A stretch of 64,000 nt of DNA from a virus, in IMG/VR virus record IMGVR_UViG_3300045996_004119, positions 62,111 to 126,110 of that record. One strand, 5' to 3'. Of the stretch, positions 1 through 64,000 are shown piece after piece. Numbering within the stretch: the stretch's first letter is position 1; each line of letters begins with the position of its first letter. The translations under genes were made by a program, and so were the position numbers. The notes beneath the pieces were generated by a model. It was given only the letters and a program-made list of their open reading frames with translations, did not search any database and was not told where the DNA came from.

Positions 1-560
1 TGCTGAGCACCTTTGCGAGCGCCCTCGACAAGCTCACCGAAGCGAACGTCCCGGTGGACATCCCGAAGCTCGCCGAGGAGTTCGAGGTGCCGCTGCGCGA
101 GGTGGCCGAGTCCCGCGTGCAGAGCCCGCGCATCTTCGAGTACCACCTCAAATACGGCATTCTGAAGAAGAACGAGATCCGGCAATCGCTCGGGTACGAC
201 CCGGAGTCCGGCGGGGACGTCATCCCCGAACCGATCGTGCAGGTGCCCGGCACGAAGCCGACGGCACAGCGGCCGGAGGAGGAGAACGCCGCGGCGAGCG
301 TTGCGCACCTCGCCTCGCTCGCGGAGGCGCACAACGCCGCGCACGACGACCAGCGACGCCAGACCACCGTGGAAACGCTCCGCGCGGTCTGGGGCCGCGG
401 GGCCGCGCTAGCGACGGGCGTCGACCGCGACGCCTGGGCCATGGGCCGCGTGGAGGCCTTCCTTCACCTCCTGGCCATGGGGGAGCCGGAGCACCCGACG
501 TACGTGGCCGACAACGATCTGCTGCCCGATGGGCACGAGCGGAGGACGACCGATGCCTGA
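1..560 (+). CDS. Portal protein, C-terminal part (Mu gp29/DUF935-like), 5'-truncated by the window
   Basis: Frame is open from base 3 (LSTFASALDKLTEANVPVDIPKLAEEFEVP). It contains a portal-type GILKKNEIRQSLGYDPESGGD tail motif and lies directly upstream of MuF, protease and capsid genes. Confidence 0.7.
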   Translation, partial: LSTFASALDKLTEANVPVDIPKLAEEFEVPLREVAESRVQSPRIFEYHLKYGILKKNEIRQSLGYDPESGGDVIPEPIVQVPGTKPTAQRPEEENAAASVAHLASLAEAHNAAHDDQRRQTTVETLRAVWGRGAALATGVDRDAWAMGRVEAFLHLLAMGEPEHPTYVADNDLLPDGHERRTTDA

Positions 561-933
561 CGACCTCGGCTACCGCCCGGCCTCCCCGCTGCCGCCCTAC
601 CTGGCGCCGGTAACCCTCGCTGCGCGCGCGCCGGCCGTCCTGTCGGCCAGCCGCTCTGGCGTGGGCCCTGCCGTGTCGGCCCAGCTCTACCTCGACCGCG
701 TGGTGGACCGCGGGCTGCGCGCCGCTCCGGAGGCGCTGCACGAGACGCTCGCCGCCGTCATGGCCGCCATCGAGGGCGCGCGGTCGTACGCGGAGGTCGA
801 GGCGCGCCTCATCGAGCTCGCCCCCGGCGCGGCGGAGCGGTCGGAGGACTTCGCCGCCCTGGTCGAGGGCGCGGTGATGCTCGGCATCGGGGCGGGCGCG
901 TGGGCGACGGGGGAAGAGGCGGACGCATCATGA
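553..933 (+). CDS. Small helical head-region protein resembling the C-terminal segment of Mu-type portals
   Basis: ATG at 553 follows GGAGG and overlaps the portal stop. Sequence AIEGARSYAEVEARL...FAALVEGAVMLG; resemblance is by recall only. Confidence 0.5.
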   Translation: MPDDLGYRPASPLPPYLAPVTLAARAPAVLSASRSGVGPAVSAQLYLDRVVDRGLRAAPEALHETLAAVMAAIEGARSYAEVEARLIELAPGAAERSEDFAALVEGAVMLGIGAGAWATGEEADAS

Positions 934-1337
934 GCGAGAGCAAGTACCCTCTTATCAACGGCGTCTTCACGCCGGAGCTCCGCGCCGAGGAAGAGCTCAA
1001 GGCCAGCCGCGCGGTTCGCCTCCGCGTCCGGAGCGACGGCACCTTCCCGGGCACGTCCGTGGTCGCTGTTCACGAGGACGGCACGGAGCACGCCATCGTG
1101 TTTTGCGACCGCATCGACATCAGCATCACGCCTGCCGGAGCGCGCGCCACCATCCATGTCACGGACGTGGTTGTCGACGTCGAGGCGGCGCCGGGCGCAG
1201 CGCCTGTCACCGCAGGCCCGACCATCAACAACTTCGCGGTGCATGTCCACGGCGCCGACGTCTCGCCGGAGGCGGTCAGGGGCGCTCTCGTGAGCGCGCT
1301 GGAGAGCTCCGCGGCCGTCCACGTCAGCGCCGCCTGA
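930..1337 (+). CDS. Hypothetical protein
   Basis: ATGA overlap with the previous stop; protein-like composition in a co-oriented operon. Confidence 0.6.
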   Translation: MSESKYPLINGVFTPELRAEEELKASRAVRLRVRSDGTFPGTSVVAVHEDGTEHAIVFCDRIDISITPAGARATIHVTDVVVDVEAAPGAAPVTAGPTINNFAVHVHGADVSPEAVRGALVSALESSAAVHVSAA

Positions 1338-1346
1338 CCCCTCCGC

Positions 1347-2924
1347 GTGCTCGTCGCCCTCGACACCATCGCGCCCGGGAGGCGCCCCGGTCTCCGTGTG
1401 TCCGCGGAGCCGGTGAAGCCGCGCGAGGCGATCGACTGGTTCGGACGCAAGACCCCGCTCGACAAGAAGGCGTGGGAGCAGCTCAGCGAGGACGCCCGAA
1501 AGCGCGCGTTCACGGCAGCGTGGGTCACCGACGTCAACGTCCTGCAGAGCGTCAAGGACTCGCTCCGGCAAGCCATCGACTCCGGCGAGAGCTTCGAGAG
1601 CTGGAAGAAGCGCGTCCGGACGGAGCTCGGCGCGAAGTGGCGCCGGGACAACGCCTACCTCGAGACCGTCTTCAGGAACAACGTCCAGAGCGCCTACGCC
1701 GCCGGCCGGTACAAGGCGCAGACCACGCCGCTCATCCTGAAGATGCGGCCGTTCTGGCGGCTTGTGGTGCTGCTGGACGACCGGACGTCGGAGTACTGCG
1801 AGCCGCTGGCGAAGCCGCCTGTCGTGCTTCCGGCGGATGACCCGTGGTGGGTCAGCAACTTCCCTCCGAGGCACCACCGCTGCCGCACGACGACGGTGAC
1901 GGCGAGTCGCCGGCAGGCCGAGCGCATCGGTATCTCGAAGGCGGCCCCGCGCGTCGGCGCGCAGGAGGGCTGGGGCAGCACTGCGGGGCTCGGCGAGTGG
2001 CAGCCGTCCGGAGAGGGCATCGCCCCGGAGTTCTTCAAGCCGGCTGAGAAGGCCGCCGAGAAGGCGCTCCCGAAGACTGAGCCGGCCGTCGCCGCGCCCG
2101 CCAGGGTGGTGCCGGAGATCGTCGCGCCGCCGGCCGAGGCAAAGCCTGATGCGCGACCTCCTGCGGAGTCGCAGCAGCCCCAGCGCGAGGCGGCCCGCAA
2201 GGCCGAAGTCGACGCCAGCACCGTGCCGGCGTGGACCAAGGCGACGGCGGGCAAGCGACGATTCCCGATCGACCGCGACGTCACCCGAGCCTCCAAGAAG
2301 GTGTTCGGCGGCAAGGCTCCGTCGTTCGACGCGCTGGAGAAGGCGTGGTCCGGCGCCGGCGTCAACGCGTCTGTGTCCGGCGTGAACTGGGACGACGCCT
2401 TGCAGACGATGCAGGTCAACGCGACCATCACCGCAGACGGCGAACTCGTCGGCCGCATGACCCGTTCCTTCCGAAGGAAGGCGGGCAAGCTCGTCGCCTA
2501 CCACGACTACCTCGAGCTCAACGAGAAGGCCCAGGGCCGCGGGTACGGCGCGGCCGCGCTGAAGAACTCGATCCTGCTGTACCAGGCCATCGGTGCGACG
2601 GAAGTCGGGCTCGATGCGCGCTGGGTCGGCAGGTACACGTGGGCTCGGTTCGGGTTCAACTGGGACGAGGCCACCGCCGGCCAGATCCGGCCGAAGCTCA
2701 TTGAGCATCTCGTGCTCTCCGGCGTGCCGCGGGCAGGCGCCGAGGCGATGGCCGCCGCGACGTACAGGAGCGCAGCAGCGGTCGCAGGGCTCGAGCACAA
2801 TGGCAGAGCCGTCGGCAAGGAATTCCTGCTGAGCGACGCGCTGAGCGGCTGGCGCGGCAGCCTGCGGATCGACGACCCAGAGGACCCGGGTTACCGCCGC
2901 GCAGAGGAGCGCCTCGGCCTATGA
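1347..2924 (+). CDS. Mu gpF/SPP1 gp7-like minor head protein (MuF) with C-terminal GNAT-like acetyltransferase domain
   Basis: MuF motifs AFT(A)A, LETVFRNNVQSAYAAGRY, LDDRT, PPRHHRCRTT; Pro/Ala linker; C-terminal QGRGYG (2532-2549) and GRYTWARFGF. The start may be GTG at 1398. Confidence 0.85.
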   Translation: MLVALDTIAPGRRPGLRVSAEPVKPREAIDWFGRKTPLDKKAWEQLSEDARKRAFTAAWVTDVNVLQSVKDSLRQAIDSGESFESWKKRVRTELGAKWRRDNAYLETVFRNNVQSAYAAGRYKAQTTPLILKMRPFWRLVVLLDDRTSEYCEPLAKPPVVLPADDPWWVSNFPPRHHRCRTTTVTASRRQAERIGISKAAPRVGAQEGWGSTAGLGEWQPSGEGIAPEFFKPAEKAAEKALPKTEPAVAAPARVVPEIVAPPAEAKPDARPPAESQQPQREAARKAEVDASTVPAWTKATAGKRRFPIDRDVTRASKKVFGGKAPSFDALEKAWSGAGVNASVSGVNWDDALQTMQVNATITADGELVGRMTRSFRRKAGKLVAYHDYLELNEKAQGRGYGAAALKNSILLYQAIGATEVGLDARWVGRYTWARFGFNWDEATAGQIRPKLIEHLVLSGVPRAGAEAMAAATYRSAAAVAGLEHNGRAVGKEFLLSDALSGWRGSLRIDDPEDPGYRRAEERLGL

Positions 2925-3199
2925 GCGAACGCCTGGGCCGCGGGGATGCTGGGCTGGCAGAGGACCTCCTGCCGCTCGCCGATCGGCGCGAGGTCGGCGC
3001 CCCCGTCCCTTGGGTCGCCCTCGGCGACATCGTACTGGAGGCCGAGCGGCTCCGGGAGCACGGAACGCTCTCCCCGGCGGCCTTCGCCTCGCTGCGGCGG
3101 CGGGCGCGCGGGCTGGTTGCCAGCCTCCCCGGCTACAGGCAGGCCGAAGCCTTGATGTCGCTCGACGCGCTGGACCCCAGCCGCTCGAGCGGCAGCTGA
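2921..3199 (+). CDS. Small protein, candidate immunity protein for the MuF toxin domain
   Basis: ATGA-coupled to the MuF stop; 92 aa helical; function inferred from position only. Confidence 0.5.
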   Translation: MSERLGRGDAGLAEDLLPLADRREVGAPVPWVALGDIVLEAERLREHGTLSPAAFASLRRRARGLVASLPGYRQAEALMSLDALDPSRSSGS

Positions 3200-3264
3200 A
3201 CCACGAAGATCTTCGCGTCCGGGCAAGGGCCGCGAGCCCTCACGCATCAACCGGAGACATCGCG

Positions 3265-5799
3265 GTGCAGGACCTCGCAAGCGACACCGAGCCTCGCGAC
3301 GCCGGCCACGTTGCCGCCCTCGGCTCGCCGAGCCAGCCCCGGGATGCCGATGGCAAGTGGACGGACGGGCGCGGGGGAGGGCGCTCGGCGCCCGCTGGTG
3401 ACGTCGGCGGGCCTGGGCGAGGCGGCAACAGCAGCGATTCCGGCAGCAGCGGCTACAGGCCCGGCGGGAGTTGGCGAGGGCGCAGCCGCGGCGGGAGCAA
3501 GGGCGGCAAGGCCCCAGGTGCAGCTGACGCCTCTGGCGCATCCGACGGCCGCTCGGCGGCGCAGAAGAAGCGCCACGCCGACCAGCGCGACACGGCCGAC
3601 GTCGCGGAGAAGCGGGCGCGGTCTCACGAGGCGAAGGCGCAGAAGGCTCGCGACGAGGCCGCGCAGAAGCGACAGGAGCTCGAGGACACGAGGGACAGCG
3701 TCGAGCCGAAGAGGCGGCGCGCCGAGGAGCTGGAGGAGGCGTACCAGCGCAAGCTCGAGGCGCACGAGGAGGCAGAGCGGCGCTTCGACGAGGAGAACTT
3801 CGAGGACGTCCCCGACGCGCGCCGCAACAAACTCGCCGAGGAGGCAGACCAGGCGCGTGGCGAGATGCGCGCGGCGAAGCGCGAGGTGGCCGAAGCGGGC
3901 AAATCGCACAGGGCGGCCGAGCGCAGGGTGTCCCGCCTAGAAGACGAGTACGACGCGGCGCGCGAGGAGGCTGTCTCTCGTCGCCTCGACGCCGACACGG
4001 CCCGCAATCGAGCAAACATCGAGCGCGAGCACACGGACCTGCTGGAGCGGCCGCACGCCGAATACTCGGCGGAGGTGCGGAAACGCGCCGCAGACGCGAA
4101 GCGCGACGTCGCCAAGGCGACCGAAAAAGCCGACGTTGCAGAGCGCGATCTCGACACGATGCGGAAGAGCGAACAGGCGGCGATCGACGAGTCTATCCGC
4201 GGGCAGCACGCGAATCAGGCAGAGCGCGCTCGAGCGTACGACCAGGCCAAAGGAGCGGAGGATGCTCGCAAGTCCGCCGAGGAGCGGGCGATGGCCGCGG
4301 ACAACGATCGCAAGGTGGCGAGCATCCGCGCCAAGTACTGGGCCGAGGCCGCTAGGGAAGCCCGCAGGCTCAAGCCAGGCCCCATCGACGGAGATGGCGA
4401 CGGCCGCGTGAACGAGGCCGAGCGATCCGACCAACTATCCGACGGCCCGAGCGCCGACGAGGACACCATGACCACCATCGAGACGCTCTCTGTCGGAGAC
4501 GACGTCCCGCTCGAGCTCGTCAACGGGCAGGCGCCGCGAGAGCTCCGTCTCTTCCGGAGGGGCGAGAACCCGAGCACGAAGGGGAGCTTCCTTTTCGACG
4601 ACACGGCCGCGCAGAAGGTCATGTCGACCTACCAGCGGATGGGCCGCAAGTGGGTCTCCATCGACTACGACCACGGGTCGCTGCAGCGGAACCCGGTCGA
4701 CCCGAGCAAGAGCGCCCGCAGCGCGGGTAGAGCTCCGCTGGAGCTTCGCGACGGCGAGCTGTGGGCGACAAACATCCAGTGGACCCCCGCGGCGAAGGCC
4801 GGAATCGAAGCCGGGGAGTGGCCGTCGGTGTCGCCCGCGTTCGCGCACGGCGAAGACCGGCGTCCCACGTGGGTGATGAACTTCGGGCTCACAGGCAACC
4901 CGGCACTCCACAGCCCAGCGGAGCTCGTCGCGGCCAACGTGCTGCGCGCGCTCTTCGACCCGACCGAACCAGATGACCAGGGGGTGACTCCGCTCGCCTC
5001 CACCACGACGGGCGACAGGCCCGCGCAAACCGAGGCTCCGGCCACGGAGGAACAGAGCATGAAGAAGCGAACTGCTGCCGAGGTGGCCGAGTTCTTCGGG
5101 GTCACCGAGGACGAGGCGAAGGTGTGGATGGCCGCCGCGCACGGCGAGCCGAAGAAGATGCTGAGCGCGGCTGTCGCGCTGAGCGTGGGCCTCTCGGCGG
5201 AGACCGAGGAGGACGTCCTCGTGACGCGCCTCTCCGCACTCTCGTCGGCGGAGCGGCGCGTGCTCTCCGCGCTCGACGTGAAGAGCATCGATGATGCGCT
5301 CGGCGCGATCACCGGCCTCAAGAAGGCGGCCAAGGACGCCGAGAGGCTCGCAGCGTCGCTCGCCGACATCCAGGGGAAGCAGATCCGCTCCGAGGTGGAG
5401 ACGATGCTCTCCGCAGCCAAGGACGCGAAGAAGCTCACCCCCGCCGAGGTGGCCGACGAGAGCGAGGCGAGCCTGCGCGCGACGGCGCTGTCCATGGGCG
5501 ACAAGGGCCCCGGCTGGCTCAAGGCGCACATCGCGCAGCGGCCGGTGATCGAGGTGCTGAACACCACCTTCAAGCAGCCGGAGACGAAGCCGAATCCGGA
5601 GGGCGATCAGAAGCCCAAGGTCGACGTCGGCGGCAAGACGTACGCCCAGCTCTCCAACATGGAGAAGCACGAGCTCTCGCAGCGTGACCCGCAGCAGTTC
5701 GCGGCGCTGCGCGAGGCGCACCTGAACTCGCTCCCGGCGAACACCTACCCGGTCCCCGACCAGCAGCGCGGGGGCATGTTCCGCGACCTCCCCGGCTGA
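3265..5799 (+). CDS. Mu I-like prohead protease/scaffold with a long N-terminal coiled-coil extension
   Basis: GTG at 3265 follows GGAGA. The protease domain (from about 4468) has IDYDH, ELRDGELWATNIQWT, VSPAF and LTGNPAL; the C-terminal part is scaffold-like and helical. In-frame SD+ATG at 4468 and 5059. Confidence 0.85.
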   Translation: MQDLASDTEPRDAGHVAALGSPSQPRDADGKWTDGRGGGRSAPAGDVGGPGRGGNSSDSGSSGYRPGGSWRGRSRGGSKGGKAPGAADASGASDGRSAAQKKRHADQRDTADVAEKRARSHEAKAQKARDEAAQKRQELEDTRDSVEPKRRRAEELEEAYQRKLEAHEEAERRFDEENFEDVPDARRNKLAEEADQARGEMRAAKREVAEAGKSHRAAERRVSRLEDEYDAAREEAVSRRLDADTARNRANIEREHTDLLERPHAEYSAEVRKRAADAKRDVAKATEKADVAERDLDTMRKSEQAAIDESIRGQHANQAERARAYDQAKGAEDARKSAEERAMAADNDRKVASIRAKYWAEAAREARRLKPGPIDGDGDGRVNEAERSDQLSDGPSADEDTMTTIETLSVGDDVPLELVNGQAPRELRLFRRGENPSTKGSFLFDDTAAQKVMSTYQRMGRKWVSIDYDHGSLQRNPVDPSKSARSAGRAPLELRDGELWATNIQWTPAAKAGIEAGEWPSVSPAFAHGEDRRPTWVMNFGLTGNPALHSPAELVAANVLRALFDPTEPDDQGVTPLASTTTGDRPAQTEAPATEEQSMKKRTAAEVAEFFGVTEDEAKVWMAAAHGEPKKMLSAAVALSVGLSAETEEDVLVTRLSALSSAERRVLSALDVKSIDDALGAITGLKKAAKDAERLAASLADIQGKQIRSEVETMLSAAKDAKKLTPAEVADESEASLRATALSMGDKGPGWLKAHIAQRPVIEVLNTTFKQPETKPNPEGDQKPKVDVGGKTYAQLSNMEKHELSQRDPQQFAALREAHLNSLPANTYPVPDQQRGGMFRDLPG

Positions 5800-5901
5800 C
5801 CTGACGGCGCACCCGCCTCGGCAAACCGACCACCACAACCAGAATCAATGGAGCGACGCGCTGCCCGCTGAGGCGGAGATCTGCGCGCCGAGAAGCCACT
5901 C

Positions 5902-6801
5902 ATGGGCGTCACCAAGCGTTCAGACATCATCAACACGTACATCCTGGCAGAGGCGATCCAGGCCGAGTTCGCGGGCGCCGTGGCGCTCTACGGATCGCCC
6001 GCCGTCGTGCAGAACAACAGCCTCCCGGCGAACACCATCAACGGGGGGAAGCTGAAGGGGGGCGAGACCATCCAGGTCCCCTACTTCAACAACCTCGGCG
6101 AGCTCGACGAGATCGCTACCGACGGCGACTCGCTCACGCCGGTCGCGCTCACGATGAGCGACGAGACGGCCACGATTCGCCACTTCGGCAAGGCCGTCGA
6201 GCTCACCACCTGGTCGCAGATCAAGGGCCTCTACTCCGACCCGTACAAGGAGTGCGCGCGGCAGCTCGTGCTGGCGGCTCAGCGCAGCTGGGATGCTGCG
6301 CTCATCCAGGTGGCCGGCACGTCGCTGCCGTCGGACAACGTCCACGACGTCTGGAACGCAGTGACGCCGGTCCTGCTGAACTGGGACGTCATGGTCGACG
6401 CGAAGCTGAAATTCGGCGACGAGCAGTCGAGCATCGTGATGCTCTCCGTGCATTCGAAGGTCTACGGCGACCTGATGAAGCTCAAGGACTCGACCGGGCG
6501 CCCGTTGCTCGTCGACGCGAACGACGGCAGCCTGCCGAAGTTCATGGGCATCCCCGTGAAGGTCTCCGACCGGAACGCGGTGGTCCCGGCGTCCGGCAGC
6601 ACCCCGGCGAAGTACAAGTCGCGCATCTACAAGGCCGGCGCGCTCGCGCTCTGGCTCAACGGCCAGCCGTCGGTGAAGGAGGACGAGGACATCCTCAAGG
6701 ACACCGACCTCGTCGCGATTCACACGTACTTCGTCGGCCACCGGTACAAGCGCACCCCCGGCGCGACCCGCCCGGGCGTCGTCGAGATCGTCACCAACTG
6801 A
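5902..6801 (+). CDS. Major capsid protein (N4-gp56-like family)
   Basis: 299 aa after the protease/scaffold. GETIQVPYF..LGE...GDSLTP..LT..ATIRHFGKAVELT and the C-terminal YFVGH..PGVVEIVT pattern are typical of this MCP family. Confidence 0.85.
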   Translation: MGVTKRSDIINTYILAEAIQAEFAGAVALYGSPAVVQNNSLPANTINGGKLKGGETIQVPYFNNLGELDEIATDGDSLTPVALTMSDETATIRHFGKAVELTTWSQIKGLYSDPYKECARQLVLAAQRSWDAALIQVAGTSLPSDNVHDVWNAVTPVLLNWDVMVDAKLKFGDEQSSIVMLSVHSKVYGDLMKLKDSTGRPLLVDANDGSLPKFMGIPVKVSDRNAVVPASGSTPAKYKSRIYKAGALALWLNGQPSVKEDEDILKDTDLVAIHTYFVGHRYKRTPGATRPGVVEIVTN

Positions 6802-6831
6802 CCATGGGCGTCGGGTTCTTCAGGGTCCAGC

Positions 6832-7131
6832 ATGCCCGGCGTCGGCACGGTCAGGAGATACCTGCTTCTGAAGGAGCAGGCGGCGACGCAGCGCGGGGAC
6901 GAGGAGATAGCGCTGGCCTTTCGGGGGAAGCGCATGTCGGAGCCGGGAACGAACCTCCCAGCGGGGTTCCCCGGGCTGACGGAGCTGGCGGCGGTGACGC
7001 CGCCGTACACCGCGGTGGAGGACCTGAAGGGGCCAACCATCGAACGATCGGCGGACGTGGAGGAGCTGGTAGCAGCGGGCCTCCCCCGCAAGCTGGCGCG
7101 GGAGGTCATCGCCGCGCTCACGGAGCTGTGA
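6832..7131 (+). CDS. Hypothetical virion-associated protein
   Basis: Co-oriented ORF after the MCP, with a protein-like sequence. Confidence 0.6.
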   Translation: MPGVGTVRRYLLLKEQAATQRGDEEIALAFRGKRMSEPGTNLPAGFPGLTELAAVTPPYTAVEDLKGPTIERSADVEELVAAGLPRKLAREVIAALTEL

Positions 7132-7132
7132 G

Positions 7133-7531
7133 ATGAGCGGAGAAGGCTACATCCGTCCTGGCGAGAGCGGGGCGGGCTATTTCGACGGGACGGGCAACCA
7201 GTTCCGATCGGTCGGCAAGATCACGCTGGCTGGCGCCATCACGCGCACGGCCGACGGCAACGGCACGACGGTCGAGATCGGCGACAAGGGCACGCTGCGG
7301 CTTCTGCTCAGCGTGACCGCAGCTGACGGCACGAGCCCCACGCTGGACATCACGCTGCAGACGTCGAAGGACGGCAGCACCTGGCGCACGCTGGGGACCT
7401 TCGCGCAGGCGACTGGCACGACGACGGAGAGCAAGAGCTTCTCCGGCTGCGATCGCTACGTGCGCGCGAACGCGGACCTCGGCGGGACGACCCCGAGCTT
7501 CACCTACACCATCGACGGCGAGGCCGTCTGA
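7133..7531 (+). CDS. Beta-sandwich virion protein (head decoration-like)
   Basis: Thr/Gly-rich, all-beta pattern; paralogous to the N-terminus of 7956..8687. Confidence 0.65.
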   Translation: MSGEGYIRPGESGAGYFDGTGNQFRSVGKITLAGAITRTADGNGTTVEIGDKGTLRLLLSVTAADGTSPTLDITLQTSKDGSTWRTLGTFAQATGTTTESKSFSGCDRYVRANADLGGTTPSFTYTIDGEAV

Positions 7532-7541
7532 GGACACCACC

Positions 7542-7949
7542 ATGTCTGTTTCCCCCGACACGTTCGTCTTCACCAGGAACGTCGGCAACACCGTCGTTCG
7601 CATCCACACGCCGCCGCATGTCGTGGCCCGCCTCGCCTCCACAGCGAACCTCGCGGACCTCACCGCCGTGAGCACCACGATGGATGGCCAGACGATCGCC
7701 GCCGGCGACGTCATCCTCCTCAAGGACCAGACCGACGCGTCCGAGAACGGGCTCTATGCCGCCGGCGAGGTCTCCGGCAGCACGGTCCCGCTCACGCGCA
7801 TCTGGCCCATGGAGGACGGCCAGGAGGCCCACCACGGCACGCTCGTGTCGGTCCAGCAGGGCACCGCGGGCGCTGGCGACCTCTACAAGCTGACGAGCAC
7901 CGGCGCGCTGACGATCGGCACGAGCAATCTCGCGTTCACGCTGGTCTGA
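7542..7949 (+). CDS. Virion structural protein (DG..GD..L.K.Q...ENG.Y fibre/decoration domain)
   Basis: GAGGA SD upstream; motif common in tail-fibre and decoration proteins; paralogous to the N-terminus of 22436..23437. Confidence 0.7.
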   Translation: MSVSPDTFVFTRNVGNTVVRIHTPPHVVARLASTANLADLTAVSTTMDGQTIAAGDVILLKDQTDASENGLYAAGEVSGSTVPLTRIWPMEDGQEAHHGTLVSVQQGTAGAGDLYKLTSTGALTIGTSNLAFTLV

Positions 7950-7955
7950 GAGCCG

Positions 7956-8687
7956 ATGCCGGCGACCACGGAGATCACCCCGCTCGAGGCTGCCGAGCGC
8001 AGCGCGAGCGGGGTGAGCGATGCGCTCGACCTGGGCGCGGCCACGTCGGTCGACCTGACGCTCGACGTTACGGCCGCCGCCTCGGCGTCGCTCATCGTCT
8101 ACGTGGAGACGGCCAGGTCGGAGACGTCGTCGACGTGGACGCAGGCGGGGGCCTTCTCTCGCACGACCGAGGCCGGCACACGAACGCAGGTGTTCGCCGA
8201 CCTCGAGCGGTGGATCCGAGTCCGGTGGGAGATCTCCGGCACGGCCACGTTCGAGGTGGCCGGCGAGAGCGTGACCGTCTACTGCCGCCCGCGCGACATG
8301 GGGCGCGTGGTCGCGGAGCGCGGACTGTTCGCGCAGCAGGGCGAGGCCTACACCCCGGTCCAACTCGACGAATACGCCCGCGACGCGTCCGACGAGATGG
8401 ACGGCTCGCTGGGGGCCATGTTCTCGCTCCCGCTCACGGCGTGGGGGCGGGACGTCCGGCGGAAGGCCGCTGAACTGGCCGTCTACTACGCCTTGTTCAA
8501 CCGCGGATTCTCGCCGGACGACGAGGGCGGGAAGGGCTACCGGAAGATGCACGATGACGTGCAGGCGTGGCTCAAGGCCGTGCGCGACCAGAAGCTCGAG
8601 CTCCATGGCGTCGTCGACAGCACGCCGGAGGTCGAAGACGGCGGCGCCTACATCGTGACCGACTCGCCGAGGGGCTGGGGCCAGTGA
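7956..8687 (+). CDS. Head-tail adaptor (Mu gp36/DUF1320-like) with an N-terminal beta-sandwich domain
   Basis: C-terminal half YCRPRDM...DASDEMDGSL..LPLT...AELAVYY...WLKAVRD matches the gp36 pattern. Confidence 0.75.
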   Translation: MPATTEITPLEAAERSASGVSDALDLGAATSVDLTLDVTAAASASLIVYVETARSETSSTWTQAGAFSRTTEAGTRTQVFADLERWIRVRWEISGTATFEVAGESVTVYCRPRDMGRVVAERGLFAQQGEAYTPVQLDEYARDASDEMDGSLGAMFSLPLTAWGRDVRRKAAELAVYYALFNRGFSPDDEGGKGYRKMHDDVQAWLKAVRDQKLELHGVVDSTPEVEDGGAYIVTDSPRGWGQ

Positions 8688-9199
8688 GCGCGGTCTTCGA
8701 GGCGCCCACCGACCAGCTGGAAGCGCTGGCCGATCGGCTTGAAGACGTGGCCAGCGGCGGAGGCCTGAGCGACCTCTACGAGCTCCTGGCCGAAGAGGGC
8801 CGGACGCTCGTCATAGAACGGTTCGAGGCGCAGGCGGACCCGGAAGGTGTGCCGTGGGCGCCGCGCAACCCGGACTTCGGCCGAGGCTCCGGCGGGCAGA
8901 TCCTTCGCGACACGGACCGCTTCCAGAACGGCTTCGTCGCAGAGCCCACGGCAGACGGATTCCGGGTCGGATCGAACTTCATCGGCGCGCGCGTGCTGAC
9001 CGAAGGGGCCACCATCACGCCGAAGCGCGCGCAACGCCTCCGGGTGCCGCTCGCCGCGGGCGGGTTCGCCTTCCTCAAGAGCGTCAAGATCCCGGGCCGC
9101 CGCGTCATTCCAGTGGGCGAGGCGGGCCCGATCTGGGGGCCGCGCCTCACCGAGGTCATCGAGGACTACGGCGCTGAGGTGCTGGGAGGCGGCGCATGA
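8684..9199 (+). CDS. Virion morphogenesis protein (Mu gpG/P2 S-like)
   Basis: GTG overlaps the previous stop; RF..Q.DP.G.PW...ILRDT.R..VGSN...IP.R motifs. Confidence 0.8.
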   Translation: MSAVFEAPTDQLEALADRLEDVASGGGLSDLYELLAEEGRTLVIERFEAQADPEGVPWAPRNPDFGRGSGGQILRDTDRFQNGFVAEPTADGFRVGSNFIGARVLTEGATITPKRAQRLRVPLAAGGFAFLKSVKIPGRRVIPVGEAGPIWGPRLTEVIEDYGAEVLGGGA

Positions 9200-9735
9200 T
9201 CCTCGATACGAGGACGCCGGAGCGCTACCCGCTCGACGACATCATGGCCCGTATCTGGGAGGACCTGGGCGTCATCCCGATCGCGCAGGCCACCAAGGGT
9301 GACGGCTCGGCCACGTGGCACAAGGGCGCTCGGTCCCTGCGCTCGAATGACCGCCGCCCGCCGAGCTACGTCTGGTTCCGCGGCGACATCGACCCAGACG
9401 CAGGGTTCAAGGGCGACTTCGGCCAGTACCAGTCTGTGCACGGGGGCGGAGAAATCGTCTTCGTTCACTCGTGGGGCGGCACGGAAGCCGCGTCGTGGGC
9501 CATGCAGCACAACCTCGTCTCGTCAGCGCGCCGCCTCCTTGGGGCCGACTGCCGATGGCGCGGGAGCCGCTGGTACGAGCCCGACGAGCAGGGGAACGGT
9601 GCCGGGTTCGTGACCACGCTCGTTTTCAGCGTGCCCGTCATCGGCACCAAGCACGCAGTCGCCGTTCCGGAAACCGTGCTCAACACCGCCTTCATCACGA
9701 TCAACGGGACTGATATCCCGGCAACCGGAGCCTGA
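9196..9735 (+). CDS. Putative tail terminator/neck protein
   Basis: Position between gpG-like gene and sheath; size 179 aa; no motif recognised. Confidence 0.55.
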   Translation: MILDTRTPERYPLDDIMARIWEDLGVIPIAQATKGDGSATWHKGARSLRSNDRRPPSYVWFRGDIDPDAGFKGDFGQYQSVHGGGEIVFVHSWGGTEAASWAMQHNLVSSARRLLGADCRWRGSRWYEPDEQGNGAGFVTTLVFSVPVIGTKHAVAVPETVLNTAFITINGTDIPATGA

Positions 9736-9740
9736 CCACA

Positions 9741-10139
9741 ATGGCAGATCGAGAGACTCCCGGGGCGGTCGCCCCGGACGAGGGCGAGCGTGCGCCCGAC
9801 GCTGGAGGCGTGCGCGACTTCACCGGGCGCGCGCGGCCGCCGTCAGCGACAAAGGAGACCCCGGCGAAGACCGGTATCCAGCAGGAGCCGGCGAAGGCGC
9901 CGGACGCTCCACGCAAGAGCTTCGAGGACTGGGCGAAGGCCAGCTTCGCCGTCGCCATCGACGCGCGCGGCCGCGCGTCTGGCGTGGTGAAGGGCAAGCG
10001 CATCGGCAAGGACAGCACCCGGAACGCCGCACTCGTCAACGCCGCGCGCACGCTGCACCGCGTCCCGATCGGCAAGATCGTGACCGAAGACGAGTTCAAC
10101 AAGCTGCTCGACGCCACCAAGGCGATCCAGGTGAGGTGA
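9741..10139 (+). CDS. Hypothetical protein
   Basis: GGAG SD; co-oriented ORF immediately before the sheath. Confidence 0.6.
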   Translation: MADRETPGAVAPDEGERAPDAGGVRDFTGRARPPSATKETPAKTGIQQEPAKAPDAPRKSFEDWAKASFAVAIDARGRASGVVKGKRIGKDSTRNAALVNAARTLHRVPIGKIVTEDEFNKLLDATKAIQVR

Positions 10140-10142
10140 CCA

Positions 10143-11900
10143 ATGCCCCTCGGTGACGTACGCACGGAGATCCTGGACGGGGCGCTGGGCCTCTCGCAGC
10201 AGGATTTCTCCGCGATCTCGGCGAAGGTGGGGATGTCCTCCAGCGGGGACTTCAACACCATCAGGCTCTACAGCCGGCCGCGAGACGTGAAGTCTCGGCT
10301 GGGCACCGGCCCACTCGTGGAGTCGGGCGCTTTCCACATCGCGCGTTCGAGCCGCGGCACCTACCTCTGCCGCGTCGACGGCAGCGTGGCTGGCACGACG
10401 AGCGCGGTCACGAAGAGCCGGGCGGAATCCCCCACCATCGTGCTCAGCGGCGCGCCGCTGGACACGTACCAGGGGAGCATTCGCTTCACGCAGGCTGGCA
10501 CCGTCGGCAGCGGCACTGGCACCGGCGCGTTCGCATATTCGGTGGACGGCCTCGACTCGGAGAGCCCGGAGATCGCCATGCCGGCCGGGTCGGTGGACAC
10601 CGCCACGGTGACCGGCTCCGTGGACATGACCACCGCCGGGCTCTACGGAGGCGGCGGGACCCTGAATGGCACGGGCTTCTCCGTGAACGGCGATCAGGTG
10701 ACCTTCTCCTCGCCGGCGAACGCCGCGGCCGTGGTGACCGCCATCAACACGGCGGCCGGCGAGACGATCGCGAGCATCGACGACGACGATCACCTCGTGT
10801 TCACGAGCGGATCGGAGATCGTCCTGGCCGCTGGTTCGCCAAGCGGCGCTCTCGCGCTGCTCGGCCTGACCGCTGGCACGACGCCGACGGTGGCCGGAGC
10901 GGCCACCTACCCACTCGGGGACACCGGGCTCACGGTGACGTTCCCGCAGGGCAGCTACGCGGTGGACGACACCTACACTTTCACCACGGCCGAGCCGAGC
11001 TACACGCTCTCGGACCTCCAGGACGCACTCGACGTGTTCATCGCAAACCACCAAATCCAGTGGTTCTGCCTGCACGTCGTCGGGGCGCCCACGAGCGAGG
11101 CGAACGCGCGCGCGATGGCTGACTTGCTCGACACGTACGCCGCCGACTTCGAGGCGGTGCACCGCTTCATGTTCTTCGTGATGGAGACCGCAGAGGATAG
11201 CGACCCCGACATGCTGGAGGAGGAATTCGCCGACTTCGAGTCCACCCGCGTCGCGGTCGGGTTCCGGCACTGTGAGCTCACCAGCGAGGCCACACGCGAC
11301 CAACTCAAGCGTGTCTTCACCCGCCCCGTGACGTGGCCGATCGTGGCGCGTTGGGCCGCGGTGCCGATCAGCGAGAAGGGCGCATGGGTCGGGCGCGGCT
11401 CGCTGCCAGGCGTCGTGTCCGTCGACCAGGAGACGCTCGACGCTGCCGAGCAGATGAGCGACGCTCGCTTCCTCGCCCTCAGGGAGGTCATCGGCAAGGA
11501 CGGCTACTACCTGGCCGACGACATGACGATGGCTCCGGTCGGCTCCGACTTCAGCCTCGTCCCGTACCGCAGGATCATGGACGTTGCGTGCCGCGTCTCG
11601 CGACAGAAGCTACTCAACTACCTGCACGCGCGCATCCTGGTCCACGAGGACACGGGCTACATCGTCGAGTCCGTCGCGAAGGCGATCGAGGATGACGTAA
11701 ACGTGGCGCTCGAGGCGGAGCTCGTGAACCCGCGCCCGCAGCAGCACGCGACGTCGGCGCGGATGGTGCTGACGCGCGACAACGACATCCTGAGCACGCA
11801 GGAGTTGCTCGCGGAGACGCGCATCGTTCCGCCCGGGTACGCGAAGGACATCGTGCACACCATCGGCTTCATCAACCCGACCGTGACTACGGCGGTCTGA
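10143..11900 (+). CDS. Contractile tail sheath protein (DUF2586-like)
   Basis: 585 aa; MPLGDV..ILDGALG start, LGTGPLVE, VVGA, V.RG.L.GV, R..IGKDGYY..D..T.AP.GSDF..V.YRRIMD.ACR; followed by a tube-sized gene. Confidence 0.85.
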   Translation: MPLGDVRTEILDGALGLSQQDFSAISAKVGMSSSGDFNTIRLYSRPRDVKSRLGTGPLVESGAFHIARSSRGTYLCRVDGSVAGTTSAVTKSRAESPTIVLSGAPLDTYQGSIRFTQAGTVGSGTGTGAFAYSVDGLDSESPEIAMPAGSVDTATVTGSVDMTTAGLYGGGGTLNGTGFSVNGDQVTFSSPANAAAVVTAINTAAGETIASIDDDDHLVFTSGSEIVLAAGSPSGALALLGLTAGTTPTVAGAATYPLGDTGLTVTFPQGSYAVDDTYTFTTAEPSYTLSDLQDALDVFIANHQIQWFCLHVVGAPTSEANARAMADLLDTYAADFEAVHRFMFFVMETAEDSDPDMLEEEFADFESTRVAVGFRHCELTSEATRDQLKRVFTRPVTWPIVARWAAVPISEKGAWVGRGSLPGVVSVDQETLDAAEQMSDARFLALREVIGKDGYYLADDMTMAPVGSDFSLVPYRRIMDVACRVSRQKLLNYLHARILVHEDTGYIVESVAKAIEDDVNVALEAELVNPRPQQHATSARMVLTRDNDILSTQELLAETRIVPPGYAKDIVHTIGFINPTVTTAV

Positions 11901-11907
11901 GGGCACC

Positions 11908-12378
11908 ATGTCAGAGCTCGAATACCCGACGATCAACGGGCACGCCGCGTCGTGGGCCAGCATCGGCCTCCAGCTCAGCGGTGCCAACATGAACGGCTCC
12001 CAGGCGCTGCGCGGCTTCAGGGCGATCAACTACAAGACCACGGTGGAGCGCACCCCGGTTTACGGCGCGGGCCGCGAGATCATCGCCTACACCGAGGGCA
12101 CCGTGGCCCACGAGGCCAGCGTGACGTGGATCTACGAGACCTACGACCACCTGGTACAGACGCTCGGCGAGGGCTTCATGGACAAGGGGCTCGTGCTCTC
12201 CGTGTCCTTCAAGCTCGGCACCAACGTGGTCAGGAACGTGCAGATCACGGCGAAGGGGATGAAGGAATCCGGCGGCGACTTCTCGCAGGGGACCGATGGC
12301 CTCGAGATCCCAAGCCCGCTCGATGTCCTGCGCATCCTCTACGACGGCAAGAACCCCACTACCACGACCGTACTCTGA
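11908..12378 (+). CDS. Tail tube protein
   Basis: 156 aa directly after the sheath; INGH..SW.SI, I.Y......PVYGAGR pattern. Confidence 0.8.
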   Translation: MSELEYPTINGHAASWASIGLQLSGANMNGSQALRGFRAINYKTTVERTPVYGAGREIIAYTEGTVAHEASVTWIYETYDHLVQTLGEGFMDKGLVLSVSFKLGTNVVRNVQITAKGMKESGGDFSQGTDGLEIPSPLDVLRILYDGKNPTTTTVL

Positions 12379-12393
12379 GGCAGAAGAGCGAAC

Positions 12394-12723
12394 ATGGCTG
12401 AGATCGAATTCAAGCTGACTGACGAGCAGAAGAAGAAGAAGGCGGAGCTCGAGGCGAAGCACGGCGTCGAGTGCTACCTGATCCGCGGCGCCGGCGTGGA
12501 CGCCTGGTACAAAGAGCCGACGATCGGGGACGTCGAACTCTTCATGACCGACAACGGGGATCCGAAGAGTCGGGGCCGCGCGCTGATCGACCTCCTGCGG
12601 CGCAACCTGGCGGATGGCACCACCGAGACGGTGTTCGGGAAGCGCGCTGGCGCCATCGTCTCGCATGCGGGTAAGTACGCCGACGTGGTCGGCATCTCGA
12701 CAGACGCCATCCTGGGAAAATAA
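12394..12723 (+). CDS. Tail assembly chaperone (gpG-like)
   Basis: Lies between tube and tape measure genes; ends in slippery GGGAAAA immediately before TAA. Confidence 0.8.
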   Translation: MAEIEFKLTDEQKKKKAELEAKHGVECYLIRGAGVDAWYKEPTIGDVELFMTDNGDPKSRGRALIDLLRRNLADGTTETVFGKRAGAIVSHAGKYADVVGISTDAILGK

Positions 12724-12899
12724 AGCGCGCACGCGCCGGCGCGAAGAAGACGCCGTATCTCGCAGCGCGGCAGCTGCTCGCGGCGCGCGGCGTGGACCCG
12801 TCCGTCATGGCGCTCGCTGGAGCCTGGGACGAGGTGGAGCACCGCCGCAAGGTCGACGCCCTCATCGAGGGTATCTGCTCGGCCGGGAAGAAGAAGTAG
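12714..12899 (+). other. Programmed -1 frameshift site (G GGA AAA) and gpT-like extension
   Basis: Heptamer at 12714-12720. The -1 frame reads IKRARAGAKKTPYLAARQLL...AGKKK-TAG (stop 12897-12899), ending 1 nt before the tape-measure ATG, and has no start codon near its beginning (first ATG at 12807). Confidence 0.85.
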
Positions 12900-15236
12900 A
12901 TGGCGAACGTCGTCGAGTGGCAGCTGAAGGTCAGCCAGGCCGGCGCGAATCAGGCGGCCCAGGCGATCGACAAGATCGCTGCGGCGGCCGGCGGCGCCGT
13001 TGGTGATGTGGGCAAGCTCGGCGACGCCACGGAGAGGGCAGCCGACGCTGCCATCAAGGCCGCGGGCGCCTACCGCGATGCCGGCGGGCGACTGCGCGAG
13101 GCCAACGGCAGGTTCGTCAAGGGCGGCGTCGAGGGCCTGTTGGCGGCGCAGGCAGCGGCCGCGAAGCTCGCTGATACGGTCGATGGCGCTCAGCGAGTAG
13201 GCCCGGTGCTCGGTGATGGCGACATCCCGAAGCCGGCCATGGTCCGCAGCCTGTCGAGCGAATTCGACAAGTTGCAAGCGTCCCTTGGCGGCGCGAACGC
13301 GAACGCGGTCCTGTGGGCGCAGTCGATCAAGCGCGGCGCCGACAACCTGAAGGCGATCCGCGCTGCGTCGCGCGCGTCGGCTGGAGCGACCGACGCGGAG
13401 AAGATGATCGGCGGCGCCACACCCGCGCACCTGAAGCAGGCGCAGGACCTGTCGCTCACTCAGCGTGCGGTCCGGCGCGTTCTGCAGGAACTGAACGCCT
13501 CGACCGGGGGCGCAGCGTTCCGCGGCATCGCGCGGGTGTCGGACGGGTTCGACAAGCTGAGGCCCGCGATGGGGCTTGTGCGCGACGTCGGCAGCGACCT
13601 CGCACCCGTGTTCGGCAAGATCGGCGGCGCTGCGAGTTCGGTCCTGGGTATCCTGGGGCCGCTGACGGCTGCGGCGCTAGCCGCCGGTGGGGCCTTCGCC
13701 GCCATGACCGCCGGCGCTGCGTTTGGAGGCGCCAAGCTCGTCTCCTCCGTCGTAAAGGCTCAGGCTCAGCGCGAAGACCTCACGCGAGGCCTCTCGATTC
13801 AGCTGAAGTCGTCTGCTGCCGGCTGGGACACCCTCCAGAGAGCGGCTCGCACTGCCGACATGATTGGCGAGTCCAGGGTCGAGACCGCGGGGCAGTTCAA
13901 CGACCTGCTCGCCAAGGGGTTCACGGTAGACCGCGTCGACGAACTCGTCAGGCGCATGGCCGACATGAAGGTCGTGGACCCGAAGGCCGACATGGCCGGT
14001 ATCACCCGCGCTATTGGGCAGATCGCTGGCACGGGCCGCCTCCAGGGCGATGAGCTGAACCAGCTGGCAGAGAACGGGCTGGAGACGGGCGCCGTCTACG
14101 ACGCGCTGGCGAAGCGCCTCGGCAAGACGCGCGCGGAGATCATCAAGCTCAAGGAGGCCGGCAAGATCGATAGCGACACGGCAATCCAAGGCATCATGGA
14201 TGCCATCGCCACCCAAACCGGTGGCAAGGCGGCCGGCGTCGTGGCGGGCGAAGCGTCAAAGGGTCTTTCGGGCACGATGAAGCGCCTGGAGAACTTCTGG
14301 GAGAACCTGACGTTCTCCATGGACGCGCGCGAAGGACTTGGCGCAGTGCGCACGTCCTTGGGTGCGATCAACGACCTGCTCGACCTCAACACCGAAAGCG
14401 GTGCGAAGTTCGCCACGGCCATCGAAGGGACGTTCAACGCTCTCGCCGCTGGGTTCGTCGAAGGGTTCGGCGGCAAGGCCGCAGATGGCCCGGAAGCGCT
14501 CCGACAGAACATCCAGAAGGTGCTGGACGGCATCATCGCCGCGAAGCCCGATATCAAGGAATTCGCCGCGGCACTCGGTAAGGCGGCGGACGCCGGCGTG
14601 AGGCTCGCTGGTGCCTTTGGCGAGTCAGGCGCCATCGGCAAGGCGTTCAAGGTGATGGGGGTCGGCGTCAACGCAGGGCTCCTCGCCGGAGAGACCGTCT
14701 CGAACCAGGCGACGACGATTGGTAACGTCGGGAGGGTGCTTGAGGGCAAGCCCCCCGAGGCTCTAGCCTCCGAGCAGCGGTCGGCGTACACGCCAGTCGG
14801 GGCGGCCATTGTGGACGGCATCGTCACTGGGATCTTCGGCAACTCATATCAGCTCCTCCAGGCGATGACGAGCCTGACGAACATCGGGATCGACGCGTTC
14901 ACCACGCAAAACAAGATCCATTCGCCGTCCAAGCTGTACGAGGAACTTGGCGGCTACCTGCCGATGGGGTTGGAGCGCGGCATCGTCGCGAACAGCAACG
15001 GCATCTTCGACGCAATGCTCGCCGCACCAGACCTTCAGCCGCCGGACCTCGGCGCCATCACCGGCGGAGCCGCGGCTGCGATCGGGCTCGTCGGCGGGCG
15101 CGGCGCCATCTCTGTCGGCGACATCTACGTGGACGCGCGCGGCGCTCAGGAGCCGGAGCGGGTCGCGGAGCTCGTGCGTGAGGAGTTGCTCAGGACCATG
15201 GAGAGCATGGGCCTGGCCACGGGAGCGGCAGCCTGA
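12900..15236 (+). CDS. Tape measure protein
   Basis: 778 aa, Ala/Gly-rich and helical; tape-measure domain motif GRLQGDELNQLAENG; IHSPSK near the C-terminus. Confidence 0.9.
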   Translation: MANVVEWQLKVSQAGANQAAQAIDKIAAAAGGAVGDVGKLGDATERAADAAIKAAGAYRDAGGRLREANGRFVKGGVEGLLAAQAAAAKLADTVDGAQRVGPVLGDGDIPKPAMVRSLSSEFDKLQASLGGANANAVLWAQSIKRGADNLKAIRAASRASAGATDAEKMIGGATPAHLKQAQDLSLTQRAVRRVLQELNASTGGAAFRGIARVSDGFDKLRPAMGLVRDVGSDLAPVFGKIGGAASSVLGILGPLTAAALAAGGAFAAMTAGAAFGGAKLVSSVVKAQAQREDLTRGLSIQLKSSAAGWDTLQRAARTADMIGESRVETAGQFNDLLAKGFTVDRVDELVRRMADMKVVDPKADMAGITRAIGQIAGTGRLQGDELNQLAENGLETGAVYDALAKRLGKTRAEIIKLKEAGKIDSDTAIQGIMDAIATQTGGKAAGVVAGEASKGLSGTMKRLENFWENLTFSMDAREGLGAVRTSLGAINDLLDLNTESGAKFATAIEGTFNALAAGFVEGFGGKAADGPEALRQNIQKVLDGIIAAKPDIKEFAAALGKAADAGVRLAGAFGESGAIGKAFKVMGVGVNAGLLAGETVSNQATTIGNVGRVLEGKPPEALASEQRSAYTPVGAAIVDGIVTGIFGNSYQLLQAMTSLTNIGIDAFTTQNKIHSPSKLYEELGGYLPMGLERGIVANSNGIFDAMLAAPDLQPPDLGAITGGAAAAIGLVGGRGAISVGDIYVDARGAQEPERVAELVREELLRTMESMGLATGAAA

Positions 15237-15838
15237 TGGCGACCATCCCTTGGCCGGAGACCCAGCCTGGCGCCTGGGACGTGCTGTTCCTTGCGGGGCG
15301 CGTGTTCCCTGGTCTCGCCAAGATCAAGGTGAAGGGCGGCCAGAAAATCGACCGCAAAGACGCGCCGGGCTCCGACGGGGAGACGACGGTGCAGCAGGGC
15401 GAGAAGGCGAAGGACGTCGACATCGTCCACCGGATGTGGACGCAGAAGCAGTGGGACGAGTTCGAGTCGTGCTTCCTGCTCATCGAGCCCATCAGCGAGA
15501 AGCGGCGCCCGGTCGACATCGTGACCAGCCAGACGGCGTTCAGGCTGATCACCTCGGTTATCGTCGAGGAGATCGATGGCCCCGAATGGGCGGAGGACAA
15601 GCGGTGGATGGAGTTCCGGTACAAGTGCATCGAGCACAAGCCGCCTCCGCCGAAGAACACGACTAAAAAGAACGTGGCTTCGCTCTCGACGCCGAACGCT
15701 GGGAACATGAACGACCGCATCGACCTTGGTTCGGGCGGCGGAAGGATCGGCATTTACGACGCGGCGCAGGCGAGCGTGACGACGGCGGTCTATCGCTCGA
15801 TGCTCGGCTTCCCGCGCTCCGGCCTGCCGAGCGGCTGA
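15236..15838 (+). CDS. Tail tube initiator/baseplate-proximal protein
   Basis: Directly follows the tape measure gene; LAG.VFPG..K.K...KID.K.APG.DG pattern. Confidence 0.6.
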   Translation: MATIPWPETQPGAWDVLFLAGRVFPGLAKIKVKGGQKIDRKDAPGSDGETTVQQGEKAKDVDIVHRMWTQKQWDEFESCFLLIEPISEKRRPVDIVTSQTAFRLITSVIVEEIDGPEWAEDKRWMEFRYKCIEHKPPPPKNTTKKNVASLSTPNAGNMNDRIDLGSGGGRIGIYDAAQASVTTAVYRSMLGFPRSGLPSG

Positions 15839-17049
15839 TGCTCGTCTCCTGCAACGGTATCCGCGTCAACAGCGGCGAGATCGTGATGCCCCGCGTGGGC
15901 ACGTGGATCGCCGACATGGCGATCGACGGCGCGCCTCCCACGGGCGCATGCACGATCAGCGTGAACGACGGCGCGGTCGTGTTCCGCGGGACCGTGGTGC
16001 GCCCGAGTTCGTTCCGTGAGCGGCATTCGGTCCTCGTGGTCGGCGGCGCCGGCGGGCTCTCGAGCTACATCCCGCACACCCACCACCGCGCGGTGCCCGT
16101 GGAGACGCCGGTCAAGGCCATCCTCTCCGCCGCTGGAGAGACGCTCTCGTCGACGTCCGACGCGGCCACGTTGCGCAAGCGCCTGGACGCTTGGAGCCGC
16201 AGGGCAGGCACGGCCGGCGACGCGCTGACGACCCTGCTCGACGACGTGGGGGCCGCATGGCGCGTCCTGGACGACGGCACGGTCTGGGTCGGGGCCGAGA
16301 CGTGGCCGGCGGTCACGGTGGCCATGCAGGTCACTGGCGACGGCGGCTCGATGGACTCCGCCGAGGTTGCCACCGATCTGCCAGTGCTCCGGCCGGGGAC
16401 GACCGTGGGCGGCCGCAAGGTCTCCACCGTCATCCACCGCTTCGACCCGTCGCGGGTCCGCACCAGGTTGCTCTACGAGCGCGGGACCATGGACCGCCTC
16501 CGCGGGGCCTTCTTCGGCCTCGCGCGACAGGCGCTCGCCGCGGTCGACTACCACCCGTCCTACGCGGCCACGGTCGTCCAGCAGCAGGGCAACGGGGATC
16601 TCGTGGTCCGGGTCGACGACGAGCGCTTCCAGCGCGGGTCGGACGGCACGGGCATCGCCGGGGTCAAAGCGTGGCCCGGCGTGCCCGGGATCAGCTACCT
16701 CGTGCGGCGCGGCACCCGCGTGCTCGTGGGCTTCCTCGACGGGCGCGGCGAGGTGCCGATCGTGACCGGCTGGCGCAGCGAGACACCGGAGCGGGTCACG
16801 CTCGAGGCCGACCGGATCAACCTCGGTGAGAACGCAACGCGCGGCGTGGCCCGGCTCAACGACACGGCGAACGCTGGCGCGATCTCCGCGACGCAGGTTG
16901 CGACCAACGTTGTCGCCATCACCTACGCCCCGCCGAGCGGTGCCCCGGTGGTCATCACCCTGGGCGCGCCCGGCCTGACCGTGACGCCGGCGAACGGCGC
17001 CATGACGGCCGTTATCAACTCCTCATCTTCCAAGGCCTTCGCGGAGTAG
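15838..17049 (+). CDS. Baseplate hub fused to gpV-like spike OB-fold
   Basis: N-terminal hub-like part; C-terminal Y.ATVVQQ...VRRGTRVLVGFLDGRGEVPIV is the gpV/VgrG OB-fold pattern. Confidence 0.7.
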   Translation: MLVSCNGIRVNSGEIVMPRVGTWIADMAIDGAPPTGACTISVNDGAVVFRGTVVRPSSFRERHSVLVVGGAGGLSSYIPHTHHRAVPVETPVKAILSAAGETLSSTSDAATLRKRLDAWSRRAGTAGDALTTLLDDVGAAWRVLDDGTVWVGAETWPAVTVAMQVTGDGGSMDSAEVATDLPVLRPGTTVGGRKVSTVIHRFDPSRVRTRLLYERGTMDRLRGAFFGLARQALAAVDYHPSYAATVVQQQGNGDLVVRVDDERFQRGSDGTGIAGVKAWPGVPGISYLVRRGTRVLVGFLDGRGEVPIVTGWRSETPERVTLEADRINLGENATRGVARLNDTANAGAISATQVATNVVAITYAPPSGAPVVITLGAPGLTVTPANGAMTAVINSSSSKAFAE

Positions 17050-17052
17050 AGC

Positions 17053-17466
17053 ATGGCTGACGAAGACCTCGACATCCGCATGTTCGTGAACGGCGAAGGG
17101 CCACCGGACCTGGACCCGTACTTCAACGAGATCGAGGGCGCGGAAGCCATCGCGCAGTCCGTGGCGCTCCGCTGCTATACGCCCAAGGGCTACGCCGTCG
17201 GGCACAACATCGACGCCCCGAACGACGGCGTTTTCCTCCCGGACTTCGTGCAGTCTGCGATGACGAAGCAAACCATGTTCACGGTCAAGACCCTGGTCAA
17301 CGGCGAGACACGCAAGGATGATCGGGTGGAGACCGCGCGCGTCGAGGTCACCGGCGACGCCGCATCGCAGACCATGACGATCGCTGTCTCTGGAGAGGGC
17401 ATCTCGGAAGACTTCGAATTCGCCCTGTCCGTCGACGCCGATGGCGTGGCGCTCACGAGTACCTAA
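17053..17466 (+). CDS. Baseplate wedge protein (gp25/gp46-like)
   Basis: IEGAEAIAQSVALRC.TP.G ... KDDRVE motifs; position before a J-like gene. Confidence 0.75.
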   Translation: MADEDLDIRMFVNGEGPPDLDPYFNEIEGAEAIAQSVALRCYTPKGYAVGHNIDAPNDGVFLPDFVQSAMTKQTMFTVKTLVNGETRKDDRVETARVEVTGDAASQTMTIAVSGEGISEDFEFALSVDADGVALTST

Positions 17467-18587
17467 TGCCGGTCACATTCGCGCAACTCCTGACGCCGGT
17501 CACCGAGGCCGAGGCGGAGCAGCTGATCCTGGCCTTGCTCGAGGCGGTCGGCTTCCCGGCCCAGGTCTGGAAGAAGTTCCGCGTCCCGCGCACGTTCGTC
17601 CGGCTGTTCGCCCAGCTGTACGCCGACTCGCGCACGGGCCTGACGAACGTCACCAAGAGCCGCCTGCTCGGGTACGCGACGGGCGACGCACTGACCTACC
17701 TCGCGCACCACTGGTTCGACGAGGAGCGCGACCCCGCGGTTGCCACCGAGGGGGTGTTTCTGCTGACGGACGACGGGGGCGCCCCGTACGATATCGAGCC
17801 TGGCCAGCTCGTCGTGCGCGTCGCGGCCAACCCGTCGCTCCGGTACACGAACACCGGGAGCGGCCGACTGGAGATCGACGGCTCGCTCTCGCTCGCATTC
17901 AAGGCTGAGCAGACGGGGGCCGACCACAATATCCAGCCGGGCACGGGCCTGGAGTTCGAGGAGGCGCTCGAGGGCGTCCTCGTGAGCGCCGAAGCGGACC
18001 CGGGCACGGGGACGTGGATCACCACCGCTGGCGCGGACGAGCAGAGCGACGAAAGCCTAGTCCAGGCGTGCCGGGCGAAATGGGCGACGCTCGGCGCGGG
18101 CACCGAGAACTCCTACCGCGCATGGGCGCTTGAGGGCGCGCCGACCGCCACCAAGATCCAGGTCTACGGCGACGAACTCTCTCCGCCTGGCGAGGTTCGC
18201 GTGATCCTGGCCACCGACGTTGGGGCCGCTACGAACGACGAGGTAGATGCCGCTGATGCGGTCATTCAGGCGAAGCGTCCAATCGGGCTTCGAGCGGTGT
18301 CCACGTCCGCGGCGTCCCCCGACGTGGTCACCATCGATGCGACGGTGAACACCTACCTCACCGAGGAAGCCTACATGGCAGCGCTCGTTGCCAACGCGAC
18401 CGCGCTCCAGCGGGAGCTCCAGATCGGTGAAATCCTCTACCTTTCGCGCATCAGCGCGCTCCTGCACTCCCCTGGCGACGTGCGCAACGTGACCATCACA
18501 AATCCGCCGACGACTCCGGGCGGCATCGCCGAGCAGATCACCGTGATCGAGTTGGGCACGATCGTCGTCAACACGCTGGTGCGCTGA
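17466..18587 (+). CDS. Baseplate J-like protein (gp47)
   Basis: ATGDAL, GADEQSDESL, GT..SY..WAL, PGEVRVIL, IGE.LYLSRI motifs. Confidence 0.85.
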   Translation: MPVTFAQLLTPVTEAEAEQLILALLEAVGFPAQVWKKFRVPRTFVRLFAQLYADSRTGLTNVTKSRLLGYATGDALTYLAHHWFDEERDPAVATEGVFLLTDDGGAPYDIEPGQLVVRVAANPSLRYTNTGSGRLEIDGSLSLAFKAEQTGADHNIQPGTGLEFEEALEGVLVSAEADPGTGTWITTAGADEQSDESLVQACRAKWATLGAGTENSYRAWALEGAPTATKIQVYGDELSPPGEVRVILATDVGAATNDEVDAADAVIQAKRPIGLRAVSTSAASPDVVTIDATVNTYLTEEAYMAALVANATALQRELQIGEILYLSRISALLHSPGDVRNVTITNPPTTPGGIAEQITVIELGTIVVNTLVR

Positions 18588-19339
18588 TGAACGTAGCCCA
18601 GATCGCTGGTCTCCTTTCGCGCGGTGTGCGCATCACGTTCGAGCAGTACCTGCGCGACGTGCTCGCGCCGGCCCACATGCGCGGCACCTGGTCGCAACGC
18701 TGGCTCGGCGTGTTCGGCGCGTTCTCGGAGCTGGTCTGGGAGGGGGCGCAGCGGTCCGCGGACGTTGGGTTCCCGGCGACGGCGCCGGACGACGCACTCG
18801 ACGCGGTCGGCTTCAACCTGAACATCGAGCGGCTCGTCGAGGAGCAGAACGGCTCGTACCGGGCCAGGCTGCTGCACCCGTTCGACCAGTGGGGCGCGAG
18901 CGGGCGCATCGGCAACGACGAGGCGCCCAACATCCAGGCGCAGCTCGAGGCGATCGGCCTGCGCAACGTCGAAGTGTACGACCTCGCGGCTGGGTGGGAT
19001 CCGGGCGACGGCAATGTCTACAGCTACAACCGCTTCTGGATCGTCGCTGAGCCGCCGGCCACGTGGACGCTGAGCGGCATCGACGAGATCGACGGGATGA
19101 GCGCCGTCGACGCGCAGAACATCCGCCGCATTGTTCACAAATGGCGCTCGAAGCACAGCGCACCTGTCTCGCTCTACGTCATCTTCGACGGCACGCTCGC
19201 CGACACGACCACTGACGACGCGGACGCCATGGTGGCCGCAGGCGATGCCGCGGAGATCCCCATCACGGCGCCGTGGGCCGCGGACGACCTGATCGCCGCG
19301 GACGACCTGATCGCCGGTTTCTACATCGAGCCCATCTGA
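18587..19339 (+). CDS. Baseplate/tail protein (P2 gpI/gp48-like)
   Basis: DALDA.G.N.NIER..EE....YRARL pattern; follows the J-like gene. Confidence 0.7.
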   Translation: MNVAQIAGLLSRGVRITFEQYLRDVLAPAHMRGTWSQRWLGVFGAFSELVWEGAQRSADVGFPATAPDDALDAVGFNLNIERLVEEQNGSYRARLLHPFDQWGASGRIGNDEAPNIQAQLEAIGLRNVEVYDLAAGWDPGDGNVYSYNRFWIVAEPPATWTLSGIDEIDGMSAVDAQNIRRIVHKWRSKHSAPVSLYVIFDGTLADTTTDDADAMVAAGDAAEIPITAPWAADDLIAADDLIAGFYIEPI

Positions 19340-19345
19340 GGACGG

Positions 19346-20032
19346 ATGCTCTCCCAGCCATTTACCTCGCCCGCGCCCGCATGGCCGACTGGCCTGCGCT
19401 ACATTCAGAACGGCGACAACCTCGGCACGGGCAACCACGAGACGCAAGCCGGAGACATCGCCCAGGCGCTGAGCTACCTCAAGCAGGCTATCGGCGGCGA
19501 CTCGACGGTGCCGGTGACGCTGCACGACGTCACCGTCACCGACGAGATCAAGACCAGTATCGGCGGCATCACGCGGGTGGTGCAGGCGATCCCGACGGCC
19601 GAGGACCCGTCGGTGTGGTCGATCAACTACGCCGGTTTCGCCATTCAGACCGACGATACGCTGGCGCATCTCCGATGGGAGCTCGATCTGCCGCACGGGG
19701 CGACTCTCGTGTCCGCGTCTGTCTACGTGAAGGGCGCTGCCGGGCACATGTCGCTCCCGGCGGGGACCGACAGACTGCTGTTTGCGGTGGGATACAGCAC
19801 CAACGCTGGGTCCACGCCGGGACTCGGAGACGCGTACGACTCGTCGGAGTCTGTGGAGGACTACGAAGAGACGCACGCGATCAACGTGGCTGTATCGTCG
19901 CACGTAGTGGACCGGACCGCGAATCGCTACTACGCGTACCTGCGGAATGAGCGAGGAGCTAACTACGTGGTCGGCGCCGAGGTCTACAACGTAGAGCTCT
20001 CGTTTACGCCAGCGATCTACGACCCTGGCTGA
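19346..20032 (+). CDS. Putative tail fibre/receptor-binding protein
   Basis: Last gene of the baseplate operon; beta-rich C-terminal domain. Confidence 0.5.
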   Translation: MLSQPFTSPAPAWPTGLRYIQNGDNLGTGNHETQAGDIAQALSYLKQAIGGDSTVPVTLHDVTVTDEIKTSIGGITRVVQAIPTAEDPSVWSINYAGFAIQTDDTLAHLRWELDLPHGATLVSASVYVKGAAGHMSLPAGTDRLLFAVGYSTNAGSTPGLGDAYDSSESVEDYEETHAINVAVSSHVVDRTANRYYAYLRNERGANYVVGAEVYNVELSFTPAIYDPG

Positions 20033-20619
20033 GCTCGCACGCAGTTCCCTGCGCCGTCGCACCGCATGCCATCACCGCATATCGCGCCGTCGCCGTCAGG
20101 CTCCCAATACGGGCCATCGCGCGAGCATCTGGCGCTAGCGCACAGGGCCTCTTCCAGAGGCATGTCGGAGGACCAGTAGACGGTCTCCGTTCCGCCAAGC
20201 CCGTTGCAGACGACGCGCTGGCAGTCGCCGTCGACCTGCTCCTCGATGGGCGTGCCGCGCGGCTCCATCCGGAACACGCAGCGTCCGTCCTCGCACGTGG
20301 TGTGCCGGCAGTCGTCGTTGGCCCCGTTGCAATCGCCGTCGACGACGCACTGCGGCTCGACGACGCCGGTGCTGGCGGATGCGGTGGTCGACGTCGCGCC
20401 GCCTGAGCCTCCGGCGCCGGGGCCTCCGGTTCCCCCAGCCCCGCCTTCACCTCCTGCGCCTGCTTCGCCGCCGGCGCCAGCGGCACCACCTGACCAGGCC
20501 TCGCCGCCCGATCCGCCCACGCCGGCGACCTCTGGCGGGTCGGGCGGAAAGAGCGGCTCGTCGTCGTCATCGGCCGCGCACGGGCCGAGCAGCAAAAGCA
20601 ACAGAATCAGCAGCTCCAT
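20017..20619 (-). CDS. Exported Gly-rich, Cys-rich protein (myxobacterial lipoprotein-like moron)
   Basis: Hydrophobic leader LLILLLLLGPC, GGAGG linker, Cys-rich repeats (C...DC....DC....C..G.C). Confidence 0.7.
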   Translation of the reverse strand: MELLILLLLLLGPCAADDDDEPLFPPDPPEVAGVGGSGGEAWSGGAAGAGGEAGAGGEGGAGGTGGPGAGGSGGATSTTASASTGVVEPQCVVDGDCNGANDDCRHTTCEDGRCVFRMEPRGTPIEEQVDGDCQRVVCNGLGGTETVYWSSDMPLEEALCASARCSRDGPYWEPDGDGAICGDGMRCDGAGNCVRAQPGS

Positions 20620-20715
20620 GGGGTCCCCGAAGCCGTCAGGATAAGGACTCGGGGCGCCCGCTGCTACTGGGATCCCGTTCAGCGGATCGACGCCCCAGAT
20701 GGAGAGGGGCGCCGG

Positions 20716-21477
20716 TCAGTTCATCACGCTCGCGTTGAACGTCATGACAGGGAAGCCGCCTACCTCGCTCTGCGGCTCTGCGGATGCGTTGCCGCGAAGC
20801 GTAAGGCTGATCTCATGGTTCCCGGCCTTGTTCGGCGACAGGACGATCCTCGGCGTGAGTTCAAGCCCGGGTTTAAGTGGGCGCGTGTAGGTGTACCGGG
20901 CGTTGCCGAACAGCTTCTCGACGGACGCGGCGGGGACCTCGATCGTCTGGAACTCGTCGCCGCCGCAGCCGTGACACAGGATGGTGAAGCTCTCGAGCGT
21001 CTGGCTGTCGAGGTTCTTCACCCTGAGATCAATGACCACGCGGCCGCCGACGCGGGAGATTGCTGGCGCGAGCTCGCCGCTCCACTCGACGCGAACGCGC
21101 TGAGGAGGTGGTGCAGAGGGCGGCGGCACGGAAGAAGCTGCCGATGGCGCCGTTTTCGTGCCGCGCGGCGCCGAAGGAACGAGGGCCAGGAAGGCGCCGG
21201 CCATTACCAGCAAGCTGGCGATGATGGTCCACCCGGCCTTCGAGCTCTTGCTGAACGCGGGCGACGTCCACAGGAGACCGATCCCCACCGGAAAGCAGCA
21301 GAACGTCGCCATGAGGACCACCGACGCCTCGTGGAACCACTTCGGCTTCGGCGGCGGCGGCTGACCCCACCACGGAGGCGGACCGTACGGGCCCTGCGGG
21401 TGCTGCTGCGGATGCGGTGGGTACCCTTGCTGCTGGTACCCAGGAGGCGGGCCCCACCCGCTCGGCGGCTGTTGCAT
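20716..21477 (-). CDS. Pro/Gln-rich membrane protein (moron)
   Basis: N-terminal PPGYQQQGYPP repeats, two hydrophobic segments, C-terminal Ig-like beta domain. Confidence 0.75.
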   Translation of the reverse strand: MQQPPSGWGPPPGYQQQGYPPHPQQHPQGPYGPPPWWGQPPPPKPKWFHEASVVLMATFCCFPVGIGLLWTSPAFSKSSKAGWTIIASLLVMAGAFLALVPSAPRGTKTAPSAASSVPPPSAPPPQRVRVEWSGELAPAISRVGGRVVIDLRVKNLDSQTLESFTILCHGCGGDEFQTIEVPAASVEKLFGNARYTYTRPLKPGLELTPRIVLSPNKAGNHEISLTLRGNASAEPQSEVGGFPVMTFNASVMN

Positions 21478-21821
21478 GTGCTCGAGGCTACGAGCGCCGG
21501 TCAGCGGCCGTCCACCGCTTTCGGCTCAGGCCGGCCGCCTCACTTTCGCGAGCGCTTCGTCTTGCCGGTCGGAGCCTCCGGAGCCGGGCCTCGCCGTCGA
21601 GTTCGACGACCCGCTCGCCTGGCGCAGGGCGCTCCTTCGCGGCGGCAGACTGGGCGCCGTAGCCGAGGTCGGTGGTCTCGGCGACGCGGAGGGGCTGGGC
21701 AGGCTGCACGTCATAGCTTGCCGGCCAGGACACGCCTCGCCGTCGGCACTCTTCCTCCATGCCAGAAGCGATGCGGCGACGTCGTGAGCCTGGCCGAGGC
21801 GAGGGCGCGTAGGGCGAACGC

Positions 21822-22346
21822 ATGAACGACGACGACAAGTCGCTCGTCGAGTACGCTTCAAGCATAAAAGGCGTGTCCGCTGAAGCGCTCGCCAAGTTCC
21901 TGTCCAGCGATCTGAGCGCCATCCCAAGCGACATCTTGGCGCCGGCATTGCAGGACGCGATCCGCGGCTTGATCAAGGTCTACGCGGCCTACCAAGAGGC
22001 GGAGAAAGAGCGTGACCGATACGTCGACATCGTGGCTCGGGTCGTCGGCATGTCCTCTCGCGAGGCATCTCGCGGCAAATGGCATGTGTACTACATCCGA
22101 TCCGAGGCGAACGGACTGATCAAGATCGGGTTCTCCAATTACCCAGAGGGGCGTCGGAGGACGCTGGAGAGCCATGGCGGCTCGGCGATGACGTTGCTCG
22201 CCAAGCACCGCGGTACCAAGACCGACGAGGCCAAGCTCCACCGTCGATTCAAGGCCCTCAGGGAACGAGGCGAGTGGTTTCGCCCCGGGCCCGCACTACT
22301 GAAGCACATCGCCTCGATCGCGCCTGGCAGCTCCACCTCGGCCTGA
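21822..22346 (+). CDS. T5orf172/MUG113 (GIY-YIG-like) domain protein
   Basis: VYYI....LIKIGFS..P..R..L...E..LH.RF...R.RGEWF signature. Confidence 0.85.
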   Translation: MNDDDKSLVEYASSIKGVSAEALAKFLSSDLSAIPSDILAPALQDAIRGLIKVYAAYQEAEKERDRYVDIVARVVGMSSREASRGKWHVYYIRSEANGLIKIGFSNYPEGRRRTLESHGGSAMTLLAKHRGTKTDEAKLHRRFKALRERGEWFRPGPALLKHIASIAPGSSTSA

Positions 22347-22435
22347 ACTGACCTCCCGCCGGCCACCCCGGCTCCACATCACCACCAAGCCCTCGCGGCC
22401 CGCCTCCACCACCGGAGTGCGGGCCGCTCGCATTT

Positions 22436-23437
22436 ATGGCCGACCAATCCAGCTTCCTCGTCCCGATCCTCCAGGAGATGGTCTACGGCATCGACGCGTG
22501 GAAGAAGCCCGCGAAGGTCGTAGCGACCAGCAATCTGACGCTGACCGGCCTCCAGACCGTCGACGGCGTGGCGCTCGCGGCTCAGGACGAGGTCCTCTGC
22601 GTCGGGCAGAGCAGCGGCGCGCAGAACGGCATCTGGGTCGTCACCGCGGGCGCGTGGACGCGGCGGTTCGATGCGTCCACCTCCGAGCGCCTCTTCGAGG
22701 GCGTTCGCGTGCCGATCACCCGTGGCACGGCCGGCGCCGGGTCCGTCTACCGCCTGACGACCACGGGCAAGATCAACGTCGGCACCACGGCGCAGACCTG
22801 GGAGCTGGATTCGCAGGGAGCCGAGACCTCCCCCGAAGCCGTCGCCCCCACGCCCGACACGCTCGCCCTGCGCGGCTCCGCTGGCGAGGTGCGCGCGGTG
22901 CGGATCGAGCTCGCGGACGCTCGGATCCTCCCCGGCGATCCGACGCAGGCCGGCGACCTTGGCTTCACGTCGACCGTGCGCCGGCCGCAGGCGTGGAATC
23001 CTGGGACGGGCGCGGCAGAGCCCGTGTTACTCCAGTCGGACATCCGGCGGGAGGTGGCAATCCATCGCACTGCCGAGACCAGCGGCATGGAGACAGAATG
23101 GTTTCTCCTGGTACTTTCCCTGCCGGCATCACAGCGAATGCAATTGCTAACAGTCGGATGGTTTCAGTACGAGAACGCAACGTTCACGCCGCCGAACACC
23201 GCGACCGTCGAGGTCCGAGCCGTGCAGCCTGGCGGAGGGTTTGTGAGTCTCGCCTCCGAGGAGATCGTCTCCACCGCCGAAGAAAACCTCAACGGGTTCA
23301 CCATTTCGGAAGACGAAATTCCGCCGGGTTACTGTCTCTACTTTCAGATCACGAAGGGTGGGTCGGGGTGCCTCCTGCCGAAACTGTCTTTCTTCGTCGC
23401 ATGGACTATCGACCCGACATACGTCGTACCGCCGTGA
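22436..23437 (+). CDS. Tail fibre-like protein
   Basis: N-terminal NLTLTGLQTVDGV..D.VL...Q...QNGIW..AWTR fibre domain; AT-richer C-terminal domain. Confidence 0.7.
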   Translation: MADQSSFLVPILQEMVYGIDAWKKPAKVVATSNLTLTGLQTVDGVALAAQDEVLCVGQSSGAQNGIWVVTAGAWTRRFDASTSERLFEGVRVPITRGTAGAGSVYRLTTTGKINVGTTAQTWELDSQGAETSPEAVAPTPDTLALRGSAGEVRAVRIELADARILPGDPTQAGDLGFTSTVRRPQAWNPGTGAAEPVLLQSDIRREVAIHRTAETSGMETEWFLLVLSLPASQRMQLLTVGWFQYENATFTPPNTATVEVRAVQPGGGFVSLASEEIVSTAEENLNGFTISEDEIPPGYCLYFQITKGGSGCLLPKLSFFVAWTIDPTYVVPP

Positions 23438-23456
23438 TCGCGGCCTCGGAGACGCC

Positions 23457-23888
23457 ATGACCATCGTCGAGACGATCGTCCCAGTCATCGCCGCTCTCGG
23501 CGTCGCCGGCGGCGGCATCTACACCGCGTCGAAGGCCTTCCCCGTGATCCTCGGCGCGCTCCGTGGGCGCAGCGTGCCGGGCGCCGACCGCGAGAGCCCC
23601 GTGCCGCCGGACCGGGCCGCCGAGCGCTCGCGCTGCGTGACGCACGCGGAGCTCGCGGCCGCAGTCGGCGCCGCCCTGACCCAGCATCGCGTCGAGTTCG
23701 GCGCCAGGATCGACGCCGTCGAAGCGGACTGCGAGCGGCGTGCGGATGAGGCGGAACGGCGGAGCGAGGAGCGTTACGAGAAGCTCGTCGATCGGATCGG
23801 TGGAGCCGATCAGAAGGTGGCGCACGTGGTCGGCATCCTGGAGGGGCTCAGGAGCGGACAGCCGCAGAGTCGCAGGGGGCGCGGATGA
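23457..23888 (+). CDS. Membrane protein with coiled coil (holin/antiholin-like)
   Basis: GGAG SD; N-terminal TM segment; C-terminal coiled coil; start of the lysis region. Confidence 0.55.
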   Translation: MTIVETIVPVIAALGVAGGGIYTASKAFPVILGALRGRSVPGADRESPVPPDRAAERSRCVTHAELAAAVGAALTQHRVEFGARIDAVEADCERRADEAERRSEERYEKLVDRIGGADQKVAHVVGILEGLRSGQPQSRRGRG

Positions 23889-24076
23889 GGCCCTCGTGGA
23901 CATCAGGGGACGGCCTCGATAGCGGGGCCACCCACCGGGGCATGGGCGCCACGGACGGCGGCTACAACGAGGCGCTGCGAGAGGCCGACGCCCTACACGA
24001 CAGCCTCGACGAACTCCTGCGCCTGCTCGACGACGCGCCGCTGGAGGCCCTGCTGGACCCGCACGGCTCCGGCTGA
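23885..24076 (+). CDS. Hypothetical small protein
   Basis: ATGA-coupled to the previous gene; acidic helical sequence. Confidence 0.4.
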   Translation: MRPSWTSGDGLDSGATHRGMGATDGGYNEALREADALHDSLDELLRLLDDAPLEALLDPHGSG

Positions 24077-24080
24077 TGAC

Positions 24081-24350
24081 TCAGTGGGCGCGGCCACGTG
24101 CCGCCAGCGCCTGCTCTACTTGCCGCTCGTGCGCCTCACGCCGCGCGCGCTGACGGAGCGCCCTCTGCCGCGCTGGCTCGAGGTCGTCGAGTTTCACCCG
24201 GTCCGCGCGCTGGTCGGCGCGGTACCGCCGGAGCTGCGCCTCGAGCGCCCGCACCTTGGACCACAGCCAGAAGATGAAAAGCCCGCAAAGCCCTGTGCAC
24301 GCCGCGCACACGGCCAGTAGCAGAATCAAGATCCGCGCCGGTTCGTCCAC
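24081..24350 (-). CDS. Small single-TM protein with coiled coil
   Basis: ILILLLAVCAACTGLCGLFIFWLW followed by a charged helix. Confidence 0.6.
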   Translation of the reverse strand: MDEPARILILLLAVCAACTGLCGLFIFWLWSKVRALEAQLRRYRADQRADRVKLDDLEPARQRALRQRARREAHERQVEQALAARGRAH

Positions 24351-24973
24351 AGGACGAGCGTTTCATAGCTCACAACGGCGCCGAACGCGATGAACTGGAC
24401 CGTGCGAGCGACGCTCCAGTCCTCCACGGGTACACCGCGGGCGTAGGCGAAGAGCGCCGACGCCTGCCCGACCGTGAGCGCGAGCGGCACGAGATGATGA
24501 GCCATCAGGATCTCGCCCTCCCGGAGGCGCCTCGCGATCTCGATGCCACCCAGGACGAACACCCCCGCGCAGCAGAGCCCCGTGAAGGCCGCGTAGAACC
24601 ACCACCGCGGCTCAAGCCGAAGGGCGGGGTAGGCGAGCGCGGCGCCCACGGAGGCCACGGCCCAGAGCGCCGCAGCCGGCCACGGCGAGCGCCTCCGGAA
24701 CACCACGAGCGCTACGCCGAGGAGCGCGGCCGGCCAGCTCAGGAGCAGCGCGGCGTGCACGTGCAGCAGGAGGGCCTCGGTGCCCGCGTACGGCGCCGGC
24801 TCTCGCTCGAGGCGGGCAGCGATCGCCCACTGCGCCACGTCATGCAGCGGCGCCCACGCCAGCGCCAGCGCGACGGGCCGGTAGAACGGCCAGATGCCGC
24901 GCGTGCCCCAGCCCCGCCAGAGGGCGAGGCCGAGGAGCGCTGCGAGCGTGGTGAGGACCGAGAGCAAGGTCAT
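24326..24973 (-). CDS. Multi-pass membrane protein
   Basis: About 6-7 hydrophobic segments in 215 aa. Confidence 0.7.
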   Translation of the reverse strand: MTLLSVLTTLAALLGLALWRGWGTRGIWPFYRPVALALAWAPLHDVAQWAIAARLEREPAPYAGTEALLLHVHAALLLSWPAALLGVALVVFRRRSPWPAAALWAVASVGAALAYPALRLEPRWWFYAAFTGLCCAGVFVLGGIEIARRLREGEILMAHHLVPLALTVGQASALFAYARGVPVEDWSVARTVQFIAFGAVVSYETLVLWTNRRGS

Positions 24974-25010
24974 GGAGCCCGCGAGGGTATCCCCGCAGGC
25001 TGGCGTGGGC

Positions 25011-25208
25011 CTACTTCGCCGCCTGGTGCCCGCCGATCGGGGGCGGGTCGATGGCGACGGAGCGCGAGGTGGCGGCGTTGAGCGCCGACGAGGCGGCCTC
25101 CACGATCCGGATCTTGTCGCCGATGGTCATGGTGCGGCCGTACTCATCGAGCAGCGCCTTGGCCTTGTCCAACAGCAACTCTCGCACGTCATCAGCAGTG
25201 TTTGACAT
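25011..25208 (-). CDS. Hypothetical small protein
   Basis: MSNTADDVRELLLDKAKALLDEYG..., helical and protein-like. Confidence 0.5.
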   Translation of the reverse strand: MSNTADDVRELLLDKAKALLDEYGRTMTIGDKIRIVEAASSALNAATSRSVAIDPPPIGGHQAAK

Positions 25209-25277
25209 CACGCAGCTGTAGCACGGCGCGGCATACCGCGCCTTGGCTCTCTGAAAACCGATCACCCCAAGGACCAG

Positions 25278-25802
25278 ATGCATCGTTTCGCCATCTTGCT
25301 CATCTCGTTGCTCGCGCTCACCCTCACCGCGTGCCCGCCTGCGCCCACTGCGCCGCCGGCCGAGGTGACCGCCTCCTCGACCGCCGCCGGCGCCACCGGA
25401 GCTGGAGGTGACGCGGGGCCCGCTGACCCGGTCGACGCTGCGACCGCTGACGCCGCGGCCACGAGCGCCGAGGCCTCGACCACGACATCCGCGGCGACGG
25501 GCGCGCCCGCTCCTGCTTGCGAGGGCCCCACCAAGGCCCCGACGTACTGCGACTACGACAACGAATGTTGGAACGGAAACCAGTGCGATGTCGACGTCTG
25601 CGACCTCGGCGCGCCGCCGAATCCGCCGGCCCCGGACGGCCGGAAGGGCACGTGCCGCTGGACGCTGCTGCCCGACAACTCGCCGTGCGACGTGAGCGGC
25701 CCGAGCGACACCCACGACGCCTGCCGCGCCGGCGCGTGCTGCCCGGGCGCCGCTGAGCCGCCCGCGGTCCCCGTCGCCAACGTCCTGCCGGAGGCGAGGT
25801 GA
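25278..25802 (+). CDS. Cys-rich lipoprotein
   Basis: Signal peptide with LTAC lipobox; Ala/Thr linker; Cys-rich domain (CDYDNECWNGNQCDVDVC). Confidence 0.75.
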   Translation: MHRFAILLISLLALTLTACPPAPTAPPAEVTASSTAAGATGAGGDAGPADPVDAATADAAATSAEASTTTSAATGAPAPACEGPTKAPTYCDYDNECWNGNQCDVDVCDLGAPPNPPAPDGRKGTCRWTLLPDNSPCDVSGPSDTHDACRAGACCPGAAEPPAVPVANVLPEAR

Positions 25803-26044
25803 TGCTCGCCGCCCTCAAGAGCTGGAAGAGCTCGATCGCTGGCATCCTCGCCGGCATCAGCCTCGCCGCGCAGGCCGTGCTCGAGGTTGCCGAGGCGCCC
25901 GCGCGGCTGCGCGTGGTCGCGGGGCTCGTCAACGCCATCGCGATCGCGGCGCTCGGCATCGTCTGCCGCGACAACGACAAGACCTCGGAGCAGGTCGGCG
26001 CCCCGAAGGCCGGCCAGCTCCCGCCCGCGGAGCCGCCGCGATGA
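25802..26044 (+). CDS. Holin
   Basis: 80 aa, two TM segments, KSWKSSIAGI start and RDNDKTSE tail; close to the endolysin. Confidence 0.65.
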   Translation: MLAALKSWKSSIAGILAGISLAAQAVLEVAEAPARLRVVAGLVNAIAIAALGIVCRDNDKTSEQVGAPKAGQLPPAEPPR

Positions 26045-26523
26045 GAAAGGCGCTCGCGGTCCTCCTCGCCGCGCTGGCGCTGCTGCTCTCGGGGTGCGCC
26101 GGACCGCTCCAGGATGTCGGCCAGCAGGACAGGCGACCGATCACGGTGGCCGATGCGGCGAGCGCTCTCGTCGCCGCCCACGACCTGCTCGAGGACGTCG
26201 GCGATGCCCTCGAGGCCGTGCACACGGCGGCCGCTGCCCGGGCGCGCGCGGCGGCGCCGGACGACGAGGCGAAGCACCGCGCGATCGACGAGGTGCACGC
26301 CAAGTTCAAGCCGGCCTGGGACGCCTACGAGGGCGCGCAGGCCGTCTACATCGCCGCGGCCGCCGTGGTGCGCGCCGCGCAGCTGGCCGAGCTCGCGGGG
26401 AGGGCCCCCGACCCGACCGCGGTGGCCGCTGCCGTGCTGGCGCTGATGAGCGCGTGCGATGCCCTCGCGCGCGCCGCCGAGGCGGTGGGGCTGCCGGCGC
26501 TCCAGAAGGCGGGGAACCGATGA
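26041..26523 (+). CDS. Helical lipoprotein (spanin candidate)
   Basis: LSGC lipobox; Ala-rich helical body; lies between holin and endolysin. Confidence 0.6.
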   Translation: MRKALAVLLAALALLLSGCAGPLQDVGQQDRRPITVADAASALVAAHDLLEDVGDALEAVHTAAAARARAAAPDDEAKHRAIDEVHAKFKPAWDAYEGAQAVYIAAAAVVRAAQLAELAGRAPDPTAVAAAVLALMSACDALARAAEAVGLPALQKAGNR

Positions 26524-26819
26524 AGGCCGAGTCCACCTGGGCCGCCGTGGCTCTCGCCGTTGTCGGCCTCGCTACGGCCATCGTCCGCGTCATCGCCGGC
26601 AGGAAGCGCGCTGAGCCCCCGCCGGCGCCCGTCCAGCCAGCGCCGCCCATCCCGCCCGCGCCTGCCGGGCGCCGCGACGACGCCATCACCGCCGCCGAGC
26701 ACGAACGGGTCCGCCAGGAGGCTGCGCGGCGCGCCCAACCTCCTCCCGCGGCCGACCTGACCAAGATCGCGCCGTCGCCGCCGAGCGACAACGCCATCGA
26801 GCCGAGAGACCTCCAGTGA
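26520..26819 (+). CDS. Single-TM Pro-rich protein (spanin candidate)
   Basis: ATGA-coupled; N-terminal TM segment then a PPPAPVQPAPP tract. Confidence 0.55.
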   Translation: MKAESTWAAVALAVVGLATAIVRVIAGRKRAEPPPAPVQPAPPIPPAPAGRRDDAITAAEHERVRQEAARRAQPPPAADLTKIAPSPPSDNAIEPRDLQ

Positions 26820-28291
26820 CCGCACGCATCATTTCCGCTGGAGCCGGCGCGACCAGGCCGCTCGTCCTCGCCTTCCTGGTGCCTCCTGTCCGCCGCCCGG
26901 GCGACCCGCACCTCGACGACCAGATCCGCGCGGCGCTGCCCGGGGCCTGCGTGATCGCGCACAGCGACGCCGACGGCGAGCCGCTCGCCGCCTCCGAGGA
27001 GCGGGCTCGCCGCGCCGGGCGGACGGGCGGGCCGCTCGTTCTCGTCGGCTATTCGGCCGGGTGCCTCCGGGGCGTGCGGAAGCGCCTCCTCGACGGCGCC
27101 GAGCCCGCCGCGGTCATCGCGATCGACGGCACGCACGCCTCGGTGCCTCCGGCCGCATGGCAGTTCGACGCCTGGCGATCGGTCATCGCGGACGCGCGCG
27201 ACGGGCGCCGGCTGTTCGTGGCCACGGCGACACAGCAGACGTACGTGGAATCGCTGCCGGCCCATCAGCGCTACCTCGCGACCATCTCCGTGTTGCGCCG
27301 GCTGACCGGCTGGCCGCTCGCGAGCCCAGGGCCGCTGCCGCTCGGGGAGCACGTCTCCGAGGGGGACTGCCACGTCCACAGCTACGCGAGCGCCTCGATG
27401 GACGGCAATGCCCACAGCGACCAGCTCACGCGCGTGCTGCCCGAGATGCTCCGGCTGCACCTCGCGCCGTGGCTTGCGCGGCAGGGTGGCGCCGCGCCTG
27501 TCCCCGCCGAGGACCGCCACACGCCGGCGCCACCGACGCCCGAGGCGGACACGCCGCGGGTGCCGCGCGTGCTGCGCCGGGGTGACAAGGGCGACGACGT
27601 GGGCGACTGGCAGCGGCGCCTGCTGGAGCTCGGCTACGACCCCGGTTCGGCGGACGAGTCGTTCGGTCCGCTGACCGAGAGCGCCACGAAGGAGCTCCAG
27701 CGCGACGCCGGGATCGGCGTGGATGGCGTGGTCGGGCCGATGACGCGCGCCGCCGCCGAGAGCGCGGCCCCGAAGACGCTCCCGCCTGCGCCGCCCGCCG
27801 GGCTCGCCAGGGTGTTCCTCGGCAGAGCTCGTGCTGACCTCGATGCAGGCGTGCGCGAGGAGCGCCCCAACGACGGCGAGCGCGTGGGCGCCTACCTCCA
27901 GGCGTGCGGGGCGACGCCGCCGGCGAACTGGTGCGCGGCCGCGGTGACGTGCTGGCTTCGCGATGCTGCCCGCGAGCTCGGAGTCGAGCCGCCCGTGCGC
28001 GGATCGGCGGGCGCCAAGGCCTTGATGGCGCAGTTCCAGCAGGCCGGGCGGTTCATCTCGGCGGAGGAGCTGCGGCGGGACACCGCGTTGCTTCAGCCCG
28101 GCATGGTGGCCGTCTGGCACAGGGGCGCCCCCGGCGCGTGGACCGGGCACACCGCCGCCGTCGCGAGCGCGGCGACTGGGACGCGGTTCCTGAGCCTCGA
28201 CGGGAACGGGGGGCAGAACGGCGATCGCGTGGCAGAGACGCAGCGCAGCCTGAACGACCCGCTGTTCCTCGGCGTCGGCCGGGTCGGCTAG
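26816..28291 (+). CDS. Endolysin: alpha/beta-hydrolase-like domain + PG-binding domain + CHAP-like amidase
   Basis: GYSAG (27047-27061); LRRGDKGDDVGDWQRRL..LGY...FGP.T..A...Q...DGVVGP.T (PG_binding_1); WCAA, GHT and DGN CHAP motifs. Confidence 0.85.
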   Translation: MTARIISAGAGATRPLVLAFLVPPVRRPGDPHLDDQIRAALPGACVIAHSDADGEPLAASEERARRAGRTGGPLVLVGYSAGCLRGVRKRLLDGAEPAAVIAIDGTHASVPPAAWQFDAWRSVIADARDGRRLFVATATQQTYVESLPAHQRYLATISVLRRLTGWPLASPGPLPLGEHVSEGDCHVHSYASASMDGNAHSDQLTRVLPEMLRLHLAPWLARQGGAAPVPAEDRHTPAPPTPEADTPRVPRVLRRGDKGDDVGDWQRRLLELGYDPGSADESFGPLTESATKELQRDAGIGVDGVVGPMTRAAAESAAPKTLPPAPPAGLARVFLGRARADLDAGVREERPNDGERVGAYLQACGATPPANWCAAAVTCWLRDAARELGVEPPVRGSAGAKALMAQFQQAGRFISAEELRRDTALLQPGMVAVWHRGAPGAWTGHTAAVASAATGTRFLSLDGNGGQNGDRVAETQRSLNDPLFLGVGRVG

Positions 28292-28512
28292 GCGCCGCGT
28301 CTCGGCTGCCTGGCGCTGCGAGGGTACGTCTCCGTGAGCCAGGCCCGAAGGCCGAGCGCGTTGATGCGGCGGTCCAGGGTCCTCCGGTTCACCGAGAGTG
28401 CCTCCGCAGCGCGCTCCACGTTGCCGGACGCGGCGGCGAGCGCCTCGCGGATGGCTGCGGCGTCGGCCGCGCTCGCCTGCATGATGGCGTCTGCCGTGAG
28501 CGGCCGCGTCAT
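28288..28512 (-). CDS. Fis-family helix-turn-helix protein
   Basis: ALAAASGNVERAAEALSVNRRTL.RRI is the HTH_8 signature. Confidence 0.8.
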   Translation of the reverse strand: MTRPLTADAIMQASAADAAAIREALAAASGNVERAAEALSVNRRTLDRRINALGLRAWLTETYPRSARQPRRGA

Positions 28513-28844
28513 CCGCCGGCCTCGAGCTCTCGCAGCCGGATCGCCTCGCGCTGCACGGACTGCGGCGGCTCCTCCGGCAGCCGGCGCCCGTCGGGAGCTA
28601 CGAAGCTCCACGGCCCGAGCTCGCGGGCCACGGCGCCGCTGTTCCGCCGCGCCCGCACGTAGCGGGTGGTCGGGCGCCCGAGATCGTCCGTCGTCTCCCA
28701 CTTGGCGCAACCGTCGGGCTCGTAGCCGGGCCGGCGGATCGACCCGCACAGGCCGAGTCCGTTGCCGTCGTGCAGGATTATGTGCGTGGTGCGCCCGCAG
28801 TTGCGGCAGGGGCGCTCAAGCGTTTCGACGTCCATGGTCACCAC
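28509..28844 (-). CDS. Hypothetical Cys-containing protein
   Basis: CRNC, C and C residues; coupled to neighbouring genes. Confidence 0.55.
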   Translation of the reverse strand: MVTMDVETLERPCRNCGRTTHIILHDGNGLGLCGSIRRPGYEPDGCAKWETTDDLGRPTTRYVRARRNSGAVARELGPWSFVAPDGRRLPEEPPQSVQREAIRLRELEAGG

Positions 28845-29095
28845 CTTCCTCGGCTGAACACGTCCTGCGCGAGGCCGCGGACCGTCTCCTGGATCTGCTC
28901 CTCCTCGACCGCGGACGGCCCGTCCACGAAGACGCGGTCGCGATCGCCATCGTCGCTCAGCCCGACGCTCACCTCGTCGCCCGCGTACGCACCACGCAGA
29001 CGCGCTTCGACTGCCGCGCGGTACCGCTCATGGTCCGCTGGCGAGCTGAGCGTGCCGAGGTTGCTGGTCGCGATGTCGAGGTGGATGGACGTCAT
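28838..29095 (-). CDS. Hypothetical protein
   Basis: AGGAG SD; first gene after the promoter at 29141-29169. Confidence 0.65.
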   Translation of the reverse strand: MTSIHLDIATSNLGTLSSPADHERYRAAVEARLRGAYAGDEVSVGLSDDGDRDRVFVDGPSAVEEEQIQETVRGLAQDVFSRGRW

Positions 29096-29139
29096 GGCTG
29101 TTTGCTCCTGCGTCGCCGGCCCCGCGCCGTCGATGCTTA

Positions 29140-29169
29140 GACAGTAGGACTCACGTGTCCGACTGTCAA
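29140..29169 (-). promoter_or_regulatory. Sigma70-type promoter TTGACA-17-TACTGT with an overlapping inverted repeat
   Basis: Minus strand reads TTGACA gtcggacacgtgagtcc TACTGT; the inverted repeat GACAGTAGGAC/GTCCGACTGTC has 1 mismatch. Confidence 0.75.
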
Positions 29170-29205
29170 CCCGGTCCGGTCGATTCCTGAGCGCCGCCGC
29201 GTCGG

Positions 29206-29583
29206 CTAGGCGGACAGCGTGAACGACAGCGCGTCGATGCTGCACGGAACGCCGTCGCGCGCATCGATACCCTCGAACATCAGCGCGGAGCCGACGTGTC
29301 CGGGCGTGCGCCACGCATCCTGAATCGGCACGCCTGCGCCGGCTTCACGCTCGCGCCACACGGCGACCCACCGCACGAATTGCTTCACACGCAGATTCAG
29401 CGGCACTCGCCCGGTGACACCGAAGTCCGCCGGCACCCGCACGACGCGCGGCTCCGGGAATAGCTCGCGCCCGTCCTGCCCATAGACGCGGACGAACACG
29501 TCCGACCCTGGCTTCAGCAGGCTTTCGCGCGAGGCGCGAATCGCGTCATCGGCGCGGCAGCCCGTCTCTTCGCAACTCTGCAT
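29206..29583 (-). CDS. Hypothetical protein
   Basis: 125 aa ORF with a plausible composition. Confidence 0.5.
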   Translation of the reverse strand: MQSCEETGCRADDAIRASRESLLKPGSDVFVRVYGQDGRELFPEPRVVRVPADFGVTGRVPLNLRVKQFVRWVAVWREREAGAGVPIQDAWRTPGHVGSALMFEGIDARDGVPCSIDALSFTLSA

Positions 29584-29633
29584 CTCGAAACCCTATCACG
29601 CGCCGGCTGCGCATGCAGCCTCGGAGCATATCA

Positions 29634-30032
29634 ATGCGCGTATCCGTAGTTGTCCGAAACGATTTGGTCGACGCCTTCACCGCGGCTCTCGACGACGGCG
29701 AGATCCGCTTCTACGACGGCACCCGCCCGGCGTCCGTGGAGACGGCGATCACCACGCAGGAACTGCTCGTCACGCTGACGTTCGCCGCCACCGCGTTCGG
29801 CGCCGCATCGAGCGCGAGCGCCGCGGCGAATGCCATCGGCAGCGGCACGGTCGCCGCCACCGGCCAGGCTACTTGGGCGCGCCTCGTGAACAGCGGCGGC
29901 ACCGCGGTGGCCGACGCGACCGTCTCGGCGACCGGCGGGGGCGGAGACATCCAGGTGAGCGGCGTGGATTTCGGCGCCGGCGGCACCGTGAGCCTGAGCT
30001 CGTTCACCATCTCGCAGCCGGCCGGGTCATGA
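29634..30032 (+). CDS. Virion structural protein (beta-rich)
   Basis: GGAG SD; I.FYDGTRPA...LLVTL...F...ATWARL...D..V...GGGGD motif seen in phage tail-associated proteins. Confidence 0.7.
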   Translation: MRVSVVVRNDLVDAFTAALDDGEIRFYDGTRPASVETAITTQELLVTLTFAATAFGAASSASAAANAIGSGTVAATGQATWARLVNSGGTAVADATVSATGGGGDIQVSGVDFGAGGTVSLSSFTISQPAGS

Positions 30033-30334
30033 GCGCGCGCGTCGGCCTCTTCGCCATCCGTCACCAGCGCGGCGGCGTCATCACCGCGCTGCTCTTCTCC
30101 GCGCCGCCGAGCGAGGCGCGCCTCGCCGCCGAGAAGGTGCGGCTCGACAAGCGCTACGGCTCCGGCTGGGTGCGCGTGGTGCCCGTCGCCCTGGAGCTCG
30201 CCGACGAGCACGCCGACCTCGCCGCGCGCTTTTCCTCGCCGCCGGAGGAGCCGCCGCCGCCCGAGCCGGGGACCGCGGGCGCGCTGCCCGGCATCGTCAT
30301 CCACGCCGTCGGCACGTACACCCCGCCCCGCTGA
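30029..30334 (+). CDS. Hypothetical protein
   Basis: ATGA-coupled within the structural cassette. Confidence 0.6.
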   Translation: MSARVGLFAIRHQRGGVITALLFSAPPSEARLAAEKVRLDKRYGSGWVRVVPVALELADEHADLAARFSSPPEEPPPPEPGTAGALPGIVIHAVGTYTPPR

Positions 30335-30337
30335 ACC

Positions 30338-32281
30338 ATGGCAATCCGCACCAGCAGAGTCGAGTACGGGTGGACGACCGACGCCACCAACCTCAACGCG
30401 GCCACGCGTCGGGAATTCGGCGCGATCACGGCCGTCATCGAGGAGACGTCGAGCCGCACCATCGTCAGCGCCTACCTCGAGGTCGCGCTGCGCGGCAACG
30501 AGACCACCGGCACGTCGATGACGTCGCGGCTCATCGGGATCCGGGTCGACGCGGTAGCCTGGAACGACGAGACGAAGAGCGAGACCATCCCCACCACGGG
30601 CGACCAGGACTCGTTCCGCTTTCGTCGGGACGTCACGAGCTACCTCCAGACGAACTTCACCGGCACGTCGCACTCGATCCAGGTTGCGCTCCAGTTCGGG
30701 ACGCTGGCGACGATCAACCACTCCGCCAAGCTCGTCATCAACTACAGCTACGACGACGCGAGCGCCTCGACGCGGACGAAGACGGCGTGCATCCCGCTGG
30801 AGTCGATCACCGGGACGCTGACCGACACGCTGGCCGAGATCGGGACGAGCCAAGTCCCGCAGCTGACGGGCGTCGGGGGCTTCCTCCCGGAGGCCAGCGT
30901 CTCCATCAAGGACATGTTCTTCGTCGTCATGGCGAACGAGGGGCACGCGTCGGGGACCACCGACTTCTCGCTCGCGGTCTCGCTCGACGCCGAGGGGGAG
31001 ACGACGCTCGGGGTCTGCGAACAGGCGCTCGACAGCTCGCCCTGGTACGAGGGCGTCTGGAAGCGCACGGACATGGACCCGGCGACGACCCACGCCTTCA
31101 AGGCGAGGGGCACGGTGACCGGCAAGTTCCCGCAGATCTTTGCGCTGCTCTACGTCACGTACACGTACGACGAGAGCGCGAGCACGGACATCCTCAACAG
31201 CCTCGACATGCCGATGCCCACCGAGCCGGGCAGCTTCGGCGGGGCCACGTCCGGGCTCCAGAGCAAGATCTCGATGGTGGTGCCCATCGAGGAGCCCGGG
31301 ACCATCACGCTGAAGCAGAGCGCGGTCCTCGCCGGCTACAACATGCCGAACAGCACGTTGAGCGGGCTCACCATCGGCGTCGGGTCGCAGACCCCGCGGG
31401 CGTACAGCCCGAGCACGCTCTACAACAGCCCTTCCGGCCAGCAGACCGTCTGCCACCGGTTCGACAGCGGGGCCGCGGCGGGCTCCGGGGTGACGCTCGC
31501 ACGCGGCGAGAACACGATCACGCTGTCCTGGTACCGCACGAGCACCGGCTCCGGCGGCGCCGGCTACGGGTGGAACGCGCGCCTCATCCTCAACTACGTG
31601 TCGAGCAAGGCCTCCGCCGGCTCCGGCGCGCACAACCACACGATCAAGCTCTGGGGCGGCGGGACGGACGCCGTGGGCTCATCCACCGTGCGCGACTACA
31701 CCTTCCAGCCGGCGATCCCGGAGTCGGACTACTGGGTCAGCTGCCTCGGGTTCGAGATCGACTTCTTGCAGGCCGGCCGCGGGATGTTCGCCTTCCTCGC
31801 TGAGCGCCTGTCGGGGGAGGGCGTCGCAGACGGGTGGGAGACGCTGCACACCAATGGGTTTTGCGTCAGCAACGAGAACAGCGTCAACACGCTGTGGTGC
31901 AACGCCTCCGCGCACTTCGACCGGCACCCGGCGGACCCTGACGGGGAGCGCCTCGCTGTCGAGAGCTCGCGCACCTGGCGCATGTCGAGCTTTCTCGACG
32001 GCACGAACAGCCACGGCGGGTTCGCCGACTTCGTCGCGAGCATCACCTACAACACGCTCACGCGCTCCGTGAGCGGCGCGGTCTCCGGCTACGACGGCGA
32101 CGGCTCCGGGATCGTGGTGAACGTCCACCGCACGGACAACGGAGAGCTGCTCTACCAGGCGACGACGTCCGCGGGCGGCGGCTACTCGTTCACCGCGTAC
32201 TCGGACGTGACATCGCTGTTCGCCGAGGCCCGGCAGGACGGGACGCACGTGGGGCGCTCCAACAACTTCACGCCGAGCTGA
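30338..32281 (+). CDS. Large beta-rich virion/fibre protein with a C-terminal transthyretin/Cna-B-like domain
   Basis: 647 aa, Thr/Ser/Gly-rich; ends VSG.VSG...VNVHRTDNGELL..ATT.A.G.YSF. Confidence 0.65.
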   Translation: MAIRTSRVEYGWTTDATNLNAATRREFGAITAVIEETSSRTIVSAYLEVALRGNETTGTSMTSRLIGIRVDAVAWNDETKSETIPTTGDQDSFRFRRDVTSYLQTNFTGTSHSIQVALQFGTLATINHSAKLVINYSYDDASASTRTKTACIPLESITGTLTDTLAEIGTSQVPQLTGVGGFLPEASVSIKDMFFVVMANEGHASGTTDFSLAVSLDAEGETTLGVCEQALDSSPWYEGVWKRTDMDPATTHAFKARGTVTGKFPQIFALLYVTYTYDESASTDILNSLDMPMPTEPGSFGGATSGLQSKISMVVPIEEPGTITLKQSAVLAGYNMPNSTLSGLTIGVGSQTPRAYSPSTLYNSPSGQQTVCHRFDSGAAAGSGVTLARGENTITLSWYRTSTGSGGAGYGWNARLILNYVSSKASAGSGAHNHTIKLWGGGTDAVGSSTVRDYTFQPAIPESDYWVSCLGFEIDFLQAGRGMFAFLAERLSGEGVADGWETLHTNGFCVSNENSVNTLWCNASAHFDRHPADPDGERLAVESSRTWRMSSFLDGTNSHGGFADFVASITYNTLTRSVSGAVSGYDGDGSGIVVNVHRTDNGELLYQATTSAGGGYSFTAYSDVTSLFAEARQDGTHVGRSNNFTPS

Positions 32282-32287
32282 CCGAAC

Positions 32288-33244
32288 GTGGCCGACCAGG
32301 ACATCGTCCTCCGCGACCCGGGTGGCGGGGTCGGCGCGATCGCGTTCGACGACAGCCTCCCGCCCGTCACCGGCGATGGTGACGCGGAGCTCCCCACGCT
32401 CGCCGCGGCTGCCGTCGGGACGCTCAGCTACACGGGATCCGCCTCCGTGGCGCTGCCCGCGCTCGCGGCGGCGGGGGCGGGCGCCCTGGCCTACTCTGGC
32501 GCCGCGTCCGCCGCGCTGGCAGCGCCGGAGGCCACCGCCGCCGGCGCGCTCACCTACACCGGGAGCGCCTCCATCGCGCTCCCAGCGATCGCCGCGGCCT
32601 CCTCCGGCCTGCTCTCGTACACCGGCGCGGGCGCGGCTGTCCTGCCGGCGCTCTCCGCCGCCGGTTCCGGCGCCCTGGCGTTCGTCGGCACCGGCGCTGC
32701 GTCCCTGCCCGCCCTCGGCGCCGCGGCGGCAGGCACACTCCTCGTCGTCATCACGGGCGTCGGCGCTGCGGCGCTCCCTGCGCTCGCCGCCGCCGCGACC
32801 GGCACGCTCATCCCGCCGTCGGGCGGGGAAGAGCCCGGCTTCATCACGTTGCCGCGCGCGGGGACTCTGTACGAGCTCGCGCTGCCCGCGGTCGCCTCCC
32901 TCTACGTCATCACCCTCGCGAGGCCCATGTTCAGGCTCCACATCGGCGACACCGCCGTTCTCACCGGCGTCACCATCCGCGACGCCGCGGGCGATCTCGT
33001 CGACCCCGCGACGCTCACCATCCTGATCCTCTCGCCGCTCGGGGTCGAGGTCGAGCTCGTCTACGGCACCGCGCCCACGAGCGGCTCGGGGGACGCCGTC
33101 ATCCGGACGGCGGAGGGGACGTTCACGGTGCAGATCGAGATCACCGACGAGCGCGGCGCGGGGGTGTACCGCTACACGGTGGTGACCACCGGGGCGCGCG
33201 CGGCTGAGACGGGCACGTTCACCGTCTACGCGAGGGCGGTCTGA
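32288..33244 (+). CDS. Repeat-containing structural protein with a C-terminal Ig/BppU-like domain
   Basis: Seven ~21-aa repeats; C-terminal GDT...DAAGDLVDP...GVYRY pattern. Confidence 0.7.
   Translation: MADQDIVLRDPGGGVGAIAFDDSLPPVTGDGDAELPTLAAAAVGTLSYTGSASVALPALAAAGAGALAYSGAASAALAAPEATAAGALTYTGSASIALPAIAAASSGLLSYTGAGAAVLPALSAAGSGALAFVGTGAASLPALGAAAAGTLLVVITGVGAAALPALAAAATGTLIPPSGGEEPGFITLPRAGTLYELALPAVASLYVITLARPMFRLHIGDTAVLTGVTIRDAAGDLVDPATLTILILSPLGVEVELVYGTAPTSGSGDAVIRTAEGTFTVQIEITDERGAGVYRYTVVTTGARAAETGTFTVYARAV
32372..32810 (+). repeat. About 7 degenerate coding repeats of ~63 bp (21 aa)
   Basis: GSASVALPALAAAGAGALAYS-type units visible in the translation. Confidence 0.8.
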
Positions 33245-33534
33245 TGGCGGTCAGGACGATGCTCATCGTGGTCAAGGTGGCGCACACCGACCCTGCGGTC
33301 ACCCCCACGGAGGCCGAGGCGCTCGCCGTCATCGGCGCCGACCGCTGGGACACGGCCCGCGGTGGCCAGCGCCCGGGGAACGGCGCCTACCTCCTCAGCT
33401 ACCGGACGGACCTAGGCCGGCGCGGCGACGAGCGGGACGCCCGCGGCGCGGCGCACGTGGAGGACACGGCAGCCAAGGGGCGGCCGGCGGACGCGGGGCA
33501 GGGCGGCGGCGGGGGTCGAGACACGCCGGGGTAG
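33244..33534 (+). CDS. Hypothetical protein
   Basis: TGATG-coupled last gene of the cassette. Confidence 0.5.
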   Translation: MAVRTMLIVVKVAHTDPAVTPTEAEALAVIGADRWDTARGGQRPGNGAYLLSYRTDLGRRGDERDARGAAHVEDTAAKGRPADAGQGGGGGRDTPG

Positions 33535-33559
33535 GCCGGCTGCGCAGGAAAGCGAGAAC

Positions 33560-33583
33560 GCGCCGGGTACGCCCGGCGCTTTT
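33560..33583 (+). terminator. Intrinsic terminator
   Basis: GCGCCGGG-TACG-CCCGGCGC followed by TTTT. Confidence 0.8.
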
Positions 33584-33614
33584 CGCGTTCCATAGGCAAC
33601 TTGACGCAGGCGGG

Positions 33615-34556
33615 ATGAAGAATGTACCAAAGCGCATGCGCTCGAACGCCCGCTGCGCTCTGGTCCTGACCGCCGCGTGCTTCGTCGGCTGCGGAAAATC
33701 ACAGACGACGCAGGATCGAGCGGCGGCAGCGACGGCAACATCGCCACCTACAGAGACTGCACCGCCTGCCTCGCCAGCGGCTGCTCCGGCAGTCGCGCCA
33801 GACCTACCACCCCCGTCTCTGCCGCCACTCGCGAGCGGAGCGGTAATCGAGCTGGACACAGCATATTTCGCCAGGGGTGGAGCATCGGCCATTCGCGGCG
33901 TGACGAACCTACCAGATCATACCGTACTATCTATCTCAGCGGAAGAGCCGGGGGACTTCGGCAAGTCTGACAGCGCACAGGCAACCGTTCGAGCCGGGCG
34001 TTTCGGCGGCATGGCCTCGAGCGCTGGCTCTGATGTGCCGGAGGGGATCTACGCGGTCGAGGTGAACACGATTTTGCCAATGGCTCAGCCGGAGGATGTG
34101 CAGGAGGTCATCGGGAAAGCTGGCGAGCGACTCAGCGGAAAGCTGGTGAAAGCAGATGCCGGTGGCAAGATCGTCTCTGTGCGGACCGTGGCGATGGTCG
34201 GCATGAAAGGTGCCGCGGAGTCTGCCTCTCTCAAGAGGGCCACAGACCGGCGAACTGCATTGCAGCGCGCGCTGGCTAGGCTGGATCAGCTAGAGCGCAG
34301 GGGTAGGATGTCGCCACACGAGTTCACGCCAGAGTGCATGACCAGGATGCGCGCCGACCATGAAGCGCTAGATGTTGTCGCCCGCGATCTGGACCAGATG
34401 GCGCTCACACTCCCGGGCGTAGTAGATCTTCGGTACGCCTCGAGAATATTGCAAACCTGCGTTTCATGCGCGGACAGCTTCGTAGATTCATGCGACGACG
34501 GACGAAGCAAGCTTCGTGCGGCATCCTCCGCCATCGCTGCCGGAAAGCTCCGCTAG
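33615..34556 (+). CDS. Lipoprotein (moron)
   Basis: FVGC lipobox and Pro linker; visibly AT-richer than its flanks; TTGACG at 33601 upstream; possible start ATG 33636. Confidence 0.7.
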   Translation: MKNVPKRMRSNARCALVLTAACFVGCGKSQTTQDRAAAATATSPPTETAPPASPAAAPAVAPDLPPPSLPPLASGAVIELDTAYFARGGASAIRGVTNLPDHTVLSISAEEPGDFGKSDSAQATVRAGRFGGMASSAGSDVPEGIYAVEVNTILPMAQPEDVQEVIGKAGERLSGKLVKADAGGKIVSVRTVAMVGMKGAAESASLKRATDRRTALQRALARLDQLERRGRMSPHEFTPECMTRMRADHEALDVVARDLDQMALTLPGVVDLRYASRILQTCVSCADSFVDSCDDGRSKLRAASSAIAAGKLR

Positions 34557-34764
34557 CCGACCTCGCGCCAACGCTCTTCGTCGCTCGCTACCTCTACCTC
34601 TACCTCACCGCGCCCGTCGCCCCGATCGCCTCGCCACGCGACCTCCGCGGCGCTCGGGCAAGCTCTCGCCGGCGTACACCACGACGGCGCCAGCCCAGGG
34701 CCAGTGCGCCACCACCTCGGCCACCGGGGCGGCGTCGCCGATGGCCAGCACGCGGCCCGCGCTC

Positions 34765-34986
34765 TCAGCCCAGTGCATCGGCCATCTCCTCCCTGCCGAA
34801 CTCCTCCACCCGCCCGGCCACGCAGACCCGGGCGCTCCCGTCCCCCGCGCGGCCGACGAGTTCGCAGGGGATCTCGACCACCTCCCCGCGGCACATCGCC
34901 CGCACCATGCCGCCGCGCTCCACCGCGAGGCCTTGCCGCCGCCACGTGGCCTCGAGCATCTCCAGGCTCCACCTCATCGCTGCCAT
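34765..34986 (-). CDS. Hypothetical small protein
   Basis: GGAGGGG SD then ATG; MAAMRWSLEMLEATW... Confidence 0.5.
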   Translation of the reverse strand: MAAMRWSLEMLEATWRRQGLAVERGGMVRAMCRGEVVEIPCELVGRAGDGSARVCVAGRVEEFGREEMADALG

Positions 34987-35062
34987 GATCCCCTCCGACG
35001 CCGCGAGCCCGGTCCGGAGATCCGGCCGGGCTGCGACGTGCTGAGCTGGCGGTGCGCGGCCG

Positions 35063-35275
35063 TCAGGCGGTGGCGATCCGCTGCCGTGCCTCGCGCGCCT
35101 CGCGGCGGAGCTTGCGGGCCGTGACGATGCAGCAGACGTAGAGCACGCGGTCATGCCGGCGCCACCGCGCCTCCCGCAGGACCTTGCGCGCCCGCTCGTA
35201 GCGCTCGGCGATGAAGGCCTTCGTCTCCGCGTCGCCCGCGATATCCCCACCCGCCGCGTTCGTCGCCTCGTCCAT
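35063..35275 (-). CDS. Hypothetical small basic protein
   Basis: GGAGG SD; helical. Confidence 0.55.
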   Translation of the reverse strand: MDEATNAAGGDIAGDAETKAFIAERYERARKVLREARWRRHDRVLYVCCIVTARKLRREAREARQRIATA

Positions 35276-35354
35276 GACCGTCCCTCCCACGCCGACAAGC
35301 CCGGTCTGGCGTGGCCAGCCGGGCTGTGGCGCGAAGAGCTGTCGGACGAGGCGG

Positions 35355-35735
35355 TCAGGCGATGTGGGTGCGGCCAGGCGCGATGCTCCGCGGCGGCGCG
35401 GTGAAGTCTCGCACCAGCCGCGCGGTGCCTCCCGGGTCCGGATCCTGGCGATCGAGGCCCAGCGCCCATCGGCAGACCTGCGCCTCCACCGCGTCCGCCG
35501 GGACGTCGCTCCCGTCGGCCGCTTTCATCGCGACCGCCCACCCCATCCGGACGGCCCTCGCGATCACCAGCTGCGCGCGCTCGCGCGTCGCCGAGCCGTA
35601 GCCCCTGCGGCTCGTCTCGACGGCCACCTCGGGGATGGGCTCGCCGATGATCGAGAGCTGCCCGGCGCGGGCCATGAGCTCGAAGCGGGCGCGGAAGCCA
35701 CGCGGGCTGGTGACGGTGGTGATGGTGTTGGTCAT
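35355..35735 (-). CDS. Hypothetical protein
   Basis: GGAGGAGG SD; first gene after the promoter at 35778-35806. Confidence 0.65.
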   Translation of the reverse strand: MTNTITTVTSPRGFRARFELMARAGQLSIIGEPIPEVAVETSRRGYGSATRERAQLVIARAVRMGWAVAMKAADGSDVPADAVEAQVCRWALGLDRQDPDPGGTARLVRDFTAPPRSIAPGRTHIA

Positions 35736-35777
35736 GGCCTGATCCTCCTCCGCGGCGCCACGCCGCCTCATGAGCTA

Positions 35778-35806
35778 TTGATAGACCATTGGTCTACCAA
35801 TGTCAA
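35778..35806 (-). promoter_or_regulatory. Promoter TTGACA-17-TATCAA with perfect operator TAGACCATTGGTCTA
   Basis: The palindrome at 35782-35796 lies in the spacer and overlaps the -10 element. Confidence 0.8.
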
Positions 35807-35846
35807 GTGGTCAACGCGCGATGCCCGCGTCGCTGCCGCGCGCGGC

Positions 35847-36236
35847 CTACGGCCGAGGATCAGCGGGCGCCGTCGGGTCGACTCCGAGGTGGCGGAGCTC
35901 CTCGTGAGCGGCCTCCCGCTCCTCGTCTGTGCTGGCGAGCGCGAGGCGCTTCCAGGCCCGCGCCACGGTGGGGCCAGGTCCGGGCCACGCGTTCAGGGTG
36001 GCGATGAGTGCCTCCCACGCGTGGAACTGCTCCGGGGCCATGAGCTCGGCGAGTACGTTCCGCTCGAGGTCATGCTGGCGGATCAAGCCCGCCATCGCCT
36101 GGGAGACCACATAGCGCCAGTCGGCGTCACGCGGCAGGGCCTCCCGCGCACCAGCCAAGCACGCGGCGATGGCCCCGGAGAGCTCGTCTGCGACCCGCAG
36201 CCGCGGGTCGAGCAGGTGGACAACGACGCCGGCCAT
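35847..36236 (-). CDS. Hypothetical protein
   Basis: Coupled to the upstream ORF; protein-like. Confidence 0.55.
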   Translation of the reverse strand: MAGVVVHLLDPRLRVADELSGAIAACLAGAREALPRDADWRYVVSQAMAGLIRQHDLERNVLAELMAPEQFHAWEALIATLNAWPGPGPTVARAWKRLALASTDEEREAAHEELRHLGVDPTAPADPRP

Positions 36237-36541
36237 CACAGGGCCAGCGCGAGCCCGCCCTTGTCGGAGGCGGGCAGGGTGGCGAGGTGTCCGCGCACCA
36301 TCTCGGTCAGCGCCTCCCAGATGGCGGACTCGCCGTCCCCCAGGTCCAGCGGCCGCCCGTCGAGGCCCACGCAGTCCTCGAATCCCTCCACGTCCCACCG
36401 ACCGGAGCCAATGCGCTCGCCGTCGCGGTAGAACGCGACGGCGGCCTCGTAGCCGCGTGCGCCGTTGGCCAGCTCGCCAGCGTCACGCACCTCGCTCACC
36501 TCGACCCCGAACGCGCGCCCATTGATCGTCTTGCTCAGCAT
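36236..36541 (-). CDS. Hypothetical protein
   Basis: AGGAGG SD. Confidence 0.65.
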   Translation of the reverse strand: MLSKTINGRAFGVEVSEVRDAGELANGARGYEAAVAFYRDGERIGSGRWDVEGFEDCVGLDGRPLDLGDGESAIWEALTEMVRGHLATLPASDKGGLALAL

Positions 36542-36596
36542 CTCGCACCTCCTGACGCCGAAGGCCCGCTCGGGTGACCCCGGCGAGCCTTGGCTT

Positions 36597-37100
36597 TCAC
36601 CCCACGATCTCGATGTCGCCCTTCTCTCGCTTGGAGAGGCGCCGGCAGGCGTCGTCGGCGTCCGGGTCCAGCGAGGCGAGCTGTTCCTCCTCGTAGCTCG
36701 ATGGGACCTCGATCCAGCCGTGCTTGGGGTGGCGGAACCAAATCAGGCCTCCGCCCACATCGACCCGACCACTGTAGGTCCTCACCCGAATGACCCCCTC
36801 GTCCTGGAGCCCGCGCCGCGCGCGCAGCCAGGATGCCGTCTCTCCGTGGACCACGAGAACCATGCCCACTTTCTGCGCCGGTGGCGCATCCCGCGCGGCC
36901 AGGCGCGCCTCGGCGTCCGAGGTAGCGGAGTCCTCGTCTGTGTACAGCGAGAGGGCGAGCACGCTGGCCGTGTCGCCCAACTCGTTCCTCATGAGGATCC
37001 CCTCCACGAGACCCTTCACGGTGGTCTCGTAGCAGATCCCGTCGAACGCACTCTTCGGCCCCGGGTTGAAGACGACCCACATCGTGTCGATCTTTGCCAT
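36597..37100 (-). CDS. Hypothetical protein
   Basis: 167 aa ORF; AGGAGGAG upstream; exact start uncertain. Confidence 0.6.
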   Translation of the reverse strand: MAKIDTMWVVFNPGPKSAFDGICYETTVKGLVEGILMRNELGDTASVLALSLYTDEDSATSDAEARLAARDAPPAQKVGMVLVVHGETASWLRARRGLQDEGVIRVRTYSGRVDVGGGLIWFRHPKHGWIEVPSSYEEEQLASLDPDADDACRRLSKREKGDIEIVG

Positions 37101-37210
37101 CGTCGTTGTCGCGCGCGGCACTTGGCCACGCTCTCCTCCTAACGGCAAAGGACCGGGGCTCGAGGCCTACCGGTCCATGTGCGCGGCCCCCTTTCGGGGG
37201 CCCGGCCGTT

Positions 37211-37402
37211 TCAGTCTTCGCCGCGGCGCCCGAGCTCCGCGCAGTACTTGTCGATCAGCCTCTGGGCCCCCTGCTGCTCCTTACTGCCCTCGGCGGCCAC
37301 CGTGTGGTGCCCCTCCGCCTCCCGGATCCAGACCCGGAGCATCTCCGTGGTCACGTTGGCGTAGTCGTTCAGGTCAACCGTCGCAGCGCCGTCGTTCATC
37401 AT
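37211..37402 (-). CDS. Hypothetical small protein (likely leaderless)
   Basis: ATG lies 7 nt downstream of the TATCAT -10 element. Confidence 0.6.
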   Translation of the reverse strand: MMNDGAATVDLNDYANVTTEMLRVWIREAEGHHTVAAEGSKEQQGAQRLIDKYCAELGRRGED

Positions 37403-37409
37403 GAAAGTT

Positions 37410-37437
37410 ATGATAGATCACTGGTCTACCATGTCAA
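37410..37437 (-). promoter_or_regulatory. Promoter TTGACA-16-TATCAT with operator TAGATCACTGGTCTA
   Basis: Operator at 37414-37428; its arms differ from the 35782 copy at one position and the central base also differs. Confidence 0.8.
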
Positions 37438-37593
37438 TGGCGGCGACCAACTTTTTTCGGAGAGCGCGGCGGCCGGCGTTGCGTCGACATGCCTCCGAGC
37501 GTGACAGCGTCGATGGGGTGCGGCATCCGCAGATCTGCGGACGGCGTCGCGCTCGCGCGGTGCGCATAGCTGACCGGGTCACCAGGAGGTCCC

Positions 37594-38901
37594 ATGTCAC
37601 GCGTGCCGCTCATCTCATTGATCATCGCCACCGCTGCCGCCTGCTCGCCGGAGGCGCCGCTCGAACAGCTCGGGCAGGTCGACGCCTCGTTCTCCGCTGG
37701 CCCGTTCACAGTCCAGCCTGGGGAGGACCGGACGGTCTGCTCCTACGTCCGCGCGGACAACCAGGAGGCCGCCGACATCTCCGCCTTCATCACGCAGCAG
37801 GCGCGGGGCGGGCACCACATCATCGTCTACGCCGTGGACCACCCGATCGACTCGGAGCCGCACGTCTGCACCCAGGGCGGACAGCCCGGGTGGGACACCA
37901 TGCTCATCTCGCAGCAGGAGCGCGAGGAGGTCCGGTTCCCGGCGGGCGTCGGCTACCGGATCGGTCCCAAGCAGCAGTTCGTGCTGGAGACGCACTTCAT
38001 CAACTCGAGCCCGGAGCCGGTCGACGTGTCGAGCCGCTTCGGCGTGGTCTATGCCGCGCCCGGGTCGGTCCGCGATCGCGCGGCCACGTACTACTTCGGG
38101 ACGATGAATATCGACGTCCCGGCTCGCGGGCGCGCGACGTCGGCCGGGTCATGCGCCCCGCCGGTGCCGATGACGGTGCGCACGATGTTCGGGCACCAGC
38201 ACGAGCACGGCACAGCGCTGGACGTCCAGCTCGTACCGGGTGACGGGAGCGCGCCGCGGGCCCTCTACCGCTCGACCGACTGGGCCAACGCGCCGCTCAC
38301 GACGTTCGAGGGCGGGCTCTTGGTCGGTCCCGCCGACCGGCTGCGGGTGACCTGCGACTGGGAGAACACGGGCGCCGACCGGCTGCGGTTCCCGGACGAG
38401 ATGTGTTTCTCCATCGGCTACTACTGGCCGGCCGAGATGTCCTTCACGTGCGCATCGGGCGGCGGTGGGCCGGAGGACCAGTGCACCTGCTTCGCCCGCG
38501 GCGGTCTCGACGTGGGGCCGGGCGGCGGGTCGGCGGAGCTCGCGGCGCGGCGCGCTGAGGAGGTGCCGGGCGCCGGTGGGCCGCTCAGCGCGGGGGACGC
38601 CATCTACTGCTTCCTCTACGCGCCGGAGGACTACGGCCCCGCGGGCCCGCTCCCGACGGCGCGCCCGCGCTATTTCCGCGACGCGCAAGGGGCGGAGCTC
38701 GGGAGCTCCGAGGACGCGGCGGTGATCGCGTTCGCGGACGTGACGCCGGGGAGCTACGTGGCGAGCTGCATGATGGACGTGGTTGGCGGCGGCTTCATCG
38801 CTGGGAGCGGCGACGTCGTGAACGCGACGCCGGCTCTCCTCGAGGTGGGCGCCGAGGGCACCGCTCGCGCCGAGGTCGTGCTCGACTACGCGATCCCGTA
38901 G
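37594..38901 (+). CDS. Lipoprotein, copper type II ascorbate-dependent monooxygenase (PHM/DBH-like)
   Basis: AAAC lipobox; GGHHII (CuH ligands, 37813-37818), GHQHEHG (CuM H-x-H, from 38194) and DEMC (CuM Met, 38401). Confidence 0.8.
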   Translation: MSRVPLISLIIATAAACSPEAPLEQLGQVDASFSAGPFTVQPGEDRTVCSYVRADNQEAADISAFITQQARGGHHIIVYAVDHPIDSEPHVCTQGGQPGWDTMLISQQEREEVRFPAGVGYRIGPKQQFVLETHFINSSPEPVDVSSRFGVVYAAPGSVRDRAATYYFGTMNIDVPARGRATSAGSCAPPVPMTVRTMFGHQHEHGTALDVQLVPGDGSAPRALYRSTDWANAPLTTFEGGLLVGPADRLRVTCDWENTGADRLRFPDEMCFSIGYYWPAEMSFTCASGGGGPEDQCTCFARGGLDVGPGGGSAELAARRAEEVPGAGGPLSAGDAIYCFLYAPEDYGPAGPLPTARPRYFRDAQGAELGSSEDAAVIAFADVTPGSYVASCMMDVVGGGFIAGSGDVVNATPALLEVGAEGTARAEVVLDYAIP

Positions 38902-38909
38902 CCGCTGGG

Positions 38910-39266
38910 CTACCGCTCGTCGAGGTACCGCGCGATGGCCGTCAGGATGGCGGCCTCGCGGTTCTCCAGCCCGTACACCCCCTCCACCCGGGTCGCCAGC
39001 TGCCGGTCCATCCACACCTGCTGGGCGTCCTCGGGGGCGCCGATGTCGACGTCGGCGGGCAGAACCGGCCGCGGCTTCGCGGCGAGCAGCCGGGCGACGG
39101 CGGCCTGCACGTGCTGCGTCGGCTTGAGCTCGCGCCGCTGCTCGAGCCGGGCCCACATCCGCGCCGGAATCTGAAGACGCAGGCGCACCCGGCCGTTGCG
39201 GGCAGCCATCTCGGCGGCGGGCTTGATGCCGCGGGCCTCGCCGCGTAGGTCGCTGCCGCTCACCAC
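38910..39266 (-). CDS. Putative ribbon-helix-helix-like DNA-binding protein
   Basis: VRLRLQIPARMWARLE...HVQAAVARLL plus a second similar unit, QVWMDRQL...AILTAIARYL. Confidence 0.5.
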   Translation of the reverse strand: MVSGSDLRGEARGIKPAAEMAARNGRVRLRLQIPARMWARLEQRRELKPTQHVQAAVARLLAAKPRPVLPADVDIGAPEDAQQVWMDRQLATRVEGVYGLENREAAILTAIARYLDER

Positions 39267-39334
39267 GGGCGGGCACCGACGAGGACAGGGGACGCGTAGC
39301 GGGCGGGGCTGTGGTCGGGCGACATGGCCATGGC

Positions 39335-39363
39335 ATGGTAACCCGCCGGTCTACCAAGTGCAA
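39335..39363 (-). promoter_or_regulatory. Promoter TTGCAC-17-TACCAT with operator half-site TGGTAGACC
   Basis: Same register of TTGGTAGACC after the -35 element as at 35806. Confidence 0.65.
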
Positions 39364-39428
39364 CGGGGCAGCGGGCAGCCGGCGAGGCGCCGGGTGCGAC
39401 ACCGTCGCCGTAATCGACGCAACATTGA

Positions 39429-39446
39429 TGGTAGACCACTGGACAA
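39429..39446 (+). promoter_or_regulatory. Operator copy TGGTAGACCACTGGAC
   Basis: Upstream of the rightward operon starting at 39475. Confidence 0.65.
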
Positions 39447-39474
39447 CCATGCGACTCGGATCCACCATCTGGAC

Positions 39475-39993
39475 ATGGCGAAGCGCCCCGCATCCGCAGA
39501 CTGGTCCGGCACCCCGCAGCAAGCGCTCGCTCTCCTGCGGGTGGAGCTCTCCTACCTGCTCGCGGTGCCAGCGATGCTGCTTCTGGGCACCGAGCTCAAG
39601 CGGCACCCGGTCCACGCGCGCTGGCTCCGCAGCATCCCTGGCAGCGATGCCCGCAAGCTCGGCGTCCTGTGCGCGGCCGCGCCGGCCGAGAAGCGCGCTG
39701 CCGTCAAGGCGGCGTTCTCGCAGGTGCTCTCGGCGGTCGACGCGGCGACGATGCGCGGGGTCTGCGATGGGACGGAGTACGCGATCGAGGTCCGCGTCTC
39801 GGGCGCCGATGGGTTCTACCCGTCCGACGAGGTGATCCTCGACAGCTCGGGCGGCGACGGCGTGCGCCGGCTCGCGTACTGCCGGCGCGTTCCGGCTGAC
39901 CGGCAGGGCGCTGAGGAGATCCGTGGCCTGATCGAGCAGGAGGCGTGGGAGGCGGGGGCGGACGCGGTTCAGGTCACCGTGAGGGCGGCGTGA
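39475..39993 (+). CDS. Hypothetical protein
   Basis: First ORF of a TGATG/ATGA-coupled operon. Confidence 0.6.
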   Translation: MAKRPASADWSGTPQQALALLRVELSYLLAVPAMLLLGTELKRHPVHARWLRSIPGSDARKLGVLCAAAPAEKRAAVKAAFSQVLSAVDAATMRGVCDGTEYAIEVRVSGADGFYPSDEVILDSSGGDGVRRLAYCRRVPADRQGAEEIRGLIEQEAWEAGADAVQVTVRAA

Positions 39994-40250
39994 TGACTCC
40001 TACGCTCGCCGAGAATGCCACTCGACGAAAGGCCATGTCCATGTCACACCTCATCTCCGCGCGCCGGCTCATCCTCTCCGCCATTAACGACCCTGGCGCC
40101 GCCGCGGAGCTGCTGAGCCGAGCGGTGGACTACATCCGCGCGGCGCTCGCAGGCGTGACGCCGGAGACGCCGGCCGCCGTGGCGAAGGCGGTGACCACGG
40201 AGGCGGAGGGGCTGTTCGCCATCATGGAGTGCTTTGAGGAGGTGTCCTGA
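39993..40250 (+). CDS. Hypothetical protein
   Basis: Coupled start and stop. Confidence 0.6.
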   Translation: MTPTLAENATRRKAMSMSHLISARRLILSAINDPGAAAELLSRAVDYIRAALAGVTPETPAAVAKAVTTEAEGLFAIMECFEEVS

Positions 40251-40678
40251 TGACCTGTCGGCATGCGAAGGGCGATCCGAATTGCAGCAGCCATCCGTCC
40301 AACGTGGCGGCTCGTGTGCGCGATGAAGTCGCGGCGGAACGACGTGACTTCGAGGCGAAGCGCGCCGAGGCTGAAACCAAGACGCCGGACGCCGAGCGCT
40401 ACGAGATCGTCGACACCGTGCGCGTCGGTCCGCATCTCGTCGCCAAGGTCCTCTACCCGAACTGCAAGAAGTGCAGCTACGAGGGAAACAAGGTGATGGT
40501 CTGGCTCAACGTCACGGAGGCCGATGCGCTCCGCTGGCGGCGCATCGATCCGCACTTTCGCGACCCGGGCGCGCAGCGGTCGCCGCGGGAGGCGCCCGGA
40601 CCCGCCGCGCGATTCCCCGCGTCGGACGATGGCTGGCATGATGCGCTCAGCTACGCGCGCACGAAGGCGGCCCTGTGA
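40250..40678 (+). CDS. Hypothetical phage protein
   Basis: GAGGAGG SD; YPNCKKCSYEGNKVMV motif. Confidence 0.7.
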   Translation: MTCRHAKGDPNCSSHPSNVAARVRDEVAAERRDFEAKRAEAETKTPDAERYEIVDTVRVGPHLVAKVLYPNCKKCSYEGNKVMVWLNVTEADALRWRRIDPHFRDPGAQRSPREAPGPAARFPASDDGWHDALSYARTKAAL

Positions 40679-41040
40679 CCATCCCTCCCTCCAAGCTCAC
40701 CGCCGCCCGCCTCGCCGCCGCGGAGGTCATCATCGCCGAGGGGCTCACGGGAACGAACTGGGCCGGACGTGGCCCGGAATGGCTCCGTCGTGCGGCCACG
40801 AACCTGAAGTTCTCCTTCGATGTCAGCTACCACGTGCATCCCAAGCAGGATGAGCAGTCGCCGGCAGCAATCCTCGTGCACGTGTACGAGGAGTGCGGCG
40901 GCGTCAGCGTCGCGGTGGAGCCGCGGCACCTCGGCAAGCTGAGCACGGCTCAGGCCGCTGAGACGGTGACCCAGCTCGCACGAATCGCCGAGGTCGCCCG
41001 CAAGGTCGAGGCGGCCATCGCGGAGGCGCTCGCGTCATGA
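40675..41040 (+). CDS. Hypothetical protein
   Basis: GTGA-coupled. Confidence 0.6.
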   Translation: MTIPPSKLTAARLAAAEVIIAEGLTGTNWAGRGPEWLRRAATNLKFSFDVSYHVHPKQDEQSPAAILVHVYEECGGVSVAVEPRHLGKLSTAQAAETVTQLARIAEVARKVEAAIAEALAS

Positions 41041-41780
41041 CTCGCCGCCTCGCAAAGACTCGACCGTCGCCTCCGGCGCCCGCCCCGTGGTCGCCGCAGC
41101 AGCCTTCCCGCGAGCCCTTCGTGCCGGGGTGGGTCGCAGAGCGCCACACGGCGAGCGGGCTGCCGTGTCACGTGGGCTCGATCGTCACCGGCATCGCCAG
41201 CGGCGTCTACCGTCTGCCGCGGTTCCAGCGGCCATGGCGGTGGAGCGACGAGGACACGCTCTACCTGCTCGACTCCATTCTCGCCGGGTACCACACCGGG
41301 CAGCTGCTGCTCTGGGATCGGAACGACCTGCCGGCTTCCACGGAGCGCTTCGGCGAGATCGAGGTCACTGCGCCGGCCGGTCGTGGACGCCTCGTGGTCG
41401 ACGGCCAGCAGCGACTCGGCGCGATCGCGACGGCGGCGCTCGGCCAGCGCTTCGCGTTCCACCTGCTCGACGGGCGGTTCGCAACGGACGCTGCTGGTCC
41501 GTGGTGGTGCCCTGCTGGGCTGGTCATGTGCACGAGCCCCCGCTCGATCGACTGGATCGTGCACCACGCTCGCGAGCATCGGCTCGACGAGCACCAGCTC
41601 ATCGGCGCGTTTGGGGCTGCGATTGACTCGCTGTGCTTCACGTCGCTGTACACCGTGACCATGGATCCGCAGTGGCCGCTCGACCGCGTGATCGAGAGCT
41701 ACCGCCGGCTGAACACCACGGGCGTGCGGATGTCGGCGGAGGACCTCGAGGCGGGGCTGCGGCGGGCGGTGGAGCCGTGA
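41037..41780 (+). CDS. DUF262 (GmrSD N-terminal, ParB/Srx-fold) domain protein
   Basis: LPRFQRPWRW, LLDSILAGY..G.LLLW, VVDGQQRL and F.RLNT.G-like motifs. Confidence 0.85.
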   Translation: MTRRLAKTRPSPPAPAPWSPQQPSREPFVPGWVAERHTASGLPCHVGSIVTGIASGVYRLPRFQRPWRWSDEDTLYLLDSILAGYHTGQLLLWDRNDLPASTERFGEIEVTAPAGRGRLVVDGQQRLGAIATAALGQRFAFHLLDGRFATDAAGPWWCPAGLVMCTSPRSIDWIVHHAREHRLDEHQLIGAFGAAIDSLCFTSLYTVTMDPQWPLDRVIESYRRLNTTGVRMSAEDLEAGLRRAVEP

Positions 41781-42343
41781 CCACCTTCCGCCTCTCCGCT
41801 CACCGGCGCCTCGTTGCCGACCCTCGCCGCGGGCGCCTGCTGCTCCAGCTCGCCTACGTGGCGACCGCGGACGCCGACGCGCTGTGGGACGCGCACGCAT
41901 GGCCGCCGGTGCTGTGGACCGAGCTCTCGGACGAGCAGCGCGCCGAGATCGAGGGGTTGCGTGCGCTGGGAGATGAACTCGCCGCGGAGGCTGCCCGGCT
42001 CGGGGTGCGCGGCGGGACGGACGAGGCCTTCCGCGATGTGCTCGCCTGGGCCGCGCCGCGCATCGAGGCCGCCGTGGAGCGCGAGCACCTGGTCTGGGAA
42101 GTGGCGCGAGCGCTGGAGGAGGGGGCGGTCCTCGAGGCGGGCGACGTCGAGGCGGCGCAGATCGGCAGCGCGCGGTCTGGGGCGCCGCTCTTCGCGGCGT
42201 ACCGGGACGGCGAGCCGCTCACCAGCGTGCTCAGCGCGGATGCTGCCGCGGCGGCGTTCTGCGGCGAGCGCGGGGCAGGGGAGGAGGCCGCGCGGGCGGC
42301 CCTGGAGGCGTGGGAGCAGAAGGAGGAGGAGCGAGCGGCATGA
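41777..42343 (+). CDS. Hypothetical protein
   Basis: GTGA-coupled. Confidence 0.6.
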   Translation: MTTFRLSAHRRLVADPRRGRLLLQLAYVATADADALWDAHAWPPVLWTELSDEQRAEIEGLRALGDELAAEAARLGVRGGTDEAFRDVLAWAAPRIEAAVEREHLVWEVARALEEGAVLEAGDVEAAQIGSARSGAPLFAAYRDGEPLTSVLSADAAAAAFCGERGAGEEAARAALEAWEQKEEERAA

Positions 42344-42657
42344 GCGAATTCAAGGTCGGCGACCGGGCGACGTTCGAGCTGGACGGCAACGTGCGCACCG
42401 TCTTCACGGTGGAGGAGATCGACGACGGGCGCCTCTATGCGAACGGCCGCGGGCTCATGGTCCGCGCCGCCCGCGCGCGTCCGTGGCGCCCGGGAGATGA
42501 CGAGGCCGCGCAGCACTGGCGCGACCGGCGCAACTGCATCGAGTTCAGCCGGTGGGCCGAGCTGTCGCCGGCGGACGCTGCGGCGGTGGCTGCCATCCTG
42601 CGGAAGTACCTGCCCGCGCCGGACGAGGACGACGGCGACGCCCCGGAGCCTCGATGA
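42340..42657 (+). CDS. Hypothetical protein with a KOW/SH3-like N-terminus
   Basis: FKVGDRA...FTVEEI pattern. Confidence 0.6.
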   Translation: MSEFKVGDRATFELDGNVRTVFTVEEIDDGRLYANGRGLMVRAARARPWRPGDDEAAQHWRDRRNCIEFSRWAELSPADAAAVAAILRKYLPAPDEDDGDAPEPR

Positions 42658-43340
42658 CCGCCGCCTACTCCATCGCCTACCTCCAGGACGGCCGCGACCG
42701 CGGCGCGCTCATGTACTGGTACGTGTGGGCCGCCTGGCTCGACGCGCCCGCGGGCAAGCCGTGGACGACGCCGATCGCGACCGGACGCGTGCTCCAGAGC
42801 GGCTACAGCATGGGCATCCAGCACGCCGACGAGCACGCGGAGATCGAGGCCGACGATGCCATCCGCGTGCGGCTCGGCCCTGGCGCGGAGACCCGGCGCC
42901 TCGACGACAGCTTCGCCAGGGCCGCCTACCGCGAAGCCCAGGGCGCCGCCCCGAACTGGCGGCCGAAGCGGCCGACGAAGCACCGCTACGCCACCCCGCG
43001 CGGGTTCTCGCGGCCGCCGGCGACGTCTGCGCGCACGTTCTTCGAGGCGGTGTGGGCGGCGGACGAGGCGAAGCTCCGCGAGCTCGAGGAACTGCTGCAG
43101 CGCGCTCGCCGGGCGGGAGTGGGCCACGACTTCGGCTGGATGCGCGGGCAGGCGCCGGCGCCGGCGTCGTCCGCCCTTGCCGCTCTCGGCCTCTCCCGCG
43201 GCGCCACCGAGGCCGACGTGCGCCGGGCGTACCGGAAGCTCGCGCTGCAGACGCACCCGGACCGCGGCGGCTCGGCGGAGGCGTTCAGGCGGGCCACGGA
43301 GGCGAGAGACGCGGCGCTCCGGGCGGTGGGAGGCCGCTGA
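42654..43340 (+). CDS. J-domain (DnaJ-like) protein
   Basis: C-terminal LGL...AT..DVRRAYRKLA...HPDRGG..E.F, with the HPD motif intact. Confidence 0.85.
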   Translation: MTAAYSIAYLQDGRDRGALMYWYVWAAWLDAPAGKPWTTPIATGRVLQSGYSMGIQHADEHAEIEADDAIRVRLGPGAETRRLDDSFARAAYREAQGAAPNWRPKRPTKHRYATPRGFSRPPATSARTFFEAVWAADEAKLRELEELLQRARRAGVGHDFGWMRGQAPAPASSALAALGLSRGATEADVRRAYRKLALQTHPDRGGSAEAFRRATEARDAALRAVGGR

Positions 43341-43401
43341 AGAATCGACGCGGCCGCGATCGATCCGCCGCTGGACGGCATCTTCCCCAGCAGGAGGCGT
43401 G

Positions 43402-43665
43402 ATGCAGCAGATCGATGGATGGAAGCGCGCGGCCGGGGCGTGGCAGGGGGCTGAGCCGGCCGCCGCCGAGGTGGCGGGCTGGGAGCGGTGGACCGGCGAC
43501 GCCCGGGTGGAGCTCCGGCGGAGCGGCTCGCGGTGGGCGGTGGCCCGGGACGGCGAGGTCGTGCTGTTCGGCGAGCTGCCGGCTGGCGGAGAGATGCGGC
43601 ATGCCGGGCTGCTGGCGCTCGGCGTGGCGTGTGGGGACGAGGACGTGACGAGGAGGGATCGATGA
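43402..43665 (+). CDS. Hypothetical protein
   Basis: AGGAGG SD. Confidence 0.55.
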   Translation: MQQIDGWKRAAGAWQGAEPAAAEVAGWERWTGDARVELRRSGSRWAVARDGEVVLFGELPAGGEMRHAGLLALGVACGDEDVTRRDR

Positions 43666-44036
43666 GGCTGAAAACCTGGCACTTCGAACACGCGGTGGTG
43701 GTCTCGGTGCTCGCCGCGGTGTGGTGGGCGACTGGACACGAGCTCCGGGAGGCAGCCGGATCGCTCGCCGTCTATCTCTCCTTCGGGCACGCCTCGGTGA
43801 GCGAGCGCCTGCGAGAGCGCGAGGCGGCGCGGCCGGTGCCGTCGGTGGAGTGCCACCGCAAGGCGACGCTCTACTTCGTCGGCAAGGAGATCGTCTGGGC
43901 CTGCTACTTCGTCTGGTCGGGCACCTACGCGGCCCTCGTCGGCTGCGCGGTGTTCGCGGCGTACCCGCTGTGGAGGCGATGGTGGCGGCGCGTCCACCCG
44001 ATGACGTCGGCCGCCGCACCGGTCCTTGACAGCTGA
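43662..44036 (+). CDS. Membrane protein
   Basis: Several hydrophobic segments; AGGAGG SD. Confidence 0.65.
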   Translation: MRLKTWHFEHAVVVSVLAAVWWATGHELREAAGSLAVYLSFGHASVSERLREREAARPVPSVECHRKATLYFVGKEIVWACYFVWSGTYAALVGCAVFAAYPLWRRWWRRVHPMTSAAAPVLDS

Positions 44037-44065
44037 TAGCGCAAACGCTATCGATAGACCATTGG
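44026..44065 (+). promoter_or_regulatory. Promoter TTGACA-17-TATCGA with inverted repeat GATAGCG-N4-CGCTATC and operator copy ATAGACCATTGG
   Basis: -35 at 44026-44031, inverted repeat at 44035-44052, operator at 44054-44065 identical to 35781-35792. Confidence 0.75.
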
Positions 44066-44090
44066 CGCGCAGCGCTGGGAGGGAGCAAGC

Positions 44091-44339
44091 ATGTCGAATA
44101 TCATCGACGCGATTCGGGCAGAGCTCGACCGGCTGGACGCAGGCGGCGACGACGGCATCGAGGTGGAGGCGCATCCGGCCGGCGTTCGCTTCTACGATAC
44201 CCAGGAAAGCGCCGTGTACGACGCGGCAGAGGCGCTCGCGGCACTGCGCGCGGTCGGACCGGACGACATCAACCCCGACGATGGTGGCGGCTTCGGGGCC
44301 GCGTGGAATGCGCTCGCGCACCTCCAGGAGGTGCCTTGA
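44091..44339 (+). CDS. Hypothetical acidic protein
   Basis: GGGAG SD; first gene after the promoter. Confidence 0.65.
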   Translation: MSNIIDAIRAELDRLDAGGDDGIEVEAHPAGVRFYDTQESAVYDAAEALAALRAVGPDDINPDDGGGFGAAWNALAHLQEVP

Positions 44340-44851
44340 CGCAGCAGCTTGACTCCGCAACCCTCGCCGCCGAGCTGCGCCGGGAGATCGCCGCCGCCCT
44401 CGCCTCTGCGGGGCTCTCGCAGCGCGACCTTTCCGAGTCGACCGGGATCGCCCAGAGCGGCATCAGCCGGGCGCTCACGGGCACGGCCGACCCTCAGCTC
44501 TCCACGTTGGTGCGCCTGCTCGCGGCGGTAGGCTGCCGGCTGCGGGTGGAGCTGGTCGACACGCCCAACGACGTAGAGATCGCCACAGGGACGAACTACC
44601 GAACACGTTTCAGCGACAAGAGGGAGCAAATGCCTACAACCAAGTTCAACGTATCTAGAAACGAAGTCTGCGTGCTGCATAGCAGCGACTGGGCTGGCGA
44701 CGTGGAAATTGTCTGGAGCGACAGCGGGACAGAGCGTCGCGTCAAAATGCCGGGCAACATGCTGCTCAGCATCTCCTCGGCTATCTTCCAGGCGAAGCTC
44801 GCTCAGAGGGCGAAGGCGTTCGTGGATCGCCTGACGTTCAGGCGCTCTTGA
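44336..44851 (+). CDS. XRE-family HTH transcriptional regulator
   Basis: TTG start after AGGAGG; GLSQRDLSESTGIAQSGISRAL.G..DPQLSTLVRLL. Confidence 0.85.
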   Translation: MTQQLDSATLAAELRREIAAALASAGLSQRDLSESTGIAQSGISRALTGTADPQLSTLVRLLAAVGCRLRVELVDTPNDVEIATGTNYRTRFSDKREQMPTTKFNVSRNEVCVLHSSDWAGDVEIVWSDSGTERRVKMPGNMLLSISSAIFQAKLAQRAKAFVDRLTFRRS

Positions 44852-44899
44852 CTCCACATCAGACGCTGTCACGCTATCTGCGTCCGTCGCCATGTTGCG

Positions 44900-45166
44900 A
44901 CGCCGTCCGTCGGGTGAGAGCTCGGCGGAGGGGCTAGCCCTGATGGGCTGAGGTCCGGGACCACCGGCGCAAGCCGACCCCGGAGCCCCATGGAAGCGGA
45001 TTCCAAATCCGTGCCCTCCCGGGGCGGTGGGTGCCGGCGCGCTGGAAGCCGGCCGTGTCAGGACGTCACGCGGGCGATTGGAAGGCCCGTACGCCTCAGG
45101 CGGTGACCACACCGGGCGCGAGGCGCTGAAGGGCTCGACGGTCGACCGCCGGGCCCTTCGTCTTTG
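44900..45166 (+). ncRNA. Candidate structured non-coding RNA with a tRNA-Trp-like anticodon arm
   Basis: The ~330 nt gap has no credible ORF but many hairpins, including a GCAA tetraloop (44965-44976), GCGGA-TTCCAAA-TCCGT (44996-45012) and a terminal GAAGGGC..GCCCTTC-GTCTTT; boundaries are approximate. Confidence 0.5.
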
Positions 45167-45183
45167 CGTAGGGTGGAGGCGAG

Positions 45184-45498
45184 ATGCTGAAGGCGTTGAA
45201 CGTCGGGATGATGCTGGCCGCGCACCCCGTCATGGCCGCCGCTGCGGAGCGCGCGCGGGAGCGGGAGGAGACCATCTGCCGGCTCACAGTTCTCGTGGGC
45301 GACCGCGCCGAGGCGCAGCGCGCCGAGGCGCAGCGCGCCGTGGAGCTGGCGGAACGGGTCGGCCTCGGCGCGAGCGCCGTCTACAACATCGCCGCGCGCG
45401 GGGAGCCGCTGCCGAAGACCGAGGAGGAGCTCCTGGCCACCAGCGAGGCGGGGCAGAGGCGGGTCGAGGACCTCGCCAGGATCCTGGGGGTCCGGTGA
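45184..45498 (+). CDS. Hypothetical helical protein
   Basis: GGAGG SD. Confidence 0.6.
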   Translation: MLKALNVGMMLAAHPVMAAAAERAREREETICRLTVLVGDRAEAQRAEAQRAVELAERVGLGASAVYNIAARGEPLPKTEEELLATSEAGQRRVEDLARILGVR

Positions 45499-45704
45499 GC
45501 CTGAGCGCGACGGAGCTCTGCATCGTCGTCGCGACCCTCGTCGGCTTGGCCAAGCCGGCGCTCGCGCTGATTGGCCTGCTCGGGGGACGGATGGAGCGGC
45601 CACCCGTTGAGCCACTCTTCATGGAGCGCCTGTCGCGCTCGGATCCGCCCGCGCTCCCCGAGCACGTCGGCGGATACCGGACGAGCCCATCGGAGCCGCG
45701 CTGA
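45495..45704 (+). CDS. Small single-TM protein
   Basis: GTGA-coupled; hydrophobic N-terminus. Confidence 0.5.
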   Translation: MSLSATELCIVVATLVGLAKPALALIGLLGGRMERPPVEPLFMERLSRSDPPALPEHVGGYRTSPSEPR

Positions 45705-46261
45705 TGTTCTGGAACCACCACCCCGTCCTCCGCTTCGGCCCGCTCGACATCGACACGGGCGCCATCCCCGAGCTCCGGGCCCTCGCTGGCGTCCCGCAGC
45801 CGGCGAGGCATCACCCGGAGGTGGACTCCTGGACGCACGTGCTCATGGCCGTCGACCAGGCGCGCATCCTGACGGACGAGCCGGCGGTGCGGTTCGCCGT
45901 CCTGCTCCACGACCTGGGGAAGGGGACGACGCCGGCCGAGGTCCTGCCGCAGCACATCGACCACGAGGAGCGCGGCGTTCCGCTGGTGCACGCCGTCTGC
46001 GATCGCCTCGACGTGCCGCCGGCTTGGCGCGAGCTCGCCGCCTTGGTCTGCGAGCACCACACGCGCTGCCACCGGGCGACGGAGATGAGCCCGGCCGGGA
46101 AGCGGAGGCTACTGCGTCGGGTCGGCGCCGCCGAGGAGCCCGAACGGCTGGAGCTGTTCCTGCTGGCCTGCGAGGCTGACGCCCGCGGTCGGCTCGGCCT
46201 GGAGCGCCGGGAGTACCCGCAGCGGTGCCTCGTGCTGGAGGCGGCGCGCCGTAGCCCATGA
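45704..46261 (+). CDS. Stand-alone HD phosphoesterase closely resembling the C-terminal HD domain of multifunctional CCA-adding enzymes
   Basis: HHPEVD..H, VRFAVLLHDLGKG.TP...P.H..H...G...V...C.RL.VP, ACEADARGR.G.E...YPQ; no nucleotidyltransferase domain. Confidence 0.85.
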   Translation: MFWNHHPVLRFGPLDIDTGAIPELRALAGVPQPARHHPEVDSWTHVLMAVDQARILTDEPAVRFAVLLHDLGKGTTPAEVLPQHIDHEERGVPLVHAVCDRLDVPPAWRELAALVCEHHTRCHRATEMSPAGKRRLLRRVGAAEEPERLELFLLACEADARGRLGLERREYPQRCLVLEAARRSP

Positions 46262-46464
46262 TCCGCCTCCGCCGCGACACCCTCTTCCGCGCCGACGTCA
46301 CCGCCCTGGAGCGCCTGGCCCGCTGGCTGGGCCTGCCGGAGCCACGGCGCTGGCGCACGGAGCGCGAGCGCAAGGCGAAGCTCGTCGAGGCGATCGAGCG
46401 CCACGAAAAGCGGCTCCAGCGTGAGCACGGCGGGGGCACTGGGCCGCGCCGACGGATCGGGTAG
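46258..46464 (+). CDS. Hypothetical basic protein
   Basis: ATGA-coupled. Confidence 0.55.
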   Translation: MIRLRRDTLFRADVTALERLARWLGLPEPRRWRTERERKAKLVEAIERHEKRLQREHGGGTGPRRRIG

Positions 46465-46514
46465 CGCACGATTCCGACGGCAACCTACCGCGCTCGCTCG
46501 CCGACCTCACGGGC

Positions 46515-46895
46515 ATGCACAACCGTCCGCGTCGTAAGGCGCAGGCCGCCCCCGTCATCACCGCTCTCCAGGACATCCACGCCGCCACGCACCTCCTCGC
46601 CGAGGTGCGCGCCCATCTCGGCCAGGCCCGAGCGGCGCCGAACGCCCGGCGGCGGGCCTACGCGATGCAGATGGCGTGGATCTACCTGGCCGAGGCCGAG
46701 AAGAGGATCGCCGCCATCGCCGCGCCAGGGCTGCGCCGACGCGTCGCGGAGCTCCAGCGGGAGCTGGACCGGCTGGGGCTCGAGGTGACCGTCGCGGCGG
46801 TGGAGCTGAGCCGGCGGGAGCGAGGCGGGGAGGTTGTCAGCCTCGCTGCGGCGCGGGCGCGGAGGGCGGGGAGACCCGGGCGGCGGCCGCGCTGA
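46515..46895 (+). CDS. Hypothetical helical protein
   Basis: Protein-like ORF in the operon. Confidence 0.55.
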   Translation: MHNRPRRKAQAAPVITALQDIHAATHLLAEVRAHLGQARAAPNARRRAYAMQMAWIYLAEAEKRIAAIAAPGLRRRVAELQRELDRLGLEVTVAAVELSRRERGGEVVSLAAARARRAGRPGRRPR

Positions 46896-46957
46896 TCCTG
46901 GCCCGCGTCAGCGCGCTCCCACGCAACCGGCGCCGGGCCCGCGTCGACATCCTCGGC

Positions 46958-47152
46958 ATGGACGACCTGGACCTTGCTGACCTCGACGACCTCGCCGCCA
47001 TCGCAGAAGCCGCTCTCGACGAGCCCGTGGAGACGCTCGCCGTGGCGCATCCCGTCGCGCCGGAACTGCGGCTCGAGGTGACCTTCGACGGCGGCGGCCT
47101 CGTCGCGGCGACGTGGCGCCTCGGCGGCTGGTGGCGCGTGGCGGAGGGCTAG
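46958..47152 (+). CDS. Hypothetical small protein
   Basis: Acidic N-terminus; followed by a hairpin at 47158-47178. Confidence 0.45.
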   Translation: MDDLDLADLDDLAAIAEAALDEPVETLAVAHPVAPELRLEVTFDGGGLVAATWRLGGWWRVAEG

Positions 47153-47311
47153 CCCAGGCGGCATGGCAATTCTGCCGCAAGTCCAAGCACTTACAGTGAC
47201 CGGCCGTCGCCGCGTTAACACATAATTTGCACGTGTCAACTGCAAATCGACACGAAGTGTTAGCTAGATCGCTTGCACGCTGACGCTGCCGGGTCACGCT
47301 CACCAAAGTAG

Positions 47312-47346
47312 CGCGCCCTGAGAGGCTGGCGGTCTCTCAGGGCGCG
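47312..47346. other. Perfect 13-bp hairpin
   Basis: CGCGCCCTGAGAG-N9-CTCTCAGGGCGCG in an AT-richer intergenic region. Confidence 0.8.
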
Positions 47347-47435
47347 GAGGACGACCCGTGCTTGCAGGTCATCCTCTGGATGGCTGAGAAGCCCTTCCGC
47401 GAGGAAGGTTACTCCACCCACTGCGCGCCGCAAGC

Positions 47436-47906
47436 GTGACGACTGCGCCTCGCGCGAGGCGCAGCTACGCGGAGTATTGCACCTTGCACGACAGCGCCGA
47501 TTCATCAGCTCCCACCATCGAAGACCTGCGACGCGAGATCACAGCTGCCATTAGGCACAAGGGAAGGAACCCTCAGCGCTCCGATGAGGAGGCAAGGCTG
47601 CCATTCTGGTCCTGCGATCCCGCAAGCGGGGGCGACGGCGTTAGGTGGGCAAAGCTGACGGCCCAGACCATCTCGGTCGGAGCCCGGGACATCCCGGTTT
47701 GGGTTTACGAAGGGTCGGTGAATGTGTCTGCACTGGACAGTGACGAACGCATGAGCGCCTCGACCCTGCGCGGCTTCGTCGAGCAAAGCCTCGGCCCGCA
47801 ATGCCGGAAGGTGCACCTCGTCTCGCGCGAAGGCGACATCGCTAGGATCGTCGCCAAGTTCCGCTTCGTTGCCGACGAGCACCAACAGCACCGCGCGAAA
47901 ATCTGA
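47436..47906 (+). CDS. Hypothetical protein (AT-richer moron)
   Basis: 156 aa ORF with atypical composition. Confidence 0.5.
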   Translation: MTTAPRARRSYAEYCTLHDSADSSAPTIEDLRREITAAIRHKGRNPQRSDEEARLPFWSCDPASGGDGVRWAKLTAQTISVGARDIPVWVYEGSVNVSALDSDERMSASTLRGFVEQSLGPQCRKVHLVSREGDIARIVAKFRFVADEHQQHRAKI

Positions 47907-48166
47907 AGCCGCCGCCCGCTGTGGACGACGACCTCGGTACTCCTTCTGCGCGTGGTGGGCGGCAGAGATGGGGGAGGCCTAGGAGCTCCATCGTTGCCGC
48001 GCCAGCAAAATTCACCGCGACATCGCCGCGGGTTCGATGGCATGCTCTGCCCAGGTCAACGAACTCCGTGCCCGCGCTGTTGCGGGGCGGGATTCGTGCG
48101 CCTGAAAGCAGAAACCCGGTCCCCACCTCCGGTAAGAGTCTGGGACCGGGCTCAGGAGAGTCGCCC

Positions 48167-48382
48167 GTGAAGAATCACGAACGAATTCCGAGACCAGTTG
48201 TAACTGGTTACAACCGCCTGGGCAATGAGAACCGCGTCCATGATGGACACGGCGTCCATGACGCGCATGGACGGCAGGGTTCCTTCGAACTGAAGCTCAC
48301 CGGGCCAGCCGTCACATTCATCGCCGGCGCCATCGTGGTGTTCATGGGCCTGGTCGCCGCGCGTCTGGCCGGCGGAGGGTAG
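48167..48382 (+). CDS. Small C-terminal-TM protein
   Basis: AGGAG SD + GTG; TM segment AVTFIAGAIVVFMGLVAA. Confidence 0.45.
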   Translation: MKNHERIPRPVVTGYNRLGNENRVHDGHGVHDAHGRQGSFELKLTGPAVTFIAGAIVVFMGLVAARLAGGG

Positions 48383-48391
48383 CCGAGCGCG

Positions 48392-48425
48392 AGCCGGAGG
48401 CGTCGGCGCACTGGCGCCTCCGGCT
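48392..48425. terminator. Hairpin between convergent genes
   Basis: AGCCGGAGGCG...CGCCTCCGGCT, 11 bp stem. Confidence 0.6.
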
Positions 48426-48431
48426 TGCTGC

Positions 48432-51400
48432 TCACCACCCCATTCCGATCTGCCGCGGCTCGCTCCCCCGCCGCGCCGTGGGCGCCGGCCTCTCCGGCGG
48501 CGCCTCCTCGCGCTCATCTCTGGTGAGCATCTCGTAGAGCAGCCGCCCCAGGTCGCGCCCGGCCAGCTCATCCGCAGCCCCGACGCCGGCAGCCTGGAGC
48601 GCCGCGGTCGCGTCGAGCCCGTCCGCGGCCTCGCTCACCCCGACCTTGTGCAACAAGAGCCGGTGCAGCACCTCCTGCAGCGTCCCCTTGTAGACCGGGG
48701 TGTAGACGCGCGCCTGCTTCCGCTGCCCGATGCGCCGCACGCGCCCGATCGCCTGCCGGCGGATCAGCGGGTTGCAGGCCGGGTTTTCGTACCAGACCTC
48801 GGTCGCGAAGTGGACGAGGTTGTTCAACCCGGTCTGCACCGCGACCGGGTTGACCACGAGAATCCGCCGGCCCTTGCCGACGATCTCCTTATCGATCCAC
48901 GCTTCCCGCTTCTTCGGCGCCACCTTGTCGGCCCACAGGATCGGCGCCTTCTCGCCCGTCGCCTCCTCGAGCAGACGCGCGAGCCGAGGCATGAGCTCGA
49001 GGTGCCAGACGAAGACCATGACGTTGCGGCCCTCGGCGAGCTCCCGGCGCACCACGTCGACGAGCCACGCCTCCTTCGGGAGCGGATCGCCCGCGGGGAG
49101 CCCCGGCTGCACGGCGACGGTGCCACCGCCGACCGCCTCGGGATAGCGGATCTCGTAGGAGCCGCCATCGGTGTTGCCGACGTCCGCCGTCGCGCGGTCG
49201 AGGTACGACGGGAGCTCGGCCAGCTGCCCGAACAGCCGCCCGGCGAGCTGGGAGAAGCGGTCGCGCTTGATCTGCTGGATCAGCGTCCGCTGGAGCGCGT
49301 GGTACCGCCTGCCGAGCTCGGGGCCCGGGTCAATCTGCTCGACGATCTCCACGGCCGGCGGGAGGTCGATCCCGAGGTCGTCGACGTGGAGGGTCACCGC
49401 GATCGGGAGCAGGTGCCGCAGGAGCAGCGCGGGCAGCACGCCGGGCGCCTGGCCGCTCGTTCGCTCGACACGCTCCACGCGGTCGGTCATCGCGCCAAAC
49501 GACACGGGCTTCCTCGAGTCCTTGTCGCGCATCTCGACCACCTGCTTGAGGTACCCGTACCGCCGGACGAACTCGCCCTGCTCCTCGCGGCCGAACTCCG
49601 CCCGGAAGGCGCTGGAGAGGCTCCAGAGCAAGATGAACAACGAGGACGCGTAGCCGTTCATGACGCTTCCCGTGAGCGCGATCGTCGGCCGGCGGAGCTG
49701 GAACAGCTGCTGCGCGGCGAGGCTCTGCGCGCTGTCCTGACAGCCCGCTTCATGCACCTCGTCGACCACGATCAGGTCGAACAGCCGCGGATGCCGGCGC
49801 GCGATGTAGTGGGCGAGCGGGACGCGCCTCGGCGACGGGATCGCGTGGAAGAGCGGTTCGTCGCAGGGGGCAGACTCGACCCAGCGCCCGTGAGCGGTGA
49901 GCTTCGCGAGCGCCGTGTGCGCTGCCTCGGCGGAGCCCGCGGGGAGCTTCTCGATGCACACCCGCCCGTCCTGCAGGCGGTACGCGCGCCAGTCGTACTC
50001 GCCGTCGCGCCCGGCGATCATGGCAGCGACGTGCCGCTCCCAACGCTCCCAGGAGGCCCCAGGCGAGGCGTACTGGTCGTCATCCACCGCATGCCCGCGG
50101 AGCTCCTCCGCGAGCGCCCGCTGCGCCTCCCCACGCGGCGGCAGCAGCAGCATCAGCTCGCGGGCCACCTTCCGGAACTGCGCGCCCCAGCCCCAGGCCT
50201 TTGGGTCCTCGAGCGACGCGAGGTAGATGCCGCGCGCGACCTTGACGGTGGCCGCCTCGTCGTTCGCAGCGAGCAGCAGGTGAGCCGGGATGTCGACGAA
50301 CTCGCGCTTCGGCTCGCTCTTCTGGCCCATGATCCACGTCCCGACCCGACGCGCGAGCGGCGCGATCTTCGGCTGCACGGCCGGCCACGAATCCGCGCCG
50401 GCCTCGCGACGCTTCGCCAGTACGCCGAGGAACCGCTGCGCGACGTGGCCGCGGATGAGCTGCTGCACCCCGGCCCGCTCGGGGAACACGGGCGCGAGCA
50501 GCGCGGCGAGGCGCACGGCCATCCGGGCCGCCCGGCCGCTGGCGACGAACTCGGTGTGCTCGCACCGGAGGCGCTTGCGGGCGTTCTCGTCGGCCGGCGT
50601 CTCGATCGCGGTGCCGCACCGAGGGCACCGGCCGGAGATGCCCGCCCAGGCGTGGCCGAGCTTGGCCGCCTCGCGCGACAGGATGCCGATGACCATGCCG
50701 TCGGTCCGGTCCGCCGCGAAGGACTCGACGGCGGCGACGTCATCGAGCACCACCGTGCGCGCCCAGGGGACGACGGCGGCGGCCTGGTCGGTCCAGTTCT
50801 TGAGCAGGTGCGGCGGGCACATCACGAGCACCCGGCGCGCGCCGCGGGTCGCTGCCGTCGCGAGCGCGCACGACGTTTTCCCCGCCCCGATTTCCCCCAG
50901 CAGAATCGCCGCCTTGTCCGGCCCGTCGAGCAGCCGGCAGACCGCCCGCACGGCGTGCCCCTGGGCTGTGTAGAGCTTCCGCGGCAGTTCCGGCAGATGG
51001 ATGGCCTCCGCGTCGCGCGCCGGGTCGTACATGGCCGGGCAGCGCTCGCGCAGCGTCGCGAGCAGGGAGCGGCCGTAGGTGGCCAGCAGGTCGCCCGCGG
51101 TCATGCCTGCGACGCCGCGCGCGCCCGTGACGGCCACGTCCGAACCGAGCCGGTGGTAGCGCCCGGCGCGCAGGTCGAGCGCCGTGATCTCGAGCTCCGG
51201 GTGCTGCACCTGGATCTCGGCCGTAACGTCACCGTCTTTGTTCGTCCGGTGATCCACCGTGGCGAACCGCTTCCTGAACGTTCCCTTCACCAGGAGGGGC
51301 GGCAGGCCGGCGGCCGCGTCGTCCGGGTCGAGTCGCGCGCCCGAGAGCGCGCCGGAGGCGATCCCCGCGGCGATGTGCGCCGGCTTCGGGGCGACCGCGA

Positions 51401-52355
51401 GCGGGAAGGTCGGGGCGAGCAGCTGGTCGAACGGCTCGACGGGAAGCACGCCCGGGATCGGCGCCTGGCGTCCACCGCGATCGGTGGCGTGCCAGGGCCG
51501 CAGCTGACCGAGCAGCCCGCGCACGTCGAGCGGCGCGATCTCCCACCGGCCGAACCCGGCGCCGTCGAGCGGGGCCACCTCGAGCACAGCCGGACCCGCC
51601 GCGGGGAGCTCGGGGATGGCGTCCGCGTCGGCGCCCCACGCCCGCACGCGCGCCTCGACGGCAGGATCGGGGGCGAGCAGCGCCGGGCGGCGCCGGGCCA
51701 CGAGGACGATCTGCTTGAAGGCCTCGAAGTGCGGGGCCGGGACGCGCCAGCAGGTGAGCTCCTCGAAGTGCGTCGCCAGCGTCGCCGCCGATGCGCCGAG
51801 CGCGTAGAACGGGACGAAGAAGAGCAGAGCGCCGCCGCTCGCGACGGCCGGCGCGAACCGGCGAAGCCAGCGCTCCTCGAGGCGCCCGTGCTCCGGGTCG
51901 AGGTCGTACGGCGGGTTGAGCCACATCACGGTGGCCCCGGCGCCGCGCCCGTACTGCTCGCCCCATTGCAGACGGAACGCGTCGCCCTTCGCGACCGAGA
52001 CACGGTGCTCGCGCGAGGCCGCGCGGATCTTTCGGTGGCACGCCTCAGCGCGCGTCGCCTCGAGCTCGCACGCATAGATCTTGTAGCCTTCGGTGAAGCC
52101 CCAGCCGGCGCCGAGCCACCGCTCGACAAGACCCATGATGGCGTCGCCCTCGCCCGCGCACGGGTCGACGATGGCGTGCTCGCGACCCTCCTCGATGCGA
52201 AGCCGCACGAGCGCAGCGATCGACGGGAGCAACTCCTCCGGGGCCGCGTAGAAACCCCCGACGGAAACGGACTCTGGCCTAGCGATGACGCACCTTCCTC
52301 TCCGACTTCTCGAACAACACCACCTGCTCCGCGAGGATCTCCTCGAGCCGCTCAT
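48432..52355 (-). CDS. N6-adenine DNA methyltransferase (DUF6094-like) fused to SNF2/DExH helicase
   Basis: VDPCAGEG (motif I), LNPPYD (motif IV), GEIGAGKT, VDEVHE, LTGS, QAIGRVRRIGQ. The start codon is uncertain (see findings). Confidence 0.9.
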   Translation of the reverse strand: MSGSRRSSRSRWCCSRSRRGRCVIARPESVSVGGFYAAPEELLPSIAALVRLRIEEGREHAIVDPCAGEGDAIMGLVERWLGAGWGFTEGYKIYACELEATRAEACHRKIRAASREHRVSVAKGDAFRLQWGEQYGRGAGATVMWLNPPYDLDPEHGRLEERWLRRFAPAVASGGALLFFVPFYALGASAATLATHFEELTCWRVPAPHFEAFKQIVLVARRRPALLAPDPAVEARVRAWGADADAIPELPAAGPAVLEVAPLDGAGFGRWEIAPLDVRGLLGQLRPWHATDRGGRQAPIPGVLPVEPFDQLLAPTFPLAVAPKPAHIAAGIASGALSGARLDPDDAAAGLPPLLVKGTFRKRFATVDHRTNKDGDVTAEIQVQHPELEITALDLRAGRYHRLGSDVAVTGARGVAGMTAGDLLATYGRSLLATLRERCPAMYDPARDAEAIHLPELPRKLYTAQGHAVRAVCRLLDGPDKAAILLGEIGAGKTSCALATAATRGARRVLVMCPPHLLKNWTDQAAAVVPWARTVVLDDVAAVESFAADRTDGMVIGILSREAAKLGHAWAGISGRCPRCGTAIETPADENARKRLRCEHTEFVASGRAARMAVRLAALLAPVFPERAGVQQLIRGHVAQRFLGVLAKRREAGADSWPAVQPKIAPLARRVGTWIMGQKSEPKREFVDIPAHLLLAANDEAATVKVARGIYLASLEDPKAWGWGAQFRKVARELMLLLPPRGEAQRALAEELRGHAVDDDQYASPGASWERWERHVAAMIAGRDGEYDWRAYRLQDGRVCIEKLPAGSAEAAHTALAKLTAHGRWVESAPCDEPLFHAIPSPRRVPLAHYIARRHPRLFDLIVVDEVHEAGCQDSAQSLAAQQLFQLRRPTIALTGSVMNGYASSLFILLWSLSSAFRAEFGREEQGEFVRRYGYLKQVVEMRDKDSRKPVSFGAMTDRVERVERTSGQAPGVLPALLLRHLLPIAVTLHVDDLGIDLPPAVEIVEQIDPGPELGRRYHALQRTLIQQIKRDRFSQLAGRLFGQLAELPSYLDRATADVGNTDGGSYEIRYPEAVGGGTVAVQPGLPAGDPLPKEAWLVDVVRRELAEGRNVMVFVWHLELMPRLARLLEEATGEKAPILWADKVAPKKREAWIDKEIVGKGRRILVVNPVAVQTGLNNLVHFATEVWYENPACNPLIRRQAIGRVRRIGQRKQARVYTPVYKGTLQEVLHRLLLHKVGVSEAADGLDATAALQAAGVGAADELAGRDLGRLLYEMLTRDEREEAPPERPAPTARRGSEPRQIGMGW

Positions 52356-53094
52356 GGCTCACCCAGCAGGCCACGCCCGGGGCGAGCCCCACGGCGGCCG
52401 TGTCGACCTCGCGGAACCCGAGAGCGCCGGCCTCGCCGAACGTCCCCCGGTCCGGGTTGCCGTACCGGGTCGAGATGCCCCACGAGGCGATCCCCGCCGC
52501 GAGCGCCGCGCAGTAGAGCTGTGCCCAGAACCGCGGGTCGGGCGGAATCGGCAGCGGCGAGCGCCGGGCGAGCGCCGCGCAGAACAGCGCCCCCATCGGG
52601 GCGAGCCAGCACCACAGGCGCGCGTCCTCGCTCTTGCAGCCGAGCCGCCGCACGTGGGCCTCGACAGCGCGCCGATCGAACCGCGCAGCCTCCGCCTCCA
52701 GCCGCGCACGCGGTGGCATCAGGACGAACTTCACGCTGGTCGCGTCGACGAGCCCCGGGTCGAAAACGAAGAGCTCGTGCAGGTACGCCGTGAGGATCAC
52801 GCCCTCCGCGAAACGTTGCTGGCGGTGGACGTAGCCGACCGACTTGAGCAGCTCCACGCGGTCGCCCTTCGACACGCAATCCTCGCCGCGCATGGTGGCC
52901 TTCCGGCCAGCCTGGAGGTTCGCGAGCACCGGCCGCGCCTCGGCCTCGCTGCACGCGAGCTGGAGGAACACGGGGCGGATGGCCTCCGCGGCGCCGCCGT
53001 CCCAGAGGGCGCTCGCGGTCGCGTAGGCGAGCACCGTCGCCGAGAACGAGCGGCCTTTGCCGCCCTCGCCGGTCTCGATCGTCAGCGTGCGCAT
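52279..53094 (-). CDS. Conserved-looking partner protein of the MTase-helicase
   Basis: 271 aa directly upstream and overlapping; GGAGA SD. Confidence 0.7.
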   Translation of the reverse strand: MRTLTIETGEGGKGRSFSATVLAYATASALWDGGAAEAIRPVFLQLACSEAEARPVLANLQAGRKATMRGEDCVSKGDRVELLKSVGYVHRQQRFAEGVILTAYLHELFVFDPGLVDATSVKFVLMPPRARLEAEAARFDRRAVEAHVRRLGCKSEDARLWCWLAPMGALFCAALARRSPLPIPPDPRFWAQLYCAALAAGIASWGISTRYGNPDRGTFGEAGALGFREVDTAAVGLAPGVACWVSHERLEEILAEQVVLFEKSERKVRHR

Positions 53095-53179
53095 TGCGCG
53101 TTCCCCGGCGCGCCGTCGCCAAACAGCCCTGGCTGGGCCATGCCGCTCGGCACTTGTTGCGTTCCGCGCAACAACTCCC

Positions 53180-53914
53180 TCACGCGAAACCCCTCCAGTC
53201 GTGGGCGTCGTGGACCGATTGAACGAAGCGGCGGCGCACGATCTGCGCCCGCGTGCGCGCCTGTCCAAGGTCAACGCGCGCCGCCTGCCACCCAGGCGCG
53301 CCGGCGCCGAGCGCCCCGTAGGCCTCCTCGGCAGCGCGCACCTGCTCTGCGGCGCGAAGGCACTCGGCGTCTACGTCCGCGGCCGCCTGAGCCGCAGCCT
53401 CTCGGCGCTGGCCCGGCGTGATGACCGCCTCGCCACGGAGAGCACGCGAGAGGAGCACCTCGGCATGCGCCACCGCGTCGGCAGCCTCGCGCGCGGCTTC
53501 TTCGCGGGTGGCGAACGTCCGCGTCGCGGACCAGGAGGCCCCGGCGCGGCCCGGAAGGTCGAGGCGCATCTCGGCCAGCCACGCCGCGGGCTTCCAGCCG
53601 AGACACGGGACCACGCTCGCCTCGATTCCGCACAGGAGATGCGGCGCCGCTGGGTCCGGCGCCGTCGCGCGATAGCCGACCCCGGACCGGTCGTCGCTGG
53701 ACCAGAGCTCGCGGGACACGCGGACCGGCGCGGCGTACCAGCCGAACGTGCGGGCCATGAGCGGGTCCGGCCTGTCGCCGGAGCGATGGCGAGGAGCCGC
53801 TACGGCGATCCCAGCTCGCCATGGCAGGAGCCACTGAGAGAGCCCGCTCCACCAGATCGCCAGCGTGACCGGCGTCGGTCCGCTGGAGCGGAACTTGAGC
53901 TCGAGTTGGCTCAT
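53180..53914 (-). CDS. Hypothetical protein
   Basis: 244 aa; coupled to the upstream small ORF. Confidence 0.65.
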   Translation of the reverse strand: MSQLELKFRSSGPTPVTLAIWWSGLSQWLLPWRAGIAVAAPRHRSGDRPDPLMARTFGWYAAPVRVSRELWSSDDRSGVGYRATAPDPAAPHLLCGIEASVVPCLGWKPAAWLAEMRLDLPGRAGASWSATRTFATREEAAREAADAVAHAEVLLSRALRGEAVITPGQRREAAAQAAADVDAECLRAAEQVRAAEEAYGALGAGAPGWQAARVDLGQARTRAQIVRRRFVQSVHDAHDWRGFA

Positions 53915-54081
53915 GCCTCACCCCGTCGCGCAGCCTCGACGAGGCGGCGCTCCTGGTCCCGCTGACGCCGGGCGCGCCGATCGCGCATCGGGCCCGCGCT
54001 GACACGGCGCTGCGCCGCGACGGCGGTCCCGCTGCGCTTGGGTCGCGACTCGCAGCGACTGGCGATCATGATGACTCGCAT
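53911..54081 (-). CDS. Small basic protein
   Basis: AAAGGAG SD; first gene of the leftward operon. Confidence 0.55.
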   Translation of the reverse strand: MRVIMIASRCESRPKRSGTAVAAQRRVSAGPMRDRRARRQRDQERRLVEAARRGEA

Positions 54082-54091
54082 GCAACACGCT

Positions 54092-54170
54092 CCTTTCACG
54101 GTGAAAGGTAGTGACGCGTGGGGCAGCGTCAAGAATAATTCTTGACGTAATGTCACCCCGATCCCATGCT
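54092..54170. promoter_or_regulatory. Back-to-back divergent promoters with palindromic operators
   Basis: CGTCAAGAAT-A-ATTCTTGACG (54127-54147) supplies both TTGACG -35 elements; -10 elements are CATGCT (54165-54170, +) and TACCTT (54110-54105, -); a second palindrome CCTTTCAC-G-GTGAAAGG lies at 54092-54108. Confidence 0.8.
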
Positions 54171-54206
54171 TCAGTTGTCGGCCGCGAGGGCCGCAGCGGA
54201 GGCGCC

Positions 54207-54521
54207 ATGAAGCGATTCCAGGCGAGGAGAGGTAACGGTCGGTTCACGCGGAACACGCTCGAGAACGTGTTCGGTCTTCATGCCGACGTGTGCGCATGCG
54301 GCGCGCTGACCCCTTACGGCATCAACGAAGTTCCGCCGGACGCATGCCAGCGCTGCGGTGCGGTCATCGTCCGAGAGCGGTGCGCGCACGGGCGCCGCAC
54401 GGATCGGTTCATCGACCCGGAGACGTTTCAGCGGGGCGGATACCGCGAGTGCGGCAAGCCAGCCGTCGCGTGCTCGGTCGACCGCCGCTGGGGCCTGTGT
54501 GAGGAGCACGTGCCGCAATGA
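54207..54521 (+). CDS. Cys-rich (Zn-finger-like) protein
   Basis: GGAGG SD; CAC, CQRC, CAH, ECG and CEEH. Confidence 0.65.
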   Translation: MKRFQARRGNGRFTRNTLENVFGLHADVCACGALTPYGINEVPPDACQRCGAVIVRERCAHGRRTDRFIDPETFQRGGYRECGKPAVACSVDRRWGLCEEHVPQ

Positions 54522-55270
54522 ACCGGCACGTCATCAAGGGGCGTGGCGCGCACCGCGGAAAGTACCTCTGCTACGCCCGCGTGGATGAGTTGCCCCCGGA
54601 GGCTGGATACGTTGGGTACGTGTGGCTTCCGGAGCAGCGGAAGGCGGCGCGGTGGGAGGATCCTCGCTACAGCGGTCGCACATACGCGGCCAATGTCGCG
54701 GCGAAGCACAACGGCTACTTCGTCAAGCTCGTCGCTCCCGCGGCCATCATCGCGATCGTTCGCGAGCTCCAGGCGTTCATCGCCGCGCACGCCGCCGGTG
54801 CCGAGGAGGGTCTTGCCTGTTATTGGTTCGGCGCTGACTTCCACGATGCCGGCGAGAACTTCTGCCGGGAGTGCGCCGAGCAGCTCGTCGATGAGAAGTA
54901 CGCCGCGGACCCCAAGCGCTTCGAGGATCTCTTCGGCGAATGCGAGGACAACGAGGCCCGCTACTGGGCGGCCATCGACGGCGGGTGGGATATCGACCAC
55001 GGCTCGACGCCGTTCTGCAAGACGTGCGGCGCAAAGCTCTCGGGAAACCTCACAGAATACGGCGCAGACGAGGAGATCGCGGCTCTCACCGGCGACTGCG
55101 CCCCGAAATTCGACGACGTCGAGGGCTGGGCTGCGCTCGACCACGCGATCGTCAACCTGAGCGACGACGACCCGCGCTGGCGCAAGATCGCGAAGGTCGT
55201 CGAGGCCGCGCGCGCAGCGGAGCGTGAGAAGGATGAGCGGGAGGCCGCCGGCGCCTCGGCGAGGCCATGA
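54518..55270 (+). CDS. Hypothetical protein with CxxC motifs
   Basis: FCRECA and FCKTCG; ATGA-coupled. Confidence 0.7.
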   Translation: MNRHVIKGRGAHRGKYLCYARVDELPPEAGYVGYVWLPEQRKAARWEDPRYSGRTYAANVAAKHNGYFVKLVAPAAIIAIVRELQAFIAAHAAGAEEGLACYWFGADFHDAGENFCRECAEQLVDEKYAADPKRFEDLFGECEDNEARYWAAIDGGWDIDHGSTPFCKTCGAKLSGNLTEYGADEEIAALTGDCAPKFDDVEGWAALDHAIVNLSDDDPRWRKIAKVVEAARAAEREKDEREAAGASARP

Positions 55271-55794
55271 CGCCGCCCGCTTGCCCGGCGCTCGCGGATC
55301 CTGCGACCCTGCGCGCCGTGCCGACCCGCAGGCCCCATCCGGTCCAGATCGCTCCGTCGCCCGGAGGCTTCCGCCTCGTGCGCCCCGGCGCCCGCTACGC
55401 CGTCGAGCGGCGCGGCGAGGAGCACCGGGGCGAATGGCTGCCGGACGACGAGGCGCTGCCGAAGGGGTGGGTCGACACCTTCACCGAGGACCTCGCGCGC
55501 GCCGTGCTCCCGCTGCTGCGCCGGCTGGAAGGCGCGGCGACGGGCAGGGGCGGGCGCAAGGGGGCCGAGCCGACGACGCCGGACGGGCGGCTCATCGCGC
55601 GCGCCTGCAAGCGCCTGGGCCTCTCCGCGGCCGCGCTCGCGGAGGCCATCGGCGCCCATGAGAGCGTGCTCTCAAGGGCGAGGCACGGGGAGCTTCCGGA
55701 GAAGCACCGGGAGGCGATCAAGGCTCTGCTGCGGGGGAGGGCGGCGGGGGAGACTACGGCGACTGGGAAGCCGCGGCGGCGGAAACATCAATGA
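55267..55794 (+). CDS. Protein with a C-terminal XRE-like HTH
   Basis: LGLSAAALAEAIGAHESVLSRAR.G. Confidence 0.7.
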   Translation: MTPPACPALADPATLRAVPTRRPHPVQIAPSPGGFRLVRPGARYAVERRGEEHRGEWLPDDEALPKGWVDTFTEDLARAVLPLLRRLEGAATGRGGRKGAEPTTPDGRLIARACKRLGLSAAALAEAIGAHESVLSRARHGELPEKHREAIKALLRGRAAGETTATGKPRRRKHQ

Positions 55795-56779
55795 TTCCGA
55801 CGTTCGCCGTACGGTGCGGCGAACGATCGACCGCCGCCAGCAACTCCGCCTCGGCCGCGCAGATCGCCGCCGCGGCCTCCCCGCTCGACCACGCCGCGTC
55901 GCGCTCCAGCACCTCGGCCGGTACCGGCGGCTTCGGCCCACCGCGCACCCGGCTGGCGTCGATGCCGTCCCGATCGAGGAGCGCGCGCAGCCGGTCCGCG
56001 TCTACCCCGCCGAGGCGCATCGCTGGGAGGCTCCACCGGATCGGAGCGTCGGCGCGCAGGGTCACCAGTTGCCGGGACAGCACCGCAGAGCGGGCGTGCG
56101 CCCGCAGGCTCTCGCCGGCCTTGCGGGAGACCGTGCCGGCGTTCCGGAGCAGCGACGCCGCCTTGACCGCACCGATGCCTGGCACCCCGGGCACGCCGTC
56201 CGTCGGATCGCCAGCGAGCGCCAGGAGGTCGCCGAGCAGCTCGGGGCCGATCTTCCAACGGGCGCGCACCTCGTCCGGGCCGACGACCTCGGGGATGTTG
56301 CTGGACGGGAAGGGGTTCCACAACGTCACCCGGTCGCTGGCGAGCTGCTGAAGGTCCTTGTCGGAGGCGACAACCACGACGCGCAGGCCGGCGGCAATGG
56401 CGCGGGCGCACCCGGCGGCGATCGCGTCGTCCGCCTCGAAGCCGGGCGCCTCCAGGATGGGGATCGCCATTGCCTCGACAATCGCCCGGACACGCCGCTC
56501 CAGCTCGATGAGCTCCGGCGGCTTCGGCGGACGCTCGGCCTTGTAGCCTGGAAATAGATCGTGCCGCCACGTCGCGAGGCCGTCCCGGCGCGGACTCTCG
56601 ACGGCCGCGGCCAGGTACGCGGGGCGCTGCTCGCTGACGTGCCGGCGGATGCAGTTGATGGTGCCGCGCACGGCCGCGGAGACGTCGCCGTGAGCCGCGT
56701 GGTGGTACCGGTGGACCAGGCCAGGGAGATCGAGCAGGTAGGCCACGTCCGACGCGCCGGGGGCGGGGAGGGCGGTCAT
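55754..56779 (-). CDS. 5'-3' exonuclease / flap endonuclease (Pol I N-terminal-like)
   Basis: LLD, WRH..FP.YKAER, GFEADD, SDKDL.QL, L.GD.TD.VPGVPGIG.VKA. Confidence 0.9.
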   Translation of the reverse strand: MTALPAPGASDVAYLLDLPGLVHRYHHAAHGDVSAAVRGTINCIRRHVSEQRPAYLAAAVESPRRDGLATWRHDLFPGYKAERPPKPPELIELERRVRAIVEAMAIPILEAPGFEADDAIAAGCARAIAAGLRVVVVASDKDLQQLASDRVTLWNPFPSSNIPEVVGPDEVRARWKIGPELLGDLLALAGDPTDGVPGVPGIGAVKAASLLRNAGTVSRKAGESLRAHARSAVLSRQLVTLRADAPIRWSLPAMRLGGVDADRLRALLDRDGIDASRVRGGPKPPVPAEVLERDAAWSSGEAAAAICAAEAELLAAVDRSPHRTANVGIIDVSAAAASQSP

Positions 56780-57147
56780 GACCAGAAAAGCACGACCGCC
56801 CAGTCCGTCGGCAGCGCCGTCACGTACGCGAGCGCCGCGCGGTTCCTCGGGGCGGCCGTGACCTGTGGATGGCCCGCGAGCTTCGCGAGATCGCCGGCGC
56901 GCACCCACTTCAGCGGCTCGCCGAAGTCGTCCTCGGTGACCTCGCCGTAGGCGCGCTCGCCTTCTTCGTTCCGGGCGAGCCGGCAGGAGAAGCCCCTCGG
57001 GACGTCGCGCGATGGCAGGGCCTCCAGCAGTTCGGCCAGATCTAGGCGCTCGGCTCCCCAATCGAGCTCGACGTGGAGCAGGTCATCGGCGCGGGCGTTC
57101 CGGTCGTTGTTCGTGGCGTACGGCAGCAGGTACACGTTGCGGCTCAT
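56776..57147 (-). CDS. Hypothetical protein
   Basis: AGGAGG SD. Confidence 0.65.
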   Translation of the reverse strand: MSRNVYLLPYATNNDRNARADDLLHVELDWGAERLDLAELLEALPSRDVPRGFSCRLARNEEGERAYGEVTEDDFGEPLKWVRAGDLAKLAGHPQVTAAPRNRAALAYVTALPTDWAVVLFWS

Positions 57148-57512
57148 CTCGTTGTTCCTCCTGGTGTCCAACACACCGCCGCCGCCAGCTCGATCGCTCC
57201 GGCCGCCTCCGGGTACCACCGCTCCAACTTCAGCTTGGCCACGCCCAGGTCGAGCGGCGTCACCGGCTCCAGCGCGACCACGCGGATGCGCAGCCCGTCC
57301 GCGCCGGCGCAACAGGGGATGCCGAGGGCGAAGAAGCCGAGGAAGGACGCCTGCTCCAGCGCTTCGGGCGAGGGCGGCGGGAAACGCGCGTCGAGCTCGG
57401 CCTTGAAGCGGGCGATGTCCGCGAGGATCTCATCGGCGCTCGTGGTCGCCGGCGGATCGTTCGCGTAGGGGTTGGCGTAGGTCACGGTGCTCAGGTCCGG
57501 CCACCACGTCAT
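57144..57512 (-). CDS. Hypothetical protein
   Basis: GGAGG SD; ATGA-coupled. Confidence 0.55.
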   Translation of the reverse strand: MTWWPDLSTVTYANPYANDPPATTSADEILADIARFKAELDARFPPPSPEALEQASFLGFFALGIPCCAGADGLRIRVVALEPVTPLDLGVAKLKLERWYPEAAGAIELAAAVCWTPGGTTR

Positions 57513-58027
57513 CGCGCGCCTCCGGCCTTGAGCGCGCGGAGCGGGGCGGCGAGCGGCAGATCCGTCGAGTCCTCCCAGCGGTGCTGGTCGCAGTGGACCA
57601 GCCGATCGCCGACGCTCCACACCTCGGTGGTCGCCGGCTCGGTGCAGTCCTTGGCCGTCCACGCCTCGCACTTCGGCAGCGCGTCCACGAGCTCGTCCAT
57701 CTGCCGCTCTGCCGCCGCCAGCCTCTCCCGCAGTTCGTCCCGCTCCCGCTCTGCCTGCTCCAGCGCGTCGAGCAGCGCGAGCACGGCGGACGGGCGCGAC
57801 TCCAGGGCGTGCTGCACGTAGGCGCCGCGCTCGCGGGATGCCACGATGACCTCGCCGCCACGGGCGTCCTCGATCCACGGGTCGGGCCAGCCGCCGCCGC
57901 GCAGGACCAGCGGCTCCTCGGCCACGCGGGCAGCAGCCTCTGCCGCCTCTCGCATCCGGCGGCGCTGCTCGGCGTCCATGGGAGAAGGATCCTGCTGGTC
58001 GGCGGAAGAAGTCTTCTGGTCGCTCAT
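57509..58027 (-). CDS. Hypothetical phage protein with a coiled coil
   Basis: P.AVLALLDALEQAE pattern common in temperate phage early genes. Confidence 0.7.
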   Translation of the reverse strand: MSDQKTSSADQQDPSPMDAEQRRRMREAAEAAARVAEEPLVLRGGGWPDPWIEDARGGEVIVASRERGAYVQHALESRPSAVLALLDALEQAERERDELRERLAAAERQMDELVDALPKCEAWTAKDCTEPATTEVWSVGDRLVHCDQHRWEDSTDLPLAAPLRALKAGGAR

Positions 58028-58854
58028 CGGCTCGACATCTCCTCGAACTCACGGAACGCGCGCTGCACCTCCGGACCGTACTCGCCGCGGCGCACGGCGT
58101 TTTGCACGACGCGCTGAATGTCGGAAAACTGGCGCTGGTCGGAGCATCGACTAGCCAGCGACGCGTCCCACGCAGCCTTCCAGGCTCGCAATCGCCGCTC
58201 GCGCTCAGTGGCCCACGCTTCATGCGAGACGAGCATTTGGCGCCATGGTTGCCCTAGACGCAGGACGGCGACATCCGGATCGTTCTCGCGGAACGGCAAG
58301 TGCTGACGCCACCTTGCGTACTCTCCGCATGCCCTGCATGCGTACGAGCCCTCCAGGGTCAGAAAGAATCCCTTGCCGCACGCGACACAGAGCCAGCACT
58401 GAGCCTCGCTGCCTTCTACGTCATGTCGGAACGCGCCTACTAACCCGGTAGGATCCTCGCGGCAACCGTCGTCGCCGTCCCATAAGACCGCGGCGCTATC
58501 CGGCCGCAACAGCAAAAAATCGGCGTTCTTCCACTGAGGTCTCGGCGGTGCGCCTGCCGAGCGAGGCCCGTGAGCCTCGGACCCACCGAAGTAAAGCCGC
58601 TCACAGAAGCGCTGGATCTGCCGGCGGCCCTTCTCGCTGTCGTACCCGCGGCACTCGATCCAGAGGCACAGGTCATCCACCCAGAAGTCCGGCAGGTAGC
58701 TGACCCCGCCGCGCAGCTCGAACCTGCGCGGCTCGTACACCCATCCAAGACCGAGCGCGTCCAGCATCTTGGCACACTCCGCCTCCAGCCGACTCCGGAA
58801 GACGGTGCCGCGGTAGATGCTCGGCTGCACGGTGTAAATGCGGTCGTCGCTCAC
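58024..58854 (-). CDS. PD-(D/E)xK nuclease with a C-terminal Zn ribbon
   Basis: FRSRLEA..A..LD.LG..W.YEP..F......YLPDF....LWIECRG; CVAC/CRAC. Confidence 0.8.
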   Translation of the reverse strand: MSDDRIYTVQPSIYRGTVFRSRLEAECAKMLDALGLGWVYEPRRFELRGGVSYLPDFWVDDLCLWIECRGYDSEKGRRQIQRFCERLYFGGSEAHGPRSAGAPPRPQWKNADFLLLRPDSAAVLWDGDDGCREDPTGLVGAFRHDVEGSEAQCWLCVACGKGFFLTLEGSYACRACGEYARWRQHLPFRENDPDVAVLRLGQPWRQMLVSHEAWATERERRLRAWKAAWDASLASRCSDQRQFSDIQRVVQNAVRRGEYGPEVQRAFREFEEMSSR

Positions 58855-59744
58855 GCCAGTGCCTCCGTGCGCGCATCTGCTACCGGCGAACGGATCGCTG
58901 CGGTGTAGCCTCCGCGGTCCGTCCGCATGACTCGTCCCGCCGTGGCCAGTTTCGCGATTGCGGTTTTGATAGACCTCAGCGGCCAACGTCGGCCGAGCGC
59001 CTCGAAGACATCCCGCGCTCTCGTGACGCCGGAGCCGTTCGCGTCGACAACGCCGGCGATGGCGTCGATGAGTCTGGGTTCGGGCGAGCGCTGCCGCTCC
59101 GGGCGGCTCCGCCTCGACGCCCTGGCGACCTCGCCAGCCTTGCGCTGATGCTCACCGTTCGATTTGTACCTCCCACGCCCGATGCGAAACAGCGGCCTCT
59201 GGACGTGCTTCCACGACCTGCCGCGGAGGATGTTGCCGACCTCCGTTTGCGAGATCCCGAACTCGGACGCCAACTGCTTCTGGGTTGCGCCGTCAGCGTA
59301 CCGCTCCGAGATGCGCAGCACGTCCGCGTCGGTCAGCTTCGCTTGCCCGCTGCGCTCACCGATTGCACGGTTGCGAGGCGGCACCACCCTATGCCGACCC
59401 TTCGCGTCGCGGTCCGCGCTGTTTTCCTGCGCCGTCCCTAGGAATATGTGGTCCGGGTTCACGCATGGCGGGTTGTCGCACTTGTGACAAGCCATGAGCC
59501 CGACCGGTATAGGGCCTTTTGTGAGTTCGTAGGAGAGCCGGTGCGCCCGGAGCGAAGTCCGCTTTCCATCTACGTCGACGCTGATCGCGCCGTAGCCTGC
59601 CGCATCCTTTGATGCGCACCAGAGCCAGCAGTCGCTCAACTTCCAAACGTGCGCCCAGAATCGACAGGCCAGCCCGCAGTATCGGTGCGTAGCGGTGCGC
59701 GTCGCAAAAAGCTTACCGCACGTCTTGCAGTGACGATCTCCCAT
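58851..59744 (-). CDS. HNH endonuclease with HTH domain(s)
   Basis: AHRLSYE...CHKCDNPPCVNPDH.FLGT..EN..D...KGR; KLT..DV..I...Q..LA.EFGIS. Confidence 0.9.
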   Translation of the reverse strand: MGDRHCKTCGKLFATRTATHRYCGLACRFWAHVWKLSDCWLWCASKDAAGYGAISVDVDGKRTSLRAHRLSYELTKGPIPVGLMACHKCDNPPCVNPDHIFLGTAQENSADRDAKGRHRVVPPRNRAIGERSGQAKLTDADVLRISERYADGATQKQLASEFGISQTEVGNILRGRSWKHVQRPLFRIGRGRYKSNGEHQRKAGEVARASRRSRPERQRSPEPRLIDAIAGVVDANGSGVTRARDVFEALGRRWPLRSIKTAIAKLATAGRVMRTDRGGYTAAIRSPVADARTEALA

Positions 59745-60622
59745 TCAGAGCTCTCCTCCGTCTACCGCACCAAGCGCCGGCAAAATCTCGGCGCGGAGCA
59801 TCGTCCGGTGACAACGAGATGAGTCCGAACAGTAGCATACTAAGACCCTTAAACAACTCCTCAGCAGCCGCCTCCACGCCTCTGGGCACGGCCGCACGCC
59901 GCGCTCCCAGGCTTCCTCGGCGAGCGCCCGCGCTTCGGGAGGCTGCCGAGCCCAGGCAGGCGTGCCGCGCGCGAGGCCGTAGCTGACGCGGGCCTCGGCC
60001 TTGTAGCGGGGCGCGTACCAGGACCACATCTCCGCATCGATCTGCTCAGCCTCCTCCGCCAGCGCTGCCGCACGCCGCTCCCGCGCCTCCACGTCGCCCC
60101 GGGTCTCGCCGAGGTCGAGCTGGCGCCCGCGGAGCTCCGCAGCGGCCTCCCGGAGCTTCTCGGCCCGCCCGCGCGCGGCGAGCGCCCGGTCGAGCAGTCC
60201 CTCGCTCGGCGCGAACGGGAAGCCGGCCGGGTCGCAGCCCTCGCCACGGCGGGTGATCTGGAGCGTGCCCGGCCCGGAGTAGCTCACCCGCGCCGAGAAG
60301 ACGAGTAGCCGCTCCGCGCCCGGGTCGGGGTGGTGGACGGTGCAGTCGTCGCCCTCCACGAGCCGCGCGAGCCGGTCGACGTCGAGCCCGGGGCCCTCGT
60401 CCGCCCATGGGAAGAGCTCCAGCCGGTCCGCGCCATCAGCGAGCCGCGCGTGCTCTACGTGCTCCACAGCAAGCCCTCGCTGCCGCGCCGCGATCCCCGC
60501 CACGGCCGCCGCGTCGCCCTCCTGCTGGAGGACCAGGGTGGCGCCGTCGGGGAGCTCGCGGACCCGGCTCCACACCTGGGCCAGGGCGCGGTGAGCGCGG
60601 GCGCCGATGATGGCGACGCGGG

Positions 60623-60626
<4 letters not shown>
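59745..60626 (-). CDS. Degenerate SLOG/YspA-like domain fused to a DUF488-like domain
   Basis: N-terminal RVAIIGAR; C-terminal FAPS..LL...Y..RY.AE...W..LL....LVCYC.D...CHR. Confidence 0.55.
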
Positions 60627-61374
<748 letters not shown>

Positions 61375-61378
<4 letters not shown>

Positions 61379-62304
61379 CGGCTCGCGCTCTCCCACGGCG
61401 ACACCGCGTCGTTGGCGGCGGGCCGCATCACGACTGTCTTCGCCCGCCGCCTCGGTGCGGCGACAACGCCGGACGCCGGCGCTGGTTCTGCGGTGGGCGC
61501 CCGCCGGGCAGCAGGGCGCCTCGGGCGCATCGGCCCGGCCGGCAGGTCGCCTCCCCACAGCACCGCGTCGTCCTGCGCCAGCACCCGGCGGAGCGCCCGT
61601 TCGAGCTTCGGCATGGCGCTCTCCAGTACCTGCTGGGCGCGCTGCTTGGTGAAGCCGAACGACTTGCCGATCGCTTCGTAGCACTCCGGCTCCTCTGCGA
61701 GGAGGTGGCGCTCGACGATGTCGCGCTCCTGTGGGTTGAGCCAGGTGAGCGCGCGCTCGACGAGTTCCTTGCTGCGCGCCTTGGATTCGTCGTCCGCCAG
61801 CAACGCCTCCGGGCTCAGCGCCTCGCTCACCGAGAGGTCGCCCCGGGTGGAGCCGTCTCTCCCGACCGGCACATCAAGGCTCGGCGTGCGCAGCAGACGA
61901 ATCGCCTCCGCGCGGTCGTCGTCCAGCGTCTCCCCTGCTCGCGCCGCCTGATACATGGCGTCATGCAGATGCTGCGGGAGGCGGATCGTGGGCCCTTCCA
62001 CCTGGAGCGCATTGATCGCCTCGTTCCTCGCCCAGTGGAGTGCGTACGTGGTGAGCCGCGCGCCCTCCGAAGGGTCGAACCGCAGGATGCCGCGGAAGAA
62101 GCCTAGCCGGGCAGCCTGCATGATGTCCTCCGTGCGGACGCCCTTGTTGAGGTAGCGGCGCACGAACTTGTAGATCATCGGCTCGTTCGCCGTGACCAGG
62201 ACGCCGCCGGCCGCCTTGTCGCCAGCCTGGCACCGGCGAGCAAGCTCGATCTCGAGCTCTGGCGTGATGTCTCGGTAGCTGAGCCGTCGGCCGGTTGGGA
62301 GCAT
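61375..62304 (-). CDS. RNA polymerase sigma factor (sigma70 family)
   Basis: LV.AN...I.K.V.RY, DI.Q....G....I.RFDP..G.RLTTYA..W, SLD.PV, L...ER.I..R, IG..FG.TKQR.QQ. Confidence 0.9.
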
Positions 62305-62357
62305 TGGTGTCTATTGTGATGCCGTTTCGGAGATGCGCAATCTGTCGTCGGGCCCGC

Positions 62358-62738
62358 CTACTCCTCCGGCCACGCGCCGCTGCGGTCGACGGCCTCATAA
62401 AGGTCCGGCCACTCAGGCGCTTTGCTGCGCACACGGCCAGCGGTCACCAGTTCATCCAGCGCCGCTCGGACATCCGTCTCATTGGCGCTGAGGTCCTTCG
62501 CGATGCGCGTCGGAGTCATGTAGCAGAGCCGTGCGAGGAACAGACGGACGCTCTCGACGAGCGGGAGAGCCCGCTCCTCTGCGGCCCGCATCTTCGCCGT
62601 AGCGGCCGCGGCGATGAGCGCGTAGCCCACCGCCTCAGCCTCCTCGGTCGGCATGATGTAGTTGACGCCTCCGCGGAGAAGCTCCACGCGCCACCCATCG
62701 AATCCGGGCATGGCCCGCACGTCGGAACGGCCGCCCAT
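62358..62738 (-). CDS. Protein with a C-terminal winged-HTH-like motif
   Basis: MTPTRIAKDL.....V..AL.ELV.AGRV. Confidence 0.6.
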   Translation of the reverse strand: MGGRSDVRAMPGFDGWRVELLRGGVNYIMPTEEAEAVGYALIAAAATAKMRAAEERALPLVESVRLFLARLCYMTPTRIAKDLSANETDVRAALDELVTAGRVRSKAPEWPDLYEAVDRSGAWPEE

Positions 62739-63079
62739 CACCCCGCCTCCAGCGTGCTCGCCGGCACCGGCCCGAACTCCGCCGCCAGCCGCGCGCCGAG
62801 GTCGTACCAGGGCATGGGCAGGTCGTAGACCTCGGCGGTGACGCTGTCGCCGTCCCAGCCTCGCTCGATGGCTTCGTACTCGGGCGGCTCGACGCCGAGG
62901 TCCGGCTGCTCTCGACCACCGGTGAGGTCGCGCGCGCCCCACGCGCAGCAGCCGACGGCGACGCCAGCCATCGGCACCGTGTACGCGCCCCGCACCAGCA
63001 CGAGCCCCTGCTCCCGCGCCTCCACGCACGCTGCCCGCAGCGCTGCCTCCGTCGCCTCGATCCGCTCTTGCTCGGTCAT
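62738..63079 (-). CDS. Hypothetical protein
   Basis: GGAG SD; coupled. Confidence 0.6.
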   Translation of the reverse strand: MTEQERIEATEAALRAACVEAREQGLVLVRGAYTVPMAGVAVGCCAWGARDLTGGREQPDLGVEPPEYEAIERGWDGDSVTAEVYDLPMPWYDLGARLAAEFGPVPASTLEAG

Positions 63080-63438
63080 GACATCTCCTCCATCGCGATC
63101 TTGTCCAGCAGCTCGTCCAGGATCGCGCACGGCCCGACGTGCCGCTGGCCCAGCGACAGGCCCCAGAGCCCGTCGACCTCGCTGTGGACCAGCGCGTCGC
63201 CCTGGGCGGCCTGCCTCGCGGTCTCCTTCTCTGCGCACTCGTCGTCGCAGACCGGGCGCCCGGCGACGTCCTGCCAGGCGATGGGACGGTGGCGGTGGAC
63301 GAAGCCGGGGTGATAGCCGCAGAAACAGCACCGGTCCGGATCGCGCCGCCGCGGCGGTGGGTCGTGCTCGTCTTGGCACGTCGCGCACTCGTAGATGCTG
63401 CACCCGCCGTGTGGGCAGTAAGGCGTCATCCCGATCAT
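63076..63438 (-). CDS. Cys-rich (Zn-finger-like) protein
   Basis: CPH, CATC, CCFC and CDDEC. Confidence 0.6.
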   Translation of the reverse strand: MIGMTPYCPHGGCSIYECATCQDEHDPPPRRRDPDRCCFCGYHPGFVHRHRPIAWQDVAGRPVCDDECAEKETARQAAQGDALVHSEVDGLWGLSLGQRHVGPCAILDELLDKIAMEEMS

Positions 63439-63974
63439 CCCAACGCCTCCAGCACGCGCGCCCGCTCCACGGCAAATTCACCGGGCATCCCCCGCTGCGC
63501 GAATGGCCGCCGGAACGGCCAGCAGCGCTCGATGACCATCGCCTTCCGCCCGGGCGCCCAGAACCAGGCCCGCGGCTCGTCTTCGGGCACCAGCGGTCTG
63601 CTCTCGCCGATCGTCACCAGCGCGATCGCGTGCCCGTAGACGCGGAGGTCATGCAGCGCCCAGTCGGGCACCCGGGGGAGAAGCCGATCCATCCAGTCCT
63701 GGTCGGCCTGGAGCCCCGCGCAGACGACTAGCGGCCCCGGCGCGATGCGGTATTCGCGGGTCTCCAGGTCCTTGAGCCCGACGCGCCCGCCCTCGGGGAC
63801 AGCGGCAACGAGCCCCGCCCACGGCTGCCGCAGGGTGCGGGCGCGGACGAGCTCGGGGAGCTCCGGCATCTCAGCGGGCCCGGCGTGCAGGCCGAGCGAC
63901 AGCTGGCCGGGCAGCACCAGGGCGGGGAGGTTCGGGGGAGGCTTCACCTCGGCTCCTTGCCGGAGCCGGTCCAC
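63435..63974 (-). CDS. ASCH/PUA-like domain protein
   Basis: TLRQPWA.L...G.KD.ETR...GPL.V.AG, WF..PG.....I.....F......G..G.F. Confidence 0.75.
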   Translation of the reverse strand: MDRLRQGAEVKPPPNLPALVLPGQLSLGLHAGPAEMPELPELVRARTLRQPWAGLVAAVPEGGRVGLKDLETREYRIAPGPLVVCAGLQADQDWMDRLLPRVPDWALHDLRVYGHAIALVTIGESRPLVPEDEPRAWFWAPGRKAMVIERCWPFRRPFAQRGMPGEFAVERARVLEALG

Positions 63975-64000
63975 CCCTGCGCGCGGAGCACCGCGGCGAT

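What the first reader, a model, noticed from the sequence alone, without database searches (positions are those of the whole stretch)
44880..45183. Candidate novel structured ncRNA with a tRNA-Trp-like anticodon arm and three TGGAA motifs
Seen: a ~330-nt gap without a credible ORF in otherwise tightly coupled genes. It contains a long helix (ATGGGCT/AGCCCCAT, TCCGG/CCGGA) capped by CGGC-GCAA-GCCG; GCGGA-TTCCAAA-TCCGT, a 5-bp stem with a canonical 7-nt loop (TT-CCA-AA, Trp anticodon); CCGGC-gcgcTGGAA-GCCGG; GCGGGC-gatTGGAAg-GCCCGT; CGGTG-ACCA-CACCG; and a terminator-like GAAGGGC..GCCCTTC-GTCTTT. TGGAA recurs at 44991, 45043 and 45079, two of them in loops. There is no T-arm, so it is not a tRNA. 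Inference: either a tRNA-mimic decoy for anticodon nucleases or a GGA-loop sponge of CsrA/Rsm type.
Basis: partly seen in the sequence, partly recalled or inferred. Interest (0 to 1): 0.78.

Follow-up and report, generated by a model that had tools for sequence, protein, structure and literature searches.

The report
Orphan hairpin-rich spacer in a phage
A 332-base non-coding, unusually hairpin-rich stretch sits between two gene blocks of an uncultured 126-kb phage; it is most likely a folded piece of messenger RNA ending in a transcription stop signal, and the proposed tRNA-decoy or CsrA-sponge roles found no support.

Summary
The gap is real, at window 44852-45183 (332 nt). It shows no codon-position GC signal, has no Rfam or tRNA hit, and folds about 3 SD better than shuffles (z -3.3 on +, -2.9 on -). 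Background windows of the same phage average z -0.17, sd 1.04.

- Its "long helix" has about zero ensemble probability.
- The anticodon-like hairpin sits at the tip of a 74-nt arm and folds as a 7-bp stem with a 3-nt loop.
- The TGGAAG triple is not significant (about 6% of genome windows show an equally rare hexamer three times).

The 17-mer GCGGATTCCAAATCCGT is letter-identical to the anticodon arm of real tRNA-Trp genes (74 of 121 genomic matches). However, 47 matches are chance sites and the similarity stops at 17 nt. The phage holds 85 hairpins of that shape, and only 2 of 401 Myxococcota genomes carry the 17-mer.

No homologue of the gap was found, so covariation could not be tested. Two distant relatives lack the gap, which lies at a module rearrangement junction.

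Best reading (0.4): a cis-acting structured spacer ending in a terminator or attenuator. The decoy reading remains a 7% long shot.

The scan noted anticodon-arm RNAs in other phages, but no look-alike of this sequence.

The parts
44027..44055 (+). Promoter-like site P1 (TTGACA, 17 nt, TATCGA) with the palindrome GATAGCG-caaa-CGCTATC in the spacer, followed by an operator half-site TAGACCATTGG. Probable start of the transcript that runs into the gap.
   Evidence: Read from the sequence. It has the same -35/-10 type as the TTGACA-16/17-TATCAa/t sites at 35782 and 37414. Not called by the consensus scan. Inferred.
44091..44339 (+). 82-aa gene, first gene of the upstream coupled pair
   Evidence: ORF list. 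Its stop overlaps the TTG start of the next gene. No family hit.
44336..44851 (+). 171-aa regulator: an N-terminal Cro/C1-type HTH plus a low-GC C-terminal domain of unknown fold
   Evidence: Pfam HTH_3, E 4e-9. phrog_1373 transcriptional regulator. One full-length relative, P0002, at 82% identity and conserved end to end. The L002 homologue is 78 aa, HTH only. GC is 0.55-0.60 in the C-terminal part.
44852..45183 (+). The 332-nt non-coding, hairpin-rich gap (the finding)
   Evidence: Flat codon-position GC. z -3.05 to -3.7 on + and -2.6 to -3.4 on -. No Rfam or tRNA hit. No copy elsewhere in the phage.
44863..44878 (+). Tandem ACGCTGTC ACGCTATC just after a TTGACT (44848-44853). It resembles the CGCTATC half-sites of P1. 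Possible regulator site, or a decayed promoter copy with a 21-nt spacer.
   Evidence: Sequence. CGCTATC occurs 15 times in the genome against 12.5 expected, and 3 of these lie at 44035-44872. Inferred, weak.
44885..44902 (+). Hairpin CGUCGC / GCGACG
   Evidence: Pair probability 0.87-0.96 in all contexts folded
44906..44929 (+). 10-bp hairpin with a GAGA tetraloop
   Evidence: Pair probability 0.99 in all contexts
44936..44949 (+). Hairpin AGCCC / GGGCU
   Evidence: P 0.72-0.93
44964..45037 (+). 74-nt interrupted arm (helices CCGGCGC/GUGCCGG, GCCG/CGGU, CCCCGG/CCGGGG) that carries the anticodon-like hairpin at its tip
Evidence: P 0.79-0.94 for its helices in all contexts.
44996..45012 (+). GCGGA-UUCCAAA-UCCGU, identical to the anticodon arm of some bacterial tRNA-Trp(CCA) genes
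   Evidence: P 0.82. At least 120 exact genomic matches, of which 74 of 121 lie in ARAGORN tRNA-Trp genes and 47 do not. Likeness is limited to 17 nt.
45070..45090 (+). Hairpin GCGGGC / GCCCGU with the 9-nt loop GAUUGGAAG
   Evidence: P 0.98 in all contexts. The 17-mer has only chance matches in viral contigs.
45092..45125 (+). Hairpin CGCCUC / GAGGCG with a GGUG-ACCA-CACC tip
   Evidence: P 0.68 for the outer helix. The GGUG/CACC tip ranges from 0.12 to 0.96 depending on context.
45127..45167 (+). Terminal GC-rich hairpin (11+3 bp) followed by UCUUUG: an intrinsic terminator or attenuator candidate oriented for the + strand
   Evidence: -23.6 kcal/mol, P 0.91-0.95. Palindrome I4.
45173..45183 (+). 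Shine-Dalgarno region (GUGGAGG) of the next gene. GUGGAG is complementary to CUCCAC at 44852-44857, directly after the upstream stop codon.
   Evidence: Closing helix P 0.97 when the gap is folded alone, 0.10-0.34 in wider contexts
45184..45498 (+). 104-aa gene, first of a stop/start-overlapped chain (45495-45704, 45704-46261, 46258-46464)
   Evidence: ORF list. Homologues in L002 and L003 at 61-73% identity follow coding genes with no gap.
45704..46261 (+). 185-aa stand-alone HD domain of the E. coli-type CCA-adding/repair enzyme (context only)
   Evidence: NF008137 positions 207-367 of 409, E 1.4e-53. phrog_2244. Homologues in cultured phages are parts of full-length CCA enzymes. The phage has no nucleotidyltransferase head.

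Best explanation
The gap is a cis-acting, folded segment of a polycistronic early phage mRNA. It lies at the joint between two gene modules.

Proposed working:
- Transcription from the promoter-like site at 44027-44055 runs through the 82-aa gene and the HTH-regulator gene into about 275 nt of stable hairpins.
- It then meets a GC-rich hairpin with a short U tract at 45127-45167, some 10 nt before the ribosome-binding site of the next gene.
- That hairpin ends, or attenuates, the regulator transcript. It thereby sets how much RNA polymerase reaches the downstream chain (104-aa gene, small membrane protein, HD domain and others).
- The upstream hairpins would stabilise the 3' end or tune read-through.

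Shown: the stretch is non-coding, unusually stable in its fold, oriented with a hairpin and U tract on the + strand, and has no recognisable promoter inside.

Inferred: the transcript boundaries, and the terminator or attenuator function.
For: - Non-coding by codon-position GC.
- Fold z -3.05 to -3.7 against a background mean of -0.17.
- The terminal hairpin is -23.6 kcal/mol with P 0.91-0.95. UCUUUG follows it on the + strand only; the - strand has no U tract after it.
- All flanking genes lie on the + strand and are joined by overlapping stop and start codons. This gap is the only break between the two chains.
- My relaxed scan found no sigma-70-like promoter in 44700-45300 on either strand, and the tool's scan found none either. 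The downstream chain therefore seems to depend on read-through.
- The gap lies exactly where gene order differs from relatives. In L002 the 'membrane protein ... HTH' cassette sits after the 104-aa gene, and in L002 and L003 the 104-aa gene directly follows coding sequence. This is the promoter-gene-terminator layout of inserted phage cassettes ('morons'; my own knowledge).
Against: - About 275 nt of extra structure is far more than a terminator needs.
- The U tract is weak and failed the consensus scan.
- Fold stability is nearly the same on both strands, and G-U pairs number 11 against 9. The RNA strand is therefore not proven by the fold.
- No homologue is available to show selection on the pairs.
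- The promoter assignment is by eye.
Confidence: 0.4

Rival explanations
1. Stand-alone trans-acting small RNA of about 280-320 nt. In the sharpest version it displays an exact tRNA-Trp anticodon arm on a long stalk. That arm would act as a decoy or sponge for a host factor that recognises this arm, such as an anticodon nuclease of the VapC, PrrC or HEPN kind, or a modification enzyme. It might work alongside the downstream Cca-type HD end-healing domain.
For: - The 17-mer is identical to the anticodon arm of 74 ARAGORN-called tRNA-Trp(CCA) genes.
- It sits at the exposed tip of a well-defined 74-nt arm.
- An HD domain of the CCA addition/repair enzyme lies 520 nt downstream (E 1.4e-53). It is absent from the two relatives that also lack the gap.
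- A TTGACT and a TATCTG lie at the 5' edge, and a hairpin with a U tract at the 3' edge.
- Earlier scan notes, not checked here, report anticodon-arm-bearing RNAs in other phages.
Against: - 47 of 121 genomic matches of the 17-mer are ordinary non-tRNA sites, near the roughly 70 expected by chance in 596 Gb.
- Likeness to tRNA-Trp genes stops at the 17 nt.
- There is no T arm, D arm or acceptor. ARAGORN finds nothing at default or at its pseudogene setting, and calls only spurious non-Trp genes (anticodons agcc and gga) at its 80% threshold. Rfam tRNA gives nothing at E<=10.
- The phage has 85 hairpins of anticodon-arm shape.
- The thermodynamic fold closes the loop to 3 nt.
- Only 2 of 401 Myxococcota genomes carry the 17-mer, and most carriers are low-GC Bdellovibrionota, unlike this 70% GC phage.
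- The promoter spacer is 21 nt, outside the usual range.
- The phage has no RNA ligase, RtcB, CCA head domain or Ro60-like protein.
Confidence: 0.2
2. Non-functional leftover of the recombination that joined two modules. This would be decayed or foreign DNA whose fold stability is a chance extreme.
For: - The gap lies at a rearrangement junction and is absent from both relatives.
- No homologue was found in viral, metagenome or 401 Myxococcota genome searches.
- Fold stability is nearly strand-symmetric.
- About 1 in 40 random windows reaches z <= -3.
- The TGGAAG triple is not significant.
Against: - z -3.3 to -3.7 is in the top few per cent of the genome.
- Phage genomes rarely keep 330 nt of useless DNA (my own knowledge).
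- No translated similarity to genes of the relatives that would mark a decayed gene.
- The hairpin-plus-U-tract is placed just before a ribosome-binding site.
Confidence: 0.25
3. DNA-level element: extra operator sites for the adjacent HTH regulator, or another protein-binding, replication or recombination site made of inverted repeats.
For: - Stability is similar on both strands.
- Tandem ACGCTGTC ACGCTATC at 44863-44878 matches the CGCTATC half-sites of the palindrome in the upstream promoter-like site.
- The regulator gene is adjacent.
Against: - CGCTATC occurs at the expected genome frequency, 15 against 12.5.
- GC content equals the genome mean, so this is not an AT-rich origin.
- No iterons or repeats beyond chance.
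Confidence: 0.08
4. CsrA/Rsm-type sponge RNA that titrates a CsrA-like translational repressor through GGA motifs in hairpin loops.
For: Three TGGAAG within 94 nt. One lies in a confident 9-nt hairpin loop at 45070-45090.
Against: - 8 GGA in 332 nt, counted from the sequence, against about 6 expected from base composition (my arithmetic). Known sponges carry 5-22 motifs, mostly in loops (my own knowledge).
- The other two TGGAAG lie in an internal loop or are partly paired.
- No Rfam CsrB, CsrC or RsmX/Y/Z hit at E<=10.
- No CsrA gene in the phage, and the host is unknown.
- The triple is not significant.
Confidence: 0.02
5. A small protein gene hides in the gap, for example the 38-codon ORF 44990-45106.
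For: ATG with GGAG 4 nt upstream.
Against: - Codon-position GC is flat, and third-position GC is about 74% against about 90% in the phage's genes.
- The peptide is arginine-rich, as expected of out-of-frame GC-rich sequence.
- The ORF cuts through the most stable helices.
Confidence: 0.03

Closest known systems
Intrinsic (factor-independent) terminators and structured 3' UTRs at the ends of inserted phage cassettes ('morons': promoter, gene, terminator)
   Same: - A GC-rich hairpin with a downstream U-rich run on the coding strand, at the end of a regulator cassette that sits at different places in related phages.
- A promoter-like site upstream of the cassette.
   Different: - About 275 nt of additional stable hairpins precede it.
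- The U tract is short (UCUUUG).
- Termination is not shown.
Transcription attenuators and processive antitermination RNAs in phage early operons (for example HK022 put RNA; lambda nut sites)
   Same: Folded RNA in an early operon placed upstream of a terminator, ahead of delayed genes that have no promoter of their own.
   Different: - No sequence or family match.
- put is two short stem-loops, and nothing here was tested for action on RNA polymerase.
- The resemblance comes from my own knowledge, not from a test.
tRNA-Trp (Rfam RF00005) and tRNA-like or anticodon-arm-bearing phage RNAs (YrlA-type Y RNAs; scan notes e1-5751783, e1-1904130)
   Same: An exact copy of a genuine tRNA-Trp anticodon arm, 17 of 17 nt.
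   Different: - No acceptor, D or T arm, and no tRNA or YrlA model hit.
- No Ro60/TROVE or DUF2828 gene.
- A single copy with no shared 'handle', and no family members found.
CsrB/RsmZ family sponges
   Same: GGA within a hairpin loop at 45070-45090.
   Different: - The GGA count is at the chance level.
- No family hit and no CsrA partner found.

Membership tests
tRNA (RF00005) | Cloverleaf with acceptor stem, D arm, anticodon arm and T arm with a GTTCRA-type loop | tested here: not met
   - ARAGORN finds none in the window or the genome, at default or at its pseudogene setting.
- Only spurious calls appear at its 80% threshold and in the permissive mitochondrial mode.
- Rfam gives nothing at E<=10.
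- No T-loop motif in the gap.
tRNA (RF00005) | Anticodon arm: 5-bp stem, 7-nt loop with U33 and a purine at 37 | tested here: met
   GCGGA-UUCCAAA-UCCGU at 44996-45012 is identical to the arm of 74 tRNA-Trp(CCA) genes. However, free-energy folding closes it to 7 bp with a 3-nt loop, and 85 hairpins of this shape occur in the phage.
CsrB/RsmX/Y/Z sponge RNAs | Many GGA (ANGGA) motifs, most of them in loops of short hairpins | tested here: not met
   8 GGA, counted from the sequence, against about 6 expected from base composition (my arithmetic). One lies in a confident loop. The TGGAAG triple has p of about 0.06.
CsrB/RsmX/Y/Z sponge RNAs | Match to a family model, and a CsrA/RsmA partner in the system | tested here: not met
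   No Rfam match at E<=10. No CsrA in the phage. The host is unknown, so a host CsrA could not be tested.
Intrinsic terminator | Stable GC-rich hairpin immediately followed by a U tract on the transcribed strand | tested here: inconclusive
   The hairpin is -23.6 kcal/mol with P 0.91-0.95.
Riboswitches and other catalogued cis-regulatory leaders or ribozymes (Rfam 15) | Match to a covariance model | tested here: not met
   No match at gathering score in the window, nor at E<=10 in 44700-45350.
Y RNA-like RNAs (YrlA) with Ro60/Rsr | Ro60/TROVE-type protein gene nearby and a YrlA-type fold | tested here: not met
   No TROVE or DUF2828 in the phage. No Rfam hit.
Retron msr-msd RNA | Adjacent reverse transcriptase | tested here: not met
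   No RVT_1 in the phage.
Conserved structured RNA (any new family) | Homologues with compensatory base changes | not testable with these tools
   - No homologue was retrieved.

The most novel reading that the evidence does not exclude
The gap encodes a phage small RNA that holds out an exact tRNA-Trp anticodon arm on a 74-nt stalk. The arm would act as a decoy for a host tRNA-Trp-directed anticodon nuclease or an anticodon-loop-modifying enzyme. It would form one anti-defence module with the downstream stand-alone Cca-type HD end-healing domain.
Probability: 0.07. Interest if true: 0.8.

Novelty: new member of a known kind. Interest (0 to 1): 0.3.

Why it matters
If the ordinary reading holds, this is one more example of how mosaic phage genomes insulate an inserted regulatory cassette with folded RNA and a terminator. 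That helps annotate transcription units in an uncultured, 70% GC, 126-kb myovirus, but it is not surprising.

It would matter more if the anticodon-arm hairpin proves functional. A phage RNA that imitates only the anticodon arm of one tRNA, placed next to a tRNA-end-repair domain, would be a compact counter-measure against tRNA-cleaving defence systems.

The present evidence does not single out that reading. The key missing data are a transcript map, the host's tRNA-Trp sequence, and at least a few homologues.

Tried and rejected
Searches for homologues of the gap, all negative:
- DNA search in the two related viral contigs.
- Exact 17-20-mers in viral contigs. The two hits are chance matches inside coding sequence.
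- Phage GenBank records by blastn.
- 4 Myxococcota genomes and 401 Myxococcota genomes, which gave only GC-rich low-complexity hits in the flanking genes.
- The scan's own index.

Synteny routes:
- The downstream 104-aa protein gave two distant relatives without the gap and nothing in metagenome contigs.
- The HTH neighbour gave nothing in viral or metagenome contigs.
- The HD protein gave nothing in viral contigs and is absent from the two relatives.

- The listing of cluster members gave no accession for P0002.

Ideas rejected:
- Decayed tRNA gene: likeness is limited to 17 nt.
- Decayed protein gene: no tblastx hit to the relatives.
- Internal repeat, iterons or type III antitoxin-like array: none.
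- Sigma-54 or ECF-type promoters built on TGGAAG: spacing and -12/-10 elements do not fit. This was checked by eye only.
- The 27-nt direct repeat 45118-45144 / 45179-45205 at 74% identity is no better than other chance repeats in the region.

Other attempts:
- Structure of the HTH protein, to look for an RNA-binding C-terminal domain, gave an AlphaFold2 pLDDT of 40.7 and is unusable. The ESM Atlas gave no usable hit.
- PDB sequence search with the HD protein gave no hit.
- Two literature searches for phage anticodon-arm mimics or decoys returned only general reviews.
- One tblastx run without filters was uninformative noise and was redone.
- The host could not be fixed. The tail sheath is 37% identical to Thermus/Meiothermus phages and 30% to Myxococcus phage Mx4.
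Full report
**Setting.** The window is bases 62111-126110 of a 126,110-bp IMG/VR virus record with 127-bp direct terminal repeats and 70% GC. The phage has a contractile tail: major head, sheath and tape-measure genes lie in window 1-17000. Its sheath is only 37% identical to Thermus/Meiothermus phages and 30% to Myxococcus phage Mx4, so the host is unknown. The phage carries no tRNA gene.

**The observation.** The gap runs from the stop codon of an HTH-regulator gene (44849-44851) to the ATG at 45184. That makes it 332 nt, at 44852-45183.
- GC at the three codon positions is flat across the gap (0.67-0.8). The flanking genes show third-position GC of 0.9 or more.
- The 45184 start is fixed by alignment with homologues in two related viral contigs and by an in-frame stop at 45169-45171.
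- The longest ORF inside the gap, 38 codons at 44990-45106, has no coding signature.
- The tool gives MFE -181.3 kcal/mol and z -3.05 on the + strand, and -166.8 and z -2.59 on the - strand.
- With my own dinucleotide shuffles the values are -3.3 and -2.9. Forty-one random 332-nt windows of the same genome have mean -0.17, sd 1.04, and one at or below -3.

The stretch is therefore non-coding and unusually foldable, but not uniquely so. Windows 47153-47750, 47907-48431 and 28292-28508, and genome 51222-51653, reach z -3 to -6.

**Anatomy.** These helices keep high pair probability whatever flank length is folded:
- 44885-44902 (6 bp).
- 44906-44929 (10 bp, GAGA loop, P 0.99).
- 44936-44949.
- A 74-nt interrupted arm at 44964-45037, whose tip is the anticodon-like hairpin 44996-45012.
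- 45070-45090 (6 bp, loop GAUUGGAAG, P 0.98).
- A terminal 11+3-bp hairpin at 45127-45160 (-23.6 kcal/mol), followed by UCUUUG.

They lose to the 74-nt arm by 9.6 kcal/mol and have ensemble probability near zero.

The first six bases after the upstream stop codon (CUCCAC) can pair with GUGGAG in the Shine-Dalgarno region of the next gene. The probability is 0.97 for the gap alone but only 0.10-0.34 in wider contexts. I leave this as an unexplained observation.

**Known families.** Rfam 15 gives no match at gathering score in the window, nor at E<=10 in 44700-45350. This excludes tRNA, catalogued riboswitches, ribozymes, CsrB/Rsm RNAs and YrlA as recognisable members. ARAGORN finds nothing at default or pseudogene settings. 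It makes only spurious calls, none of them the Trp arm, at its 80% threshold, and further noise in the very permissive mitochondrial mode. The phage has no reverse transcriptase, Ro60/TROVE, DUF2828 or CsrA gene.

**The tRNA-Trp likeness.** Of 121 match contexts, 74 lie inside ARAGORN tRNA-Trp(CCA) genes, mostly Bdellovibrionota with some Myxococcota and Planctomycetota. The other 47 are ordinary non-tRNA sites. About 70 chance matches are expected in 596 Gb on two strands (my arithmetic).

So the hairpin is letter-identical to a real, though uncommon, tRNA-Trp anticodon arm, and the same 17-mer also arises by chance at the expected rate. Other points that weigh against a functional tRNA link:
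- Against four Myxococcota genomes that carry it in tRNA-Trp, the likeness to the gap does not extend beyond the 17 nt. This is not a decayed tRNA gene.
- Only 2 of 401 sampled Myxococcota genomes, one of them the seed, hold the 17-mer.
- The phage has about 2,450 hairpins with a 5-bp stem and 7-nt loop. Of these, 85 have pyrimidine-32, U33 and purine-37.

My rough estimate is that an exact match of one hairpin in this gap to some real anticodon arm has a chance of 0.1-1%. That is suggestive, but it was selected post hoc.

**The GGA motif.** TGGAAG occurs three times in 94 nt. However, 5.7% of 332-nt genome windows contain some equally rare hexamer three times. GGA occurs 8 times in all, counted from the sequence, against about 6 expected from base composition (my arithmetic). 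Only one copy sits in a confident loop. The sponge reading fails its defining features.

**Neighbourhood.**
- Upstream, a promoter-like site (TTGACA, 17 nt, TATCGA, with the palindrome GATAGCG-caaa-CGCTATC and an operator half-site) precedes an 82-aa gene. That gene is stop/start-overlapped with a 171-aa protein made of a Cro/C1 HTH and a low-GC C-terminal domain.
- Downstream, the 104-aa gene opens a chain of overlapping genes. The chain includes a 185-aa protein that matches positions 207-367 of 409 of the multifunctional CCA addition/repair protein, that is, its HD domain alone (E 1.4e-53).
- Homologues of that HD protein in cultured phages are parts of full-length CCA enzymes.
- The phage has no nucleotidyltransferase head, RtcB or RNA ligase.
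- No sigma-70-like promoter is seen inside or near the gap. A TTGACT at 44848 is 21 nt from the nearest TATC-type -10.

**Comparison with relatives.**
- Two viral contigs (L002, L003) encode the 104-aa protein at 61-73% identity. In both it directly follows coding sequence, with no gap and no DNA match to the gap.
- In L002 the block 'small gene, membrane protein ... HTH' aligns to window 43318-44097 and 44335-44566 at 70-76% identity. There it lies after the 104-aa gene, and its HTH protein is 78 aa without the C-terminal domain.
- The gap therefore sits at a rearrangement joint. It is specific to this lineage, together with the C-terminal domain of the regulator.
- The regulator has one full-length relative in 5.8 billion proteins: P0002, 82% identical, on a 1036-bp JGI contig. 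I could not fetch that contig. Scans of viral and metagenome contigs found nothing.
Expression could not be tested either.

**Verdict.** The feature is real, but it is an orphan.

The reading that needs the fewest assumptions is a cis-acting folded segment of the early polycistronic mRNA at a module joint. It would end in an intrinsic terminator or attenuator that gates read-through into the 104-aa/HD chain (confidence 0.4). The rivals are:
- a stand-alone small RNA, including the tRNA-Trp-arm decoy (0.2 in all, about 0.07 for the decoy itself);
- a functionless recombination leftover (0.25);
- a DNA-level site (0.08);
- a small protein gene (0.03);
- a CsrA sponge (0.02).

The scan has noted anticodon-arm-bearing RNAs in other phages. 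Those notes are unchecked here, and no look-alike of this sequence is on record.

Noticed in passing
window 47153-47750 and 47907-48431 (also genome 51222-51653, outside the window): ORF-poor by codon-position GC (flat, 0.57-0.68), with GC 0.58-0.66 below the 0.70 genome mean. Fold z is -3.0/-3.2 and -4.9/-5.8, more extreme than the finding's gap. Possible further non-coding RNAs or a replication origin.
   Followed up: partly
window 46918-46961; L002 about 5195-5239; L003 about 3930-3972: A motif of about 40 nt (CACGCAACC..GC..GCGTCGACaTCC..GGCATG) is conserved in three otherwise diverged phages, directly before the start codon of a 67-aa gene. It looks like a conserved promoter of a leaderless transcript.
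   Followed up: no
window 45704-46261: A stand-alone HD domain of the E. coli-type CCA addition/repair enzyme (NF008137 positions 207-367 of 409, E 1.4e-53). The phage has no nucleotidyltransferase head, RtcB or RNA ligase. The gene is absent from the two related contigs.
   Followed up: partly
window 35782-35796, 37414-37428, 39432-39446, 44055-44065: The operator TAGACCAnTGGTCTA lies in the spacer of TTGACA-16/17-TATCAa/t promoters whose -10 is 6 nt from the ATG, giving leaderless early genes on the minus strand. There are three full copies against 0.4 expected, plus a half-site at 44055.
   Followed up: partly
window 43318-44566 versus L002 3730-5182: The cassette 'small gene, membrane protein..., HTH regulator' sits on opposite sides of the 104-aa gene in two related phages. 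In the window the regulator has gained a low-GC C-terminal domain of about 90 aa and unknown fold.
   Followed up: partly
window 44852-44857 and 45173-45178: CUCCAC, directly after the regulator's stop codon, is complementary to GUGGAG in the Shine-Dalgarno region of the next gene 320 nt away. This could couple translation across the folded spacer, but the pairing probability depends strongly on context (0.10-0.97).
   Followed up: partly
window 42552-43340: A 262-aa protein ends in a J-domain-like motif (HPD). It matches only PHROGs of unknown function through its C-terminal 50-60 residues.
   Followed up: no
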